From Acidimicrobiia bacterium (GTDB lineage Bacteria > Actinomycetota > Acidimicrobiia > IMCC26256 > JACDBD01): a DNA stretch of 64,000 nucleotides. Below the pieces are notes generated by a model. It was not told the origin of the DNA. It ran no database searches and saw nothing but the letters and a program-made list of their open reading frames with translations. The position numbers were made by a program, and so were the translations under genes. Below, piece by piece: positions 1 through 64,000 of the stretch. The stretch spans positions 3,787 through 67,786 of the forward strand of contig JBPCMN010000085.1 in assembly GCA_051002235.1 (NCBI GenBank). The letters run 5' to 3'. How positions within the stretch are numbered: position 1 is the stretch's first letter; each line of letters begins with the position of its first letter.

Positions 1-885
1 CAGGAGCGGCCGGAGGCGTTCACCGTGCGGCCGTGGGAGGAGACCGACGACCCGATCGGTCTCGTCGCGAGGCTGGCGGGCCCGGCGGGAACCGCCGCGA
101 TCGGCGACCAGACCTGGGCCCGCTTCGTACTCGACCTGCAGGCGGCGATGCCCACGACGCGCTTCCGCAAGGCGAGCGAGGTCACCGGCCCGCTCCGGAT
201 CGTCAAGGACGCCGCCGAGGTAGCGGCCCTCCGGGCGGCAGCGCGCGCAGTCGACGAGATCGCGTCGGCGATGCGCGACCGGCCCTTCGCCGGGCGGACC
301 GAGGCCGAGATCCACCGTGAGCTGGTCGACCGGATGCTCGAGCTCGGCCACGAGCGCGCCAACTTCGCCATCGTCGCCAGCGGGGCGAACGGCGCGAGCC
401 CGCACCACGAGCCGGGCGAACGGACGATCGCAGCCGGCGACGTGGTGCTGTGCGACTTCGGCGGCACGATGCGGAGCTACTGCTCCGACATCACCCGCAT
501 GTTCGTGGTGGGGGAGCCCGATTCTGAGGTTCGTGACGCTTACGCGGTGCTGGTCGACGCCCAGGAGCAGGCGGTGCGGGCCGCCACGGTGGGCACCCCG
601 TGCGAGGAGGTCGACGCCACCGCTCGCCGGGTGATCGGCGACGCGGGGTTCGGGGATCGCTTCATCCACCGTACCGGCCACGGGATCGGGATCGAGGCGC
701 ACGAGGACCCGTACCTCGTCGCCGGCAACGCCCTCCCGCTCGCACCCGGTCACGCGTTCAGCATCGAGCCCGGCATCTACCTGCCGGACCGGTTCGGGCT
801 GCGGCTCGAGGACATCGTCCTTGCCACCGACGAAGGCCCCGAGCGGTTGAACGAGGCGCCCCGCGATCTTGGGGTCGTGGACTGA
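1..885 (+). CDS. Xaa-Pro aminopeptidase (M24B family), 5'-truncated by window edge
   Basis: Frame is open from base 1; metal-ligand motifs CDFGG, CSDITR, HRTGHGIG, HEDP, SIEPGIY, RLED. Confidence 0.9.
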   Translation, partial: QERPEAFTVRPWEETDDPIGLVARLAGPAGTAAIGDQTWARFVLDLQAAMPTTRFRKASEVTGPLRIVKDAAEVAALRAAARAVDEIASAMRDRPFAGRTEAEIHRELVDRMLELGHERANFAIVASGANGASPHHEPGERTIAAGDVVLCDFGGTMRSYCSDITRMFVVGEPDSEVRDAYAVLVDAQEQAVRAATVGTPCEEVDATARRVIGDAGFGDRFIHRTGHGIGIEAHEDPYLVAGNALPLAPGHAFSIEPGIYLPDRFGLRLEDIVLATDEGPERLNEAPRDLGVVD

Positions 886-888
886 GGC

Positions 889-1662
889 GTGCAGCTCGAT
901 CTGGCGACCGTCCTCCTCCAGTGGTCGACCGGCGGGCTGCTGTTCTGCTGGGTGACGACGCGCCGCCGCGAGGTGGGCCCGGGGTACGGGTGGTTGCTCC
1001 GAGGTGTCTTCCTCGTGCTCGCGGCGGGCAGTGTCGTGGCCGGTCGGGTCACGGGCGACGGGACGAGCGAGGTGGTGCGCGACCTCGGCGCCATGGGCGT
1101 GGTCGCGGGCGCCGCGGTCGCATTGACGCGGTCGATCACGCGACGCGGCGGCGCAACCCGCGGCGTCGAGTTTCCGCCATCGCTGGACCTGGTGGCGCCG
1201 GTGGCCGGACTGGTCGGGCTGGCGGCGGCGGCGGCCGCCGCCGGCGGTCCGTACCCGCTGAGCCTGGCACGCGTGGTGGTCGGTGCACTGTTCCTGGGCG
1301 CGGTCACCGACGCGATGCTGCTGGGACACTGGTACCTGGTGCAGCCGGGGCTGGACCGTGCCCCCATCCGCCAGCTCGTGGTGCTGAGCACCGTCATCTG
1401 GCCGTTCGAGGTGGCCGCGCTGCTGTGGCCGACCGGGATGGCTCAGGTCTTGGACGGAACCATCGAAGACGGTTGGGACGGCCTGCTCGGTTGGACGTGG
1501 GCGGTGAGCGCGGCCACGACCATCGGGTTGCTCGTCCTCACGTGGCTCGCGCTCGGGGAGCGCTCGTACTCTGCCGTGATGGCGGCGACCGGGCTCCTCT
1601 ACCTCGCGATCCTTACCGCGTTCGGCACCGACCTCGTCGCCCGGGCGGCGCTGGCGGGATGA
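889..1662 (+). CDS. Polytopic membrane protein of unknown function (AMLLGHWYL motif)
   Basis: 257-aa ORF with about 7-8 hydrophobic segments; GTG 3 nt after the upstream stop; GC-rich third codon positions. Confidence 0.75.
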   Translation: MQLDLATVLLQWSTGGLLFCWVTTRRREVGPGYGWLLRGVFLVLAAGSVVAGRVTGDGTSEVVRDLGAMGVVAGAAVALTRSITRRGGATRGVEFPPSLDLVAPVAGLVGLAAAAAAAGGPYPLSLARVVVGALFLGAVTDAMLLGHWYLVQPGLDRAPIRQLVVLSTVIWPFEVAALLWPTGMAQVLDGTIEDGWDGLLGWTWAVSAATTIGLLVLTWLALGERSYSAVMAATGLLYLAILTAFGTDLVARAALAG

Positions 1663-1696
1663 ACCCGCGTTCAGCCGAGGCTGAGTAAGGCCCGAC

Positions 1697-1702
1697 TACT
1701 AT
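1697..1702 (+). promoter_or_regulatory. -10 element (TACTAT) of the wzm operon; TCAGC-CGAG-GCTGA palindrome at 1671-1684 over the expected -35
   Basis: TANNNT hexamer followed by 7 nt and ATG(1710), the spacing seen at many other genes in this window. Confidence 0.55.
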
Positions 1703-1709
1703 CGACACC

Positions 1710-1766
1710 ATGCTCGTGTCGCGCGCCACTGCGTCGCGCCCGACGGTGCCGGCGACGACGGCATGA
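1710..1766 (+). CDS. Putative leaderless upstream ORF (18 aa, MLVSRATASRPTVPATTA) overlapping the wzm start
   Basis: ATG 7 nt after TACTAT; its TGA (1764-1766) overlaps the wzm ATG (1763-1765) as ATGA. Confidence 0.4.
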   Translation: MLVSRATASRPTVPATTA

Positions 1767-2587
1767 CGCGGGTGGCTGAGTACTCACAGGCGCGAGAGCT
1801 CGCGGTCAACCTCACGCTGCGAGAACTGCGCGGCCGGTACAAGCGGTCCGTGCTGGGTTGGACGTGGTCGCTGCTCAACCCGCTGGCCAGCGTCGTGATC
1901 TACTCGATGGTCTTCTCGTTCTTCCTCAAGATCGAGCCCCCCGTCGGCGAGCCCAGCGGCCTCCACAGCTTCGTCCTCTTCCTCCTCTGCGGCCTGCTCC
2001 CGTGGAACTTCCTCTCCAGCGGCGCTAACGCTGCGATGGGGGCGCTGGTCGGGAACGGCAACCTCATCAAGAAGGTGTACTTCCCTCGCGAGATCCTGGT
2101 GGGGTCGGCGGTGGCGGCGCACGTCATCACGCTGCTCATCGAGCTCGGAGTCCTCGTGGTGGTGTTCCTCATCGGGGGGAACATGGTGCTTCCTTGGATT
2201 CCGGTCGTTCTCGGTCTGATCATCATCCAGACCGTGCTTGTCGCCGGCGCCGGACTCGTGCTCAGTGTCCTCAACGTGTACTTCCGCGACGTGCAGCACT
2301 TCGTGCCGATCGCGCTGCAGGCGCTCTTCTACGCGACCCCGATCGTGTATCCGATCCGGTTCGTGCCCGATTCCGCGGACGTGTTCGGGGTGGGGATACC
2401 GGTGGGGGTCCTGTACCGACTCAACCCGATGGTCCACCTGGTCGAGGCGTACCGCGATGCCTTCTACGATCTGCGGTTCCCGACCGCAGGCTCCGTCGCC
2501 TACCTGCTGGCGTGGGCCGCCGCCATGCTCCTCTTCGGGCTGTGGGTGTTCTCCCGTCTCGACCGGCGTCTGGCCGAGGAAGTGTGA
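1763..2587 (+). CDS. wzm: ABC-2 polysaccharide export permease
   Basis: RELRGRYKRSVLGWTWSLLNPL, NGNLIKKVYFPRE, VYFRDVQH, FYATPIVYP and LNPMVH motifs; about 6 TM segments; directly upstream of wzt. Confidence 0.93.
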   Translation: MTRVAEYSQARELAVNLTLRELRGRYKRSVLGWTWSLLNPLASVVIYSMVFSFFLKIEPPVGEPSGLHSFVLFLLCGLLPWNFLSSGANAAMGALVGNGNLIKKVYFPREILVGSAVAAHVITLLIELGVLVVVFLIGGNMVLPWIPVVLGLIIIQTVLVAGAGLVLSVLNVYFRDVQHFVPIALQALFYATPIVYPIRFVPDSADVFGVGIPVGVLYRLNPMVHLVEAYRDAFYDLRFPTAGSVAYLLAWAAAMLLFGLWVFSRLDRRLAEEV

Positions 2588-2589
2588 CC

Positions 2590-3801
2590 ATGGACCCAGC
2601 GGCCATCACGGTTGCCGACGTCTCGAAGCAGTATCGCCTCTACCACGAGCGCAACCAGTCGCTGAAGGCGTCGGTATTGCGGGGACGCCGCGCCCGGTAC
2701 GAGGAGTTCTGGGCTCTGCGCGACGTCACCTTCGAAGTCCCGGAGGGAGCGACGTTCGCGCTCGTGGGCGACAACGGGTCGGGCAAGACGACCTTGCTCA
2801 AGTGCATCGCCCGCATCCTGCGCCCCGACGAGGGCCGGATCGCGGCGCGGGGCAAGATGTCGACCCTCCTCGAGCTGGGGGCGGGGTTCCACCCCGAGCT
2901 CTCGGGCCGTGACAACGTCTATCTCAACGGCTCCATCCTCGGCCTCCGCAAGCGCCAGATCACCGAGCGGTTCGACGAGATCGTCGACTTCGCCGGGCTC
3001 GAGGAGTTCATCGACATCCCGGTGAAGAACTACTCGTCGGGAATGTACGTGCGGCTGGGGTTCTCGGTGGCGATCAACGTCGATCCCGACATCCTGCTGG
3101 TCGACGAGATTCTGGCCGTCGGCGACGCCGAGTTCCAACGGAAGTGCCTCGAGAAGTTCGACGAGCTCCAGTCGCGGAACAAGACGATCGTCATCGTCAC
3201 CCACTCGCTCGATCAGGTGCGCAACCTCTGCGACACGGCGGCGTGGCTCGACCACGGTTCCCTCCACCGCCTCGGTCCGGCGGCCGAGGTCATCGACGAG
3301 TACCTCACCGAGGGCCACACCGAGCGTGTCGCCGACGGCGACCACGGTGCGCGCTGGGGCTCGGGCGAGGCTCGCATCGAGCAGATCGAGCTCCTCGACG
3401 CGTCCGGGGAGCCGGTCAAGCGGGTGCGAACCGGCGACACGGTCGTCTTCCGGCTCCATTACCAGTGCGACACGCACATCGAGCGCCCGATCTGGGGGAT
3501 CGCGCTCTTCACCTTCGACGGGGTCTTGGTCACCAGCCCCAGCACTCGCGAGGCCGGACTCGTCCCCGACGCCGTCGATCCCGGCAGCGCGGGATACCTC
3601 GACCTGCGGGTCGAGCGGCTTGTGCTGCTCCCCGGCACCTACGACATCAGTGCGTCGCTGATGAACTACACGCGCTCCCACGAGTACGACATGCGCCACC
3701 GGGCTTTCCGTTTCGACGTCGAGCTGGGCGACCCCCACGAGGAGCTCGGTTTCATGTCGCTCGGCGGTGTCTGGGAGGGCGACGTGCTCGACGACCGATG
3801 A
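2590..3801 (+). CDS. wzt: ABC polysaccharide export ATPase with C-terminal Wzt_C (carbohydrate-binding-type) domain
   Basis: Walker A GDNGSGKT, signature YSSGMYVRLGF, Walker B LLVDE, GDAEFQRKC; ~150-aa C-terminal extension (RTGDTVVFRL...LLPGTYDIS). Start re-assigned to ATG 2590. Confidence 0.93.
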   Translation: MDPAAITVADVSKQYRLYHERNQSLKASVLRGRRARYEEFWALRDVTFEVPEGATFALVGDNGSGKTTLLKCIARILRPDEGRIAARGKMSTLLELGAGFHPELSGRDNVYLNGSILGLRKRQITERFDEIVDFAGLEEFIDIPVKNYSSGMYVRLGFSVAINVDPDILLVDEILAVGDAEFQRKCLEKFDELQSRNKTIVIVTHSLDQVRNLCDTAAWLDHGSLHRLGPAAEVIDEYLTEGHTERVADGDHGARWGSGEARIEQIELLDASGEPVKRVRTGDTVVFRLHYQCDTHIERPIWGIALFTFDGVLVTSPSTREAGLVPDAVDPGSAGYLDLRVERLVLLPGTYDISASLMNYTRSHEYDMRHRAFRFDVELGDPHEELGFMSLGGVWEGDVLDDR

Positions 3802-6296
3802 GGCGGCTCCCGGCGCGTCCCGAGACGCCGGGGAGGGTTTCGGTCGTCATCGTGAACCACCGCGGCGCCCACGACACGCTCGAGGCGTTGGCGGGGGTGC
3901 AGGCACTCGACTGGCCCCGGGACGGACTCGAGGTCGTCGTGGTCGACAACGGCTCCGGTGACGACAGCGCCGCGCGCATCCGGGCGGACTTCCCGGAGGC
4001 CCGCCTGGTCGAGCTGGACGAGAACCGGGGCTTTGCCGCCGGCTGCAACGCCGGGGTCGACGTCGCCGGGGGCGAGTACGTGGCGTTCCTCAACAACGAC
4101 GCTCGCCCGGACGCCGGCTGGCTCGACGCCGCGGTGGCGGTGCTGCGGCGCGACGGCTCGATCGCCGGCGTCGCCAGCAAGGTGCTCGACTGGGAGGGGC
4201 ACACGATCGACTTCGTCGACGCCGGCATGGCCTTCTACGGGCACGGCTTCAAGCTTCGAGCGGGCGAGCCCGACGACGGATCCGGCGACGACGAGGCCGA
4301 CGTGCTCTTCGCCTCGGGCACCGCCATGGTGGCGCGGGCCGAGACCTTCCGAAAGGTCGGTGGCTTCGACGAGCGCTACTTCCTGTTCTTCGAGGACGTC
4401 GACCTCGGGTGGAGACTGTGGCTGCTGGGCCACCGCATCCGCTACGTGCCGACCTCCCTCGTGTTCCATCGCCACCACCGGACCATGGCGCGCTCCGGGG
4501 ACTGGTGCCACCAGTACCTGCTGGAGCGGAACGCGCTGTTCACGATCTTCAAGAACTACTCCGACGAGAGCCTGCGCACGACCCTCCCGGCAGCGCTCGC
4601 GCTGGCGATCAGGCGCGGCCTCACGCTCGGTGGTGACGACCCGCACGCCCTCGACCTGGCCCGCGGTGCCCACGACGACGCCGGCCGCATGGAGGTCGAC
4701 AAGTTCACGCTGGCGGGCGCATACGCGGTGGACGGCTTTCTCGAGGCGCTCCCTCACCTGGCCGAGGACCGGGCGGCGCTCCAGGCCGCCCGGCAGCGGC
4801 CCGACGCCGAGTTGTTTCCCCTCTTCCGGCTCCCGATGTTCGCCAACATCGGCGATGCTTCCTTCGTGCACGGGTTCCGGGCCGCCGTCGACGCGCTGGG
4901 GGTGGAAGGGATGTTCTCGCCCCGCCACCGGGTGCTGGTCGTCACCGGCGACGTGCTCCAGCCCAAGATGGCCGGACCGGCGATCCGGGCCTGGCACATC
5001 GCCGGCGCGCTCGCCCGCGAGCACGATGTCCAGCTGGTCACGACGAACCAGTGCCGGCTGCATCATCCCGAGCTCGGGGTGCGGCACGTCCAAGACCGCG
5101 AGTTGGGCGGCCTCGAGGCCTGGGCCGACGTCGTCATCTTCCAGGGCAACCTCATGCGCCAGCACCGCGACCTCCGAAACTCGAAGAAGGTGCTCGTCGC
5201 CGACATCTACGACCCGTTCCATCTCGAGGTGCTCGAGCAGGCCCGCGATCTCGAACCGCGGGATCGGCTGCACCTGGCGCGTCTGTCCACCGACGTGCTC
5301 AATGAGCAGCTCATGCGGGGCGACTTCTTCCTCTGTGCCAGCGAGAAGCAGCGCGACTTCTGGCTCGGCCAGCTGGCGGCCGTCGGCCGGATCAACCCGA
5401 TGACCTACGACCTGGACGAGAGCATGGGCGCGCTCGTGAAGGTCGTGCCATTCGGCGTGAGCGACGACCCCCCGCGTCACACCCGCCCGGCGCTGCGCGG
5501 GGTCGTACCCGGGATCGGCCCGGACGACAAGATCGTGTTGTGGGGTGGTGGCGTCTACAACTGGTTCGATCCCCTCACCCTGTTGCGAGCCGTCGACAAG
5601 CTCCGCCGCCGCCTCCCGAACGTGCGCCTCTACTTCCTGGGCATGCAGCACCCCAACCCCGACGTCGCTCCGATGCAGATGGCCGCCGAGACGGTGGCCC
5701 TCGCCGACGAGCTCGGGCTGGCCGGCAGCCACGTGTTCTTCAACGACGACTGGACCGACTACGACGAGCGTCAGAACTACCTCCTGGAAGCGGACGTCGG
5801 CGTCAGCACCCACCTCGACCACGTCGAGACCGCCTTCTCGTTCCGCACCCGGATCCTCGACTACATGTGGGCGAACCTGCCGATCGTCGCCACCGCCGGC
5901 GACGCGCTGGCCGGGGTCGTCGAGGAGCGGGGAATCGGTCTCACGGTGCCCGCCGGTGACGTCGACGCGCTCGAGGCGGCGCTCTATCGGCTGCTCGACG
6001 ACGCCGACCTGCACCAGGCGTGCCGCGACGAGCTCGCTCGGGTGGCGCCCGAGTACCGCTGGTCGAAGGTCTTGGAGCCGCTGCTCGCGTTCTGCCGGGC
6101 ACCGGCCCGGGCCCCCGATCTGCTGGACCCGGAGACGGCGGTGACGATCCGCAACGCCTTGCCGCTGAACGCCTGGCGGAAGCAGCGCCGGCGGCGGGAC
6201 CTGCGGGTGGCGATGGCCTACCTCAGGGGAGGGCAGCTGCGGGTGCTCGCAGCGAAGGCGAGGCTTCGGCTCGCCGAGCTCCTGCGACGGTCCTGA
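3798..6296 (+). CDS. Fused GT2-GT4 glycosyltransferase (~832 aa)
   Basis: N-terminal GT2 (VSVVIVNH, VVVDNGSGD, FLNNDA, FEDVDLGWR); C-terminal GT-B (MAGPAIR, LWGGGVYNWFDP, RTRILDYMWANLPIV). ATG 3798 overlaps the wzt stop. Confidence 0.9.
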   Translation: MRRLPARPETPGRVSVVIVNHRGAHDTLEALAGVQALDWPRDGLEVVVVDNGSGDDSAARIRADFPEARLVELDENRGFAAGCNAGVDVAGGEYVAFLNNDARPDAGWLDAAVAVLRRDGSIAGVASKVLDWEGHTIDFVDAGMAFYGHGFKLRAGEPDDGSGDDEADVLFASGTAMVARAETFRKVGGFDERYFLFFEDVDLGWRLWLLGHRIRYVPTSLVFHRHHRTMARSGDWCHQYLLERNALFTIFKNYSDESLRTTLPAALALAIRRGLTLGGDDPHALDLARGAHDDAGRMEVDKFTLAGAYAVDGFLEALPHLAEDRAALQAARQRPDAELFPLFRLPMFANIGDASFVHGFRAAVDALGVEGMFSPRHRVLVVTGDVLQPKMAGPAIRAWHIAGALAREHDVQLVTTNQCRLHHPELGVRHVQDRELGGLEAWADVVIFQGNLMRQHRDLRNSKKVLVADIYDPFHLEVLEQARDLEPRDRLHLARLSTDVLNEQLMRGDFFLCASEKQRDFWLGQLAAVGRINPMTYDLDESMGALVKVVPFGVSDDPPRHTRPALRGVVPGIGPDDKIVLWGGGVYNWFDPLTLLRAVDKLRRRLPNVRLYFLGMQHPNPDVAPMQMAAETVALADELGLAGSHVFFNDDWTDYDERQNYLLEADVGVSTHLDHVETAFSFRTRILDYMWANLPIVATAGDALAGVVEERGIGLTVPAGDVDALEAALYRLLDDADLHQACRDELARVAPEYRWSKVLEPLLAFCRAPARAPDLLDPETAVTIRNALPLNAWRKQRRRRDLRVAMAYLRGGQLRVLAAKARLRLAELLRRS

Positions 6297-7842
6297 CCGG
6301 CGGGCGGAAGTCGGTCGAGGGCAGGAAGCCGCGGTTGTAGAAGGGATCGCGCTCGAGAACGCTGCCCCAGCGTTCGTTGAGCCGCTCCAGCTCCTCGCCG
6401 GCGACCTCGCCGCTGAGCCGGCTCGACCACTCGAAATGGAACAGGGTTGCTTCGGGGCTCAGCACCACCCGCAGGCCCCGGTGACGGAGCTTGAGGCAGT
6501 AGTCGATGTCGTTGTAGTTGAGCGGGAAGGTGGTGGCGAAGCCACCTACGGCCTCGAAGCACGCGCGCTTGGTGAGCAGGCAGGCGCCCGTGACCGCCAG
6601 GTAGTCCGATGGCACGAGGAAGTTGTCGGCGTAGCCGGGGTCGTCACCGGGGAAGCCGTAACACGCGTGACCGGGTCCGCCGCGCCCCACCGCGATGATG
6701 CCCGCGTGCTGGATGCGGTTGTCGCCGAAGAGCAGCTTGGCGCCGACCGCGCCGACACCGGGATCGACCGCGAACATGAGCATCGACTCGATCCAGTCGC
6801 GCGTGATGACCTGGGTGTCGTCGTTGAGCATCAGCAGGTGGTCGCCGCGGGCGTGCAGTGCTCCGAGGTTGATCGCCCGGGCGAAGTTGAACGGCCCGTC
6901 GTAGCCGACGAGCCGCAGCCGGTCGCCGGCGAGATCGTGGAGGCGGGCTCGGGTCGCCTCGCCCGCTTCGTCGCCGATGACGCAGACGATCTCGTAGTTG
7001 CCATAGGTCGAGCGCTTCACCAGGCTCTCGACGCAGTTGGCGACCAGCGTGAGCTGTGTGCCGCGCACCAGCCGGGACCGCCCGGCCGTCGGGATCACCA
7101 CGCTGACGAGTGGCTCCGACGGAAGCCGGGGCCGGAGTCGGTGGAGACCCGGGTGTTCGCCCTCGCCCTCGGCCAGGACGCCGGGGAAGCGGACGCGGGC
7201 CAGGTGCTCGTCGATGACGCGGCGCCCGGCGGCGAGGTCGGTGTGGTGTCCCGCGACCCCCCCGGGGGGCCAGCGGCGGTGGTAGAGGATCTCCGGGAGG
7301 TGGACAACGGCGCCGCCCCGCTCCGTGACCCGGAGGACGAGATCGTGCTCGTGCGCGCCTTCCACTTCGGGCCGGAGGCCGCCGACGGCGTCGACGACGG
7401 CGCGGCGGAGCGCACAGACGCGGCCGGTGTACGGCTGGCACCGGAGGCGGTCGGGTGACCAGCCGGGTTTGAGGAACGGGTTCGAGCGGGCGCCGGCGTC
7501 GTCGATCTCGTCCTCGTCGCTGTACACGCAGTCGGCTCCCGGCGCGACCGCCGCGATCGCGGCGACCGTCGTCGGCGCGAGCTCGTCGCCCGGGTCGACG
7601 AACGCGACGTGTTCGCCGGTCGCTCGGGCCAGCGCCTGGTTGGCGGCGTCGAGCGGGGTTGGTGCCGGTCCCGGCACGACGACCACCCGGCGGTCACCCG
7701 GGCTCTCCGAGGGCGGCAGGGTGCCCGATACCACGAGCTCCCAGTCGCTCCGGGACTGGGCCCGAAGTGACGCGAGTGTGGTGCCGAACCGGGCGGTGTC
7801 GGAGGAGCCCGTGACTGTGATGAACGAGAGCGGTGCGGTCAC
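6223..7842 (-). CDS. Two-domain GT2 glycosyltransferase
   Basis: AFVDPGDEL / YSDEDEID / FLKPGWSPD in domain 1; VSVVIPTAG, FNFARAINLG, LMLNNDTQ-like LNDD, VTGACLL, YNDIDYCLK in domain 2. Confidence 0.88.
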   Translation of the reverse strand: MTAPLSFITVTGSSDTARFGTTLASLRAQSRSDWELVVSGTLPPSESPGDRRVVVVPGPAPTPLDAANQALARATGEHVAFVDPGDELAPTTVAAIAAVAPGADCVYSDEDEIDDAGARSNPFLKPGWSPDRLRCQPYTGRVCALRRAVVDAVGGLRPEVEGAHEHDLVLRVTERGGAVVHLPEILYHRRWPPGGVAGHHTDLAAGRRVIDEHLARVRFPGVLAEGEGEHPGLHRLRPRLPSEPLVSVVIPTAGRSRLVRGTQLTLVANCVESLVKRSTYGNYEIVCVIGDEAGEATRARLHDLAGDRLRLVGYDGPFNFARAINLGALHARGDHLLMLNDDTQVITRDWIESMLMFAVDPGVGAVGAKLLFGDNRIQHAGIIAVGRGGPGHACYGFPGDDPGYADNFLVPSDYLAVTGACLLTKRACFEAVGGFATTFPLNYNDIDYCLKLRHRGLRVVLSPEATLFHFEWSSRLSGEVAGEELERLNERWGSVLERDPFYNRGFLPSTDFRPPVRTVAGARRAEASPSLRAPAAALP

Positions 7843-8159
7843 TCCGACGAGCGGCGGCGGCTTGCCAGGGCGCGCAGCGCCGTGACGGTGCGCAAGATCC
7901 AGCCGAGGGGAGAGCGCTCGATCCGGTCGAGCTTCTGCATCCGCTCCTGGTAGCGCACGAGCTCGGCTTCGAGACGCCGTGCCTCGCCCAGGGCCTCACC
8001 CAGCCGCGCCTCTTGGCCGACGAGGGTGTCGCGTGCGTTGAGGAGCTCCTCCTTGAGCCGGAGGTTCTCGCGGATCAACGTCTCGTCGGCGGGCGTGGCG
8101 CGAGTTTCGGGGGCGGTCGTGCGCGTGGCCCGTACCGACTCGCTCGGGTCGTCCTGCAC
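7839..8159 (-). CDS. Small coiled-coil protein with basic amphipathic C-terminal helix
   Basis: Heptad-like segment LIRENLRLKEELLNARDTLVGQEARLGEALGEARRLEAELVRYQERMQKLDRIE; stop overlaps the next GT start (GTGA); codon usage fits the genome. Confidence 0.65.
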   Translation of the reverse strand: MQDDPSESVRATRTTAPETRATPADETLIRENLRLKEELLNARDTLVGQEARLGEALGEARRLEAELVRYQERMQKLDRIERSPLGWILRTVTALRALASRRRSSE

Positions 8160-8168
8160 GTCTCGATG

Positions 8169-9488
8169 CTACCGCGACGACCTCCGCGGGGTGGTGTGAC
8201 GCCGTTCCCGCACCATGGCCGGCGCGAGACGGAGGTACGCCGCGAACGCACGGAGCCGCCGGCCGACGATCTCCGATCGAGGACGCTCGCCTCGCAGAGG
8301 CGCCAACACGATGTCGCGACGAGCGTACGACGCGGTGACGAGCAGGTACCGCACGAGCGCGCGTGCCAGTAGCGACCAGGACCCGTGTCGGGTGAGGACC
8401 GCGAGGTGGTTGCGTTCCTTGTAGTGCTGGGCCAGCACGGAGCCGTCGACGCTGGTCGCCGAGTGCACGTGGCGTACCACCGACTCCGGGACGTAGCGGT
8501 AGCGCCAGCCGCGGCGAGCGCCGCGCCAGGCGAGCTCGAGGTCTTCGGCGTAGAGGAACAGCCGCTCGTCGAGGAGGCCGGCGTCGGCGAGGTACCCCGC
8601 CCGCAGCACCACCGCGGCGCCGCACCAGGCGAAGACGTCTTCCGGGCGCTCGTACTGGCCTTCGTCGCGCTCGAGATAGCCGCGGTCGGCTCCGTAGCCA
8701 TCGGCGACCAGCTCGGTTCCCACGTTGTTGACGACGTCGACGGGTGGTCCCGCCAGGGGCGCCTCGTACCAGTCGACCCCCCGGCGCACGACGTGGTCAC
8801 GACGGACGCCGTCGGAGGTCAACCTGACCGGTGTCGGCCGGTCGGCGCCGAGCCGCAACGCGCCGGTATGGGAAGGCTGCCCGCCTCCGAGGGGCATGAG
8901 CACCTCGGCGCGGGCTGCGGTCCACTCGAAACCGGGCTCGTCGGGCAGGTCCGGTTCGGGCCCCCAGCAGCCCGACGGCACCAGCAGGGCGGCACGCCAG
9001 GCGTCTCGTCCGTCGACCCGGGCGCCGCTGAGCCGGACGCCGAGGTCGCGCCGGTCGCCCCGGCCCCGCCGGTGGGTCTCCGCCTCGAGCTCCAACGTGG
9101 CGAAGCGCCCGGCGAAGAGGATCTTGGGGCAGGCGGCCCCCAGCGCCGCGTCGCGCTCGAGCTCGGCCACCAGTGGGGCCAGCCAGTTGGGCTCCACGGT
9201 CACGTCGTTGTTCACCAGCGCGGCGTAGTCGAGACCGGCGAGGTCGCGTAGCGCCAGGTCGTTGCCTCCGGCGAAGCCCCGGTTCACCGCACTGCGCACG
9301 ATCCGTACCTGCGGCGGCAGCTCGCCGATGCGCTCGGTGACCGGCCGGCGTGAGCCGTTGTCGACCAGGACGATCTCGAGCCGGTCGCGCGGCCAGTCGG
9401 TGGCGAGCAGGCTGTCGAGGCAGTCGACGGTGAGGTCACCGCCGTCGTAGTCGAGCACCACCACCCGGACCCGGGGGGTCTCACCCAT
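8169..9488 (-). CDS. GT2 glycosyltransferase with a large internal insertion
   Basis: VRVVVLDY, LVDNGS, NRGFAGGND, LVNNDV, WCGAAVVLR, LYAEDLELAWR; ~120-130 extra residues between KILF and VVNNVG. Start re-assigned to ATG 9488. Confidence 0.88.
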   Translation of the reverse strand: MGETPRVRVVVLDYDGGDLTVDCLDSLLATDWPRDRLEIVLVDNGSRRPVTERIGELPPQVRIVRSAVNRGFAGGNDLALRDLAGLDYAALVNNDVTVEPNWLAPLVAELERDAALGAACPKILFAGRFATLELEAETHRRGRGDRRDLGVRLSGARVDGRDAWRAALLVPSGCWGPEPDLPDEPGFEWTAARAEVLMPLGGGQPSHTGALRLGADRPTPVRLTSDGVRRDHVVRRGVDWYEAPLAGPPVDVVNNVGTELVADGYGADRGYLERDEGQYERPEDVFAWCGAAVVLRAGYLADAGLLDERLFLYAEDLELAWRGARRGWRYRYVPESVVRHVHSATSVDGSVLAQHYKERNHLAVLTRHGSWSLLARALVRYLLVTASYARRDIVLAPLRGERPRSEIVGRRLRAFAAYLRLAPAMVRERRHTTPRRSSR

Positions 9489-10323
9489 GGACGAGTTTGC
9501 GCACGAGTCGTTCGAGCGGCTCGTGAAAGTGCGGCAGGAGCCCGATTCCACCCAGGCGGAGGGCGGCGTTGTCGAGCACGGAGTTCGCCGGACGGGGTGC
9601 CGGTCGAGGCGGGTCGAGGTCGACGGTGAGCGTCGGCTTCACACGATCGGGGTCGTGACCGGCGCACGACATCACCGCGCGGGCGAACTCGTACCAGGAC
9701 ACGGCGCCCTGGTTGGTCACGTGGTACCGGCCGCTCCGCCGCTCGCCGACGAGGCGGGCGACCATACCGGCGAGGTCGTCGGCGAAGGTCGGATGGCCAC
9801 GCTGGTCGCTGACGAAACCCAACTCGTCGCGCTCCCCGGCGAGGCGCAGGATCGTCTTGACCATGTTGTGGCCGTGGCGACCGCATACCCACGACGTGCG
9901 GACGACGAGCGCGTCGGGTCCGAGCTCCCACTCGCCCGCGAGCTTCGACCGGCCGTACGCCGACTGCGGGTTGGGCTCGTCCCATTCGACGTAGGGATCG
10001 ACTTTCTCGCCGTCGAAGACATAGTCGGTCGACACGTAACAGACCGCGGCCCCGACCCCGCGGGCCCCCTCGACGACGTGGCGGGTCCCGAGGGCGTTGA
10101 CGCCGAAGGCTCGGTCGGGATCGCCTTCGCAGGCGTCGACCGCCGTCCACGCGGCCGCGTGCACGACCGCGTCGGGTCGGGTCGACGTGATCGCCTGGAG
10201 CACGGAGTCGCGGTCGGTGACGTCGAGGGTGGCGTGGTCGACCCCCACCACGTCGTGCCCGGCGAACGCCCCGACCAGCTCCCGTCCGAGCTGGCCACCC
10301 GCCCCGGTGACGAGGACCTTCAC
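9481..10323 (-). CDS. rmlD: dTDP-4-dehydrorhamnose reductase
   Basis: VLVTGAGGQLG, AAWTAVDACE, STDYVFDG, YGRSKLAGE, DQRGHPT, RPANSVL; GTG overlaps the rmlB stop. Confidence 0.93.
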   Translation of the reverse strand: MKVLVTGAGGQLGRELVGAFAGHDVVGVDHATLDVTDRDSVLQAITSTRPDAVVHAAAWTAVDACEGDPDRAFGVNALGTRHVVEGARGVGAAVCYVSTDYVFDGEKVDPYVEWDEPNPQSAYGRSKLAGEWELGPDALVVRTSWVCGRHGHNMVKTILRLAGERDELGFVSDQRGHPTFADDLAGMVARLVGERRSGRYHVTNQGAVSWYEFARAVMSCAGHDPDRVKPTLTVDLDPPRPAPRPANSVLDNAALRLGGIGLLPHFHEPLERLVRKLVHG

Positions 10324-11348
10324 CGAAGCACGGGCCAGGCGGTGTCCTCGACGACCGGGGCTCGTTCGCGCAGCGGCTCCCACCAGCTGCGGCGCTCCGC
10401 GTACCAAGCGACGGTCTCGGACAAGCCCCGCTCGAAATCGATCGCGGGCTGCCATCCCAGCTCCCGACGGATCTTCGACCAGTCGAGGACGTAGCGACGG
10501 TCGTGACCGGGCCGGTCGGGGACGATCTTCTTCAGGCTGCTCGGCTTGCCCAGCTCCGCCAGCACGGCGTCGGCGATCTCCTCGATGCTGCGCTCCACTC
10601 CCGTGCCCACGTGGTAGGTCTCGCCCGACTGCCCTCGTTCGAGGACCGCCTCGATCGCGGAGCAGTGGTCGAGCGCATGGATCCACTCACGCCGGTTCTG
10701 GGTCGATTCGTAGAGGGGGAGCGGCTGGTCGTCGAGCGCGTTGGTGGTGAACAGGGGGATGATCTTCTCGGGGAACTGGTACGGCCCGTAGTTGTTGGCG
10801 CAGTTCGTGATCGTGGTGGCCAGCCCGTAGGTCTCCTGGTACGCCCGAACCGCGTGGTCGGCCCCTGCCTTCGACGCGTTGTACGGGGTCCGCGGGCGGT
10901 ACGGCGACGTCTCGGTGAACACCTCAGCGGTGTCCAACGCGAGGTCGCCGTACACCTCGCACGTCGAGATGTGGTGGAAGCGATCGACGCCTACCAGCCG
11001 GCACGCTTCCAGGAGCGCCTGGGTGCCGAGCACGTTCGTGCGGAAGAACCGCCCCGGTTCGATCACCGCCAGGCTGTTGTGCGACTCGGCGGCAAAGTTC
11101 ACCACCACGTCGACTCGGTGCTCGCGTAGGAGGCGCTCGTTGTTCTCGAAATCGGCGATGTCGCCCTGCTCGAACACGACGGGCGGCTCCAGGTCGGTGA
11201 TGTTGGGCCGATTCCCGGCGTAGGTGAGCAGGTCGAGCACCACTACCGCGTCGTGAGGGTGGCGCTCGACCCAGTACCGCGAGAAGTTCGACCCGATGAA
11301 GCCGGCGCCGCCGGTGACGAGCAGTCGCATCGAATCGAGGTTAGTCAT
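10320..11348 (-). CDS. rmlB: dTDP-glucose 4,6-dehydratase
   Basis: LVTGGAGFIGSNF, LTYAGN, NFAAESH, HISTCEVYG, YNASKAG, NNYGPYQFPEK, DRPGHDRRY. Alternative start ATG 11330. Confidence 0.93.
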   Translation of the reverse strand: MTNLDSMRLLVTGGAGFIGSNFSRYWVERHPHDAVVVLDLLTYAGNRPNITDLEPPVVFEQGDIADFENNERLLREHRVDVVVNFAAESHNSLAVIEPGRFFRTNVLGTQALLEACRLVGVDRFHHISTCEVYGDLALDTAEVFTETSPYRPRTPYNASKAGADHAVRAYQETYGLATTITNCANNYGPYQFPEKIIPLFTTNALDDQPLPLYESTQNRREWIHALDHCSAIEAVLERGQSGETYHVGTGVERSIEEIADAVLAELGKPSSLKKIVPDRPGHDRRYVLDWSKIRRELGWQPAIDFERGLSETVAWYAERRSWWEPLRERAPVVEDTAWPVLR

Positions 11349-11452
11349 CGATCTCTTCGAGGAAGAAGTTCGGGTGTGGCGAGAGCCCGGGGTACGTTCA
11401 CGCGCTTGGATCGGAACATCTGGCAACGCATCGAAGCCCACCGGCCGATCTG

Positions 11453-12184
11453 ATGGAGGTCGCGGAATACGCTCGCATCGCCGCGGTCGAGGACGACCAT
11501 TGGTGGTACAAGAACACCCGCGCGCTCGCCCGGGATCTGCTCTCCGAACATCTCACCCGCGATCAGCTCTTCCTGGACGCGGGCTGCGGGCCCGGCGGGA
11601 ACGGTGCCTGGCTCGCAGAGCATGGTGTCGTCGTCGGCGCCGACATCTCGCTCGACGCCGTACGGTTCGTGCAGGCCCGGTGGCCGGATACCCTCCCGGT
11701 GCAGGCCAGCGTCAGCGCCCTCCCCTTCGCGGGCGGGACGTTCGACGTCGTGCTCGCGATCACCGTCCTTACCTGCGTGCCCGACGACACCAGCGCCATC
11801 CGGGAGCTCGCCCGGCTGGTGCGTCCCGACGGCGTCCTGCTGTTGATCGAGCCGGCCTTCGACGGGCTGCGCCGGGCCCACGACGTGACCGTGCACAGCC
11901 TGCGCCGCTATCGGCGGCGGTCGCTCGCCGACCTCACCCGGGCCGCCGGCCTTCGCGTCGAGCGGGCTACGTACGCGTACTCGTTCCTCGCACCGGCGGC
12001 GGCGGTGCTGCACGTGGCCGAGCGCCGGAAGCTGGCGGAGCCGCCCGGTGACAAGGGGTCGGATACCGAGCGGCGCCGGCTCGACGGCGTCTTCGCGCCG
12101 CTCGGGCGAGTCGAGCGCCGGTGGCTGGCTCGCCACAATCTGCCGGTCGGAACGTCGGCCGTGGTCGTTGCGACCAAGACCTAG
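11453..12184 (+). CDS. Class I SAM-dependent methyltransferase
   Basis: EDDHWWY, LDAGCGPG, GADIS, ASVSALPF, FDVV, HSLRRY; typical of methyltransferases in glycan loci. Confidence 0.88.
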   Translation: MEVAEYARIAAVEDDHWWYKNTRALARDLLSEHLTRDQLFLDAGCGPGGNGAWLAEHGVVVGADISLDAVRFVQARWPDTLPVQASVSALPFAGGTFDVVLAITVLTCVPDDTSAIRELARLVRPDGVLLLIEPAFDGLRRAHDVTVHSLRRYRRRSLADLTRAAGLRVERATYAYSFLAPAAAVLHVAERRKLAEPPGDKGSDTERRRLDGVFAPLGRVERRWLARHNLPVGTSAVVVATKT

Positions 12185-12208
12185 GCTGGCCAGGCTCTGG
12201 ACCACACT

Positions 12209-13246
12209 CTGATCAAACCGCGCCCGATCCCCTTCCTCGACCTCGCCCGGCGCGCCGAGAGCATGCGCGACGACCTGACGGTCGCGGTCGATCGGGTACT
12301 GCATTCCGGCCGATTCCTGCTCGGGCCCGAGACCGAGGCATTCGAGTCGGAGTTCGCGGCGTTCTGCGGGCGCGAGCACGCCGTGGCCGTCGCTTCCGGT
12401 ACCGAGGCGCTCCGCCTGACTCTCGTCGCCCTGGGCATCGGTCCCGGCGACGAGGTGATCGTGCCTGCGTTCACGGCGGTGCCGACCGCGGCGGCGGTGT
12501 GCGCCTCCGGCGCGGTCCCGGTCCCGGTCGACTTCGACCCCGAGACCGCCGGTCTCGACCCCGGGGCGGCCGCGGCCGCGGTCACCGACCGCACTCGAGG
12601 GGTCGTGCCCGTGCACCTCTACGGTCGTCCCTCGCCGCTGCCCGACATCGGCGTACCCGTGATCGAAGACGCGGCCCACGCCCACGGGGCGCCCGGCCCG
12701 GGCGGGTCGGCGGCGGCTGTTTACAGCTTCTACCCCACGAAGAACCTCGGCGGCGTCGGCGACGGCGGAGCGGTGGTCACCGACGACGCCGCGCTCGCCG
12801 ACGCGGTGCGGCGACTCCGGGCGCACGGGGCGCGCGACGGGTACGAGCACGTCGAGATCGCGGGCAACTCCCGGATGTCGGAGGTGGAGTCGGCGGCGCT
12901 CCGGGTGGGACTGGGCCGGCTGACCGACCTGAATGCCCGCCGCCGCATGATCGCAGCGCGCTACCGAGCCGCCGCCCCCGGTCTCCGCTGGCAGACCCCT
13001 CACCCGGGGCACGTGTACCACCTGTGCGTGGCTCGGGTCGCCGATCGCGATTCGTTCCGCGAGTCGGTGCCGTTCGAGACCGCGGTGCACTACCCGCGCG
13101 CGCTCACCCAACAGTCGGGGTACGCGCGGTTCACGAGGTCCGCCTGCCCCGAGGCGGAGTCGTGGGCGGCGGAATGCGTGTCGCTGCCGTGCTTCCCGGA
13201 GATGACCGACGACGAGATCGAGACCGTGTGTCGAGCACTCGCTTGA
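12209..13246 (+). CDS. DegT/DnrJ/EryC1/StrS PLP-dependent nucleotide-sugar aminotransferase (non-canonical start likely)
   Basis: IPFLDL, AVASGTEAL, GDEVIVPAFT, PVHLYG, IEDAAHAHG, SFYPTKNLG (PLP lysine), NSRMSE. Conserved IPFLDL lies upstream of the first ATG (12263); CTG 12209 chosen tentatively. Confidence 0.88.
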   Translation: MIKPRPIPFLDLARRAESMRDDLTVAVDRVLHSGRFLLGPETEAFESEFAAFCGREHAVAVASGTEALRLTLVALGIGPGDEVIVPAFTAVPTAAAVCASGAVPVPVDFDPETAGLDPGAAAAAVTDRTRGVVPVHLYGRPSPLPDIGVPVIEDAAHAHGAPGPGGSAAAVYSFYPTKNLGGVGDGGAVVTDDAALADAVRRLRAHGARDGYEHVEIAGNSRMSEVESAALRVGLGRLTDLNARRRMIAARYRAAAPGLRWQTPHPGHVYHLCVARVADRDSFRESVPFETAVHYPRALTQQSGYARFTRSACPEAESWAAECVSLPCFPEMTDDEIETVCRALA

Positions 13247-13942
13247 ACCCGGCGGTCGAATCCATCTCGGCGTTCTTTCCCTGCTACAACGACGAGGCCA
13301 CGATCACCTCGATGGTGAACGCCGCGAGCAAGACGATCGAGCAGGTCGGAGCGGACGGGGAGCTGATCGTCGTCAACGACGGCTCCACCGACGGCTCCCA
13401 GGAGGCGCTCGAGGACCTTGCCGATTCGCTGCCGTCGCTTCGCATCGTCGTCCACGAGCGCAACCGCGGCTACGGGGGCGCGCTGATCTCGGGCTTCACC
13501 GCCGCGACGAAGCAATGGGTCTTCTACACCGACGGCGACGGCCAGTTCGACCCCACCGAGCTTGCGCTCCTGGTCGAGCATGCGTCCGACGATGTCGACG
13601 TCGTGCAGGGCTACAAGATCGGACGGGCCGACAACCTCACCCGGCGCATCGTCGGCCGCGTGTACCGGCGCTTCGTGACCTTCCTGTTCGGGCTGCAGAT
13701 CCGCGATGTCGACTGCGACTTCCGGTTGATCCGCCGCTCACTGCTCGACGAGGTCCGGCTGACGCACACCAGCGGCGTCATCTGCGTCGAGATGGTCCGC
13801 AAGTTCCAGGATGCCCGCGCCCGATTCGTCGAGGTCCCGGTTCACCACTACGTCCGGGAGCACGGGCAGTCACGGTTCTTCCGGCCGGCCAGCCTGGTGC
13901 GCTCGCTGTGGGATCTCGTCGGCCTCTGGGTGCAGTTCCGGG

Positions 13943-13953
<11 letters not shown>
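13243..13953 (+). CDS. GT2, polyprenyl-phosphate glycosyltransferase type (ArnC/DPM-like)
   Basis: FFPCYND, VVNDGSTD, NRGYGGAL, YTDGDGQFD, DVDCDFRL; TTG overlaps the upstream stop. Confidence 0.87.
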
Positions 13954-17410
<3,457 letters not shown>

Positions 17411-17417
17411 CGCCCTA

Positions 17418-17423
17418 ACGTTA
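17418..17423 (-). promoter_or_regulatory. -10 element (TAACGT) of metH, leaderless spacing
   Basis: CCGG-TAACGT-N7-ATG on the minus strand. Confidence 0.6.
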
Positions 17424-17461
17424 CCGGGCGTTGCGGCACCGCCGGTGAAGGAATTGGGGCC

Positions 17462-18448
17462 CTACCGGGTGCACTCGAAGTGCCAGTACGGCGGGCCGTC
17501 GGAGAAGCGGACGCGGGAGAAGCTCCGCTCGAGACTGCGGATCTCGGCGCGCGTGAAGCGTTGCTCGTTCGACGTGAAGAACCGGTCGTAGACCCGCTGA
17601 CGAATGCCCTCCATCGACCGGCCGGCGTTGTCGTCGGCCAGCGGGATGAAGCGGGAGAGGCCGAAGAACCGGGCGACGCGCCCGATCCCGATGAGCGGGA
17701 GGTAGACGCCGTAGGCGATGACGTACGAGATCGCCCGTCGGACCCGCTCGTCACGCAATCGGGCTGTCCGCTCGCGTACCGCGTCGACGATCCGCAGCAG
17801 TGCCCGGTAGTGGGCCGGTCGGTTGTCCAGTGCGTAATAGAGGTAGATGAGGAGCCGGGGAGCCAGCCGGCGCATCGAACGGATCGCATCGAGCGGGTCC
17901 GTCGGGAGGGTGTGCAGCACGCCCAGGCACATGGCGAAGTCGCAGCAGTCGTCGGCAAACGGGAGGTTGGTCACGTCGCCCATCACGAAGATCGTGCTCG
18001 GCGCGTCGCGGAAGTTGCGCCGGGCGAGGAAGATCGCCTCGGAGAAGTCCACCAGGACGAGCTCCCGGCACGAATCGGCCAGGAAGGCGCTCCACCTCCC
18101 CATGCCGCAGCCCAGGTCGCAGATCACCGCGTCGGTCAGAGATGAGCGATCGACGAGGTCGAAGTACTGCTCGAACTCCGAGCGATCGTCGGTCAGGACC
18201 CGGTCGAACTCACGCCATTCCCGGCCGAAGCTCTCCTGGATGTCGTAAGCGAACCCGTCGACGCTCCGCCGAGTGGCCGCGAGGCGTGCCGGCCGACGGT
18301 CCTCGGGCAGCGTCACGATGACGTCGTCCACGATCGGGTAGAAGGCGGGGCCCACGCGTAGTGTGCCGGGCTCCAGGTCGATATCGTCGGTGCCGAACAG
18401 GCGTGCAAGCGACGGCAGCTTGTCCGCGTAGTAGCTCTGGTTCTCCAA
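17462..18448 (-). CDS. Class I SAM methyltransferase with Trm112-like N-terminal segment
   Basis: FYPIVDDVIV, ESFGREW, DLGCGMGRW, VDFSEAI, GDVTNLPF, CLGVLH, YDRFF. Probable native start TTG 18448 (TACTCT-N9-TTG); the frame stays open to GTG 18637. Confidence 0.85.
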   Translation of the reverse strand: MENQSYYADKLPSLARLFGTDDIDLEPGTLRVGPAFYPIVDDVIVTLPEDRRPARLAATRRSVDGFAYDIQESFGREWREFDRVLTDDRSEFEQYFDLVDRSSLTDAVICDLGCGMGRWSAFLADSCRELVLVDFSEAIFLARRNFRDAPSTIFVMGDVTNLPFADDCCDFAMCLGVLHTLPTDPLDAIRSMRRLAPRLLIYLYYALDNRPAHYRALLRIVDAVRERTARLRDERVRRAISYVIAYGVYLPLIGIGRVARFFGLSRFIPLADDNAGRSMEGIRQRVYDRFFTSNEQRFTRAEIRSLERSFSRVRFSDGPPYWHFECTR

Positions 18449-18526
18449 GGCCCGGCGAGAGTAGACGAGTGGGCCGCGAACCACCGAGGCGGAGGGAGAG
18501 GCAGGGGGATGACGCTCGTCGGTGAC

Positions 18527-18637
18527 AGGCCCGCCGAAGTCGTCGACGCTCAGGTCCTTGTCCTGGACCCAGGTCCCGAACGCCCCGTCGAAGACCAGCA
18601 CCCGCTCGCGTAGCGCTTCGAGGAAATGGTCGGCCAC
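18527..18637 (-). pseudogene. metH: Relic 5' fragment of a diverged metH (37 codons) with its own -10 (TAGCCT, 18644-18649)
   Basis: FLEALRERVLVFDGAFGTWVQDKDLSVDDFGGP is 31/33 aa identical to the MetH N-terminus; 18531-18625 vs 17307-17401 match at 84/95 nt (counted by hand). Confidence 0.9.
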
Positions 18638-18746
18638 GCACAAAGGCTACCGGCCGTCGGAGCGAGGCGATTCCCGAAAACACGCGGAGGGCGTTCGGCG
18701 GACCCCTCCACTATGGTCACGGAGCCGCGGTCGTCGCGGCTCACGG

Positions 18747-20138
18747 ATGACGCTCCTCGACTCGCAGCCCTCGACCGACGCGCCGGCGCCCCACCGGCTT
18801 GGGCGGTGGTCACGCCGTTTCCCTCGGGCGATCCCGATGCTCGTGCTCGCGGGCCTGGTTCTCGTGCTCAACCCCCTCCATGTGCGCGCCTACACGAAGG
18901 TCTCGCCGTTCGACGAGTACGCCCACATCGACTCGATGATCCGCGGCTCGCGGGGCCAGATCCTGGTCCAGCCCGACGACAAGCTGCTCCAGGAGACGCT
19001 CGACGAGGTGGCCTGTCGCGAAGCTGATACCGAGGTGACTGGACTCAGGTTTCCCCGATGCCGTGAGGGGAGATACGACCCGGCCACGTTTGCTTACAGG
19101 GGCTGGAACCAGGCGAGCGCGCACACTCCCTACTACTACGTGCTCACGGGCGTCGCCGCGCGTGCCCTGCGCGCGCCATCGCCGCCCGACGACAGCATCG
19201 TGACCTGGGCCCGGCTGCTCGGCGCGGTGTGGTTGCTGGTCGGCATGTACCTGGTGCTCCGAGCGGGCGAGTACCTCGGGGTCGCTCGAGTTCCACTCGT
19301 GCTCGCCCTTGTGCTCGTAGCTGCCTCTCCGGCGCTGTTGCACGCGTCGACGACGGTCAATCCTGACGGGGCCGCGTTCATCGGCGGAGCCGCGGTGCTG
19401 CTCGCCGCCCTCGCCTGGGAGCAGGGGCGTCGATCGATGTGGCTCCTGGGGCTGAGCGCATTCTTCTGCGCGTCACTCGACACGACCAACATCATGGGCG
19501 TGATCGTGGTGGTCGCCTACTTCAGCGCACGGGCATTCGCGTCCTACCGCGGGCTCGACCGCGAGAACGTCCGGCAACCGTGGACGGCCTACGCCGGCGC
19601 CACCGCCGCGATGGGAGCCGCATCCTTCGTGGCCATCTTCGGGTGGAAGCTCGTGTACAACCTCTTCGCCCACGACGTCGACCTCAGCGGGCACCCGGCC
19701 AGGACCCTGTTCGACATCGACCACCTCGACGTGGGGTTGGTGCTCGGACGCGACACGCTCTTCGGGGTCGTTCCGCCGATCGAGGGATACATGCCGGGGA
19801 CCCTCGCAAGCGAGCCGTACCAGGTGTTCGTCGGCGCGACCGCGCTCCTGGTCGTGGGCGCGCTGGTCGCGGCGGCGATCAGCTTCAAACCGTCCGATCG
19901 ATTGACGACGCTCGGAGTCGCGACCCTGGTCGCACTGGTGGTTTCGTCTCCGGTGCTCGTCCTCTACAACTACGTCTCCGATGGCCTCTACTATCCGATC
20001 CTCACCCGGCAGGCACTGGCGACGTTGCCCGCGGCGGCGATCGTGATCGCGGGCATCGCTCAGACGCCCGTCGCTCGCGGTCTCCTGGCTGCGATCGCCG
20101 GCGGCCTGTACCTGACGGCCGTGATGGCCCTCCTGTGA
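18747..20138 (+). CDS. GT-C-like integral membrane protein (PMT/ArnT/DUF2142-like)
   Basis: SPFDEYAH after TM1, HTPYYY (HPPLYY-like), ARL, TVNPD; about 10-11 hydrophobic segments. Start re-assigned to ATG 18747. Confidence 0.65.
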   Translation: MTLLDSQPSTDAPAPHRLGRWSRRFPRAIPMLVLAGLVLVLNPLHVRAYTKVSPFDEYAHIDSMIRGSRGQILVQPDDKLLQETLDEVACREADTEVTGLRFPRCREGRYDPATFAYRGWNQASAHTPYYYVLTGVAARALRAPSPPDDSIVTWARLLGAVWLLVGMYLVLRAGEYLGVARVPLVLALVLVAASPALLHASTTVNPDGAAFIGGAAVLLAALAWEQGRRSMWLLGLSAFFCASLDTTNIMGVIVVVAYFSARAFASYRGLDRENVRQPWTAYAGATAAMGAASFVAIFGWKLVYNLFAHDVDLSGHPARTLFDIDHLDVGLVLGRDTLFGVVPPIEGYMPGTLASEPYQVFVGATALLVVGALVAAAISFKPSDRLTTLGVATLVALVVSSPVLVLYNYVSDGLYYPILTRQALATLPAAAIVIAGIAQTPVARGLLAAIAGGLYLTAVMALL

Positions 20139-21103
20139 TGCGTGTCCGTCGATCGAGGCCGATGATCCGTGACCGGTTCCGTGCTGCGACGCTCTGGCGG
20201 GTCAAGATCCTCGCCAAGGTGGTGCTCTCGCGACTGCCGGTGTCCTACACGACGTGGCGGAAGTTCGGGATCTTCCGGCTCGGATACATGGACTCGCCGG
20301 CCTACGCCATGGCGGCGTTCGACCGGAACACGAGCCGGCTCCGCCGGCCCGTCGATGCGCAAGGCGACGACTCGCTCGGTGTCTTCGACCTCGACCCCGC
20401 GTTCGGGATGGAGCGCCCCGCGCTGGACGGTGCCCGCCTACTCGAGCTCGGTCCCGGCGAGATGTTGTTCTCGGCGGTCCTGGCCCGTGCCGCAGGAGCG
20501 GCGTCGATCGTGGCGGTCGACGTGGGGGACAACACCTCCCGGTCCCTCGATCGTTACCACGAGCTCGACCGTCTGATCTCCGACCGGTGGGGAGTCGACG
20601 TCGGCGTATGTCACGCCCGATCCCTCGACGACATCCTCGAGCGCTGCCACGCCGCCTACCTCACGCAGGGTCTCGACTCCTTGCGGTCCCTCGACTCGGC
20701 CTCGATCGACGTCGCCTGGTCGCACGCCGTCCTCGAGCACGTCGCCGAACCGCAGCTGCCCGAGCTGCTGCGGGAGTTGCGGCGGGTCATGGCGCCCGAC
20801 GGCGTGGCCTCGCACCAGGTCGACCTGCGCGACCATCTCGACGAAGCCCTCAACAACCTGAGGTTCGCGCACCGGGTCTGGGAGTCGAAGCTGCTCGCCC
20901 GGTCGGGCTTCTACACCAACCGGGTGGGGTTTCGGCAAATGCTCGAGCTGTTCCGAGAGGCCGGCTTCGACGCCGAGGTGACCCGCATCGACTACTGGGA
21001 CCAGCTCCCGACGCCTCGTGAGCGACTGGCGCCGGAGTTCCGGTCACGCCCCGAGGAAGATCTGCTGGTCAACGGGTTCGACGTGGTGCTCCGGCCCATC
21101 TAG
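20138..21103 (+). CDS. Class I SAM-dependent methyltransferase
   Basis: LLELGPGE, AVDVG, SHAVLEHV, ELRRVMAPDG, HQVDLRDH; ATG overlaps the upstream stop (TGATG). Confidence 0.8.
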   Translation: MRVRRSRPMIRDRFRAATLWRVKILAKVVLSRLPVSYTTWRKFGIFRLGYMDSPAYAMAAFDRNTSRLRRPVDAQGDDSLGVFDLDPAFGMERPALDGARLLELGPGEMLFSAVLARAAGAASIVAVDVGDNTSRSLDRYHELDRLISDRWGVDVGVCHARSLDDILERCHAAYLTQGLDSLRSLDSASIDVAWSHAVLEHVAEPQLPELLRELRRVMAPDGVASHQVDLRDHLDEALNNLRFAHRVWESKLLARSGFYTNRVGFRQMLELFREAGFDAEVTRIDYWDQLPTPRERLAPEFRSRPEEDLLVNGFDVVLRPI

Positions 21104-21115
21104 CCGAGCGGCACG

Positions 21116-22300
21116 ATGGCATCGCGATCCCGGCTCAAGGTCCTCCAGGTCATCACGCACCTCGACGTGGGAGGCGCGACCGAGGCCGCGGCCAACGCCT
21201 GCGCGCACGTGGACCCGCAGTCGTTCGACAGCACACTCGTGAGCGGCCCGCCGCCGGAGGGCCAGGGCGACTACACCGAGCGCTTTCGTGCGCTCGGTCT
21301 GCGGGTGATGACCGTGCCCGGGCTCCAGCGAGCGATCCATCCGGCGCGGGACCGCCAGGCGCTGCATCATCTGCGGCGGCTGTTCCGGGAGGAGGAGCCG
21401 GACATCGTCCACACGCACAGCAGCAAAGCGGGCGTGCTGGGCCGGCTGGCGGCCCACCGTGAGCACGTGCCCGCCGTCCTTCACACCGTGCACGGCTGGA
21501 GCTTCCACGAGCACATGGCATGGTCGACCCGCGCGATCTATCGGCGCCTCGAACGGCGTGCTGCGAAGTGGTGCACGCGCCTGGTCACTGTCTCCTACCT
21601 CGATCGTGCGAAGGGGCTCGCCGCCGGCATCGGAACGCCGGAGCAGTACACAACGATCCGCGATCTGAACGACCTCGCGCCCTACACCGCCGGCGCCGGC
21701 ACCGGGTCCGTCGCGCGGGCGCGGTTCGGACTCTCGGCCGATGGTCCGATCATTGGGACCGTCGGCCGGCTGAGCGACCAGAAGGACCCGCTCACGTGGA
21801 TGCGGGCGGCCGCGGCCATCGCCGGGCGCCGTCCCGATGCCGGCTTCGTGATGGTGGGCGCCGGGCCTTTGCGAGCCGACGTCGAGCAGCTGGCAGCCGA
21901 ACTCGGCGTGAGCGATCAACTGGTACTGACTGGCCTGCGCGACGACGTGCCTTCCCTACTCCCGGCGTTCGACGTTTTCCTGCTCACGTCGCGGTGGGAA
22001 GGCCTTCCGCTGGTCATCCCTCAGGCGATGGCGGCAGAGGTCCCGGTGGTCGCCACGACCGCCGACGGCAACCAGGAGATCATCCGCGACGGCGCGAATG
22101 GCACGCTCGTCGCGCCAGAGGATCCCGACGCGGCCGCGGCCGCGGTACTCGCGCTGATCGACGACCCCGAGCTCAGATACCGCCTCGTGACGACAGCACG
22201 GGAGACCGCGACCGAATTCTCGCTCGAGCAGACGATCCCCAAGCTCGAAGCCCTCTACCTCGAGTGCGCGGCGCGGGATCACAGCCCGGCGTCCGAATGA
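21116..22300 (+). CDS. GT4 glycosyltransferase
   Basis: GGATE, PDIVHTHSSKAG, HTVHG, VGRLSDQKDP, SRWEGLPLVIPQAMA (Ex7E motif reads Ex7Q). Confidence 0.9.
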   Translation: MASRSRLKVLQVITHLDVGGATEAAANACAHVDPQSFDSTLVSGPPPEGQGDYTERFRALGLRVMTVPGLQRAIHPARDRQALHHLRRLFREEEPDIVHTHSSKAGVLGRLAAHREHVPAVLHTVHGWSFHEHMAWSTRAIYRRLERRAAKWCTRLVTVSYLDRAKGLAAGIGTPEQYTTIRDLNDLAPYTAGAGTGSVARARFGLSADGPIIGTVGRLSDQKDPLTWMRAAAAIAGRRPDAGFVMVGAGPLRADVEQLAAELGVSDQLVLTGLRDDVPSLLPAFDVFLLTSRWEGLPLVIPQAMAAEVPVVATTADGNQEIIRDGANGTLVAPEDPDAAAAAVLALIDDPELRYRLVTTARETATEFSLEQTIPKLEALYLECAARDHSPASE

Positions 22301-22304
22301 TCCC

Positions 22305-23681
22305 GTGACGGTCCGGGGCCGGGGCGAGTTCGGGACCTTCCTCGCGTCCGTCGGCAAGCTCGCGGCCGGCCGCCAGCTCTCGGCGGCGGCTTTGATGGTC
22401 GCGTTCCTGGCCTTCCCCAACCTCGCTCCCGAAGCGACGGTCGAGGACGTGGTCTGGGCGTATTACGCGGTGCTGATCCTGTCGTCATTGCTCCTCCTCG
22501 GGCTCGACCGCATCGCCGCCACGCTGGTCGCGGAACGGGGAGACGCGAACCCGGTGGTGGCGCTGTCGCCGGCGCTCGTCCTGCGCACCCTGTCCGCGAT
22601 TCCGGTGGTCCCGGCGTTGTGGCTGCTGCTCGTGTTCGTCGACGTCCATCTGCCTCCGGGCGCGTGGTGGGCGACGGTGGTGTGGAGCATCGCGGTGCTC
22701 GTCCAGCTCACCCTGTTCGGTGCGCTGCGCAGCTTGGGGAACGCGTGGGCGGAGCCATCGGTCTACCTGGGTGCCCGCGCCGTCCAGGCGATTGCCCTCG
22801 TCGTCCTGCCGGACGCGAGCTCAACGGTGCTCGTCGTCGTCCTGGCGGCTGTTGACGTGGCGGGGGCAGTGGTCGCGGCTCGCGCCCTGGGGTGGGGTTG
22901 GCGGTCCTTGTCCATCCGGGGCTGGACAGCCGGCGTCCCGTGGCGGCGAGCGGTCGCTTACTGGGGCATGGATCTCAACGCGCTCTTCTACTTGCGGGCG
23001 AGCCTGCTCGTGGTGGGCCGGTTGCTGGGCGCGCGGGCCGGCGCGATTTTCGGGCTTCTCTACCGGCCGCTCGACGGGCTGCTGGGCGTGCAGAACGCCG
23101 CCAGCCTGTGGCTGTTCGCCGAGACCGTCCGTCGGCGCGCTCTCGGCGAGGACACCCGCTCCCTGCGGGATCGCTCGCTCCTCCTGTTCCCGGCGTTGGC
23201 GGTGATGGCCAGCCTGGTGATGATCCTGGCGGCGGGGCTCGTCGGAGAGTTCGTGTCCTTCCTGCGCGGTGGGGTCGACACCCTTCGGCTGTTGCTCGTG
23301 ACGTTGCCGCTGGTGGTCGTGAGCGTGACCGAGCTCTACGTTCGCAGCGCCCTCGGGCGCAACCGCTCCGTGCTCGCGATCGGGGCAATCACGCTGACGG
23401 TGAACGTGCTCCTCAACGTGTGGCTTGTCAACACGATGGGATTCGATGGAGCGGCCTGGGCGCTGCTGATGTCGGAGCTCGTCCAGGTCGCCCTGGTAGT
23501 CGGTCTCTCGACCGCGGACGAGCGACCTCTCGTCGCTCGTCAGGCGGCGCACGCGTTGTTCTGGTCGAGCCTGCTCCTGTTGCTCACGTTGTCACTCATT
23601 GAGGATTGGCCGGTGGTGGCGGCGGCGGCGGCCGTTAGTGTCGTTGTGTCCGTCATCGCCTACTTCGCGAAACGATCCTGA
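22305..23681 (+). CDS. Wzx-like oligosaccharide flippase / polysaccharide biosynthesis membrane protein
   Basis: 458 aa with about 12-14 hydrophobic segments, LGLD, ALGRNR...LTVNVLLNVWL...GAAWA C-terminal pattern; lies among GT genes. Confidence 0.7.
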   Translation: MTVRGRGEFGTFLASVGKLAAGRQLSAAALMVAFLAFPNLAPEATVEDVVWAYYAVLILSSLLLLGLDRIAATLVAERGDANPVVALSPALVLRTLSAIPVVPALWLLLVFVDVHLPPGAWWATVVWSIAVLVQLTLFGALRSLGNAWAEPSVYLGARAVQAIALVVLPDASSTVLVVVLAAVDVAGAVVAARALGWGWRSLSIRGWTAGVPWRRAVAYWGMDLNALFYLRASLLVVGRLLGARAGAIFGLLYRPLDGLLGVQNAASLWLFAETVRRRALGEDTRSLRDRSLLLFPALAVMASLVMILAAGLVGEFVSFLRGGVDTLRLLLVTLPLVVVSVTELYVRSALGRNRSVLAIGAITLTVNVLLNVWLVNTMGFDGAAWALLMSELVQVALVVGLSTADERPLVARQAAHALFWSSLLLLLTLSLIEDWPVVAAAAAVSVVVSVIAYFAKRS

Positions 23682-23749
23682 GGGGACGGCGCTGTCGCTA
23701 CGCGCACGATGCGCTGAGGGTGGGTCAGCGGCTGCAGACGAAGTACGAC

Positions 23750-25078
23750 CTAGAGGCCGCCGAGACGGAACACGTGGCGCAGCGTCCGCCGAATCACCTG
23801 GAGGTCGAGGGCCAGGCTCTGGTTGCGCAGGTAGAAGAACTCGTACTGGAGCTTCTCGAGTGCGTCGCCCTCGTTGCTCCCGTACGGGTACTTGATCTGG
23901 GCCCAGCCGGTGATTCCGGGCCGTACCAGGTGCCGGAGGTCGTAGAACGGGATCTTCTCGGTGAGCTCGATCACGTACCGTGGCTGCTCCGGCCGGGGGC
24001 CGACCAGGGTCAGGTCACCGCGGAGGACGTTGAGCATCTGGGGCAGCTCGTCGAGGTGCGTCCGCCGCAGTACCTGGCCGAAGGGCGTGATCCGAGGGTC
24101 GTCTCTCGTCGTCCACTCGCCCTCCGAGCCCGACACGCCCGCCCGCATGGTGCGGAACTTGATGATGTCGAACCGGGCCCCGTTCTGCCCGACCCGCGAC
24201 TGGCGGAAGAACAGCGGTCCGCGGTTGGCGACGAGGTTGCCCACCAGAACGACCGGGATCAAGATCGTCAGGGCTACCAACCCGAGGAGGCTGACGATCA
24301 CGTCGAGCACCCGCTTGATCCGGGCGTAACTCTGCCGGTGGACGTCGCCGATATCGAACATCAGCGCGAGGCGTTCGAGCTCAGAGATCGGCAGCTTGCC
24401 CAGCCACTCCTCGCAGAAGCCGGAGAGGGTGCGGATCCGAACACCGGCCTCGTGCAGATCGGCCGCCTGCGTCACGATGCTGTCGTCGGCCTGAGCGGCC
24501 TGGGCGAGTACGACCACCGTCGCATCGGTCGCGGCTGCCAGCTCGACGAGCGGCTTACCGGTGTCGGCCGACCTCACCTCTTCGGCGGTGACAGCCGCCA
24601 CGAGCTGAGCATCGCGTTCGGGCTCCCGCGACAGGTCGTGGCGGACGGCTTCGGCGTCGTCGGCGCGGGCCACGAGCACCACCCGATCTCGCTCCTGCGC
24701 CCCCGCCTTCCCCCTCCACGCGAGGGTGGCGCACCCGACGTACCAGGGGACGAGCACGATCGGGGCGCCGAAGACGACGAAGCGGGGCAGCAGTGCCGAG
24801 CCCGCGAGGAGCTGGAGGACGGAGACCGTGATCGCGGCCGCGATCGCGGCCGCGATCACCGCCGCGAACGCGGCGATAGTGGGGTTGCGGCCGCGTACCG
24901 TTGTCGGCAGCCCGGCACCGTAGGCCGAGACGCACAGGACGACGATGTACACCGCCGCCCACCCGTAGCGGAACCAGCCTGTGTACGGCTCGTCGTGGAG
25001 ACTTGCGTGGAGCTGCCCGAGCCCGATCACCGCTGCGACGGTTCCGAGGACGAGGAGCGCTCGGGCTGCCCGTACCAT
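23750..25078 (-). CDS. Priming polyprenyl-phosphate sugar-1-phosphate transferase (WcaJ/WbaP family)
   Basis: IKRVLD, IIKFRTM, DDPRITPFG, RTHLDELPQ, VGPRPE, RPGITGWAQ; N-terminal TM segments. Start ATG 25078 supported by CGG-TAGTCT-N8. Confidence 0.92.
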   Translation of the reverse strand: MVRAARALLVLGTVAAVIGLGQLHASLHDEPYTGWFRYGWAAVYIVVLCVSAYGAGLPTTVRGRNPTIAAFAAVIAAAIAAAITVSVLQLLAGSALLPRFVVFGAPIVLVPWYVGCATLAWRGKAGAQERDRVVLVARADDAEAVRHDLSREPERDAQLVAAVTAEEVRSADTGKPLVELAAATDATVVVLAQAAQADDSIVTQAADLHEAGVRIRTLSGFCEEWLGKLPISELERLALMFDIGDVHRQSYARIKRVLDVIVSLLGLVALTILIPVVLVGNLVANRGPLFFRQSRVGQNGARFDIIKFRTMRAGVSGSEGEWTTRDDPRITPFGQVLRRTHLDELPQMLNVLRGDLTLVGPRPEQPRYVIELTEKIPFYDLRHLVRPGITGWAQIKYPYGSNEGDALEKLQYEFFYLRNQSLALDLQVIRRTLRHVFRLGGL

Positions 25079-25158
25079 CCGCTCGGAGACTACCGTGCGG
25101 GCGCTATGCAGCGCGAGCGACGCGTGCGTCCGATGCTCGGGGCGATCAGCGCGTGGGA

Positions 25159-25908
25159 GTGAAGCAGCGGTTGCGGCGGATCGCACGGCGAGCCGGCTTC
25201 GACCTCGTTCGACATCCGCCGCCCGACCTCTCCCACGAGCTGCTCGACGTCGCGCGTCTGGTGCGGCCGTACACCATGACCTCCATCGAACGCATCAATG
25301 CACTCTACGAAGCGACGCGCTACGTCGTCCGCAACCGCGTCGCCGGAGCCATCGTCGAGTGCGGGGTCTGGCGGGGCGGCGGGATGATGGTCGTCGCCCG
25401 CGCCCTACTCGACGCCGGCGAGCCCGATCGGGAGCTGTTCCTCTTCGACACGTTCGCCGGCATGGTGGAACCGGGCCCGTTGGACCGGCGGACTGACGAC
25501 ACGCCCGCCGGCGAAGTCTTGGACAGCGACCAAGAGTACTGGTGTGTGAGCACGATCGACGAGGTCCGCCAGGCCCTCTCGAAGGTCGCGTATCCGCCGG
25601 ATCGGATCGAGCTCGTCGCGGGCAAGGTCGAGGAGACCGTGCCGGCGCGGGCGCCCGAGCGGATCGCCCTCCTGCGCCTCGACACTGACTGGTACGAATC
25701 CACCCGCCACGAGCTGGTCCATCTGTTCCCCCGCATCAGCCCCGGAGGCGTGCTCATCGTCGACGACTACGGCTACTGGAAAGGGGCGCGCCAGGCGGTC
25801 GACGAGTACGTGCGCGAGAACGACCTGCCGCTGCTCCTTCACCGCATCGATGATTGCGCCCGCGTCGCGGTGGTACCGGCGCGCCCGGTGCAACCCGGCG
25901 ACGGCTAA
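25159..25908 (+). CDS. TylF/MycF/NovP family sugar O-methyltransferase
   Basis: YTMTS, GAIVECGVWRGG, FDTFAG, LLRLDTDWYEST, VDDYGYW. Confidence 0.92.
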   Translation: MKQRLRRIARRAGFDLVRHPPPDLSHELLDVARLVRPYTMTSIERINALYEATRYVVRNRVAGAIVECGVWRGGGMMVVARALLDAGEPDRELFLFDTFAGMVEPGPLDRRTDDTPAGEVLDSDQEYWCVSTIDEVRQALSKVAYPPDRIELVAGKVEETVPARAPERIALLRLDTDWYESTRHELVHLFPRISPGGVLIVDDYGYWKGARQAVDEYVRENDLPLLLHRIDDCARVAVVPARPVQPGDG

Positions 25909-26558
25909 CGGCGGGGCAGGAACCCGCGTTGGCTCGGACGCCGTCCGACCCGGATGGGGCGGTCGGCGCGCGCAAAGAGCTCTCGGTCGCCACTGCTGTC
26001 GCCGTAGGCCCAGACGAACGCGGGCCGGTCGCCGAGCCAGGCATCGAGGCGGCGCACCTTCTCGGCCCGGCGCACGTTCGGCCTTGCCAGCCGCCCGGTG
26101 AGACGCCCGTCGGCGTCGACCTCGAGGTCGGTGCCGAGCGCGGCGTCGAAGCCGAGGTGCTCGGCGATGGGGTCGAGGTACGCGCTCAGGGAGGCGGAGA
26201 CGATCACCAGCTCATGACCCTGGCCGCGGTGCCACTCTGCCCGCTCGACCGCCTCCGCCCGAAGGTGTCGCCGGACGACGTCGGTGGCGAACCATTCGGC
26301 CACGTTGCCGAGCCGGTCGGCGTCGTACCCCGTGAGCGTCCGGCGAACCAGCGCGGCCTTGGCGGCGTCGCGACGGCGGTCGTCGACCGCGGCGGCGACG
26401 AGCCGGAGCGCGATGGTGAACAGCGCGCCGGTGACCTTCGCGGTGCCAACCGCGGCGCGCAAGAACGGGACCACGTTGTCACGCGGGGAGAGCGTCCCGT
26501 CGAAGTCGAACGCGGCGACGACGCGCTCCGTCCCCGGTTCCGGTTCCTCCACCGTCAC
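25905..26558 (-). CDS. HAD-IB family phosphatase (candidate polyprenyl-phosphoribose-5-phosphate phosphatase)
   Basis: Motif I AFDFDGT, motif II VSAS, motif III K, motif IV YGDSSGD; GTG overlaps the dprE2 stop. Confidence 0.87.
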   Translation of the reverse strand: MTVEEPEPGTERVVAAFDFDGTLSPRDNVVPFLRAAVGTAKVTGALFTIALRLVAAAVDDRRRDAAKAALVRRTLTGYDADRLGNVAEWFATDVVRRHLRAEAVERAEWHRGQGHELVIVSASLSAYLDPIAEHLGFDAALGTDLEVDADGRLTGRLARPNVRRAEKVRRLDAWLGDRPAFVWAYGDSSGDRELFARADRPIRVGRRPSQRGFLPRR

Positions 26559-27316
26559 AAGGGGAGGCGGCGGAACACGGGCCGAGGCAGGTGACGCAGC
26601 ACTGCCATGACCCAGCGCAGCGCCGGCGGCGCCCACACCGTGTGCGATCCCCGCGCCAGGCCGTCCACGATCGCCGCCGCCACTGCTTCCGGGGTGGTCG
26701 AAAGGGGGGCGGGGTCGAGACCCTTCGTCATCTTGGTGTGCACGAAGCCGGGTCGCACGACCATGACCTGCACGCCCGAGCCCGCCAGCGAGTCGCCGAG
26801 ACCCTGGAAGAACGCGTCGAGGCCCGCCTTGGTCGATCCGTAGACGAAGTTGGAGCGCCGGGCGCGCTCGCCCGCCACCGATGACAGGGCGACCAGGGTC
26901 CCGTGACCCTGCGATCGCATCCGGCGGGCCACTGACAACGCCACGGACACCGCGCCGAGATAGTTCACCCGCGCCAGTTCCACCGCCGCCGACGGGTCCC
27001 GCTCGGTTCGCTCCTGATCGCCGATCACTCCGAACGCGACGAGCACCAGGTCGAAGTCGCCGAAGCGGTCGAAGGTCTCGTCGACGAACGCGGCATGCGT
27101 GTCGGTGGCGGTGGCGTCGAACGCCACCGGCTCCACTGTCGTGGCGCCGAGGTCGCGTAACTCCTTCGCGGTCGTGTCGAGCTCGTCGGGGCGGCGGGCT
27201 GCCAGGACGACGGTGCGAGCCCGACGGTCGACCAGGTGGCGGCACGTCGCCAGGGCGATGTCGGAGCCACCGCCGAGCGCGAGGATCGACTGGACCGCGC
27301 CCAGCGCGTCCTTCAT
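26555..27316 (-). CDS. dprE2: Decaprenylphospho-pentofuranosid-2-ulose 2-reductase (SDR)
   Basis: MKDALGAVQSILALGGGSDIA, SSVAGERARRSNFVYGSTKAG, VRPGFVHTKMT, LRHLPRPVFRRLPL; follows dprE1. Confidence 0.9.
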   Translation of the reverse strand: MKDALGAVQSILALGGGSDIALATCRHLVDRRARTVVLAARRPDELDTTAKELRDLGATTVEPVAFDATATDTHAAFVDETFDRFGDFDLVLVAFGVIGDQERTERDPSAAVELARVNYLGAVSVALSVARRMRSQGHGTLVALSSVAGERARRSNFVYGSTKAGLDAFFQGLGDSLAGSGVQVMVVRPGFVHTKMTKGLDPAPLSTTPEAVAAAIVDGLARGSHTVWAPPALRWVMAVLRHLPRPVFRRLPL

Positions 27317-27326
27317 GTCGTTCGGC

Positions 27327-28697
27327 TCACGTCAGTCCGAGGCGACGGGTGAGGTCGGACTGGAGCACGTTGGACGGGTCGACCCGCTGGCGGACCTCGC
27401 GGAGTCGGTCGAGCTCGGGGTACATGACCGGCAGGAGCTCGGGGCGCAGCCGCGAATCCTTGGCCAGGTACACCCGGCCACCCACCGAGGCCACGAGCTC
27501 GTCGAGGTCGTCGAGCAGTACCGACAGCTCGCGGCCGCCAGCGGGGATGTCGAGCGCGAGCGTCCATCCCGGCACCGGGAACGAGAGCGGGCCGGGGTTG
27601 GCGGGCCCGAACCGCTTGAGCACCGCGAGGAACGAGCCACACTGCGCCGCGCTGAGCCGCTCGATGCTGCGGCGCACGGTCTCGTACTCGTCGTCGGGCA
27701 CGACGTACTGGTACTGGATGAACCCCCGGCTGCCGTAGACGCGGTTCCACCCGGCGACGCCGTCGAGCGGGTGGAAGAACGCGCCGATCGTCTCGAGGTG
27801 GCCGCGGCGTTGCGCCGCCGGCCGCCGGTACCAGATCTCGTTGAAGGCGCGGACGGTGAACCGGTTGAGGAGCCCGTTTGGAACCCACGGAGGTGCCGCC
27901 AGTCGGGTGTGCGGGTCGAAGCGCAGGGGCTCGCTCCGCGCCCGGTCGGGGAGTGCCTCGAGGCGGGCGTGGTCGCCCCGGCCGAGGACCGAGCGGCCGA
28001 GCGATTTCCCCGTGGCCAGACAGTCGATCCAGGCCACCGAATAGCGGTAGCGGTCGTCACCTTCCCGCATGCGCGCCATCACGTCGTCGAGGTTGCTCGC
28101 GCGTTCGATGTCGACCGAGAGCAGGGAGGTCTCGATGGGGATGAGACGCAGCGCCACCTCGGTGACGATGCCGGTGAGGCCCATGCCTCCCGCGGTCGCC
28201 CAGAAGAGGTCGGGGTCGGACGTCGGTGTCACCTCGAAGGTGCCTTTGGGAGTGCGCAGCGTCATCGACTCGACGTGGTTGGCGAAGCTGCCCTCGACGT
28301 GGTGGTTCTTGCCGTGGATGTCGGTGGCAAGCGCGCCGCCGACCGTGACGTGCCGGGTGCCCGGCGTGACCGGGACGAACCATCCCCGCGGGACGAACCT
28401 GCGCATGAGCGTGTCGAGGCTCATACCCGCCTCGACCCGCAGGAGGCCGCGGTCGTCGTCGAAGTCGATCACGCGGGCGAGCGCCGTCGCGTCGATGACC
28501 GAGCCGCCGGCGTTCTGGGCGGCGTCGCCGTAGCTGCGGCCGAGCCCGCGAGCGATGATCCCGCGGCGCGGCGCGTCCGCGAGGAGGTCGTCGACCGCGT
28601 CGGTATCTTCGGGGGCCGAGACGGTGGCGGCGGTCGGCGCGGTCCGCCCCCATCCAGTCAGCAGCCGCGGTTCGGGCGGATCAGTCAAGCGATACAC
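27327..28697 (-). CDS. dprE1: Decaprenylphosphoryl-beta-D-ribose oxidase (FAD)
   Basis: [77 protein letters not shown]. Confidence 0.92.
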
Positions 28698-29628
28698 CGA
28701 CCGCGAAGGACGCCACCCACATCAGGCCGAAGAGCTGGAGCACCCGGTCGCCGAACACGATCTCCTCCGGTGCTCCACCACGGCCCTGCTCGACGACCAA
28801 CGCGTAGCGCAGCACCCCGGCGACGAACGGGACGATCGACAGCCGAAACCAGAACACATCGCCGACCGCCTCGGCGTTCTCGAACGCCCACAGGCAGTAG
28901 GCAGTGATCGCCACTCCCGACGTGACCGAGCGCACGTAGTTGAGGTACGCCGACGAGTACTCGGCAAGGGTGCTGCGGTGCCCTGCCGACGCGTCGCCCA
29001 GCTCCATCTGCTCGGCGTGGCGTTTGCCGGTGACGATGAACAGGGAGCCGGCGCCGGCGACGATGAGGAACCAGTCGGACAACGGCACGTCGGTGGCGAC
29101 GCCCCCGGCGATGGCGCGCAGGACGAACCCGGCGGCGACGGCGCCGAGGTCGACGACGGGCTCGTGCTTGAGCCACAGGCTGTATGCGACCGTGATGGCG
29201 ATGTAGCCCCCTACGACGAGTGCGAGCTTGCCGCTGTTGAACGGGGCCGCCACCGCCAGCGCCGCCAGCACGAGCACGACCGCCATGGCCTTGGCGAGGC
29301 TTTCGCTCACCTGGCCGGCCGCGACCGGCCGGTTGCGCTTCGTCGGGTGCCGGCGGTCGGCGTCGGCATCGAGCGCGTCGTTGAGGAAGTACGTACCGCT
29401 CGCGGCCAGACAGAACGCGACGAACGCGGCGACGGTGCGGCCGAGCTCGTCGGCTTCGGTGAGCACACCGGCGGCGCCGGGCGCGGCGAACACGAGCACG
29501 TTCTTGGCCCACTGCTTGGGCCGCGCCGTGCGCAGCAGGCTGCGGGCGAGCGACGGGGAGGACCCCGTCGGAGCGGCGCCGGGCGAAGGCGCGGACGCGG
29601 CCGGAGGCCGTTCGGGCGCGACGGACAT
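28681..29628 (-). CDS. ubiA: Decaprenyl-phosphate phosphoribosyltransferase (UbiA superfamily, DPPR-synthase type)
   Basis: [60 protein letters not shown]...G.GGAPEE. Confidence 0.9.
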
Positions 29629-29635
29629 CGTACGA

Positions 29636-29641
29636 AGGCTA
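29636..29641 (-). promoter_or_regulatory. -10 element (TAGCCT) of the ubiA-dprE1-dprE2-HAD operon
   Basis: CCGG-TAGCCT-N7-ATG; the divergent pduO gene has TAGACT at 29657-29662. Confidence 0.6.
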
Positions 29642-29671
29642 CCGGAGAGCCCTGCGTAGACTCAGTGCGCG

Positions 29672-30229
29672 ATGCGAAAGGTCTATACGCGCACGGGGGA
29701 CGACGGCTCGACCGGGCTCTTCCACGGCGGGCGCGTCGGCAAGGACGCCGCCGGACCGCGGGCGTACGGCGCGGTCGACGAGGCCGTCTCCGCGCTCGGA
29801 CTCGCCCGCGCCGAGGCCGATCGGGGCTCGGAGCTCGATGAGTTGCTCGTGCAGTTGGAGCGGGAGCTCTTCGTCGCCGGGGCGGAGCTCGCGACCGATC
29901 CCGAACGACGGGCGAAGCTGGAGTCAGGTGTGTCACGCGTGACCGCCGAGATGGTGGCCGCGCTCGAGCCGATCATCGACGACGTCACCGCGCGATTCGA
30001 GGTCCCCCAGGAGTTCGTCCTGCCCGGCGAGAACCGCGTCGCCGCCGCTCTGGACGTCGCCCGGACCATCGTGCGCCGCGCCGAGCGCGAGTCGGTCGCC
30101 GCCGCACGCGACGGTTGGCTCGACGACAGTCACGTCGTCCCCTACCTGAATCGCCTGGCCGACCTCGTGTACACCCTCGCCCGGTGGCAGGAGGGTGCCT
30201 ACCGACCCGTGCGTACCGGCGACATCTAG
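29672..30229 (+). CDS. pduO: ATP:cob(I)alamin adenosyltransferase, PduO type
   Basis: KVYTRTGDDGST, AYGAVDEA, LFVAGAELA, EFVLPG, ARTIVRRAER, YLNRLAD. Confidence 0.93.
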   Translation: MRKVYTRTGDDGSTGLFHGGRVGKDAAGPRAYGAVDEAVSALGLARAEADRGSELDELLVQLERELFVAGAELATDPERRAKLESGVSRVTAEMVAALEPIIDDVTARFEVPQEFVLPGENRVAAALDVARTIVRRAERESVAAARDGWLDDSHVVPYLNRLADLVYTLARWQEGAYRPVRTGDI

Positions 30230-30243
30230 AGGACGGAGGACCC

Positions 30244-31788
30244 GTGGCGCTCAGCTTCCGTGTCGTGACCACCCCGGCCGCGGAGGTCAAGGCCGATCTG
30301 CTGGCGGTGCCGGTGGGGGCCGGGCCCGAGCTCGGTGCCGGCGCCGAGGCGGTCGCCGCCGCCCTCGACGACGGCCTGGTCGACTTCATGAAGGAGGTCG
30401 GGTTCGAGGGCAAGGCGGGGCAGACGCTCGCGGTCCCGGCGCGGGGGCGCACGAGCGCGGCGGCGATCTTGCTCGTCGGAGTGGGCCCGATCGCCGAGCT
30501 CACCGCCGATGGGTTGCGGCGCGCGGGCGCGGCCGTGGCGCGCCAGGCCAAGAAGGCGAGCTCGGTGGCGACGACGCTGCTCGAGCTGGCCGCTCCCGCG
30601 GACATCCCACCCGCCGACGCCGCCCAAGCTCTGGCCGAGGGGCTGGCGCTGGGCTCGTACCAGTTCCTCAAGTACAAGGATGAAAGCGCTGCCAGCCGTC
30701 TCCGGCGTGTGGTCGTCGTGGCCGCCGGACGCGGCGGGAAAGTCGAGGCGGCCCTCGACCGGGGCGCCACCATCGCCGCCGCCGTGAGCTGGGCGCGCGA
30801 CATCGTCAACGAGCCCGCGGGGGCCAAGTCGCCGGCGGCCTTCGCCGATGCCACCCGCCGTCTTCTGCGCGAGACCGGGGTCACGGTGAAAGTCCTGGCC
30901 GGCGCGCAGCTGAAGGCCGAGAAGCTCGGCGGCGTGCTGGGGGTCGGGCAGGGCTCGGACAGTCCTCCCCGGTTCGTGAAGCTCACCTACCGCCCCGCCG
31001 GCGCGCGGGGGACGCTGGCGCTCGTCGGCAAGGGTGTCGTCTTCGACTCGGGTGGGCTGTCGATCAAGACGTCGGGCGGCATGGAGACCATGAAGACCGA
31101 CATGTCAGGTGCGGCGGCCGTGATCGCGGCGATGTCGGCGCTGCGCGAGCTCGGGGTGAAGACGAAGGTCGTCGGCTACGTGCCGATGGTCGAGAACATG
31201 CCCAGCGGCTCCGCCATCCGGCCCGGCGACGTGCTGCGAATCCGGAACGGAAAGACCGTCGAGGTGCTCAACACCGACGCCGAGGGGCGCCTCATCCTCG
31301 CCGACGCGTTGTCGGTCGCGGCCGAGGACAAGCCGGACGCGGTCGTCGACCTCGCCACCCTCACCGGCGCGTGCATGGTGGCGCTCGGCGACAAGGTCGC
31401 CGGGCTCATGGGCAACGAGGACCGCTGGGTGGAGCAGGTGCGCGCCGCCGCCGATCGGGTGGGAGAGGCAGTGTGGCCGCTACCGCTTCCCGGCGACTAC
31501 CGCAAGCTGCTCGACTCCGAGGTCGCCGATCTCCGCAACATCGGCACCAGCAACTACGGCGGTGCCCTGACCGCCGGGCTGTTCCTGCGCGAGTTCGTCG
31601 GTGACGTCCCGTGGGCCCATCTCGACATCGCCGGCCCCGCCCGCGCCGGCAGCGACGACGGCTACGTCACCAAGGGAGGAACCGGCTACGGAGTCCGCAC
31701 ACTCATCGAGCTCGCCGGCACCTTCCAGCCGGTGAAGCCCCCCGCCCGCAAGCGGAGCCCCGCGAAGCGCGCCAAACGTCGTCGCTGA
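30244..31788 (+). CDS. pepA: Leucyl aminopeptidase (M17)
   Basis: VGKGVVFDSGGLSIK, MKTDMSGAA, NTDAEGRL, ATLTGA, WAHLDIAG. Confidence 0.95.
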   Translation: MALSFRVVTTPAAEVKADLLAVPVGAGPELGAGAEAVAAALDDGLVDFMKEVGFEGKAGQTLAVPARGRTSAAAILLVGVGPIAELTADGLRRAGAAVARQAKKASSVATTLLELAAPADIPPADAAQALAEGLALGSYQFLKYKDESAASRLRRVVVVAAGRGGKVEAALDRGATIAAAVSWARDIVNEPAGAKSPAAFADATRRLLRETGVTVKVLAGAQLKAEKLGGVLGVGQGSDSPPRFVKLTYRPAGARGTLALVGKGVVFDSGGLSIKTSGGMETMKTDMSGAAAVIAAMSALRELGVKTKVVGYVPMVENMPSGSAIRPGDVLRIRNGKTVEVLNTDAEGRLILADALSVAAEDKPDAVVDLATLTGACMVALGDKVAGLMGNEDRWVEQVRAAADRVGEAVWPLPLPGDYRKLLDSEVADLRNIGTSNYGGALTAGLFLREFVGDVPWAHLDIAGPARAGSDDGYVTKGGTGYGVRTLIELAGTFQPVKPPARKRSPAKRAKRRR

Positions 31789-31795
31789 CGACGGC

Positions 31796-32362
31796 TCAGG
31801 CGCGCAGCCCGTAGTGAGGCCGCAAGTGGGCCGCGAGGTCGGCGCGCCGCGGATTGTCCATATCGCGCTTCGAGAGCACGGGATCGGCGGCGACCCAAAC
31901 GGCTGCGATCTCGGGATCGTCCCAGGCGACCCCGAGCTCGTCGGCGGGGTTGAAGTACGCATCCACGAGATAGGTGATCGTCATATCGGTCAGCGATTCG
32001 AACGCGTGCGCGACCCCGGGTGGGATGAGGACTCCCCGGTGGTCGTGAGTCCCGTCGGCGGCTTCGCCGAGCTCGAAGGTGACCGTGGCGCCGTCGGTGG
32101 GGGAGCCGACCCTCAGGTCGTGTAACACCACACGAGCGCGGCCCATCGGCACGTACCAATAGTCGGACTGGTGCAGGTGGTAGTGGAATCCGACCACGCA
32201 GCCCTGCTCACGGTCACCCCGGTTGCCCTGCACCATCTCCAGGCTCCTGGGGAACCACTCCCGACGGTACGTCTCGATGAAGAGACCCCGCTCATCCCGG
32301 TGGACGACGGGTTCCACGGTGTAGACGCCCGCGATCGTTTCGGACTCGGTGACGGTGGCCAT
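31796..32362 (-). CDS. rmlC: dTDP-4-dehydrorhamnose 3,5-epimerase
   Basis: HRDERGLFIE, GFHYH, DLRVGSPT, IPPGVAHAF, WDDPEI. Confidence 0.9.
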   Translation of the reverse strand: MATVTESETIAGVYTVEPVVHRDERGLFIETYRREWFPRSLEMVQGNRGDREQGCVVGFHYHLHQSDYWYVPMGRARVVLHDLRVGSPTDGATVTFELGEAADGTHDHRGVLIPPGVAHAFESLTDMTITYLVDAYFNPADELGVAWDDPEIAAVWVAADPVLSKRDMDNPRRADLAAHLRPHYGLRA

Positions 32363-32364
32363 CC

Positions 32365-33456
32365 CTACTCCAGGTCGACGTGCGAGTGGTCGCCGAGCAT
32401 GAGCCGCAGCGCCCGGGGCCGCCGGCCCGACCGGGTGACCTCTACCTGCTTGCCGACGAGGGAGTCGGCGATCCCGGCGATCCCGAGGATGCGGCTCTCC
32501 TCGAGGACGACCGAGTGATCGAGCTCGGAGTCGACGACCTCGCAGTCACGGGAGATAGACGTGAACGGACCGACGAAGCTGTTCACCACCTTCGTGCGCT
32601 CACCGATGATGGCCGGCCCCCGTACCCGCGACCCGACGATCTCGGCTCCCGACTCCACCACCACCCGACCCTCGATGGTCGAGGCGTCGTCGACGGATCC
32701 TTCGATGCGGCTCTCGAGGGTCTCGAGGATCAGTCGATTGCTGTGCAGGAGGTCGTCCTTCTTGCCAGTGTCGATCCACCAGCCGTCCAGAACGTCGTGG
32801 TGGATCCGGTGGCCCTGGTCGATGAGCCACTGGATGGCATCCGTGATCTCCAGCTCCCCGCGACCCGAGGGCTCGATCGCCCGGACCGCCTCGTGGATGG
32901 TCGGCCCGAAGAGGTACACGCCCACGAGCGCGAGATCAGACGGCGGATCGGTCGGCTTCTCGACCAGCCGCACGACGTGACCGCCATCGATCTCGGCGAC
33001 ACCGAACTGCCGGGGATCGTCGACGCGGGCCAGCAGGATCTGGGCGACCGGCACCGGGCTGTCCTCGCCGGCCGCCGCGGCCCGGCCCTTCTCGAAGCGC
33101 TCGACGAAGTCACCCACTCCCTGCTGGAGCATGTTGTCGCCGAGGTACATGACGAAGTCGTCGTCGGCGAGGAACTCGCGCGCAATGAGGACGCAGTGTG
33201 CCAACCCGAGCGGAGCCGCCTGCGGGATGTACGTCACCTGCACGCCGAAACGTGAGCCGTCGCCGACAGCCTCGCGAATCTCGTCGGCCGTATCACCGAC
33301 GATGATCGCGATGTCGGTGATGTCGGCGCGGGCCATCTCCTCGATGCCGTAGAACAAGATCGGCTTGTTCGCCACCGGTACCAGCTGCTTGGCGCTGGTG
33401 TGGGTGATGGGACGCAGCCGGGTTCCGGCACCGCCCGCGAGGATCAGACCCTTCAC
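32365..33456 (-). CDS. rmlA: Glucose-1-phosphate thymidylyltransferase (long form)
   Basis: GLILAGGAGTRLRPIT, KQLVPVANKP, YLGDN, FGVAE, EKP, GELEITDA, WWIDTG; C-terminal beta-helix. Confidence 0.93.
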   Translation of the reverse strand: MKGLILAGGAGTRLRPITHTSAKQLVPVANKPILFYGIEEMARADITDIAIIVGDTADEIREAVGDGSRFGVQVTYIPQAAPLGLAHCVLIAREFLADDDFVMYLGDNMLQQGVGDFVERFEKGRAAAAGEDSPVPVAQILLARVDDPRQFGVAEIDGGHVVRLVEKPTDPPSDLALVGVYLFGPTIHEAVRAIEPSGRGELEITDAIQWLIDQGHRIHHDVLDGWWIDTGKKDDLLHSNRLILETLESRIEGSVDDASTIEGRVVVESGAEIVGSRVRGPAIIGERTKVVNSFVGPFTSISRDCEVVDSELDHSVVLEESRILGIAGIADSLVGKQVEVTRSGRRPRALRLMLGDHSHVDLE

Positions 33457-33542
33457 TAACGACGAACAGTAGTCAGAGCGGGATCAAACCTGGGCTTCGA
33501 CGAGCGTGCCGATCGGCGCCCAGTGTCAGTGACGTCCCGTTG

Positions 33543-34718
33543 TCAGGAGGTCGGCGGGCCCTCGACGGGATGGGGCAGGCAGAGGTCGTCGTACTCGGCG
33601 ATCTGGATCGGCGGGGCGTTCTCGCCGCAGGCGGGGCAGTTCGGGTCGCGCCGCACCTTGAATGTGCGGAAGCTCTGCTCGAGGGCGTCGTAGGCGAGCA
33701 GCCGGCCGTTCAGCGTCTCGCCGAGTTCGAGGACGATCTTGATCGCCTCGAGGGCCTGGATCGAGCCGATGATGCCGGGGAGCACACCGAGCACGCCGGC
33801 CTCGGCGCAGCTGGGGGCGAGCTCGGCCGGCGGCGGCTCGGGGAGCAGGCAGCGGTAGCAGGGCCCGTTGTACGGGTCGAACACCGTCACCTGGCCCTCG
33901 AAGCGGAAGATCGAGCCGTGCACGACTGGGATCCGCTTCAGCAGCGAAGCGTCGTTGAGCAGGTACCGGGTGGGGAAGTTGTCGGTGCCATCGACGATCA
34001 CGTCGTAGCCGTCGATGATCTCGAGCACGTTGTCGGCGCCGAAGCGCACGTCGTAGGTGACGACGTCGACGTCGGGGTTCAGCGCGGTGAGCGTCTTCTT
34101 GGCCGAGTCGACCTTGCGCTCGCCGATCCGGTCCTCGTTGTGGAGGATCTGGCGCTGGAGGTTCGACGCGTCGACGACGTCCATGTCGACAATGCCGATC
34201 GTTCCCACGCCGGCGGCGGCGAGGTAGAGCGCGGCGGGGGAGCCGAGGCCACCGGCGCCGAGGAGGAGCATCTTGCTCTCGAGCAGCTTCTGCTGGCCGG
34301 CTTCGCCCACCTCGGGGAGGAGGACGTGGCGGTGGTAGCGGTTGCGCTGCTCGGGGCTGAGCACCGCCGGGGTGATCCAGGGCCGGTCCTCGTTCTTCCA
34401 GCGCCCGAACCCGCCGGCCATGGAGACGACGTCGGTGTAGCCGAGCTCCTGGAGCGTCTGGGCTGCGAACGCCGAGCGGGTGCCGCCGGCGCAGTACACG
34501 ACGACCGGACGCTCGCGGTCGGGGACCTTGTTCTCGACCTGGCTCTCCAGGTGCCCCCGGGGAATGAAGACCGCCCCGGGGACCGTCCCCTGCTCGAACT
34601 CGTCGAGCTCGCGCACGTCGAGGAAGGTGGCGTCCCCGAGGCGCGTCTCGGCCTCGGCGGGATCGACCTCACGGATGTCCTTCTTCGCGGCGGCGAGAAG
34701 GTCGCGGAAACTGGCCAT
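33543..34718 (-). CDS. moeZ: Rhodanese-ThiF/MoeB fusion adenylyltransferase-sulfurtransferase
   Basis: N-terminal rhodanese ([13 protein letters not shown]); RYHRH, GAGGLGS, SNLQRQ, DGTDNF, CYRC, GVLG, CPAC. Confidence 0.9.
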
Positions 34719-34822
34719 ACAGGTGAAATGCTACCGCGTGGGTCGGGTATTCCACACGGCTTGCCGCATGTCCAGGCGACGGCCGCGCTGCGGAACAAGA
34801 ATGGCGGGAGAGAGGGGAAACC

Positions 34823-35560
34823 GTGGATCTCGTAGGGATCGACATCGGCGGGACCGGCATCAAGGGCGCGCCGGTCGACGTGGCGCGGGGGGTCCTGACA
34901 GCCGACCGTCTCCGCCTCCTGACGCCCCAGCCGGCCGTGCCCGAGGCGGTGGCCAAGGTTGTCGCCGAGGTCGTGGGGCACTTCCCGGCCGACGGGCCGG
35001 TGGGCGTGACCTTCCCGGCGGTGATCCGCCGGGGCCGGGCCGAGTCCGCCGCCCACGTCGACAAGAGCTGGATCGGTGAAGACGTCGCCGCCCGCCTGGG
35101 CGACGCCGCCGGCCGGCCGGTCGTGGTGCTCAACGACGCCGACGCCGCCGGGCTGGCGGAGATGCGATTCGGTGCCGGGAACGGGCGCGGCGGCCTGGTC
35201 GTGATGGTGACCCTCGGGACCGGGATCGGCACCGCGATGTTCATCGACGGCACCCTCGTGCCCAACACCGAGCTCGGCCACCTCGAGCTCGACGGGCGGG
35301 AGGCGGAGAAGCGTGCCGCCGAGTCGGTGCGCGAGCGTAAGGGCCTGAGCTGGTCGAAGTGGGGGAACCGGGTCGACGCGTACCTCCGCCACGTGGAGAT
35401 GCTCCTGTCGCCCGACCTCTTCATCATCGGCGGCGGCGTGAGCAAGAAGTCGACGAAGTTCTTCCCGTACCTGCATACGAAGGCCGAGATCGTGCCTGCC
35501 CAGCTGCTCAACGAGGCCGGGATCGTCGGCGCCGCGGTCGCGGCCGCCGAAGCGCGCTAA
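34823..35560 (+). CDS. ppgK: Polyphosphate glucokinase (ROK family)
   Basis: [63 protein letters not shown]. Confidence 0.92.
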
Positions 35561-36366
35561 CTCCGGCGGCGGGCGCGCAGCGCCCGCTTCATCATCCTCA
35601 CCGGCGGGCCCAGCGGCGTCCGGGCCAGTCGATCTCTCAGGCTGAGGGGCGCTTCCGGGAGCGGTGGCGGGATGCGGACCGGCCCGAAGCGGCCCTTGGC
35701 GAGGATCAGGATGAACTCCGAATCGTCCGGTCGTTCAGGCGGCGCGAACACAACGATCTCGAAATCGAGCCCAACCTTCTGGCGTGCCGCCACGAAGAAG
35801 TCGAGGAACGTGTCCGCCTGCCAGCAGTGGAAATGGATGCTGTACTCCTCGGCCATGAGCCGCTCGGCATGCGTCTCGGGATCGTTCTCGTTGCGCATCA
35901 CGTTGCGGGCCCAGTCGACGTAGTGCTCTCGGCGGGTGGTGTCGGTCCCTTCGTCGTGCTCGCGCAGCAGGTGCTCGACCGTCGTGAGCTCGCGCGTCCG
36001 GTCGAATGTGCTCCGCTGCTCCGGGATGGCGAGGTAGGCCACACCGCCGGGCTTGAGCACGCGTTCGAACGTGAGCAACGTCGCGATCGGGTCTTCCACG
36101 TGCTCGACGAGGTGGTTGGCGATGACGAAGTCGACGGACTCGTCGTCGATGCAGGCCAGGTTGACCGCGTCACCGACGAGATCGACCGGCGTCAGCCGCG
36201 CGCCGGCGAGCTCCGGGTAGTGCCGGCGTTGTTCCTCGAGGGTCAGCCGGTCGACGTATCGGACGCGGGCAGTGTCGGGAACCCAGAGGGGGTGGTCGAG
36301 CGCGCCGACCTCGATGCCGTCCCCCTGGAGCCAGGCCGCCAGCAGACGGCGCTTCGGGTCACGCAC
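35557..36366 (-). CDS. SAM-dependent methyltransferase (type 11-like)
   Basis: GIEVGALDHP, RYVDR, VDFVIANHLVEH, VLKPGG, TFDRTR, YSIHFHCW. Confidence 0.8.
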   Translation of the reverse strand: MRDPKRRLLAAWLQGDGIEVGALDHPLWVPDTARVRYVDRLTLEEQRRHYPELAGARLTPVDLVGDAVNLACIDDESVDFVIANHLVEHVEDPIATLLTFERVLKPGGVAYLAIPEQRSTFDRTRELTTVEHLLREHDEGTDTTRREHYVDWARNVMRNENDPETHAERLMAEEYSIHFHCWQADTFLDFFVAARQKVGLDFEIVVFAPPERPDDSEFILILAKGRFGPVRIPPPLPEAPLSLRDRLARTPLGPPVRMMKRALRARRRS

Positions 36367-36368
36367 GT

Positions 36369-37121
36369 TCAGACGAGTTCCGCGAGCTTCGGGAGCACGA
36401 CGCCGAGCTGGTCGCGCACCACCGCGTCGGCGTAGCGGTCGAACGGGGTCGGCTCGGCGTTCATGACCACGAGGCGGGCACCCGCGCCCAACGCGACCTC
36501 GGGAAGCGCGGCCGCCGGGTAGACGCCCAGCGACGAGCCGATCGCCAGGAACAGGTCGGAGCCGGCGGCGGCCCGCTGAGAGCGCTCCAGGTCCTCGACC
36601 ACCAGGTTCTCGCCGAAGGAGATGGTCGCCGACTTCAAGATGCCGCCGCAGCCGTGGCAGCGGGGGTCGTCTTCACCGGCGAGGACGCGCTCGAGCGCCT
36701 CCTCCATCGGCGCCCGCCAGGTGCACCCCAGGCACTTGACCTCGCGCACGTTCCCGTGAATCTCCACGATGATCTCGGGCGACGAGCCCGCCCGGTGGTG
36801 GAGCCCGTCGATGTTCTGAGTGACGATCGTGTGCAGCGCCGCCTTCTTCTCCAGATCGGCGATCGCCCGGTGCCCGGAGTTGGGCTCGGCGTCCCACAAC
36901 GGGCTCTCGACCCGGTTGCGCCACGCCTTCTTCCGCACCTCGGGATCGCCGACGTAGTACTGGAGCGTGGCCGTCTTCTCGGCGTCGGGGTTCTTGGTCC
37001 AGACGCCTTGGGGCCCGCGGAAGTCGGGGATGCCCGACTCGGTCGAGATCCCCGCTCCGGTGAGGATCACGATGCGCTGGGCGCGCCGGATGGAGTCGGC
37101 GATGGTGTCGAGGTCGTCCAC
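36369..37121 (-). CDS. cobB: NAD-dependent protein deacylase (sirtuin)
   Basis: TGAGISTESGIPDFRG, TQNIDGLH, HG, two CxxC pairs, FGE, GSSLGVYPAA, N.EPT; TAATCT-N6-GTG promoter at 37128-37133. Confidence 0.93.
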   Translation of the reverse strand: MDDLDTIADSIRRAQRIVILTGAGISTESGIPDFRGPQGVWTKNPDAEKTATLQYYVGDPEVRKKAWRNRVESPLWDAEPNSGHRAIADLEKKAALHTIVTQNIDGLHHRAGSSPEIIVEIHGNVREVKCLGCTWRAPMEEALERVLAGEDDPRCHGCGGILKSATISFGENLVVEDLERSQRAAAGSDLFLAIGSSLGVYPAAALPEVALGAGARLVVMNAEPTPFDRYADAVVRDQLGVVLPKLAELV

Positions 37122-37199
37122 GCCGGAAGATTACGCGTCCCCGATGCTTGTGTTGTGAGGTCACCGAATGGGCGTCCCCGCAACACGAGAACCTGGGGT

Positions 37200-37805
37200 T
37201 CAGGCGGCGGTGTCGGGGACGGACGCTTCGACGGACTCGCGGTGGCGCTCGTACGCCCACCGGGCGCTCTCGTGGCAGATCGACGGGTGGAAGCCGGTGG
37301 CGTGCAGCACCCGCTCGACGTGGTCGGCGTCGTCGCCCTGCTCGAGCAGCGTGACCGCCAGCCGGCGCGCCCGGCCCCGCGCCGTGGTGAGCGGGCCCTG
37401 GGCCAGTTGGGTCTCGGCCCACTCCGCGTGCGCGACCTGGAGCTCGAGCGGGAGGCGGCGCACGTGCCGGACGTTGATCGGCGGGAGGTTGCGCCGCACT
37501 GCCACCGTGCCCCGGCCGTCGTCGCAGGCGAGGTCGAACTGAGCCAGGCGGGCCAGCGAGCGCACCAACGGCGAGCTGTTCCCCTCGCGCTGCCCGAGAC
37601 CGAGGGCCTGGGAGGTGTCGGCGACCGTGAGCTCGAGGCCCTCGGGCCGTTCGTCGAAGCGCTGAGCCAGGTGGCGCAGGAGCAGCAGCGCGGTCGGCCC
37701 GAGCGTGGGCAGCCAGAAAGTCTCGACGTAGAGGGAGCGGGGATCGTGGCCCAGGGTGTCGATGACGGGGTCGGGCCAGGGCTGGATCGTGAGGCTGGCG
37801 GGCAT
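37200..37805 (-). CDS. Hypothetical protein with winged-helix-like core (Rep/DnaB-N-like)
   Basis: 201-aa ORF with GGAGGG RBS; FWLPTLGPTALLLL helix and a putative HTH (TVADTSQALGLG...LVRSLARLAQFDLA). Confidence 0.7.
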   Translation of the reverse strand: MPASLTIQPWPDPVIDTLGHDPRSLYVETFWLPTLGPTALLLLRHLAQRFDERPEGLELTVADTSQALGLGQREGNSSPLVRSLARLAQFDLACDDGRGTVAVRRNLPPINVRHVRRLPLELQVAHAEWAETQLAQGPLTTARGRARRLAVTLLEQGDDADHVERVLHATGFHPSICHESARWAYERHRESVEASVPDTAA

Positions 37806-37891
37806 GGTTCCCTCCGCGGATCTCGGGGTGCGGGGGGAAGTGAGACTAGCTGTGACAGATTGTATAGAAGTGCCTGAGCCGGGTCAAGCGG

Positions 37892-39226
37892 CTAATCGGC
37901 GCCCAGGCCCGCCCAGGTCCCGAGGGTCTCGACCGGCCGCTCGCCCAGGTCGATCGCGGGGTGCGGCTCGGCAAAGAGGAAGCCTTGGGCGAACTCGCAT
38001 CCGAGCGTGCGCAGCTCAGCCAGCTGGGCCGGCGACTCCACGCCCTCGGCGATCGCGGTCAGCCCGAGAGCGTGGGCGAGGCTCACGCAGGCGGTGGCGA
38101 GCGCGGTGTCCTCGGCGTCGCGGCCGAGCCCGTCGACGAAGGTCTGGTCGACCTTCAGCGCCTCGACCGGGAGTCGCTTGAGGTAGCTCAGCGACGAGTA
38201 CCCGGTCCCGAAGTCGTCGATCGCGATGTGCACACCCTGGCCCTGGAGCGCCTGGAGCACACCGATCGCCGACTCGGCGTCGACCATCAGCGTGTTCTCG
38301 GTGATCTCGAGCCACACCGAGTCGGGGTGCACGCCGGTGTCCCGGACGATGCGGGCGACATCGTCGGGGAGCGTCGGCTCGGCCAGCTGGCGTGGCGACA
38401 GGTTCACACTGATCGTGAGCGGGGGCGCCGGCGCGGCCTCCTCCTGCCAGCGAGCCGTCTGCCGACAGGCCTCCTCCAGCACCCAGGCGCCGATCGGGAC
38501 GATGAGCCCGGTCGTCTCCGCCAGCCCGATGAACTCTCCCGGCGCGACCAGACCACGCTCGGGGTGCCGCCAGCGCAGCAGCGCCTCGAAGCCGGTCACA
38601 CCGCCTCGCTCCAGGTCGATTACCGGTTGGAAGTAGACGGCGAACTCGCCCCGCTCCAACGCGCGGCGCAGGGCGCTCCCCGTGCGGAGGTCGTCGACGG
38701 CGCCCTCCCGGGTCCGGCCGTCGAAGAGCTCGAACCGGGCGCGCCCCCGGTCCTTGGCCCGCCACATCGCGGTGTCGGCGTCGCGAACGAGCGCCGGCGC
38801 CGTCGCCCCCGGGCCCGAGGTGGCGATGCCGATGCTGGCGGTCACGAAGACCTCGCCGTCCTCGAGCATGACGGGACGCGAGATCTGGTCGGTGATCTCC
38901 GCCGCCAGCTCGTGGGCGTGGTCGGCGTCCCCGACCTCCTCGCACAGCACCAGGAACTCGTCGCCTCCGAGCCGGGCCAGGGTGTCGCTCGGGCGCAGCG
39001 CCCACAGCAGCCGCTGGGCGATTGTCTCGAGCAGGCCGTCGCCGGCTTCGTGCCCGAGCGCGTCGTTGACCATCTTGAAGTGGTCGAGTCCGATGACGAG
39101 GACCGCGACTCGCTTTTCCCCGGCGCCGCGATCGAGCGATGCCCCCACGCGGTCGACGAAGTCGACGCGGTCGGGCAGGCCGGTCAGAGGATCGCGGCTC
39201 GGGCGGGTCGCATGAGCGTCGGTCAT
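37892..39226 (-). CDS. GGDEF-EAL diguanylate cyclase/phosphodiesterase without sensor domain
   Basis: DPLTGL, LDHFKMVND, RPSD I-site, RLGGDEF, FQP, EALLRW, VNLS, LEITE, DDFGTGYSS, LKVD, EGVE, QG; AGGA RBS before ATG 39226. Confidence 0.93.
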   Translation of the reverse strand: MTDAHATRPSRDPLTGLPDRVDFVDRVGASLDRGAGEKRVAVLVIGLDHFKMVNDALGHEAGDGLLETIAQRLLWALRPSDTLARLGGDEFLVLCEEVGDADHAHELAAEITDQISRPVMLEDGEVFVTASIGIATSGPGATAPALVRDADTAMWRAKDRGRARFELFDGRTREGAVDDLRTGSALRRALERGEFAVYFQPVIDLERGGVTGFEALLRWRHPERGLVAPGEFIGLAETTGLIVPIGAWVLEEACRQTARWQEEAAPAPPLTISVNLSPRQLAEPTLPDDVARIVRDTGVHPDSVWLEITENTLMVDAESAIGVLQALQGQGVHIAIDDFGTGYSSLSYLKRLPVEALKVDQTFVDGLGRDAEDTALATACVSLAHALGLTAIAEGVESPAQLAELRTLGCEFAQGFLFAEPHPAIDLGERPVETLGTWAGLGAD

Positions 39227-39279
39227 GGATGTCCTGGGCCCAGAAAGGGCCCGGTCGGACTCCGCCCGAGGAGGGAAAC

Positions 39280-40254
39280 CTACCCGGTGGTACCCCGAAA
39301 CGCGCGGAGCATCTCCTGGGCCGCGGCGGTGGGACTCACCGTCCCTGCTGCCACCTCCCGCTCGAGCCCCTCCGCCAGAGCAGCCACCTGCTCGTCGCCC
39401 CGCAACGACTCGAGCAGGCTCTCCGACACCTCGGCCCACATCCACTCGCGGGCCTGCTCGGATCGGCGCCGCTCGAGCGCGCCCGACTCGCCCATCGACG
39501 CCTGGAACTCCTCGACCGCCCGCCACAGGTCGTCCACGCCCCGCCCCTCGAGCGCCGACACCAGCAGCACCCGCGGCTCCCACTCCGGCGTCCGCGGTCG
39601 CACGAGCCGCAGCGCGCTCGCGTAGTCGGCCGCGACCGCCTTGGCCACGGCGGCGAGCTCGCCGTCGGCCTTGTTCACCACGACGATGTCGGCCAGCTCG
39701 ATGACCCCGCGCTTGATGCCCTGGAGCTCGTCACCGGCTCCCGGCGCCAGCACGAGCACGAACACGTCGACCATGTCCGCCACCGCGGCCTCGGACTGTC
39801 CCACCCCCACCGTCTCGACGAGCACCACGTCGAACCCGGCTGCTTCGCACAGCAACATCGCCTCCCGGGTGCGCCGCGCCACCCCGCCGAGGGTGCGCCC
39901 GGTCGGCGACGGCCGGACGAACGCGGCATCCCGGCGGGTGAGCTCGCCCATGCGGGTCTTGTCGCCCAGGATCGATCCCCCGCTGCGGCCGCTCGAGGGG
40001 TCCACGGCCAGCACCGCGACCCGATGGCCCCGGTCGACCAGGTAGAGCCCGAGGGCCTCGATGAACGTCGACTTGCCCGCGCCCGGCGTCCCCGAGATGC
40101 CCACCCGTACCGACCCGCCGGTGTGCGGCAGCACCTCGTCGAGCAACTCGGTGGCCTCGGCCCGGTGGTCGGGCCGGGTCGACTCGACCAGCGTGATCGC
40201 CCGCGCCAGCGCGCGCCGGTCGCCGGCGAGGACCTGCCGGGCCAGATCGCTCAA
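39280..40254 (-). CDS. meaB: Methylmalonyl-CoA mutase-associated GTPase
   Basis: [61 protein letters not shown]; TTG overlaps the mutase stop. Confidence 0.95.
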
Positions 40255-42404
40255 CGGTTGCGCAGCAGCTGGAGGATCTCGGCCGCGGCCTTGGGGATGT
40301 TGGTGCCGGGGCCGTACACCGCGCTGACGCCCGACTCCAGCAGGAAGTCGTAGTCGTGAGGCGGGATCACCCCGCCGCATACGACCAGGATGTCGTCGCC
40401 CCCCTGCTTGCGGAGCTCGGCGATCAGCTCGGGCACGAGTGTCTTGTGCCCGGCGGCCTGGCTCGACACGCCCACGACATGGACGTCGTTCTCGATCGCG
40501 TCGCGGGCGGCTTCTTCCGGCGTCTGGAACAGCGGGCCAACGTCGACGTCGAAGCCGATGTCGGCGAACGCAGTGGCGATGACCTTCGCGCCGCGGTCGT
40601 GGCCGTCCTGGCCGAGCTTGACGACCAGCATGCGGGGCCGGCGACCCTCTTCCTTCGCGAACTCGTCGATCTCGCGGCGCACCCGCTCGTAGCCTTCGTC
40701 GCCCTCGTAGGCGGAGCCGTACACACCGCTGATGCTACGGACGGTCGCGCGGTGGCGCGAGAACACCTCCTCGAGCGCGTCGGAGATTTCACCGACCGTC
40801 GCCCGCGCTCTGGTGGCCTCGACTGCGAGCTCGAGGAGGTTGGCGTCTCCGGCCGCGCCTTCGGTGAGGCGCTGAAGCGTCTCCCGGACCCGTGGTTCGT
40901 CCCGGGTCGACCGGACGCGCTCGAGCCGCTCGATCTGGCTGAGCCGTACCTCGGTGTTGTCGACGTCACGGAGCTCGAAGTCGTGGAGCTCTTCGTCGAG
41001 GCGGTACTTGTTGACGCCGACCACCACCTCCTCACCCCGGTCGATGCGCGCCTGGCGCCGGGCCGCGCTCTCCTCGATGCGCAACTTGGGCATGCCCGAC
41101 TCGACCGCCTTGGTCATGCCGCCGAGCTCCTCGACCTCCTCGATCAGCTTCCACGCCTCGTTGGCCAGCGACTGGGTCAGGCCCTCGACGTAGTAGCTGC
41201 CGCCGAGCGGGTCGACCACGTGGGGGATGCCGGTCTCCTCGGCCAGGATCAGCTGGGTGTTGCGGGCGATCCGAGCGGCGGTCTCGCTGGGCAGCGCGAG
41301 GGCCTCGTCGAACGAATTGGTGTGCAGGCTCTGGGTGCCGCCGAGGACCGCCGCCAGCGCCTCGAACGCGGTCCGCACAATGTTGTTGTACGGATCCTGC
41401 TCGGTGAGCGAGACCCCCGACGTCTGGCAGTGGGTTCGCAGCATGAGCGAGCTCGGCTTCTTCGGCCCGAACTCCCGGATGACCTTCGACCACAGCAGCC
41501 GGGCCGCCCGCAGCTTGGCGACCTCCATGAAGAAGTTCATGCCGATCGCAAAGAAGAAGGACAGCCGGCCGGCGAAGGCGTCGATGTCGAGGCCGCGGCC
41601 GGTGGCGACACGCACGTACTCCATGCCGTCGGCGATCGTGAACGCCAGCTCCTGCACCGCGGTCGCGCCCGCCTCCTGCATGTGGTAGCCGGAGATCGAG
41701 ATGGAGTTGAACTTCGGCATCTCTTTCGCCGTGTACTCGATGATGTCGGCGACGATCCGCATGCTCGGCTCGGGCGGGTAGATGTAGGTGTTGCGGACCA
41801 TGAACTCCTTGAGGATGTCGTTCTGGATGGTCCCGGCGAGCTGGTCGCGGGAGACGCCCTGCTCCTCGGCGGCGACGATGTAGCCCGCGAGCACGGGCAG
41901 GACGGCGCCGTTCATCGTCATCGACACCGTCATCTGGTCGAGCGGAATGCCGTCGAACAGGATCTTCATGTCCTCGACCGAGTCGATGGCGACGCCCGCC
42001 TTGCCGACGTCGCCCACGACGCGGGGGTGGTCGCTGTCGTACCCGCGGTGGGTGGCGAGGTCGAATGCCACCGACAGGCCCATCTGGCCGGCGGCGAGGT
42101 TGCGCCGGTAGAAGGCGTTTGACTCCTCGGCGGTCGAGAACCCGGCGTACTGGCGGATCGTCCACGGGCGGTTGGCGTACATGGTCGCCCGGATGCCGCG
42201 CAGGAACGGCTCGAACCCCGGCAGCGTGTCGACGGCCTCGAGGCCCTCGAGGTCGGCGGCGGTGTAGAGGGGCTTGACCGGGATGCCCTCGGGTGTCTCC
42301 CAGGTCAGCTCGTCGGGATCACGCTTGGTCTCCCGCTGCGCCAGCGCGCGCCAGTCGGGAAGGGTTGGCCGGGAGGAGTCGGTGGGCTTGCGGGATTCGC
42401 CCAT
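40251..42404 (-). CDS. scpA: Methylmalonyl-CoA mutase, single chain with B12-binding domain
   Basis: [74 protein letters not shown]. Confidence 0.96.
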
Positions 42405-42450
42405 GCGCCGGTTCAGGGTACCGGCGGGTGCGCCCTCGACTCGCCTTGGG

Positions 42451-42642
42451 CTAGCTCGCCTTCGGCAGCTCGGGGTCGGGGCCGGCCGCCCGCTCGAGGG
42501 CGGCGCGGGCCTGGGCGACGCCGCGGCGGCCGACGGTGCGGGCGCGGGCGTCGAGCTTCCACTCGGGCCAGCGGACCGCCCGGCGACCGGTGCGGCCGCC
42601 CGCCTGGCGGGGGGTGTCGACGAGGCGCAGTTGCGTGCTCAC
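42451..42642 (-). CDS. Small basic protein (63 aa)
   Basis: VSTQLRLVD...[22 protein letters not shown]; GATACT-N6-GTG; not listed as a separate ORF in the track (it is the tail of a shadow ORF). Confidence 0.6.
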
Positions 42643-42687
42643 ACCAGAAGTATCACCGGGGGGTATGACAGTTATTCCGTCTCTTTT

Positions 42688-42779
42688 GGTCGCACTCGCT
42701 CGGCGGCAGGGTACCTGCCGCCGCCCTTCGGGACGCTCGCCGCTCCCGCGCAATCCTGGCTGCCGGCCGGTGGATGGCA
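42688..42779 (+). repeat. Interspersed hairpin repeat, copy 1
   Basis: 89/92 nt identical to 54978-55069; contains CGGCGGCAGG-GTA-CCTGCCGCCG. Confidence 0.95.
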
Positions 42780-42879
42780 CCTCTGGCTGCTGGCTACCGC
42801 CCCTACAACCCAGGTCGCGCCGGACGGGGGCGGCCACCTCTCGACGAGCGCGTCGTTGCTCGCCCGTACACTCGACGCG

Positions 42880-44037
42880 ATGGCCTACCTCGATCACGCG
42901 GCCACGACCCCGATGCGCCCCGAGGCGGTGGCGGCGATGCTGCCGTTCCTGTCGGACACGTTCGGCAACCCGTCGGGCACCCACGCCGCTGCCCGCGCCG
43001 CCAAGACCGCGCTCGAGGAGGCGCGCGAGCTCATTGCCGTCCAGCTGGGGGCGGAGCCGGCCGAGGTCGTGCTCACGGGCGGCGGCACCGAGGCCGACAA
43101 CCTCGCGGTCAAGGGCGCGGCCTACGCGGCTCGCGACGCCGGCCGAGGCGACGGCGTCGTGGCCACCCGGTTCGAGCACAAGGGCGTGCTGGCGTCGTGC
43201 GACCGGCTCGAGCGGGAGGGATTCCGGGTCCGGCGCACCCGTGTCGACGGGGACGGGGTCGTCGATCTGGACGCGCTCGCGGACGCGCTCGACGAACTGA
43301 CCGTCGTCGTGTCGGTGATGCTCGTCAACAACGAGGTCGGCACCATCCAGCCGCTCGATGAGATCGCAGCGCTGGTTCGTCAGCGCGCGCCGCACGCGCT
43401 CGTTCACACCGACGCAGTGCAGGGAGTCCCCTGGCTCGAAGTGGCGGTCGCCGCCCGCGACGCTGATCTGGTCGCGATCTCGGCGCACAAGTTCGGCGGG
43501 CCCAAGGGCGCCGGCGCGCTCGTCGTCCGGGGCAACGCCGCCCTCGATCCGCTGGTCGAGGGAGGCGGGCAGGAGCGCAACCTGCGCTCGGGCACCGCGA
43601 ACGTCGCCGGTGCGGTGGCGATGGCCGCGGCGCTGCAGGCCACCGCCGACCACCGCGCCGCCGAGGTCGCTCGGATCGGCGCGCTGCGCGACCGGCTCGC
43701 GAACGGGCTCGCCGACGCCGTACCGGGGTGCTTCTTCAACGGTGACGTCGCCCGCAAGATTGCCGGCAACTGTCACGTCGGCTTCCCCGGCGTCGAGGCC
43801 GAGGCGCTGCTAGTCGTGCTCGACCGGGAGGGCGTGTGCGCGGCGGCGGGCTCGTCGTGCTCGTCGGGCGCCACCGAGCCGTCGCACGTGCTCGAGGCCA
43901 TGGGTCTCGGGCGCGACGACGCGCTTGCCTCGATCCGTCTGAGCCTCGGCCATGCGTCGACCGCCGCCGACGTCGACACCGCACTGGCGGTGATCCCGGC
44001 CGCGGTCGAGCGGCTGCGGCCGGTCGGTGTGTCGTGA
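42880..44037 (+). CDS. iscS: Cysteine desulfurase (IscS/NifS-like)
   Basis: YLDHAATTP, GNPSG, GGTEADN, HTDAVQ, SAHKFGGPKG, RSGT, GSSCSS; TACACT-N7-ATG promoter at 42867-42872. Confidence 0.93.
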   Translation: MAYLDHAATTPMRPEAVAAMLPFLSDTFGNPSGTHAAARAAKTALEEARELIAVQLGAEPAEVVLTGGGTEADNLAVKGAAYAARDAGRGDGVVATRFEHKGVLASCDRLEREGFRVRRTRVDGDGVVDLDALADALDELTVVVSVMLVNNEVGTIQPLDEIAALVRQRAPHALVHTDAVQGVPWLEVAVAARDADLVAISAHKFGGPKGAGALVVRGNAALDPLVEGGGQERNLRSGTANVAGAVAMAAALQATADHRAAEVARIGALRDRLANGLADAVPGCFFNGDVARKIAGNCHVGFPGVEAEALLVVLDREGVCAAAGSSCSSGATEPSHVLEAMGLGRDDALASIRLSLGHASTAADVDTALAVIPAAVERLRPVGVS

Positions 44038-45059
44038 ACGTGCTCGTCGCGATGAGCGGCGGCGTCGACTCCTCGGTCGCGGCCGCGCTGCTGGCGGAAG
44101 CCGGCCACGAGGTCACCGGGGTCACGCTCAAGCTTTGGGGCGGCGAGTCCGACTCGGGCTGCTGCAGCGTGTCGGATGTCGAGGACGCCCGCCGGGTGGC
44201 GGCGCAGCTCGGGATCCCGCACTACATCTTCAACTTCGCCGAAGACTTCGAGCGTCAGGTCGTGGGCCCCTACGTCGGCGAGTACGGCGCCGGGCGGACG
44301 CCCAATCCCTGCGTCGAGTGTAACCGGTCCATCAAGTTCGGGCGCCTGCTCGACCGCGCCGACGCCATGGGCTTCGACGCGGTGGCGACCGGCCATCACG
44401 CCCGGGTCCAGCGGCGCGACGACGGCCGCCACCGGCTCGTACGGGGAGCCGATCGGGCCAAGGATCAGTCGTACGTGCTCTACATGCTCGGGCAGCACCA
44501 GCTCGAGCGCGTCCTGCTGCCGGTCGGTGATCTGACCAAGGCCGAGGTGCGGACCCGCGCCCGCGAGCTTGGCCTGCGCACGGCGGCGAAGCCCGAGAGC
44601 ATGGACGTCTGCTTCATCACCCGGGGCGGCCGCGAGCGCTTCCTCGCGGCCCGCGCTCCGGCCGCGGCGGGTCCCGTCGTCGACGCGATCGGCCGCGAGG
44701 TCGGGCGCCACGACGGCATCACGGGGTTCACCGTCGGGCAGCGGCGAGGCCTCGGTGTGGCGGCGGGGGAGCGGCGCTACGTGCTCGACGTCGACGCCGC
44801 CACCGCCACGGTCACGATCGGCGGACGCGACGACCTGCTGCGCGCGGAGGTGCGGATCGACGCGCTGTCCTTCGTCGAGCGCGCACCCGGGCCCGACCGA
44901 TCGGTGCTGGTTCAGGTGCGCGCCCACGGAACCCCGGTCGGCGGTCACCTCGACGACGACCGCGTGCGCTTCGACGAGCCCCAGCCGCGGGTGGCGCCGG
45001 GGCAGGTGGTCGCGCTCTACGACGGCGACACGCTGCTCGGCGGCGGCATCGCCGCCTGA
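44034..45059 (+). CDS. mnmA: tRNA 2-thiouridine(34) synthase
   Basis: AMSGGVDSS, GCCS, TPNPCVECN, ATGHHAR, KDQSY, CF, GQRRG, PGQ; GTG overlaps the iscS stop. Confidence 0.95.
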   Translation: MNVLVAMSGGVDSSVAAALLAEAGHEVTGVTLKLWGGESDSGCCSVSDVEDARRVAAQLGIPHYIFNFAEDFERQVVGPYVGEYGAGRTPNPCVECNRSIKFGRLLDRADAMGFDAVATGHHARVQRRDDGRHRLVRGADRAKDQSYVLYMLGQHQLERVLLPVGDLTKAEVRTRARELGLRTAAKPESMDVCFITRGGRERFLAARAPAAAGPVVDAIGREVGRHDGITGFTVGQRRGLGVAAGERRYVLDVDAATATVTIGGRDDLLRAEVRIDALSFVERAPGPDRSVLVQVRAHGTPVGGHLDDDRVRFDEPQPRVAPGQVVALYDGDTLLGGGIAA

Positions 45060-45063
45060 CCCG

Positions 45064-45945
45064 TCAGGCGGTTGGCACCGGGATCCGACGTTGCGCCGCT
45101 TCGGCGAGGAGCTCGCCGCTCCGCACCGCCGCGAACCGCAGCTCGGTCGTGGTCGCAGGGACCGAACCCCGGACGCCGCGCCGGGTGGCGAGGAACTCGG
45201 TCTCGCGGCCGAGGGTGAGCGCCAGTGAGTCGGCCAGCGCACCCAACCGCAGGTCGACCACCCCTGCGTGGAGGGGCTCGCCCGGGTCCGCGGCGCGCAG
45301 CGAGGCGATGTGCTCCCGCAGGAACAGCACCGGATCGGGAAGCGTGAGGGGATCGACGACGACCAGGCCCGCCGGCACCAGCACCACCCAGCGACGCGAG
45401 AGCCCGTGGAGGGCGCGCACCATCAGCGCGGCCACCGGGATGCCCACCACCAATGCCAGCGCGCCCACGACCGGCCGGTCGGCCGCCACCAGCAACGGCC
45501 CCGCGGCGATACCCGCCCCGACGAGCAGCGGCGCCGGCGGCAGCGGGCCCAGCAACAACACGCGCGGGGTCTTCAACGGGAACCGGCGCTCGTCGCCGTA
45601 GGCGACGCCGTTGGCGGCCGCCATCGCGACCCCGGGCGTCACGGCGAGGACGACCGCCGCGCCGGTCACCACGATCGCGGCGACGGCCGTCACGCCGGCA
45701 GCGTCACCGAAGATCCCGGCGACGACCGCGAGCACGAAGAACCCGGGCGCGGCGACCCGAACCGCGGTCAGCGCGACGGGACGCGGCGTGAGCACCCCCG
45801 TGAGCACGACGCCCCACGCCGACCACAACAGCACGGCCGCGACGATCTGCGGACCGGTCGACCAGCCGTCCAGCGCGTCGGCGGCCGCCGGGCCCGCGGT
45901 GATCGGCAGTGACGCCCACGCCATCCGGAGCAACCAGACACTCAT
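45064..45945 (-). CDS. Membrane protein of unknown function
   Basis: About 6 hydrophobic segments plus soluble C-terminus (SRRWVVLVPAGLVVVD); YGDERRFPL motif. Confidence 0.7.
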   Translation of the reverse strand: MSVWLLRMAWASLPITAGPAAADALDGWSTGPQIVAAVLLWSAWGVVLTGVLTPRPVALTAVRVAAPGFFVLAVVAGIFGDAAGVTAVAAIVVTGAAVVLAVTPGVAMAAANGVAYGDERRFPLKTPRVLLLGPLPPAPLLVGAGIAAGPLLVAADRPVVGALALVVGIPVAALMVRALHGLSRRWVVLVPAGLVVVDPLTLPDPVLFLREHIASLRAADPGEPLHAGVVDLRLGALADSLALTLGRETEFLATRRGVRGSVPATTTELRFAAVRSGELLAEAAQRRIPVPTA

Positions 45946-46018
45946 GTGGTTGATACCAGTAATCCGGGCGACCCCGGCTGGAAGCGCGTCACGGCGCCGA
46001 CCGTATACTGCGCCCCCC

Positions 46019-47035
46019 ATGGTCCGGACCGCTCACGCGCCTGCGCTCGTCCCCGCGCTCGCCACCGGTATCGGAAGCCTGCCCCACGACGATCCCCGGG
46101 CCGCGGCGGACGTCGTGCTCCGTCATCACCCGCGTCTGCCCGCCGCGCCGCAGTTGCCGGCGCGCACGCCGCTCGAAGGCCTCGTCGCCCAGTGGGCGCG
46201 CGCGCTTCCCGAGGTCTCGGTGCGCGACGACGGGACCGTGGTCATCGACGACCGGGGGTCGTTCGAGCCGCCGGTGCCGTCGTTCGACTCCGAGGCCCAC
46301 GGCGGTCTGCTCGCGTTCCTCGATGTCGCCGCGTCGACCGGTGAGGAACCGCCGGCCCGGGTCAAGGTGCAGATCGCCGGCCCGCTCACGCTCGGGCTGG
46401 CGTTACACCGTGCCGGCATCCCAGTCGAGCGCGCCTTCCGACGGGGCGGCGAGGCCGCCCGGAGCTGGGCGATCGCGGTCGAGGAGCTGGTCGAGGAACG
46501 CCTACCCGGTTCGTCGTTGCTCCTGTTCTTCGACGAGCCCGCGTTGGTGACGTGGCGACGTCATGAGGGCGTGCTCGATCGCGAGACGGCTACCGACGTG
46601 CTCTCGGGTGCGCTGGCGGCGCCGGGGTGCATGACCGGCGTGCACGTCTGCGGCGCGGGCGACCGTCGCCTCGCGCTCGAGGCGGGACCGCAGGTGATCG
46701 GGGTCGAGGTCGGGAGCGATCTCGTCGCCGACGCCGACGTGATCGCCCGTCACCTCGATGCCGACGGTTGGGTGGCGTGGGGGGCGGTGCCGACCGACCG
46801 ACCGGTGGGCGAGTCGGTCGAGCCGCTCTGGCGCGCACTGGTCAGCGTGTGGTGCGAGCTCACGCGGCGCGGCTGCGATCCGGTGCGCCTCCGCACCCAG
46901 AGCCTGGTCACGCCGGCGTGCGGGCTCGCCGGGCACGGGCGCAGTCAGGCCGAGCGCTCCCTGCGCCTCGCCCGGGCGGTGGCCGACCGCGTGCACGACC
47001 AGGCGGTGGCAGCCCGGCTGACACTGGGCGCGTAG
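46019..47035 (+). CDS. MetE-like (cobalamin-independent methionine synthase catalytic-domain) protein
   Basis: ATGIGSLPH, PQLP, KVQIAGP, FDEP, GVHVCG, E, TPACGLAG Zn-ligand pattern; position between mnmA and ligA as in other actinobacteria; TATACT at 46004-46009. Confidence 0.75.
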   Translation: MVRTAHAPALVPALATGIGSLPHDDPRAAADVVLRHHPRLPAAPQLPARTPLEGLVAQWARALPEVSVRDDGTVVIDDRGSFEPPVPSFDSEAHGGLLAFLDVAASTGEEPPARVKVQIAGPLTLGLALHRAGIPVERAFRRGGEAARSWAIAVEELVEERLPGSSLLLFFDEPALVTWRRHEGVLDRETATDVLSGALAAPGCMTGVHVCGAGDRRLALEAGPQVIGVEVGSDLVADADVIARHLDADGWVAWGAVPTDRPVGESVEPLWRALVSVWCELTRRGCDPVRLRTQSLVTPACGLAGHGRSQAERSLRLARAVADRVHDQAVAARLTLGA

Positions 47036-47610
47036 TGGCGTCGCGCACGCCGCGCTGCATCAACTGCGGCACGCCACTCGGGCCGGGCGTGGGCAAGTGC
47101 CCTACGTGCGGGACCGAGGCCGACACCGGTCCGGTCACCGCCGAGGTGGTCGAGGAGCCCACCGCTCCCGGCGCGACGCCGGCCGGGGACGTGACCGAGA
47201 CGGAGGCCGTTCCCGCCGTCGAGCGCACCCAGGCGGCCCCGCCGGTCGTCGGGCCGCCACCGCGCAGTCCCGGAGAGGATCGGGGCACCTTCCTCCGGCG
47301 CCGAATCGTCGCCGTCCTGGTCGTGGTCATCGTCGTGTGCATGGTCGTTCTCGGCGCGTTGGCATTCCTCGGGGGCGACGACGGTGGCGACGACCCGACA
47401 TCAACGTCGTCGTCGACGAGTACGTCGAGCACGACGACCACGACGGTCGCGCCGACGACCCGGGCCACGATCCCGGCGACCGCCCCACCCACGGCACCTC
47501 CGCCCACGTCGCCGCCCACCCCGCCGCCCACCGTGATCACGATCCCGCCCGCCCCGCCGCCCACCGTGATCACGATCCCGCCCACGACCGTGCTGCCTCC
47601 GGTCACCTGA
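47035..47610 (+). CDS. Zinc-ribbon, single-TM protein with Thr/Pro-rich extracytoplasmic tail
   Basis: CINCG...CPTCG; TM RRIVAVLVVVIVVCMVVLGALAFLG; Ser/Thr/Pro tail; GTG overlaps the upstream stop. Confidence 0.7.
   Translation: MASRTPRCINCGTPLGPGVGKCPTCGTEADTGPVTAEVVEEPTAPGATPAGDVTETEAVPAVERTQAAPPVVGPPPRSPGEDRGTFLRRRIVAVLVVVIVVCMVVLGALAFLGGDDGGDDPTSTSSSTSTSSTTTTTVAPTTRATIPATAPPTAPPPTSPPTPPPTVITIPPAPPPTVITIPPTTVLPPVT
47521..47583 (+). repeat. In-frame 33-bp tandem duplication (PPPTVITIPP x2)
   Basis: ccgccgcccaccgtgatcacgatcccgccc occurs exactly at 47521 and 47554. Confidence 0.95.
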
Positions 47611-47643
47611 GCCGGGGGAGCAGCGCGGCGCGATCGGACCGGG

Positions 47644-48480
47644 TCACGGGTTCGGTGACCCCAGCGGCCCCGTCCCCGCGCCGGCGGGTGCCTGGTCGAC
47701 GCTGATCAACTCCTCGCGACCACCGCCACCGGACACACCCAGCACGAGCACCGGGCCCACGTTCTTGGCGTAGAGCTTGTACTCGAGCACGTCGGGCTCG
47801 ATCGTGATGGTGTCCTTGGTCAAGAGCACCTTCTTGAAGAGGCCGAACGGCACCTCGGCCATCTCCTTGGTGCTCAGGACCTCGCCGTTGTCCTCGGCCT
47901 CGCCCTTGTAGTACTCCTGGCGGTATTTCAGTCCCGGCCGCGGCTCGGCGGGCATGGCGATGCCGGCCTCGGCCCCGTCGACGCCGGCCTCGAAGGACCC
48001 GCTCTTCGTCGTGATCTGGCCGTTCTCGAACTCGGCGGTGTCTTCGCCGAGGTACCAGACGTTGTCGTCCTTATCCTGGGCGTACCAGTCGAAGGTGTCC
48101 TCGATGAGTTGACCATCCTGGGTCACGGTGTCGCGCACCACACGAGCCGTGATGCCGTTGGCGATCTTCTTCGTCTCGGTCGTCACGACCACCACGACCT
48201 GGAGCTCCTTGCCCTCCTCGTCGACCTCGCGGTACGTCCAACGGGTGCCGGGGGTCATGGGCCAGTACGGGTTGTCGATCTCGGTCGTGAAGTCGGCCGG
48301 GTCGAGCTCGACCGGCTCGGCGCCCCGCGGGAGATCGGATCCGCCGGACGCGCCGGCCGACCCGCCGGCCACGAGCAGGAGAGCGATGGTGACGGCGACG
48401 GAGATGACGACGGTGGCGGCTCGCGCCGTCCGTCGGTGGAACTTCGAGACTTGCGATGGGTTTTCCTGAGTCAGTGTCAT
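47644..48480 (-). CDS. Secreted protein of unknown function
   Basis: Signal-peptide-like N-terminus; IDNPYWPMTPG, DWYAQD..NVWYLGED, GSFEAGVDGA, YRQEYY, KLYAKNVG; very strong GC3 bias. Confidence 0.8.
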   Translation of the reverse strand: MTLTQENPSQVSKFHRRTARAATVVISVAVTIALLLVAGGSAGASGGSDLPRGAEPVELDPADFTTEIDNPYWPMTPGTRWTYREVDEEGKELQVVVVVTTETKKIANGITARVVRDTVTQDGQLIEDTFDWYAQDKDDNVWYLGEDTAEFENGQITTKSGSFEAGVDGAEAGIAMPAEPRPGLKYRQEYYKGEAEDNGEVLSTKEMAEVPFGLFKKVLLTKDTITIEPDVLEYKLYAKNVGPVLVLGVSGGGGREELISVDQAPAGAGTGPLGSPNP

Positions 48481-48504
48481 GGAGCGCATCATGAACGGCC
48501 GGTG

Positions 48505-50582
<2,078 letters not shown>

Positions 50583-50584
<2 letters not shown>

Positions 50585-50680
50585 GGCCTGCCATCCTCCG
50601 GCTTGCTGCTGCGATTGCGCGGGAGCGGCGAGCGTCCCGAAGGGCAGCGGCAGGTACCCTGCCGCCGAGCGAGTGCGACC
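50583..50680 (-). repeat. Interspersed hairpin repeat, copy 2 (inverted)
   Basis: Reverse complement begins GGTCGCACTCGCTCGGCGGCAGGGTACCTGCCGC and ends GGATGGCAGGCCTT, as in copy 3. Confidence 0.93.
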
Positions 50681-50692
50681 AGAGGAGAAGCC

Positions 50693-51154
50693 ATGGTCGA
50701 TAAATCCGCGGTCGGTCTCAAGGACGAGCCGTTCGAGATGGTGGTCGAGCAGGGGAAGGTGCGTGAGTTCGCGATCGCGACGAAGTCATCGAACCCCGCG
50801 TACCTCGACGACCCCCAGCCGGTCTCGCCGCCGACGTTCCTGGTCACGTCGACGTTCTGGACCCCCGCGTCGATGCGGCCGGGGGGCTCGCTGTTCAAGA
50901 AGGTGAATCTCGACATGCGGCGGGTCCTCGACGGCGGGCGCGAGTTCGTGTTCCACGGGCCGCCACCCCGGGCCGGCACCAAGCTGATCGCGCAGAACCG
51001 GGTCGAGGACATCTACGAGAAAGAAGGCAAGCGCGGCGGCACGATGACGTTCGTCGTTACGGTGCAGGAGTTCCGCGACGAGCGCGGCGAGCTTGTGGCC
51101 GAGATGCGCTCGACCGCGATCGAAACGGGACGGCCTCCGAAGGAGGACAAGTAA
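50693..51154 (+). CDS. Hot-dog fold dehydratase-like protein (MaoC N-terminal/FAS1-like type)
   Basis: VEQGKVREFA, SPPTF, VLDGGREFVFH, FV...EFRDERGELVA; AGGAG RBS. Confidence 0.8.
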   Translation: MVDKSAVGLKDEPFEMVVEQGKVREFAIATKSSNPAYLDDPQPVSPPTFLVTSTFWTPASMRPGGSLFKKVNLDMRRVLDGGREFVFHGPPPRAGTKLIAQNRVEDIYEKEGKRGGTMTFVVTVQEFRDERGELVAEMRSTAIETGRPPKEDK

Positions 51155-51570
51155 TGGGTGTGACCTGGGACGACCTCGAGGAGGGCGCGACCACCGAGCC
51201 GCTCGTCGTCGGGCCGCTCACGCGGACCGACTTCGTGCGCTACCAGGGCGCGTCGGGCGACTTCAATCCCATCCACCACGACGAGGAGTACGCCAAGGCC
51301 GCCGGGTTCCCCACCGTGTTCTCGGTCGGGATGCTCCAGGCCGGGATCCTGGCGACGTTCGCCACCGACTGGCTCGGGCCCGAGAGCGTGCGCACGTATG
51401 GGTTCCAGTTCCGTGAGCAGGTGTGGCCGGGCGACACCCTGACCTGTCAGGGCGCGGTGACCAAGCGTTATGAGGCCGACGGCGAGCGCCGCGTCGACCT
51501 CGAGCTCACCTGCACGAAGCAGGACGGTGGCACCGCGATCAAAGGCAACGCGACGTTCGTGGTCGCGTAG
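51154..51570 (+). CDS. MaoC-family acyl dehydratase
   Basis: RYQGASGDFNPIHHD hydratase motif, GML, FREQVWPGDTL; ATG overlaps the upstream stop. Confidence 0.88.
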   Translation: MGVTWDDLEEGATTEPLVVGPLTRTDFVRYQGASGDFNPIHHDEEYAKAAGFPTVFSVGMLQAGILATFATDWLGPESVRTYGFQFREQVWPGDTLTCQGAVTKRYEADGERRVDLELTCTKQDGGTAIKGNATFVVA

Positions 51571-51574
51571 GGCG

Positions 51575-52570
51575 GTGAGGGCGCAGGTCCTCGAGCGGGC
51601 CGCTCCGATCGGGGAGCAGCCGCTGGTGCTCGAGGAGCGCGTCGATCCCGAGCCCGACCCGGGCGACGTGAGGGTGCGCGTGTCGGCCTGCGCCTGCTGC
51701 CGTACCGACCTGCACGTCGCCGAGGGCGATCTCGACCTCCCCCGGCTCCCGATCATCCCCGGCCACCAGGCCGTCGGCGTGGTCGACGCGGTCGGTGCCG
51801 GGTGCACCCGGCTCCGTGTCGGTGCACGCGTGGGTGTCGCGTGGCTGCACCGTGCGTGCGGCGTGTGCCGGTTCTGCACCCGCGGCGAGGAGAACCTCTG
51901 CGAAGCCGCCGAGTTCACCGGCTGGACGGTCGACGGCGGGTACGCCGACGCACTGATCGTCCCGGAGGACTTCGCCGTCCGCCTGCCTGAAGGTGTCTCC
52001 GATCTCGAGGCGGCGCCGCTGCTGTGCGCGGGTGTCATCGGCTACCGCGCGCTGCGGCGAGCCGAGGTCGAACCGGGCGAGCGCGTCGCGCTGCTCGGGT
52101 TCGGCGCCTCGGCGCACCTTGCACTCCAGGTGTTGCGCCATTGGGGCTGTGACACGGTCGTCATGACCCGGGGCGAGACCCATCGGGCGCTGGCGCGCGA
52201 GCTGGGCGCCAGCTGGGTGGGCGGGATCGAGGACGCTCCGCCGGACGAGTGTGACCGGGCGGTGGTGTTCGCGCCCGCAGGGAAGGTGGTACCGGTCGCG
52301 CTGCGAGCGATCCGGCCCGGGGGGACGGTCGCGCTCGCCGGCATCCACATGACCACGATCCCGCCGCTCGACCACGCCCTGCTGTGGCGGGAGCGCTCGC
52401 TGCGCTCGGTCGCCAACATGACCCGGCGCGACGCCGAGGAGTTCATGGCGCTCGCCGACGACGCGGGCGTGCGCGCTTCCTACGTGACCTTCCCCCTCGA
52501 GGACGCCAACGACGCGCTCGCTGCGATCGCGTCCGACGCCGTGCGCGGGGCCGCCGTGCTGACGCTCTGA
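51575..52570 (+). CDS. Zinc-binding alcohol dehydrogenase family protein
   Basis: CACCRTDLH, PGHQAVG, CGVCRFC..GEENLC, APLLCAG, GFGASAH. Confidence 0.9.
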   Translation: MRAQVLERAAPIGEQPLVLEERVDPEPDPGDVRVRVSACACCRTDLHVAEGDLDLPRLPIIPGHQAVGVVDAVGAGCTRLRVGARVGVAWLHRACGVCRFCTRGEENLCEAAEFTGWTVDGGYADALIVPEDFAVRLPEGVSDLEAAPLLCAGVIGYRALRRAEVEPGERVALLGFGASAHLALQVLRHWGCDTVVMTRGETHRALARELGASWVGGIEDAPPDECDRAVVFAPAGKVVPVALRAIRPGGTVALAGIHMTTIPPLDHALLWRERSLRSVANMTRRDAEEFMALADDAGVRASYVTFPLEDANDALAAIASDAVRGAAVLTL

Positions 52571-53032
52571 TCAGGCGGTGGCGCGGAAGCGCCAGCCGTA
52601 GGTACTGACGCCCTCGAACGAGCCGTCGCAGTCGTCTTCGGGGGCGGGATCGGTCTTGCTCCGGTAGTACACGGTTACGGTGTGCGTCCCGGGCTCGAAC
52701 TCCTCGAAGACGTATCCGTCCTGAGGCTGGAAGGTCAACGTCGCTGTCGGGGAGTCCTCGCCGTCGAGCTGGTCGAGCGGAATGCACACGCCGTCGATGT
52801 CGAGGCCACCGGTGAGCCCATCGAGGAGGTCGACCGAGACGGTGATGCGCCGGTCGGCCTGCGTCCCCGGCTCCGGGCTCACGCTCTGGACCGAGGTCGG
52901 CAGCGTGTCCGTTCCGGGCTCGGAGCTGTTCTGCTCGCGCCCGATGAGGTACATCAGGTTCAGCACGACGAGGACGCCGGCCACCACGACGAGGACGCGT
53001 CCCGGGTGGCGTCCGAGGATGCCGTTCGACAT
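52571..53032 (-). CDS. Membrane-anchored protein with Ig-like extracytoplasmic domain
   Basis: N-terminal TM; VQSVSPEPG...ITVSV, LTFQP, PGTHTVTV, WRF; two Cys; TAGCGT-N7-ATG at 53040-53045. Confidence 0.7.
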   Translation of the reverse strand: MSNGILGRHPGRVLVVVAGVLVVLNLMYLIGREQNSSEPGTDTLPTSVQSVSPEPGTQADRRITVSVDLLDGLTGGLDIDGVCIPLDQLDGEDSPTATLTFQPQDGYVFEEFEPGTHTVTVYYRSKTDPAPEDDCDGSFEGVSTYGWRFRATA

Positions 53033-53100
53033 TGCGGCCACGCTAACTGCCGGCCCCTGCCGCGGCGCCTTCGGGAGCGGCCGGTAGCGTGGTGCAGGAC

Positions 53101-54977
<1,877 letters not shown>

Positions 54978-54978
<1 letters not shown>

Positions 54979-55075
54979 GTCGCACTCGCTCGGCGGCAGG
55001 GTACCTGCCGCCGCCCTTCGGGGCGCTCGCCGCTCCCGCGCAATCCTGGCTGTAGGCCGGTGGATGGCAGGCCTT
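54978..55075 (+). repeat. Interspersed hairpin repeat, copy 3
   Basis: Starts at the last base of the kinase stop codon; hairpins CGGCGGCAGG/CCTGCCGCCG, CGCCC-TTCG-GGGCG and AGGCC/GGCCT. Confidence 0.95.
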
Positions 55076-55117
55076 CCGGCGGCGGTAAGGTCCGGCCTCT
55101 CAAATTCGGGAGGTCAG

Positions 55118-56002
55118 ATGGGTGCGCTCGACGGGCGAATCGCGATCATCACCGGCGCCGGCCGCGGCCTTGGGCGCGAGCATGCGCTGCTGTTCGCGTC
55201 CGAAGGTGCACAGGTGGTCGTGAACGACCTCGGCGGTGACATGGACGGGACCGGCGACGACCGCGCTCCCGCGCAACAGGTTGTCGACGAGATCAAGGAG
55301 ATGGGCGGGGAGGCGGTCGCCAACGTCGACAATGTCGCCGACTGGGAGGGCGCCCAGCGCCTGATCAACACGGCCATCGAGACCTTCGGCGATCTCCACG
55401 TGCTCGTCAACAACGCCGGCATCCTGCGTGACCGCGTGCTCGTGAACATGACCGAGCAGGAGTGGGACGCGGTTATCCACGTCCACCTCAAGGGCCATTT
55501 CTGCCCCACGCGATTCGCGGCCGGCTACTGGCGGGAGCAGACCAAGGCGGGCAAGGAGGTGAAGGCCTCCATCATCAACACGTCGTCGACCTCCGGCCTC
55601 CTCGGCAACACCGGCCAGGCCAACTACGGCGCCGCCAAGGCCGGCATCGCCACCTTCTCCAATATCGCGGCGATGGAGCTGACGCCCCGCTACGGCGTGC
55701 GCTCCAACGCCATCGCGCCTGCCGCCCGCACCCGGCTCACCGAGCAGACCCCGGGCCTGGAGGACGCGGTCAAGCCGCCCGACGACCCGGGCGCGTTCGA
55801 CACCTGGGACCCGGCCAACGTCTCGCCGCTGGTCGCCTACCTCGCCACCGAGAGCTGCCCCTTCACCGGGACGACGTTCTTCGTGCAGGGTGGCGTCGTC
55901 CGGCTGTTCCAGCCCTGGACCATGACCGAGACGATCGACAAGGGCGACCGCTGGACGGTCGCCGAGCTCGAGAAGGAGATGGTCAAGCTCCAGAAGTCGT
56001 GA
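55118..56002 (+). CDS. SDR oxidoreductase (3-hydroxyacyl-CoA dehydrogenase/MFE-2-like)
   Basis: ITGAGRGLGR, VVNDLG, NNAGILRD, GQANYGAAKAG, NAIAP; GGGAGG RBS before ATG 55118. Confidence 0.92.
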   Translation: MGALDGRIAIITGAGRGLGREHALLFASEGAQVVVNDLGGDMDGTGDDRAPAQQVVDEIKEMGGEAVANVDNVADWEGAQRLINTAIETFGDLHVLVNNAGILRDRVLVNMTEQEWDAVIHVHLKGHFCPTRFAAGYWREQTKAGKEVKASIINTSSTSGLLGNTGQANYGAAKAGIATFSNIAAMELTPRYGVRSNAIAPAARTRLTEQTPGLEDAVKPPDDPGAFDTWDPANVSPLVAYLATESCPFTGTTFFVQGGVVRLFQPWTMTETIDKGDRWTVAELEKEMVKLQKS

Positions 56003-56061
56003 CCATCCGTGGGCGCATCCGCGGCCCCGGTTAGATTTCCCGGTCGACCAACACGGAGGCG

Positions 56062-56820
56062 ATGGCTGTGACTGACGGCGAGTTCCTCCTCGACGGCTTC
56101 ACCTTCCTGCTCGCGTTCGCGATCGTCCTGCCCCTCGGCCTGCTCGCGCTGGTCGTGTTGGTGCTGGCGGGCGGCCGCGACATCGACACCACCGGCAAGC
56201 GCACGTTCACCCTCTACGTCGTCACGGTGAGCTTCGTCGCGCTGTTCACCGCGCTGATCGCGAGCACCGCGGTCGTGAGCTCGTTGACCGAGAAGATCAA
56301 GGACGACTCCTCCGAGGAGTTCAACTTCGACGACGAGGACTTCGAAGACTTCGAGGACGAGGACTTCGACTTCGACACCGGCGGCGTGAGCGAGAACGAC
56401 AAAGTGCTGCGCGGGGTCGTCCAGGGCGCCCTCGCCCTGCTCGCCGCCGGGGCGGTCCTCCTGTTCCACCACCGCCGTCGCCGCGAGTACAGCGCCGAGC
56501 CGGGCTTCGACGGCAGCGCCGCCTGGCGGGCCGACCGCGCCTACATCTACGTCGTGTGCTTCACCGCGGTGCTGATCTTCCTGTTCGCCGCCGGCTTCGG
56601 GTCGTACAACATCTTCAAGCTGGCCGGACCGGGGGTGTTCGACTCCGGCGACTCGTCCGGCGTCCGCAAGAGCGCCCTTCAGGAGCTGCTCACGCTGGCC
56701 TGGCTCGCGCTCGCCGCCCTCGGAATCTTCCGGTACTACTGGCTCCAGGCGAACCCGAGCCCGGCGACCGGCCCAGCCAAGGCGGCTCCAGCGAAGAAGG
56801 CACCGGCCAAGAAGCGGTAG
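56062..56820 (+). CDS. Membrane protein (DUF5671-like) with acidic loop and PAKK tail
   Basis: About 5-6 TM segments; YVVTVSFVALF / YIYVVCF repeated pattern; Asp/Glu/Phe-rich loop; GGAGG RBS. Confidence 0.7.
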   Translation: MAVTDGEFLLDGFTFLLAFAIVLPLGLLALVVLVLAGGRDIDTTGKRTFTLYVVTVSFVALFTALIASTAVVSSLTEKIKDDSSEEFNFDDEDFEDFEDEDFDFDTGGVSENDKVLRGVVQGALALLAAGAVLLFHHRRRREYSAEPGFDGSAAWRADRAYIYVVCFTAVLIFLFAAGFGSYNIFKLAGPGVFDSGDSSGVRKSALQELLTLAWLALAALGIFRYYWLQANPSPATGPAKAAPAKKAPAKKR

Positions 56821-57726
56821 ATGCCCGTCAGCGATCTCGACGAGCGGCGGCATCCGGTCGAGCACGCCGACGCTCACTGGAGCGACTCGCTCTACTTCAA
56901 CGGCTTCGATCGCGAGACGGGTGTGTGCTTCCTCACCCGGATGGCGGTGCTGCCCAATCAGCCGGGTGCCAACGCGCTGTTCATCGCCTGGGTCGACGGC
57001 GTGCCCGGCTACGGCTACTACCGAGAGCTCGACCATCTTCCGAGTGCCGATTGGGACGCGACCACGATCGAGGGCGTCGGCTACCGGATGCTCGAGCCGC
57101 TCCGCCGCTGGACGCTGAAGCTCGACGACGGCGACAGCAAGGCGTTCCTCGAGTTCGACGGGGTCGGGCCGTGTTTCGACTACGCCGACAACGCGGCGCC
57201 GCTGCCGAAGCCGGTCGCGTGGGGTCACTACGAGCAGAGTGGGACCCTCCGGGGCGACCTCGTCCTCCATGGGAATCCGATCGAATTCGACGGCGTCAGT
57301 CAGCGCGACCACTCGTGGGGATGGCGCGACTGGAGCGGGGTGCGCGAGTGGCACTGGGTGACCGGGCTCTTCGGCACCGAGCGGGCGTTCAACCTCTTCC
57401 ACGTCGTCGACGCCGCCGGCAGCGTCAGCGTCAACGGGTACGTCCTCGACCGCGGCGAGGTACACCCGATCGTCCGGGCCGACCGGCGCACGCGCGAGGG
57501 CGAGGGGCGGGTTCCCGAGGGTTACGAGCTCGCGCTCGAGGTCGCCGGGGGTGACCGCTTCGAGATCTCCGCCGAGCGCTCGCACGCGTCGCTGCCGCTC
57601 CAGCCCGGCACCACCACCGTGCAGGAGGCGCCGATGCGCCTCGTCGGCGGCGGCCTGTCCGGCGTCGGCATCTACGAGCTCTTGTTCAACGAGGCCATCC
57701 CTCCGACGACTCCACCCGGGAAATGA
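56821..57726 (+). CDS. Uncharacterised two-barrel enzyme-like protein (AttH/CrtC/tocopherol-cyclase-like fold suspected)
   Basis: HWSDSLYF, HYEQ.G, QRDHSWGWRDW, WHW, GIYE motifs; ATG abuts the upstream stop. Confidence 0.7.
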   Translation: MPVSDLDERRHPVEHADAHWSDSLYFNGFDRETGVCFLTRMAVLPNQPGANALFIAWVDGVPGYGYYRELDHLPSADWDATTIEGVGYRMLEPLRRWTLKLDDGDSKAFLEFDGVGPCFDYADNAAPLPKPVAWGHYEQSGTLRGDLVLHGNPIEFDGVSQRDHSWGWRDWSGVREWHWVTGLFGTERAFNLFHVVDAAGSVSVNGYVLDRGEVHPIVRADRRTREGEGRVPEGYELALEVAGGDRFEISAERSHASLPLQPGTTTVQEAPMRLVGGGLSGVGIYELLFNEAIPPTTPPGK

Positions 57727-57740
57727 CCCGCGGCACCCCC

Positions 57741-57774
57741 CGGGTGGGCTAGTTCGCGCTAGCCCGGAGACCCG
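57741..57774 (+). terminator. Putative intrinsic terminator hairpin
   Basis: CGGGT-GGGCTAG-TTCGCG-CTAGCCC-(GGAG)-ACCCG followed by a T-richer tract, 15 nt after a stop. Confidence 0.4.
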
Positions 57775-57952
57775 ATCTTGATTCCGTTTGCCCCGGTTTC
57801 GCGGCGTTCGGTGGCGGAAGTGCGCGCCTGGCGGCGCCCACGATGCCGCGTCCACTCTGTCCGGCTCGTGGCGGTTCGCACCCGTGATCATGCACATGTC
57901 ACCGCTCGGTCGCGCCATTGGCCGTTCGGGGGTCGCTTCGTACCCTCCCGAC

Positions 57953-58183
57953 ATGCGACGACCTCCCCACGGCGGCACCCACCGACCCGGACTCGTCCGT
58001 CCCGGCAGCGGCTACGGCCGCCCGGCCGGCCGGCCGGGCCCCGACCTCGCCGCCCAGGCCGCCGCCCGCGACCACCAGGCCTGGTGGGAGCTTTCGGCCG
58101 ACCCGGTGGGCGCGGTGGTGTTCGCCGCCACCGCCGCCACCGACGCGACAAAGCCCGGGCTGATCGAGCGACCCGCCAACTAG
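57953..58183 (+). CDS. Putative small leaderless protein (76 aa)
   Basis: TACCCT(57941-57946)-N6-ATG, the same hexamer as the ligA promoter; no recognisable domain. Confidence 0.45.
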   Translation: MRRPPHGGTHRPGLVRPGSGYGRPAGRPGPDLAAQAAARDHQAWWELSADPVGAVVFAATAATDATKPGLIERPAN

Positions 58184-58239
58184 CCTGCCCGGACCGGCGC
58201 GGCGCACCCCCGCGGCCGCGCCGCCAGGAGCGGAGCACA

Positions 58240-59778
58240 GTGGGACCCTCGACGACCGGCCGGACCGCGCCCGGCCGCGCCACCCCACCACACGCCGCCG
58301 GGGGCGACGCCCCGACCGTCCTCGCTGACTACTCCGGCGTCGAGGAGGTCCCGGCAGTCGCCTGGCCTCTCCTCCTGCGCGAGCGCCTCCGGCGCCGGAT
58401 GCGGGAGAGCGACCGCTACCGCTGGTGGGTGCTGTGGACGGTCCTGGCCGGCCTGTTCGCGGCCGGGTTCACGATCACCGTCCTCGCGGTCTCGCTGCCC
58501 ACCATCGCCCGCGATCTGCACGCCGATCCCACCACCCTGACCTGGATCGTCACCGGCCCGTTCCTCGCCCACGCGCTGGGCATGCCGCTGCTCGGCAAAG
58601 TCGGCGACGTCTACGGCCACCGCCGGGTGTACCTGGTCGGCTTCGGGCTCTTCACCGTCTTCACCGGCCTCACCGCGCTGGCATGGAACGCCCCGTCGCT
58701 GATCATCGTGCGCACCATCGGCGCGCTCGAGGGCGCGGCCACCGGACCGGCGTCGATGGCGCTCATCATGCACGCCTTCCCGGCTGAGGATCGGGTGAAG
58801 GCGATGGGGTGGTGGGCGCTCGTGGGCGCCGGCGCCCCAGTGATCGGGCTGGTGGCCGGCGGGCCGATCGTCGACGCGTTCGGGTGGAGGTGGCTGTTCG
58901 TCGCCCAGGTGCCCCTCGCGCTCAGCGCCCTGGTCGCGGCGGCGGTGCTGCTGCACGAGACGCCCCGGACGCCCCGGGTGTCGATCGACGTGCGGGGGGC
59001 GGTCGCGCTGGCGGGCGCGACGGTGCTCCCGCTCCTGGCCCTCCAGCTCGGGCGCAGCCAGGGCTGGACCGGTCCGGTGCCGGGCGGGCTGCTCGCGCTG
59101 GGCGCGGTCTTCCTGATCGTGTTCGTGCGGGTCGAGCGACGGGCCCGCGAACCGCTGCTGCCCCTCGACTTCTTCCGCCGCCGCAACTTCACCGCGTCGT
59201 TGCTGGCCCAGAGCCTCTCGCAGTTCGCCTACATGGGCGGTTTCATCGTCAGCCCGCTGCTCATGCAGAACCGCTTCGGCTACACGGTGGCGGGGACCTC
59301 GCTCATCATGCTGTGCCGCCCGTTGTCGTTCAGCCTGTCGTCCCCGGTTTCGGGGTATGTCACGGTTCGGGTCGGGGAGCGACGAGCCGCGGTCACCGGC
59401 ACCGTGCTGGTCGTTGTCTCGATGGCGTGTTTCGCGCTCGCGGCCGCCCAGGAGTCGGTGCCGCTGGTCGTGCTCGCGCTGTTGCTCTCGGGGCTGGGCC
59501 TCGGGGCGTCGTCGCCCTCGCTGATCACGTCGGCGGCCAACGCGGTGGAGCCCGAGCACCTGGGCGTGGCCAACGCCGCCCAGCAGATGGTGACGCTCAT
59601 CGGGGCGGTGGCGGGGATGCAGGTCCTGGCGACGATCCAGGCCGGTGGCGGGGGTGACGGACGGTTCGCCCTCGCCTACCTGATCGGCCTGGCGGTGGCG
59701 GTGCCCGCGGTCGTGGCGGCCGGGTTCGTCCGCTCGAGCGCGCGCGGCGCCAAGCTGCGGGTTGCCCACGCCGCGTGA
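58240..59778 (+). CDS. MFS transporter (DHA2/EmrB-like), paralog 1
   Basis: GKVGDVYGHRRVYLVG motif A, RTIGALEG, G..AGGPIVDAFGWRWLF; AGGAG RBS before GTG 58240. Confidence 0.9.
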   Translation: MGPSTTGRTAPGRATPPHAAGGDAPTVLADYSGVEEVPAVAWPLLLRERLRRRMRESDRYRWWVLWTVLAGLFAAGFTITVLAVSLPTIARDLHADPTTLTWIVTGPFLAHALGMPLLGKVGDVYGHRRVYLVGFGLFTVFTGLTALAWNAPSLIIVRTIGALEGAATGPASMALIMHAFPAEDRVKAMGWWALVGAGAPVIGLVAGGPIVDAFGWRWLFVAQVPLALSALVAAAVLLHETPRTPRVSIDVRGAVALAGATVLPLLALQLGRSQGWTGPVPGGLLALGAVFLIVFVRVERRAREPLLPLDFFRRRNFTASLLAQSLSQFAYMGGFIVSPLLMQNRFGYTVAGTSLIMLCRPLSFSLSSPVSGYVTVRVGERRAAVTGTVLVVVSMACFALAAAQESVPLVVLALLLSGLGLGASSPSLITSAANAVEPEHLGVANAAQQMVTLIGAVAGMQVLATIQAGGGGDGRFALAYLIGLAVAVPAVVAAGFVRSSARGAKLRVAHAA

Positions 59779-61271
59779 GTGATACGCGGGACCGCCCCTC
59801 CCTCCTTGTCGAGGGTGAGCTCTACGAGGCGGCGCCCTGGTGGATCCGGCGCGCGCCCACGGGACTGCGCCACGTGCACGAGCGCGAGTCGTACCGCTGG
59901 TGGGTCCTCGTCACCGTCCTGTCGGGCATGTTCGCCACCGGGCTCACGATCACGGTGCTGACAACCGCGGTGCCCGTCATACGCGACGACTTCGGCGCCT
60001 CGCTCCCGTCGCTGTCGTGGGTCGTGGGGGCGCCGTTCCTGTTCCGGTCGATCTTCGTACCGGTCTTCGGTAAGACGGGAGATCGTCTGGGCCGCCGCCG
60101 GATGTGGTTGCTGGGCTTCGCGGTGTCGGCGACCGCCTCGCTGTTCTGCGGCTTCGCCCCCAACGTCGGGTTTCTGATCCTGTTCCGAGCCCTGTCTGCG
60201 ATCGGTAGCGCCGCGGTCATCCCGAGCGCGCTCGCGTTGATCGCGGTGGAATTCGAACCCGAAGACCGCGTCAAGGCCCTGGGCTGGTGGTCGGCCACGA
60301 TCGCGGTGGCCCCTCTGCTCGGCGTCATCATCGGCGGGTTCGTGGTCGAGGCGTTCGGGTGGCGCTGGATCTTCTTCGGCCAGTTCCCGTTCAGCGTGAT
60401 CGCGCTCGGCCTCGGCCTCGTGGTGCTCCACGAGTCGACGGGCGATACGGAGGAGCAGTTCGACTTCACCGGGTCGGTCCTCTCGATCGTCGGGCTCGGC
60501 GCGCTGCTGTTGGTCTTCAACCGGGGCATCGCCGGCGACTGGGGTTGGACCTCGCTCCCGCTCGTCACCACCGCGGTGATCGCCGTGACCGCCCTGGTGG
60601 TGTTCGTCCGGGTCGAGCTGCGGTCGCCCGCCCCCGTGCTGCCGGTGAACTACTTGCGGCGCCGCCGGTTCGCGGCCGCGGTCGGGGCCAACTTCGCCGC
60701 CAACTTCGCCTACATGGGCGGGTTCTTCATCACCTCGGTCATGCTTCACGACACCCAGTTGTTCGGGTACCGCACCGATCAGGTCGCGCTGGCCATCTCG
60801 CCGCGAGCGGCGTCGCTGGGGATCATGGGACCGATCGGCGGCTACATGGCCGCCCGCTACGGCGGCCGGCGGATGGCGACCATCGGCATGCTGCTGATCG
60901 TCGCATCGATGATCGCCCTGGCCTTGACCACCGACGGGTCGCCGTACCTCTACATCCTCCCGGGGCTGGTGCTCTCCGGCTTCGGGCTCGGGCTGGTCGC
61001 ACCGCCGTCGGCCGCGACCGTCACCAACGAGGCGGCCGAGGCTGACCTGTCGGCGGCCAGCGGCGCGCTCAACATGGGCGCGTCGATTGGATCAGCGATG
61101 GGCATCGCCACCATGTCGGCGGTGCTCACCACCGCAGCGACGACCTCGGGGCATCCCGGCGCGGGCGCCTTCTCGGCCGCCTTCCTCTTCGGCGCCGCCC
61201 TTTCCGCCATCGGGCTGTTCGCCGCCCTCAACCTCGGCCGCGACACCGGGGGCGCCACGGCGCGAGCATGA
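59775..61271 (+). CDS. MFS transporter (DHA2/EmrB-like), paralog 2
   Basis: GKTGDRLGRRRMW, FRALSAIG, GGFVVEAFGWRWIFF; GTG overlaps the paralog 1 stop. Confidence 0.9.
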   Translation: MSDTRDRPSLLVEGELYEAAPWWIRRAPTGLRHVHERESYRWWVLVTVLSGMFATGLTITVLTTAVPVIRDDFGASLPSLSWVVGAPFLFRSIFVPVFGKTGDRLGRRRMWLLGFAVSATASLFCGFAPNVGFLILFRALSAIGSAAVIPSALALIAVEFEPEDRVKALGWWSATIAVAPLLGVIIGGFVVEAFGWRWIFFGQFPFSVIALGLGLVVLHESTGDTEEQFDFTGSVLSIVGLGALLLVFNRGIAGDWGWTSLPLVTTAVIAVTALVVFVRVELRSPAPVLPVNYLRRRRFAAAVGANFAANFAYMGGFFITSVMLHDTQLFGYRTDQVALAISPRAASLGIMGPIGGYMAARYGGRRMATIGMLLIVASMIALALTTDGSPYLYILPGLVLSGFGLGLVAPPSAATVTNEAAEADLSAASGALNMGASIGSAMGIATMSAVLTTAATTSGHPGAGAFSAAFLFGAALSAIGLFAALNLGRDTGGATARA

Positions 61272-61278
61272 GCGCACC

Positions 61279-62613
61279 ATGATCGACGTCCCCGAGACCC
61301 GGTACGCCACGAGCACCGGTGGCGCCAAGATCGCCTATCAGACCGTCGGCGACGGGCCCCGAGACCTCGTCTACGCGATGAGCGTGGTCTCGAACATCGA
61401 GGTGGCGTGGGAGAACCCAACGATCGCCCGATTCTTCAGACGTCTTGCATCGCTCGGCCGGCTGATCCTCTTCGACAAGCGCGGCTCCGGCGCGTCGGAC
61501 TCGACCGAGGGCCCGGCGACGCTGGAGCACCGCCTGGACGACTTGCGCGCCGTCCTCGATGCCGTCGGGTCGGACGACACGGTGCTGTTCGGCTCCTCCG
61601 AGGGCGGTGCGACGTGCGCGACCTTCGCGGCAACGTACCCCGACCGTACCCGCGCGCTCGTCCTGTACAGCTCGGCGGTGGTGTCGATCCGGGACGACGA
61701 GTGCCCGTGGGCGTGGACGCGCGAGATCTTCGACGCCATCGATGCGAACATCGATACCAACTGGGCGACGGGTGAGGCGCTGGGTTTGATGAACCCGAGT
61801 GTCGGTGACGACGAGCGCGAGCGGCGATGGTACGCGCGGTACTGGCGGCTGTCGGCGAGTCCCGCCCGGGCGAAGGCCATGTTCCGGCTCAACCAGCAGA
61901 TCGACATCCGCCCCGTCCTCGGTTCGATCTCGGTTCCGGCGCTCGTCCTCCACCGCACGGACGAGACGTGGATGACAGTCGAGTTCGGCCGCTACGCGGC
62001 CGCCAAGATCCCGGGGGCGAGGCTCGTGGAGCTACCTGGCGCCGACCACGAGCCCTGGCTCGGTGACGCCGAGGCGGTGCTTGCCGAGATCAGCGAATTC
62101 GTCACCGGCGTGCGCGAATCGCCTGAGCCCGACCGTGTCCTCGCGACCGTGCTGTTCACCGACATCGTCGACTCGACCGGCAGGGCATCCGCGCTCGGTG
62201 ACCGCCGATGGAAGGAGCTACTCGACCGCCACGACTCCGTGGTCCGTCAGCAGGTCGAACGGGCGCGGGGGACCTACGTCAAATCGACTGGAGACGGCGC
62301 GCTTGCGACCTTCGATGGTCCCGCCCGGGCGATCCGCTGCGCGGGCGCGATCCACCAGTCGTTGCGCGGGCTCGGCCTACAGGTCCGCGCCGGTCTCCAT
62401 ACGGGTGAGGTGGAGCTCGGCGGCAACGATGTCGCCGGGATCGCGGTGCACCTGGCGGCCAGGGTGGTGGACCAGGCTGAACCGGACGAGGTGCTGGTGT
62501 CGCGCACGGTGGTCGATCTCGTCGCCGGGTCCGGACTCGAGTTCGCCGACCGCGGAGCTCACGAGCTCAAGGGCGTCCCCGGCGAGTGGCGGTTGTACGC
62601 GGTGAATCCGTGA
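61279..62613 (+). CDS. Alpha/beta-hydrolase plus class III adenylate cyclase fusion (LipJ/Rv1900c-like), paralog 1
   Basis: FDKRGSG, GSSEGG, GADHEPW; TVLFTDIVDST, KSTGDG, GLHTGEVE, DVAGIAVHLAARV, LKGVPG. Confidence 0.92.
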   Translation: MIDVPETRYATSTGGAKIAYQTVGDGPRDLVYAMSVVSNIEVAWENPTIARFFRRLASLGRLILFDKRGSGASDSTEGPATLEHRLDDLRAVLDAVGSDDTVLFGSSEGGATCATFAATYPDRTRALVLYSSAVVSIRDDECPWAWTREIFDAIDANIDTNWATGEALGLMNPSVGDDERERRWYARYWRLSASPARAKAMFRLNQQIDIRPVLGSISVPALVLHRTDETWMTVEFGRYAAAKIPGARLVELPGADHEPWLGDAEAVLAEISEFVTGVRESPEPDRVLATVLFTDIVDSTGRASALGDRRWKELLDRHDSVVRQQVERARGTYVKSTGDGALATFDGPARAIRCAGAIHQSLRGLGLQVRAGLHTGEVELGGNDVAGIAVHLAARVVDQAEPDEVLVSRTVVDLVAGSGLEFADRGAHELKGVPGEWRLYAVNP

Positions 62614-63938
62614 TCGATGTCCCCGAGACCCGGTACGCCAAGAGCGGCGACGCTCGCATCGGGTACCAGGTCGTGGGCGAGGGTCCTCCGGATCTCGTGT
62701 ACGCCCCGAGCTTCCTGTCGAACATCGACGTCTTCTGGGAGAACCCGGCGGCGGGCCACTTCCTGAGGGGCCTCGCTGCGTTCAGCCGGCTGATCGTGTT
62801 CGACCGGCGGGGGGTCGGTACGTCCGACGCCTGGGACGACACGATCACGGTCGAGCATCGCACCGACGATCTCGCTGCCGTGCTCGACGCCGCCGGGAGC
62901 CAGTCGACCGTGCTGTTCGGATCCTCCGAAGGGGGCTCTACGTGCGCGACGTTCGCCGCGCTGTATCCCGAGCGGGTCTTGGCGCTCGTGATGTTCAGCC
63001 CGTTACTCCCGGTGCTGGAGGAGCAGTTCCCGTGGGCCTGGGCTCCGGAGGTTTTCGACGCCTTCGAGGCCGGCGTCGACGAGGCGTGGGGAACGGGGGC
63101 TGGGTTGGAGCTGATCAATCCCAGCCTCGCCGGCGACGAGCGTATGCGGCGGTGGTACGCGCGCTACTGGCGACTGTGCGCAAGCCCCGACCGGGCCAAG
63201 GCGCTCATGCGGCAGAACCGCCGACTCGACGTGGGGCCGATCCTGTCGACGATCTCCGTCCCCACGCTGGCGATCCATCGCGTCGACGAACTCTGGGTCA
63301 ATGTCGGGTACAGCCGGTACGCGGCCGCCGAGATCCCCGGGGCTCGGCTCGTCGAGCTCCCCGGCGCCGACCACGAGCCGTGGGTCGGGGATGCCGACGT
63401 GGTGCTCACCGAGATCCGCGAGTTCGTGACCGGCAGGCGCGAGCCCTCCGAGCCGGATCGCGTCCTCGCGACGGTCGTGTTCACCGACCTGGTCGGATCG
63501 ACGGCCCTGGCCTCACGGCTCGGCGACCGGCGTTGGCGTGAGTTGCTCGATGAGCACGACCGCGTGGTGGGTCAGGAGGTCGATGAGTTCCGCGGTCGCC
63601 TCGTGAAGTCGACTGGTGACGGGGTCCTGGCGACGTTTGACGGGCCCGCTCGAGCGGTGCGGTGCGCGCGGTCGATTCGCGACGCGCTTCGCGCGCTCGG
63701 GCTCGAATCACGCGCCGGTGTCCACACCGGCGAGGTCGAGTTACGGGGCGACGACGTTGGTGGCATCGCCGTCCACCTCGGCGCACGCGTCGCCGCGCTC
63801 GCCGGCGCTGGCGACGTGCTCGTCTCGCGCACGGTTGTCGACCTCGTCGCCGGGTCCGGACTCGAGTTCGCCGACCGCGGAGCTCACCAGCTCAAGGGCG
63901 TCCCCGGCGAGTGGCAGCTCTACGCGGTGGAGCGCTGA
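62610..63938 (+). CDS. Alpha/beta-hydrolase plus class III adenylate cyclase fusion, paralog 2
   Basis: FDRRGVG, GSSEGG, GADHEPW; TVVFTDLVGST, KSTGDG, GVHTGEVE, DVGGIAVHLGARV, LKGVPG; GTG overlaps the paralog 1 stop. Confidence 0.92.
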   Translation: MIDVPETRYAKSGDARIGYQVVGEGPPDLVYAPSFLSNIDVFWENPAAGHFLRGLAAFSRLIVFDRRGVGTSDAWDDTITVEHRTDDLAAVLDAAGSQSTVLFGSSEGGSTCATFAALYPERVLALVMFSPLLPVLEEQFPWAWAPEVFDAFEAGVDEAWGTGAGLELINPSLAGDERMRRWYARYWRLCASPDRAKALMRQNRRLDVGPILSTISVPTLAIHRVDELWVNVGYSRYAAAEIPGARLVELPGADHEPWVGDADVVLTEIREFVTGRREPSEPDRVLATVVFTDLVGSTALASRLGDRRWRELLDEHDRVVGQEVDEFRGRLVKSTGDGVLATFDGPARAVRCARSIRDALRALGLESRAGVHTGEVELRGDDVGGIAVHLGARVAALAGAGDVLVSRTVVDLVAGSGLEFADRGAHQLKGVPGEWQLYAVER

Positions 63939-63951
63939 GCAGGCGGATTCG

Positions 63952-64000
63952 TCACTCGCTCCAGCGCACGCCGAAGATCCGGACCGGCTCGTCGAAGCCC
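63952..64000 (-). CDS. 3' end of a convergent gene, probably another class III nucleotide cyclase
   Basis: Minus strand reads ...GFDEPVRIFGVRWSE*, resembling the (L)KGF.EPV..F C-terminus of class III cyclases; only 15 residues visible. Confidence 0.45.
   Translation of the reverse strand, partial: GFDEPVRIFGVRWSE

What the first reader, a model, noticed from the sequence alone, without database searches (positions are those of the whole stretch)
58240..64000. MFS-MFS-hydrolase/cyclase-hydrolase/cyclase operon facing a probable third cyclase: candidate transport-coupled cAMP sensing module
Seen: two paralogous MFS genes sharing the unusual N-terminal motif (E/R)xYRWWVLxTVL overlap by GTGA; 7 nt later come two overlapping hydrolase-cyclase genes, then a convergent gene ending like a cyclase. 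Both cyclases keep the two metal Asp, the ATP-specifying Lys and Asp, and the Arg, with His replacing the transition-state Asn. Both hydrolase domains keep G-S-S-E-G and a His (GADHEPW). Established: Rv1900c/LipJ has this architecture and the Asn-to-His change; class III cyclases work as dimers. Inference: paired transporters and paired cyclases may form heterodimers that move and sense one ester or lipid ligand and convert it to cAMP. I know of no described system with this layout.
Basis: partly seen in the sequence, partly recalled or inferred. Interest (0 to 1): 0.6.

Follow-up and report, generated by a model that had tools for sequence, protein, structure and literature searches.

The report
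Cyclase cassette behind conserved transporter genes
Two transporter genes are followed by two LipJ-type hydrolase-cyclase genes and a third cyclase, but the cyclases are a dispensable 3.5-kb cassette in a variable slot next to a conserved transporter, so this is an ordinary member of a known, widespread cyclase family and not a new transport-sensing system.

Summary
There are two paralogous DHA2-like MFS genes with a GTGA overlap. Seven nt later come two LipJ/Rv1900c-type hydrolase-cyclase genes (HC1, HC2), also with a GTGA overlap. All catalytic residues are present, with His in place of the transition-state Asn. The convergent gene, read from the rest of the contig, is a third cyclase (SCO4226-like domain plus cyclase domain).

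The conserved unit is the kinase/SDR–MFS1–[slot]–SCP2–ferredoxin–gatC backbone, found in all 40 loci sampled from nine other families of the order; none has a cyclase in the slot. Cyclases fill the slot only in the window's own family and are repeatedly lost. A same-genus genome (91.5% nt identity) lacks exactly the 3,490 nt that carry all three cyclases. Two other genomes keep only remnants.

Of 80 hydrolase-cyclase loci from many phyla, only two have an MFS within 6 kb, and one of those is this slot. HC1 and HC2 show no complementary loss of residues that would mark an obligate heterodimer. The genome holds 26 cyclase domains.

The scan has met LipJ-like cyclases before on other DNA, with similar verdicts. 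Verdict: new member of a known kind, low interest.

The parts
58240..59778 (+). MFS1, a 512-aa DHA2-like MFS transporter. This is the conserved core gene of the neighbourhood.
   Evidence: Pfam MFS_1 E=5e-64. Best NCBIfam hit is TIGR00711 at 194 bits, below the 230 cut-off. Shine-Dalgarno AGGAGCGGAG lies at 58226-58235. Orthologues at 50-98% identity sit in the same backbone across ten families of the order.
59775..61271 (+). MFS2, a 498-aa DHA2 MFS transporter and old paralogue of MFS1 (36-38% identity). Its start overlaps the MFS1 stop (GTGA).
   Evidence: TIGR00711 at 237 bits, above the 230.2 cut-off. The MFS1-MFS2 pair is also present in G001, G003, G004, G005, G007, G030, G031 and in five loci of families f8, f9, f11 and f14.
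61279..62613 (+). HC1, a 444-aa LipJ-like alpha/beta-hydrolase plus class III adenylyl cyclase.
   Evidence: Pfam Abhydrolase_1 plus Guanylate_cyc. NF058673 LipJ end to end at 426 bits, cut-off 800. 1YBT E=5e-49. AlphaFold2 model pLDDT 92.6; the cyclase domain matches 1YBU at TM 0.95 and the hydrolase domain matches P. fluorescens aryl esterase at TM 0.88. Residues.
62610..63938 (+). HC2, a 442-aa tandem paralogue of HC1 (67% identity). Its start overlaps the HC1 stop (GTGA).
   Evidence: (433 bits). In the tree HC1, HC2 and G011:C267 form a clade with support 100.
63952..64000 (-). 3' end of the convergent 268-aa SCO4226-like (PF14026) plus class III cyclase gene. The whole gene is G000:C85:67741-68544, equivalent to window positions 63955-64758, so it runs off the window.
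   Evidence: An orthologue (78% identity) occupies the same position in G003, which is an unpublished genome.
61276..64000 (.). Part inside the window of a 3,490-nt presence/absence segment (C85:65062-68551). It carries HC1, HC2 and the third cyclase and is absent from the same-genus genome G001.
   Evidence: blastn of L003 against C85: positions 1-3387 match 61677-65061 and positions 3386-4612 match 68552-69774, at 91.5% and 89.7% identity.
61266..61274 (+). Left copy of the 9-nt direct repeat GCATGAGCG. The right copy lies at window-equivalent 64755-64763, outside the window. The two copies bracket the 3.49-kb segment.
   Evidence: These are the only two occurrences in C85:64001-69788. This fits deletion by microhomology in the G001 lineage, which is an inference.

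Best explanation
The region is the variable slot of a core-genome neighbourhood in an Acidimicrobiia order. The backbone is PASTA kinase / SDR – MFS1 – [slot] – SCP2(-) – ferredoxin – gatC.

In this genome the slot holds the old paralogue MFS2 plus a 3.5-kb cyclase cassette. The cassette consists of two tandem LipJ-like hydrolase-cyclases (HC1, HC2) and a convergent SCO4226-like cyclase.

HC1 and HC2 are most likely soluble, dimeric, ATP-specific class III adenylyl cyclases. Their N-terminal aryl-esterase-like domain, with an intact Ser-Asp/Glu-His triad, binds or hydrolyses a small ester or lactone and may modulate cAMP output.

They are probably transcribed by read-through from the MFS genes, because the gap is 7 nt and the neighbouring genes overlap. 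They are accessory, however. They belong to a family with 8-11 copies in this genome, whose members move, duplicate in tandem and are lost.

Shown: gene content, residues, fold, synteny, the indel and the remnants. Inferred: co-transcription, enzyme activities, and any regulatory role of the hydrolase domain.
For: Backbone and slot:
- The backbone is conserved in 40 of 40 loci from nine other families, none with a cyclase in the slot. Cargo there is nothing, MFS2, a convergent MFS_3, Calx-beta, GNAT or APH.
- Within the window's family the slot holds a hydrolase-cyclase in 9 genomes, a remnant in 2, the SCO4226-like cyclase alone in 1, and nothing in 5.
- The same-genus genome G001 lacks exactly 3,490 nt, bracketed by GCATGAGCG repeats.
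- G004 keeps 13 codons (MIEIPETRYAKSG) placed 7 nt after the MFS2 stop. The MFS2-HC junction is therefore old and the gene was later lost.

Family behaviour:
- The closest relative of HC1/HC2 (G011:C267, 68-71% identity) lies in an unrelated context and carries an in-frame TGA.
Among the best 80 loci, an MFS lies within 6 kb in only 2, and tandem hydrolase-cyclases occur in 3.
- The genome has 26 cyclase domains and 8-11 LipJ-like genes, including another tandem array on contig C55.

Protein:
- Catalytic sets are complete.
- The fold matches Rv1900c and aryl esterases.
Against: - An MFS gene directly followed, at 7-11 nt, by a hydrolase-cyclase occurs with two different clades of the family: the genus g6 clade after MFS1, and the HC1/HC2 type after MFS2. 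If these were independent events, they would hint at selection for the linkage. The AU test does not decide whether they share one origin (p=0.085).
- The junction has persisted since before two genera split.
- No expression data could be obtained.
Confidence: 0.65

Rival explanations
1. This is the first reader's reading: a functional transport-coupled sensing module. The MFS pair moves an ester or lipid-like compound. The hydrolase domains of HC1/HC2 sense or hydrolyse it and convert it into a cAMP signal.
For: - Tight operon-like packing.
- The MFS-to-hydrolase-cyclase order recurs in 9 genomes of the family, with two clades of the cyclase family.
- The junction is older than the g1/g4 split.
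- The lid of the hydrolase domain is the most variable part: 31% mean pairwise identity against 60% in the cyclase domain.
- PDB sequence hits include the hydrolase-receptors KAI2, HTL and D14.
Against: - MFS1 is kept without any cyclase in 40 of 40 loci of nine other families and in G001, G007, G009, G014 and G021.
- The cyclases are lost while the MFS genes stay.
- 78 of 80 hydrolase-cyclase loci elsewhere lack an MFS.
- Related genomes are not independent, so there are at most two gain events.
- A variable lid is usual in alpha/beta-hydrolases.
Confidence: 0.13
2. HC1 and HC2 work as a heterodimeric cyclase, and tandem pairs of this family are selected for that reason.
For: - Class III cyclases act as dimers (established knowledge).
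- Translational coupling through the GTGA overlap would favour equal amounts of the two proteins.
- Tandem pairs that fall into two sister subclades recur in G004:C50, G014:C35 and probably G000:C55.
Against: - Both proteins keep both metal Asp residues, Lys, Asp, His and Arg. There is none of the complementary degeneration seen in obligate heterodimers such as the mammalian C1/C2 domains (established knowledge).
- The Rv1900c cyclase domain crystallised as a homodimer (PDB 1YBT/1YBU; from my own knowledge of Sinha et al. 2005, a paper not held here).
- No multimer prediction tool was available.
Confidence: 0.15
3. This is an efflux-plus-esterase detoxification or resistance pair, or the MFS genes export the cAMP made next door.
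For: - The MFS proteins resemble antibiotic efflux pumps, and the hydrolase domain gives weak hits to macrolide esterases (EstT, EstX) and enol-lactonases.
- M. tuberculosis is reported to secrete cAMP (abstract of PMC3938503).
Against: - All these scores lie far below the families' cut-offs.
- The fusion to a fully intact cyclase is not explained by detoxification.
- The MFS genes occur order-wide without cyclases.
- Both MFS proteins lack the TM1 Asp of the canonical DHA2 motif.
Confidence: 0.04

Closest known systems
Mycobacterium tuberculosis Rv1900c / LipJ (PDB 1YBT, 1YBU; NCBIfam NF058673 'bifunctional lipase/adenylate cyclase LipJ')
   Same: - Same two-domain architecture, with an end-to-end match to the LipJ profile.
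- The cyclase domain is about 54% identical, at TM 0.95.
- His replaces the transition-state Asn. This is a family hallmark, seen in 52 of 57 relatives.
   Different: - Scores of 426 and 433 bits lie below the equivalog cut-off of 800.
- HC1 and HC2 keep the canonical substrate Lys where Rv1900c has Asn.
- They form a tandem pair behind MFS genes.
- The organism is an uncultured Acidimicrobiia bacterium, and the genome holds 8-11 paralogues.
Pseudomonas fluorescens aryl esterase, cofactor-free haloperoxidases and 3-oxoadipate enol-lactonase (PDB 1VA4, 1A8S, 2XUA)
   Same: The hydrolase-domain fold matches at TM 0.85-0.88. The Ser-acid-His triad has the same spacing.
   Different: Sequence identity is only 20-24%. 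The domain is fused to a cyclase. The substrate is unknown.
DHA2 (EmrB/QacA) family of MFS drug:H+ antiporters (TIGR00711)
   Same: This is the best-matching family for both transporters, and MFS2 scores above the cut-off.
   Different: MFS1 scores below the cut-off. Both proteins replace the TM1 motif LDxTIxNVALP with (F/L)TITVL…(L/V)P, which lacks the Asp. They are kept as a translationally coupled pair in several families.
Mycobacterium avium Ma1120 minimal class III cyclase (PDB 4WP3 and others)
   Same: Second-best cyclase-domain match, with the Lys-Asp ATP-specifying pair.
   Different: It has no hydrolase domain and has Asn instead of His.

Membership tests
LipJ/Rv1900c-type hydrolase-cyclase | N-terminal alpha/beta-hydrolase fold plus C-terminal class III cyclase homology domain in one polypeptide | tested here: met
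   Pfam; AlphaFold2 model and Foldseek.
LipJ/Rv1900c-type hydrolase-cyclase | Score above the NCBIfam NF058673 equivalog cut-off (800 bits) | tested here: not met
   426.3 bits (HC1) and 432.7 bits (HC2), aligned end to end over profile positions 6-449 of 449. They are family-level homologues, not equivalogs.
LipJ/Rv1900c-type hydrolase-cyclase | His at the transition-state Asn position | tested here: met
   AVHLAARV in HC1 aligns with AVHIGARV in 1YBT. His is found in 52 of 57 relatives.
LipJ/Rv1900c-type hydrolase-cyclase | Asn at the substrate-specifying Lys position (Rv1900c N342) | tested here: not met
   HC1 and HC2 have VKSTGDG where Rv1900c has VNTAGDG. The genus g6 slot clade does have Asn.
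LipJ/Rv1900c-type hydrolase-cyclase | Measured adenylyl cyclase and esterase activity | not testable with these tools
   Needs expression and assay.
Class III nucleotidyl cyclase, catalytically competent | Two metal-binding Asp, substrate Lys and Asp, transition-state Arg | tested here: met
   D295, D339, K335, D384 and R395 in HC1, and the aligned residues in HC2.
Obligate heterodimeric class III cyclase | Complementary loss of catalytic residues in the two partners | tested here: not met
   Both HC1 and HC2 keep every residue.
Alpha/beta-hydrolase, catalytically competent | Nucleophile in G-x-S-x-G, an acid after strand 7, and His after strand 8 | tested here: met
   GSSEG (Ser107), D228/E229, His257. 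The spacing matches the 1VA4-type esterases. The geometry in the model was not inspected.
DHA2 MFS (TIGR00711) | Score above the curated cut-off of 230.2 bits | tested here: inconclusive
   MFS2 scores 237.0 (met) and MFS1 194.4 (not met). A crude hydropathy scan finds 10-12 of the expected 14 peaks.
Conserved functional gene module (MFS plus hydrolase-cyclase) | Co-occurrence of the parts across independent lineages | tested here: not met
   No cyclase in the slot in 0 of 40 MFS1 loci from nine other families. An MFS within 6 kb in 2 of 80 hydrolase-cyclase loci. Repeated loss within the family.

The most novel reading that the evidence does not exclude
The many LipJ-like paralogues of these Acidimicrobiia form a repertoire of hydrolase-type small-molecule receptors in the manner of KAI2/D14. 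They have variable lids, and their nucleophile is Ser, Asp, Ala or Gly. The copies placed behind MFS1/MFS2 read out the compound that this transporter moves, so the operon would be a true transport-coupled cAMP sensor that was gained at least once and is kept where the ligand matters.
Probability: 0.1. Interest if true: 0.65.

Novelty: new member of a known kind. Interest (0 to 1): 0.22.

Why it matters
If the ordinary reading holds, the main value is as a caution and as annotation. LipJ-type cyclases are widespread, mobile accessory genes, and tight packing next to a transporter need not mean a shared function.

The locus also documents three things:
- a well-defined variable slot in an otherwise order-wide conserved neighbourhood;
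- a clean within-genus presence/absence polymorphism of three cyclase genes;
- a very high cyclase load, 26 domains in 2.6 Mb, in an uncultured soil actinobacterium.

That load makes the group a natural place to ask what the hydrolase domains of these cyclases sense.

Tried and rejected
- The promoter/terminator scan of 57000-64000 found no promoter. The three terminator-like sites inside MFS2 are no more than the shuffles give.
- Rfam on the 513-nt leader region gave only a sub-threshold c-di-GMP-II hit at E=0.39, which I reject.
- The AU test of whether the g6 slot cyclases and HC1/HC2 share one origin was inconclusive (p=0.085).
- The original Rv1900c paper (PMC549627) is not held. Statements about N342/H402 being dispensable and about half-of-sites asymmetry rest on my own knowledge. 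The residue identities themselves were checked on the 1YBT sequence.
- PMC2447327 is held only in part.
- The crude transmembrane count was not decisive.
- I considered a second MFS-cyclase pair on contig C9 and rejected it. The MFS there is fragmented and another gene lies in between.
- I considered recent horizontal transfer of the cassette. GC3 is only slightly lower (0.85-0.86 against 0.89-0.93), and the G004 remnant shows that the junction is old.
Full report
WHAT IS THERE

The window is G000:C85:3787-67786, from a 2.6-Mb, 89-contig, 97.7%-complete genome of about 70% G+C. Earlier notes and the titles of related records point to an uncultured Acidimicrobiia/Acidimicrobiales bacterium.

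On the plus strand lie four genes:
- MFS1, 58240-59778. Its GTG start is preceded by AGGAGCGGAG.
- MFS2, 59775-61271.
- HC1, 61279-62613.
- HC2, 62610-63938.

The MFS1/MFS2 and HC1/HC2 junctions are both GTGA overlaps. The MFS2/HC1 gap is 7 nt. Pfam calls MFS_1 twice and Abhydrolase_1 plus Guanylate_cyc twice.

The contig continues 2 kb past the window. The convergent gene is a 268-aa protein with an SCO4226-like domain (PF14026) and a class III cyclase domain, and it ends 13 nt from the HC2 stop.

THE PROTEINS

HC1 and HC2 are 67% identical. Both match NCBIfam NF058673 ('bifunctional lipase/adenylate cyclase LipJ') from end to end at 426 and 433 bits. That is below the equivalog cut-off of 800.

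The cyclase domain matches the Rv1900c structure sequence at E=5e-49. The alignment shows three things directly:
- the two metal-binding Asp residues;
- the canonical Lys, where Rv1900c has Asn;
- the shared His at the Asn position, followed by the Arg.

An AlphaFold2 model of HC1 has pLDDT 92.6. Its cyclase domain superposes on 1YBU at TM 0.95. Its hydrolase domain superposes on P. fluorescens aryl esterase, cofactor-free haloperoxidases and enol-lactonase at TM 0.85-0.88. The triad is Ser107 (GSSEG), D228/E229 and His257.

Both HC proteins keep all catalytic residues of both domains. There is none of the complementary degeneration that would mark an obligate heterodimer.

MFS1 and MFS2 are 36-38% identical and resemble DHA2 transporters. 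MFS2 scores above the TIGR00711 cut-off and MFS1 below it. Their shared YRWWVL…(F/L)TITVL motif is conserved in all orthologues. A canonical DHA2 paralogue in the same genome also has RRWWIL. The real peculiarity of the subfamily is the loss of the TM1 Asp of LDxTIxNVALP.

THE GENOME-WIDE PICTURE

The genome has 26 cyclase domains above the Pfam cut-off. It has 8 full-length LipJ-like genes plus 3 truncated ones. It also has five cNMP-binding proteins.

Contig C55 carries another tandem array of at least three LipJ-like genes. The two full-length copies have Ala in place of the hydrolase Ser.

The family is present in 24 of 24 same-family genomes, at 2-12 matches each.

NEIGHBOURHOOD WITHIN THE FAMILY

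Synteny mapping of 20 related loci shows one backbone: PASTA kinase – SDR – (two further genes) – MFS1 – [slot] – SCP2(-) – ferredoxin – gatC.

The slot content varies:

| Genomes | Slot content |
|---|---|
| G000 | MFS2 + HC1 + HC2 + SCO4226-like cyclase |
| G001, G004*, G007, G030, G031 | MFS2 only |
| G003* | MFS2 + SCO4226-like cyclase |
| G006, G010, G013, G015, G016, G024 (genus g6) | one intact hydrolase-cyclase directly after MFS1 |
| G018, G023 (genus g6) | the same gene, with broken reading frames |
| G012 | internally deleted remnant of that gene |
| G009*, G014, G021 | nothing |

Genomes marked * (G003, G004, G009, and also G005) are unpublished, so the claims resting on them need the depositors' permission.

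G001 is in the same genus and is 91.5% identical in DNA across the flanks. It differs from G000 by one clean 3,490-nt indel (C85:65062-68551) that holds exactly the three cyclase genes. The indel is bracketed by the only two copies of GCATGAGCG in the region.

G004* retains ATG plus 12 codons (MIEIPETRYAKSG), placed 7 nt after the MFS2 stop. The MFS2-HC junction therefore predates the split of these genera, and the cyclase was later deleted.

TREE

In a 57-sequence maximum-likelihood tree, the g6 slot genes form one clade (support 98). HC1, HC2 and G011:C267 form another (support 100), and the two clades are not sisters. An AU test does not reject joining them (p=0.085). One or two gains therefore both remain possible.

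G011:C267 is the closest relative of HC1 and HC2, and in the tree it pairs with HC2. It sits in an unrelated context with no MFS hit and carries an in-frame TGA.

WIDER TESTS

Of those stretches, 595 encode relatives. They come from Actinomycetota, Chloroflexota, Pseudomonadota, Methylomirabilota, Binatia, Dormibacterota, Bacteroidota and others, at 51-60% identity. Among the best 80 loci, only two have a DHA2-like MFS within 6 kb. One of those is the g6 slot itself; in the other the MFS lies 2 kb away. Three loci have tandem hydrolase-cyclases.

From the transporter side, MFS1 orthologues were found in 75 of 201 genomes of the order. In 40 loci from nine other families the backbone is kept, and none has a cyclase in the slot. 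The slot there is empty or holds MFS2, a convergent MFS_3 transporter, Calx-beta, GNAT or APH genes.

INTERPRETATION

The conserved entity is MFS1, often with MFS2, inside a core neighbourhood. The cyclases are cargo of a variable slot. They are confined to one family and have been lost repeatedly, including within the genus.

Co-transcription with the MFS genes is likely from the spacing, but it is not shown. Functional coupling is not excluded, because the junction is old and two cyclase clades occupy the equivalent position.

The hydrolase lid is the most variable part of the protein (31% mean pairwise identity against 60% in the cyclase domain). The nucleophile varies among paralogues (Ser, Asp, Ala, Gly). 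Both points fit a sensor role for the domain, but they are weak evidence.

EARLIER NOTES OF THIS SCAN

Earlier notes describe LipJ-like cyclases as tandem arrays and as mobile genes that land in unrelated operons. My results agree, but those notes are not independent evidence.

VERDICT

This is a new member of a known kind, of low interest.

Noticed in passing
G000:C55:5156-8118 (locus L065), minus strand: A second tandem array of at least three LipJ-like hydrolase-cyclase genes, the last one cut by the contig end. The two full-length copies have Ala instead of the hydrolase nucleophile Ser (GIADG, GVADG) but keep intact cyclase residues.
   Followed up: partly
whole genome G000: 26 class III cyclase domains above the Pfam cut-off, and five cNMP-binding proteins, in a 2.6-Mb genome. 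That is about ten cyclases per Mb, an unusually high load.
   Followed up: partly
window 58399-58520 and 59890-60010 (TM1 of MFS1 and MFS2): The MFS1/MFS2 subfamily replaces the canonical DHA2 TM1 motif LDxTIxNVALP with (F/L)TITVL…(L/V)P, so it lacks the membrane-embedded Asp. The change is conserved in all orthologues across the order. The MFS1-MFS2 pair, with overlapping stop and start, is kept in several families.
   Followed up: partly
window 53089-64000 and loci L149-L188: The backbone PASTA kinase/SDR – MFS1 – slot – SCP2(-) – ferredoxin – gatC is conserved order-wide. Its slot carries different cargo in different families: a convergent MFS_3 transporter, Calx-beta protein, GNAT or APH.
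   Followed up: yes
L019:5970-6180 (G012) and L004:9441-9600 (G004, unpublished): Decay products of slot cyclases. G012 has an internally deleted gene that keeps its first ~11 codons and last ~38 codons. G004 has a 13-codon 5' stub.
   Followed up: yes
window 57727-58239: A 513-nt, 75% G+C gap lies upstream of MFS1, with no convincing ORF and no Rfam match. A 97-nt island at 57953-58049 is 78% identical to the equivalent spacer of G004. Similar spacers of 500-700 nt precede MFS1 in its relatives.
   Followed up: partly
G000:C9:60340-64036 (locus L064): A fragmented DHA2-like MFS, apparently a pseudogene in two frames, lies about 1.1 kb from another LipJ-like gene and is divergent to it. A 160-aa ORF sits between them.
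   Followed up: partly
L016:4928-6259 (G011:C267): The closest relative of HC1 and HC2 (68-71% identity; the tree pairs it with HC2) has an in-frame TGA and Asn instead of His at the transition-state position. tblastn finds no MFS in this 10-kb locus. I did not annotate its neighbouring genes.
   Followed up: partly
window 56821-57726: A DUF7065/DUF7064 protein (Rv3169 family) and an unassigned 252-aa membrane-like protein (56062-56820) lie between the SDR gene and MFS1. Both are present in only some relatives.
   Followed up: no
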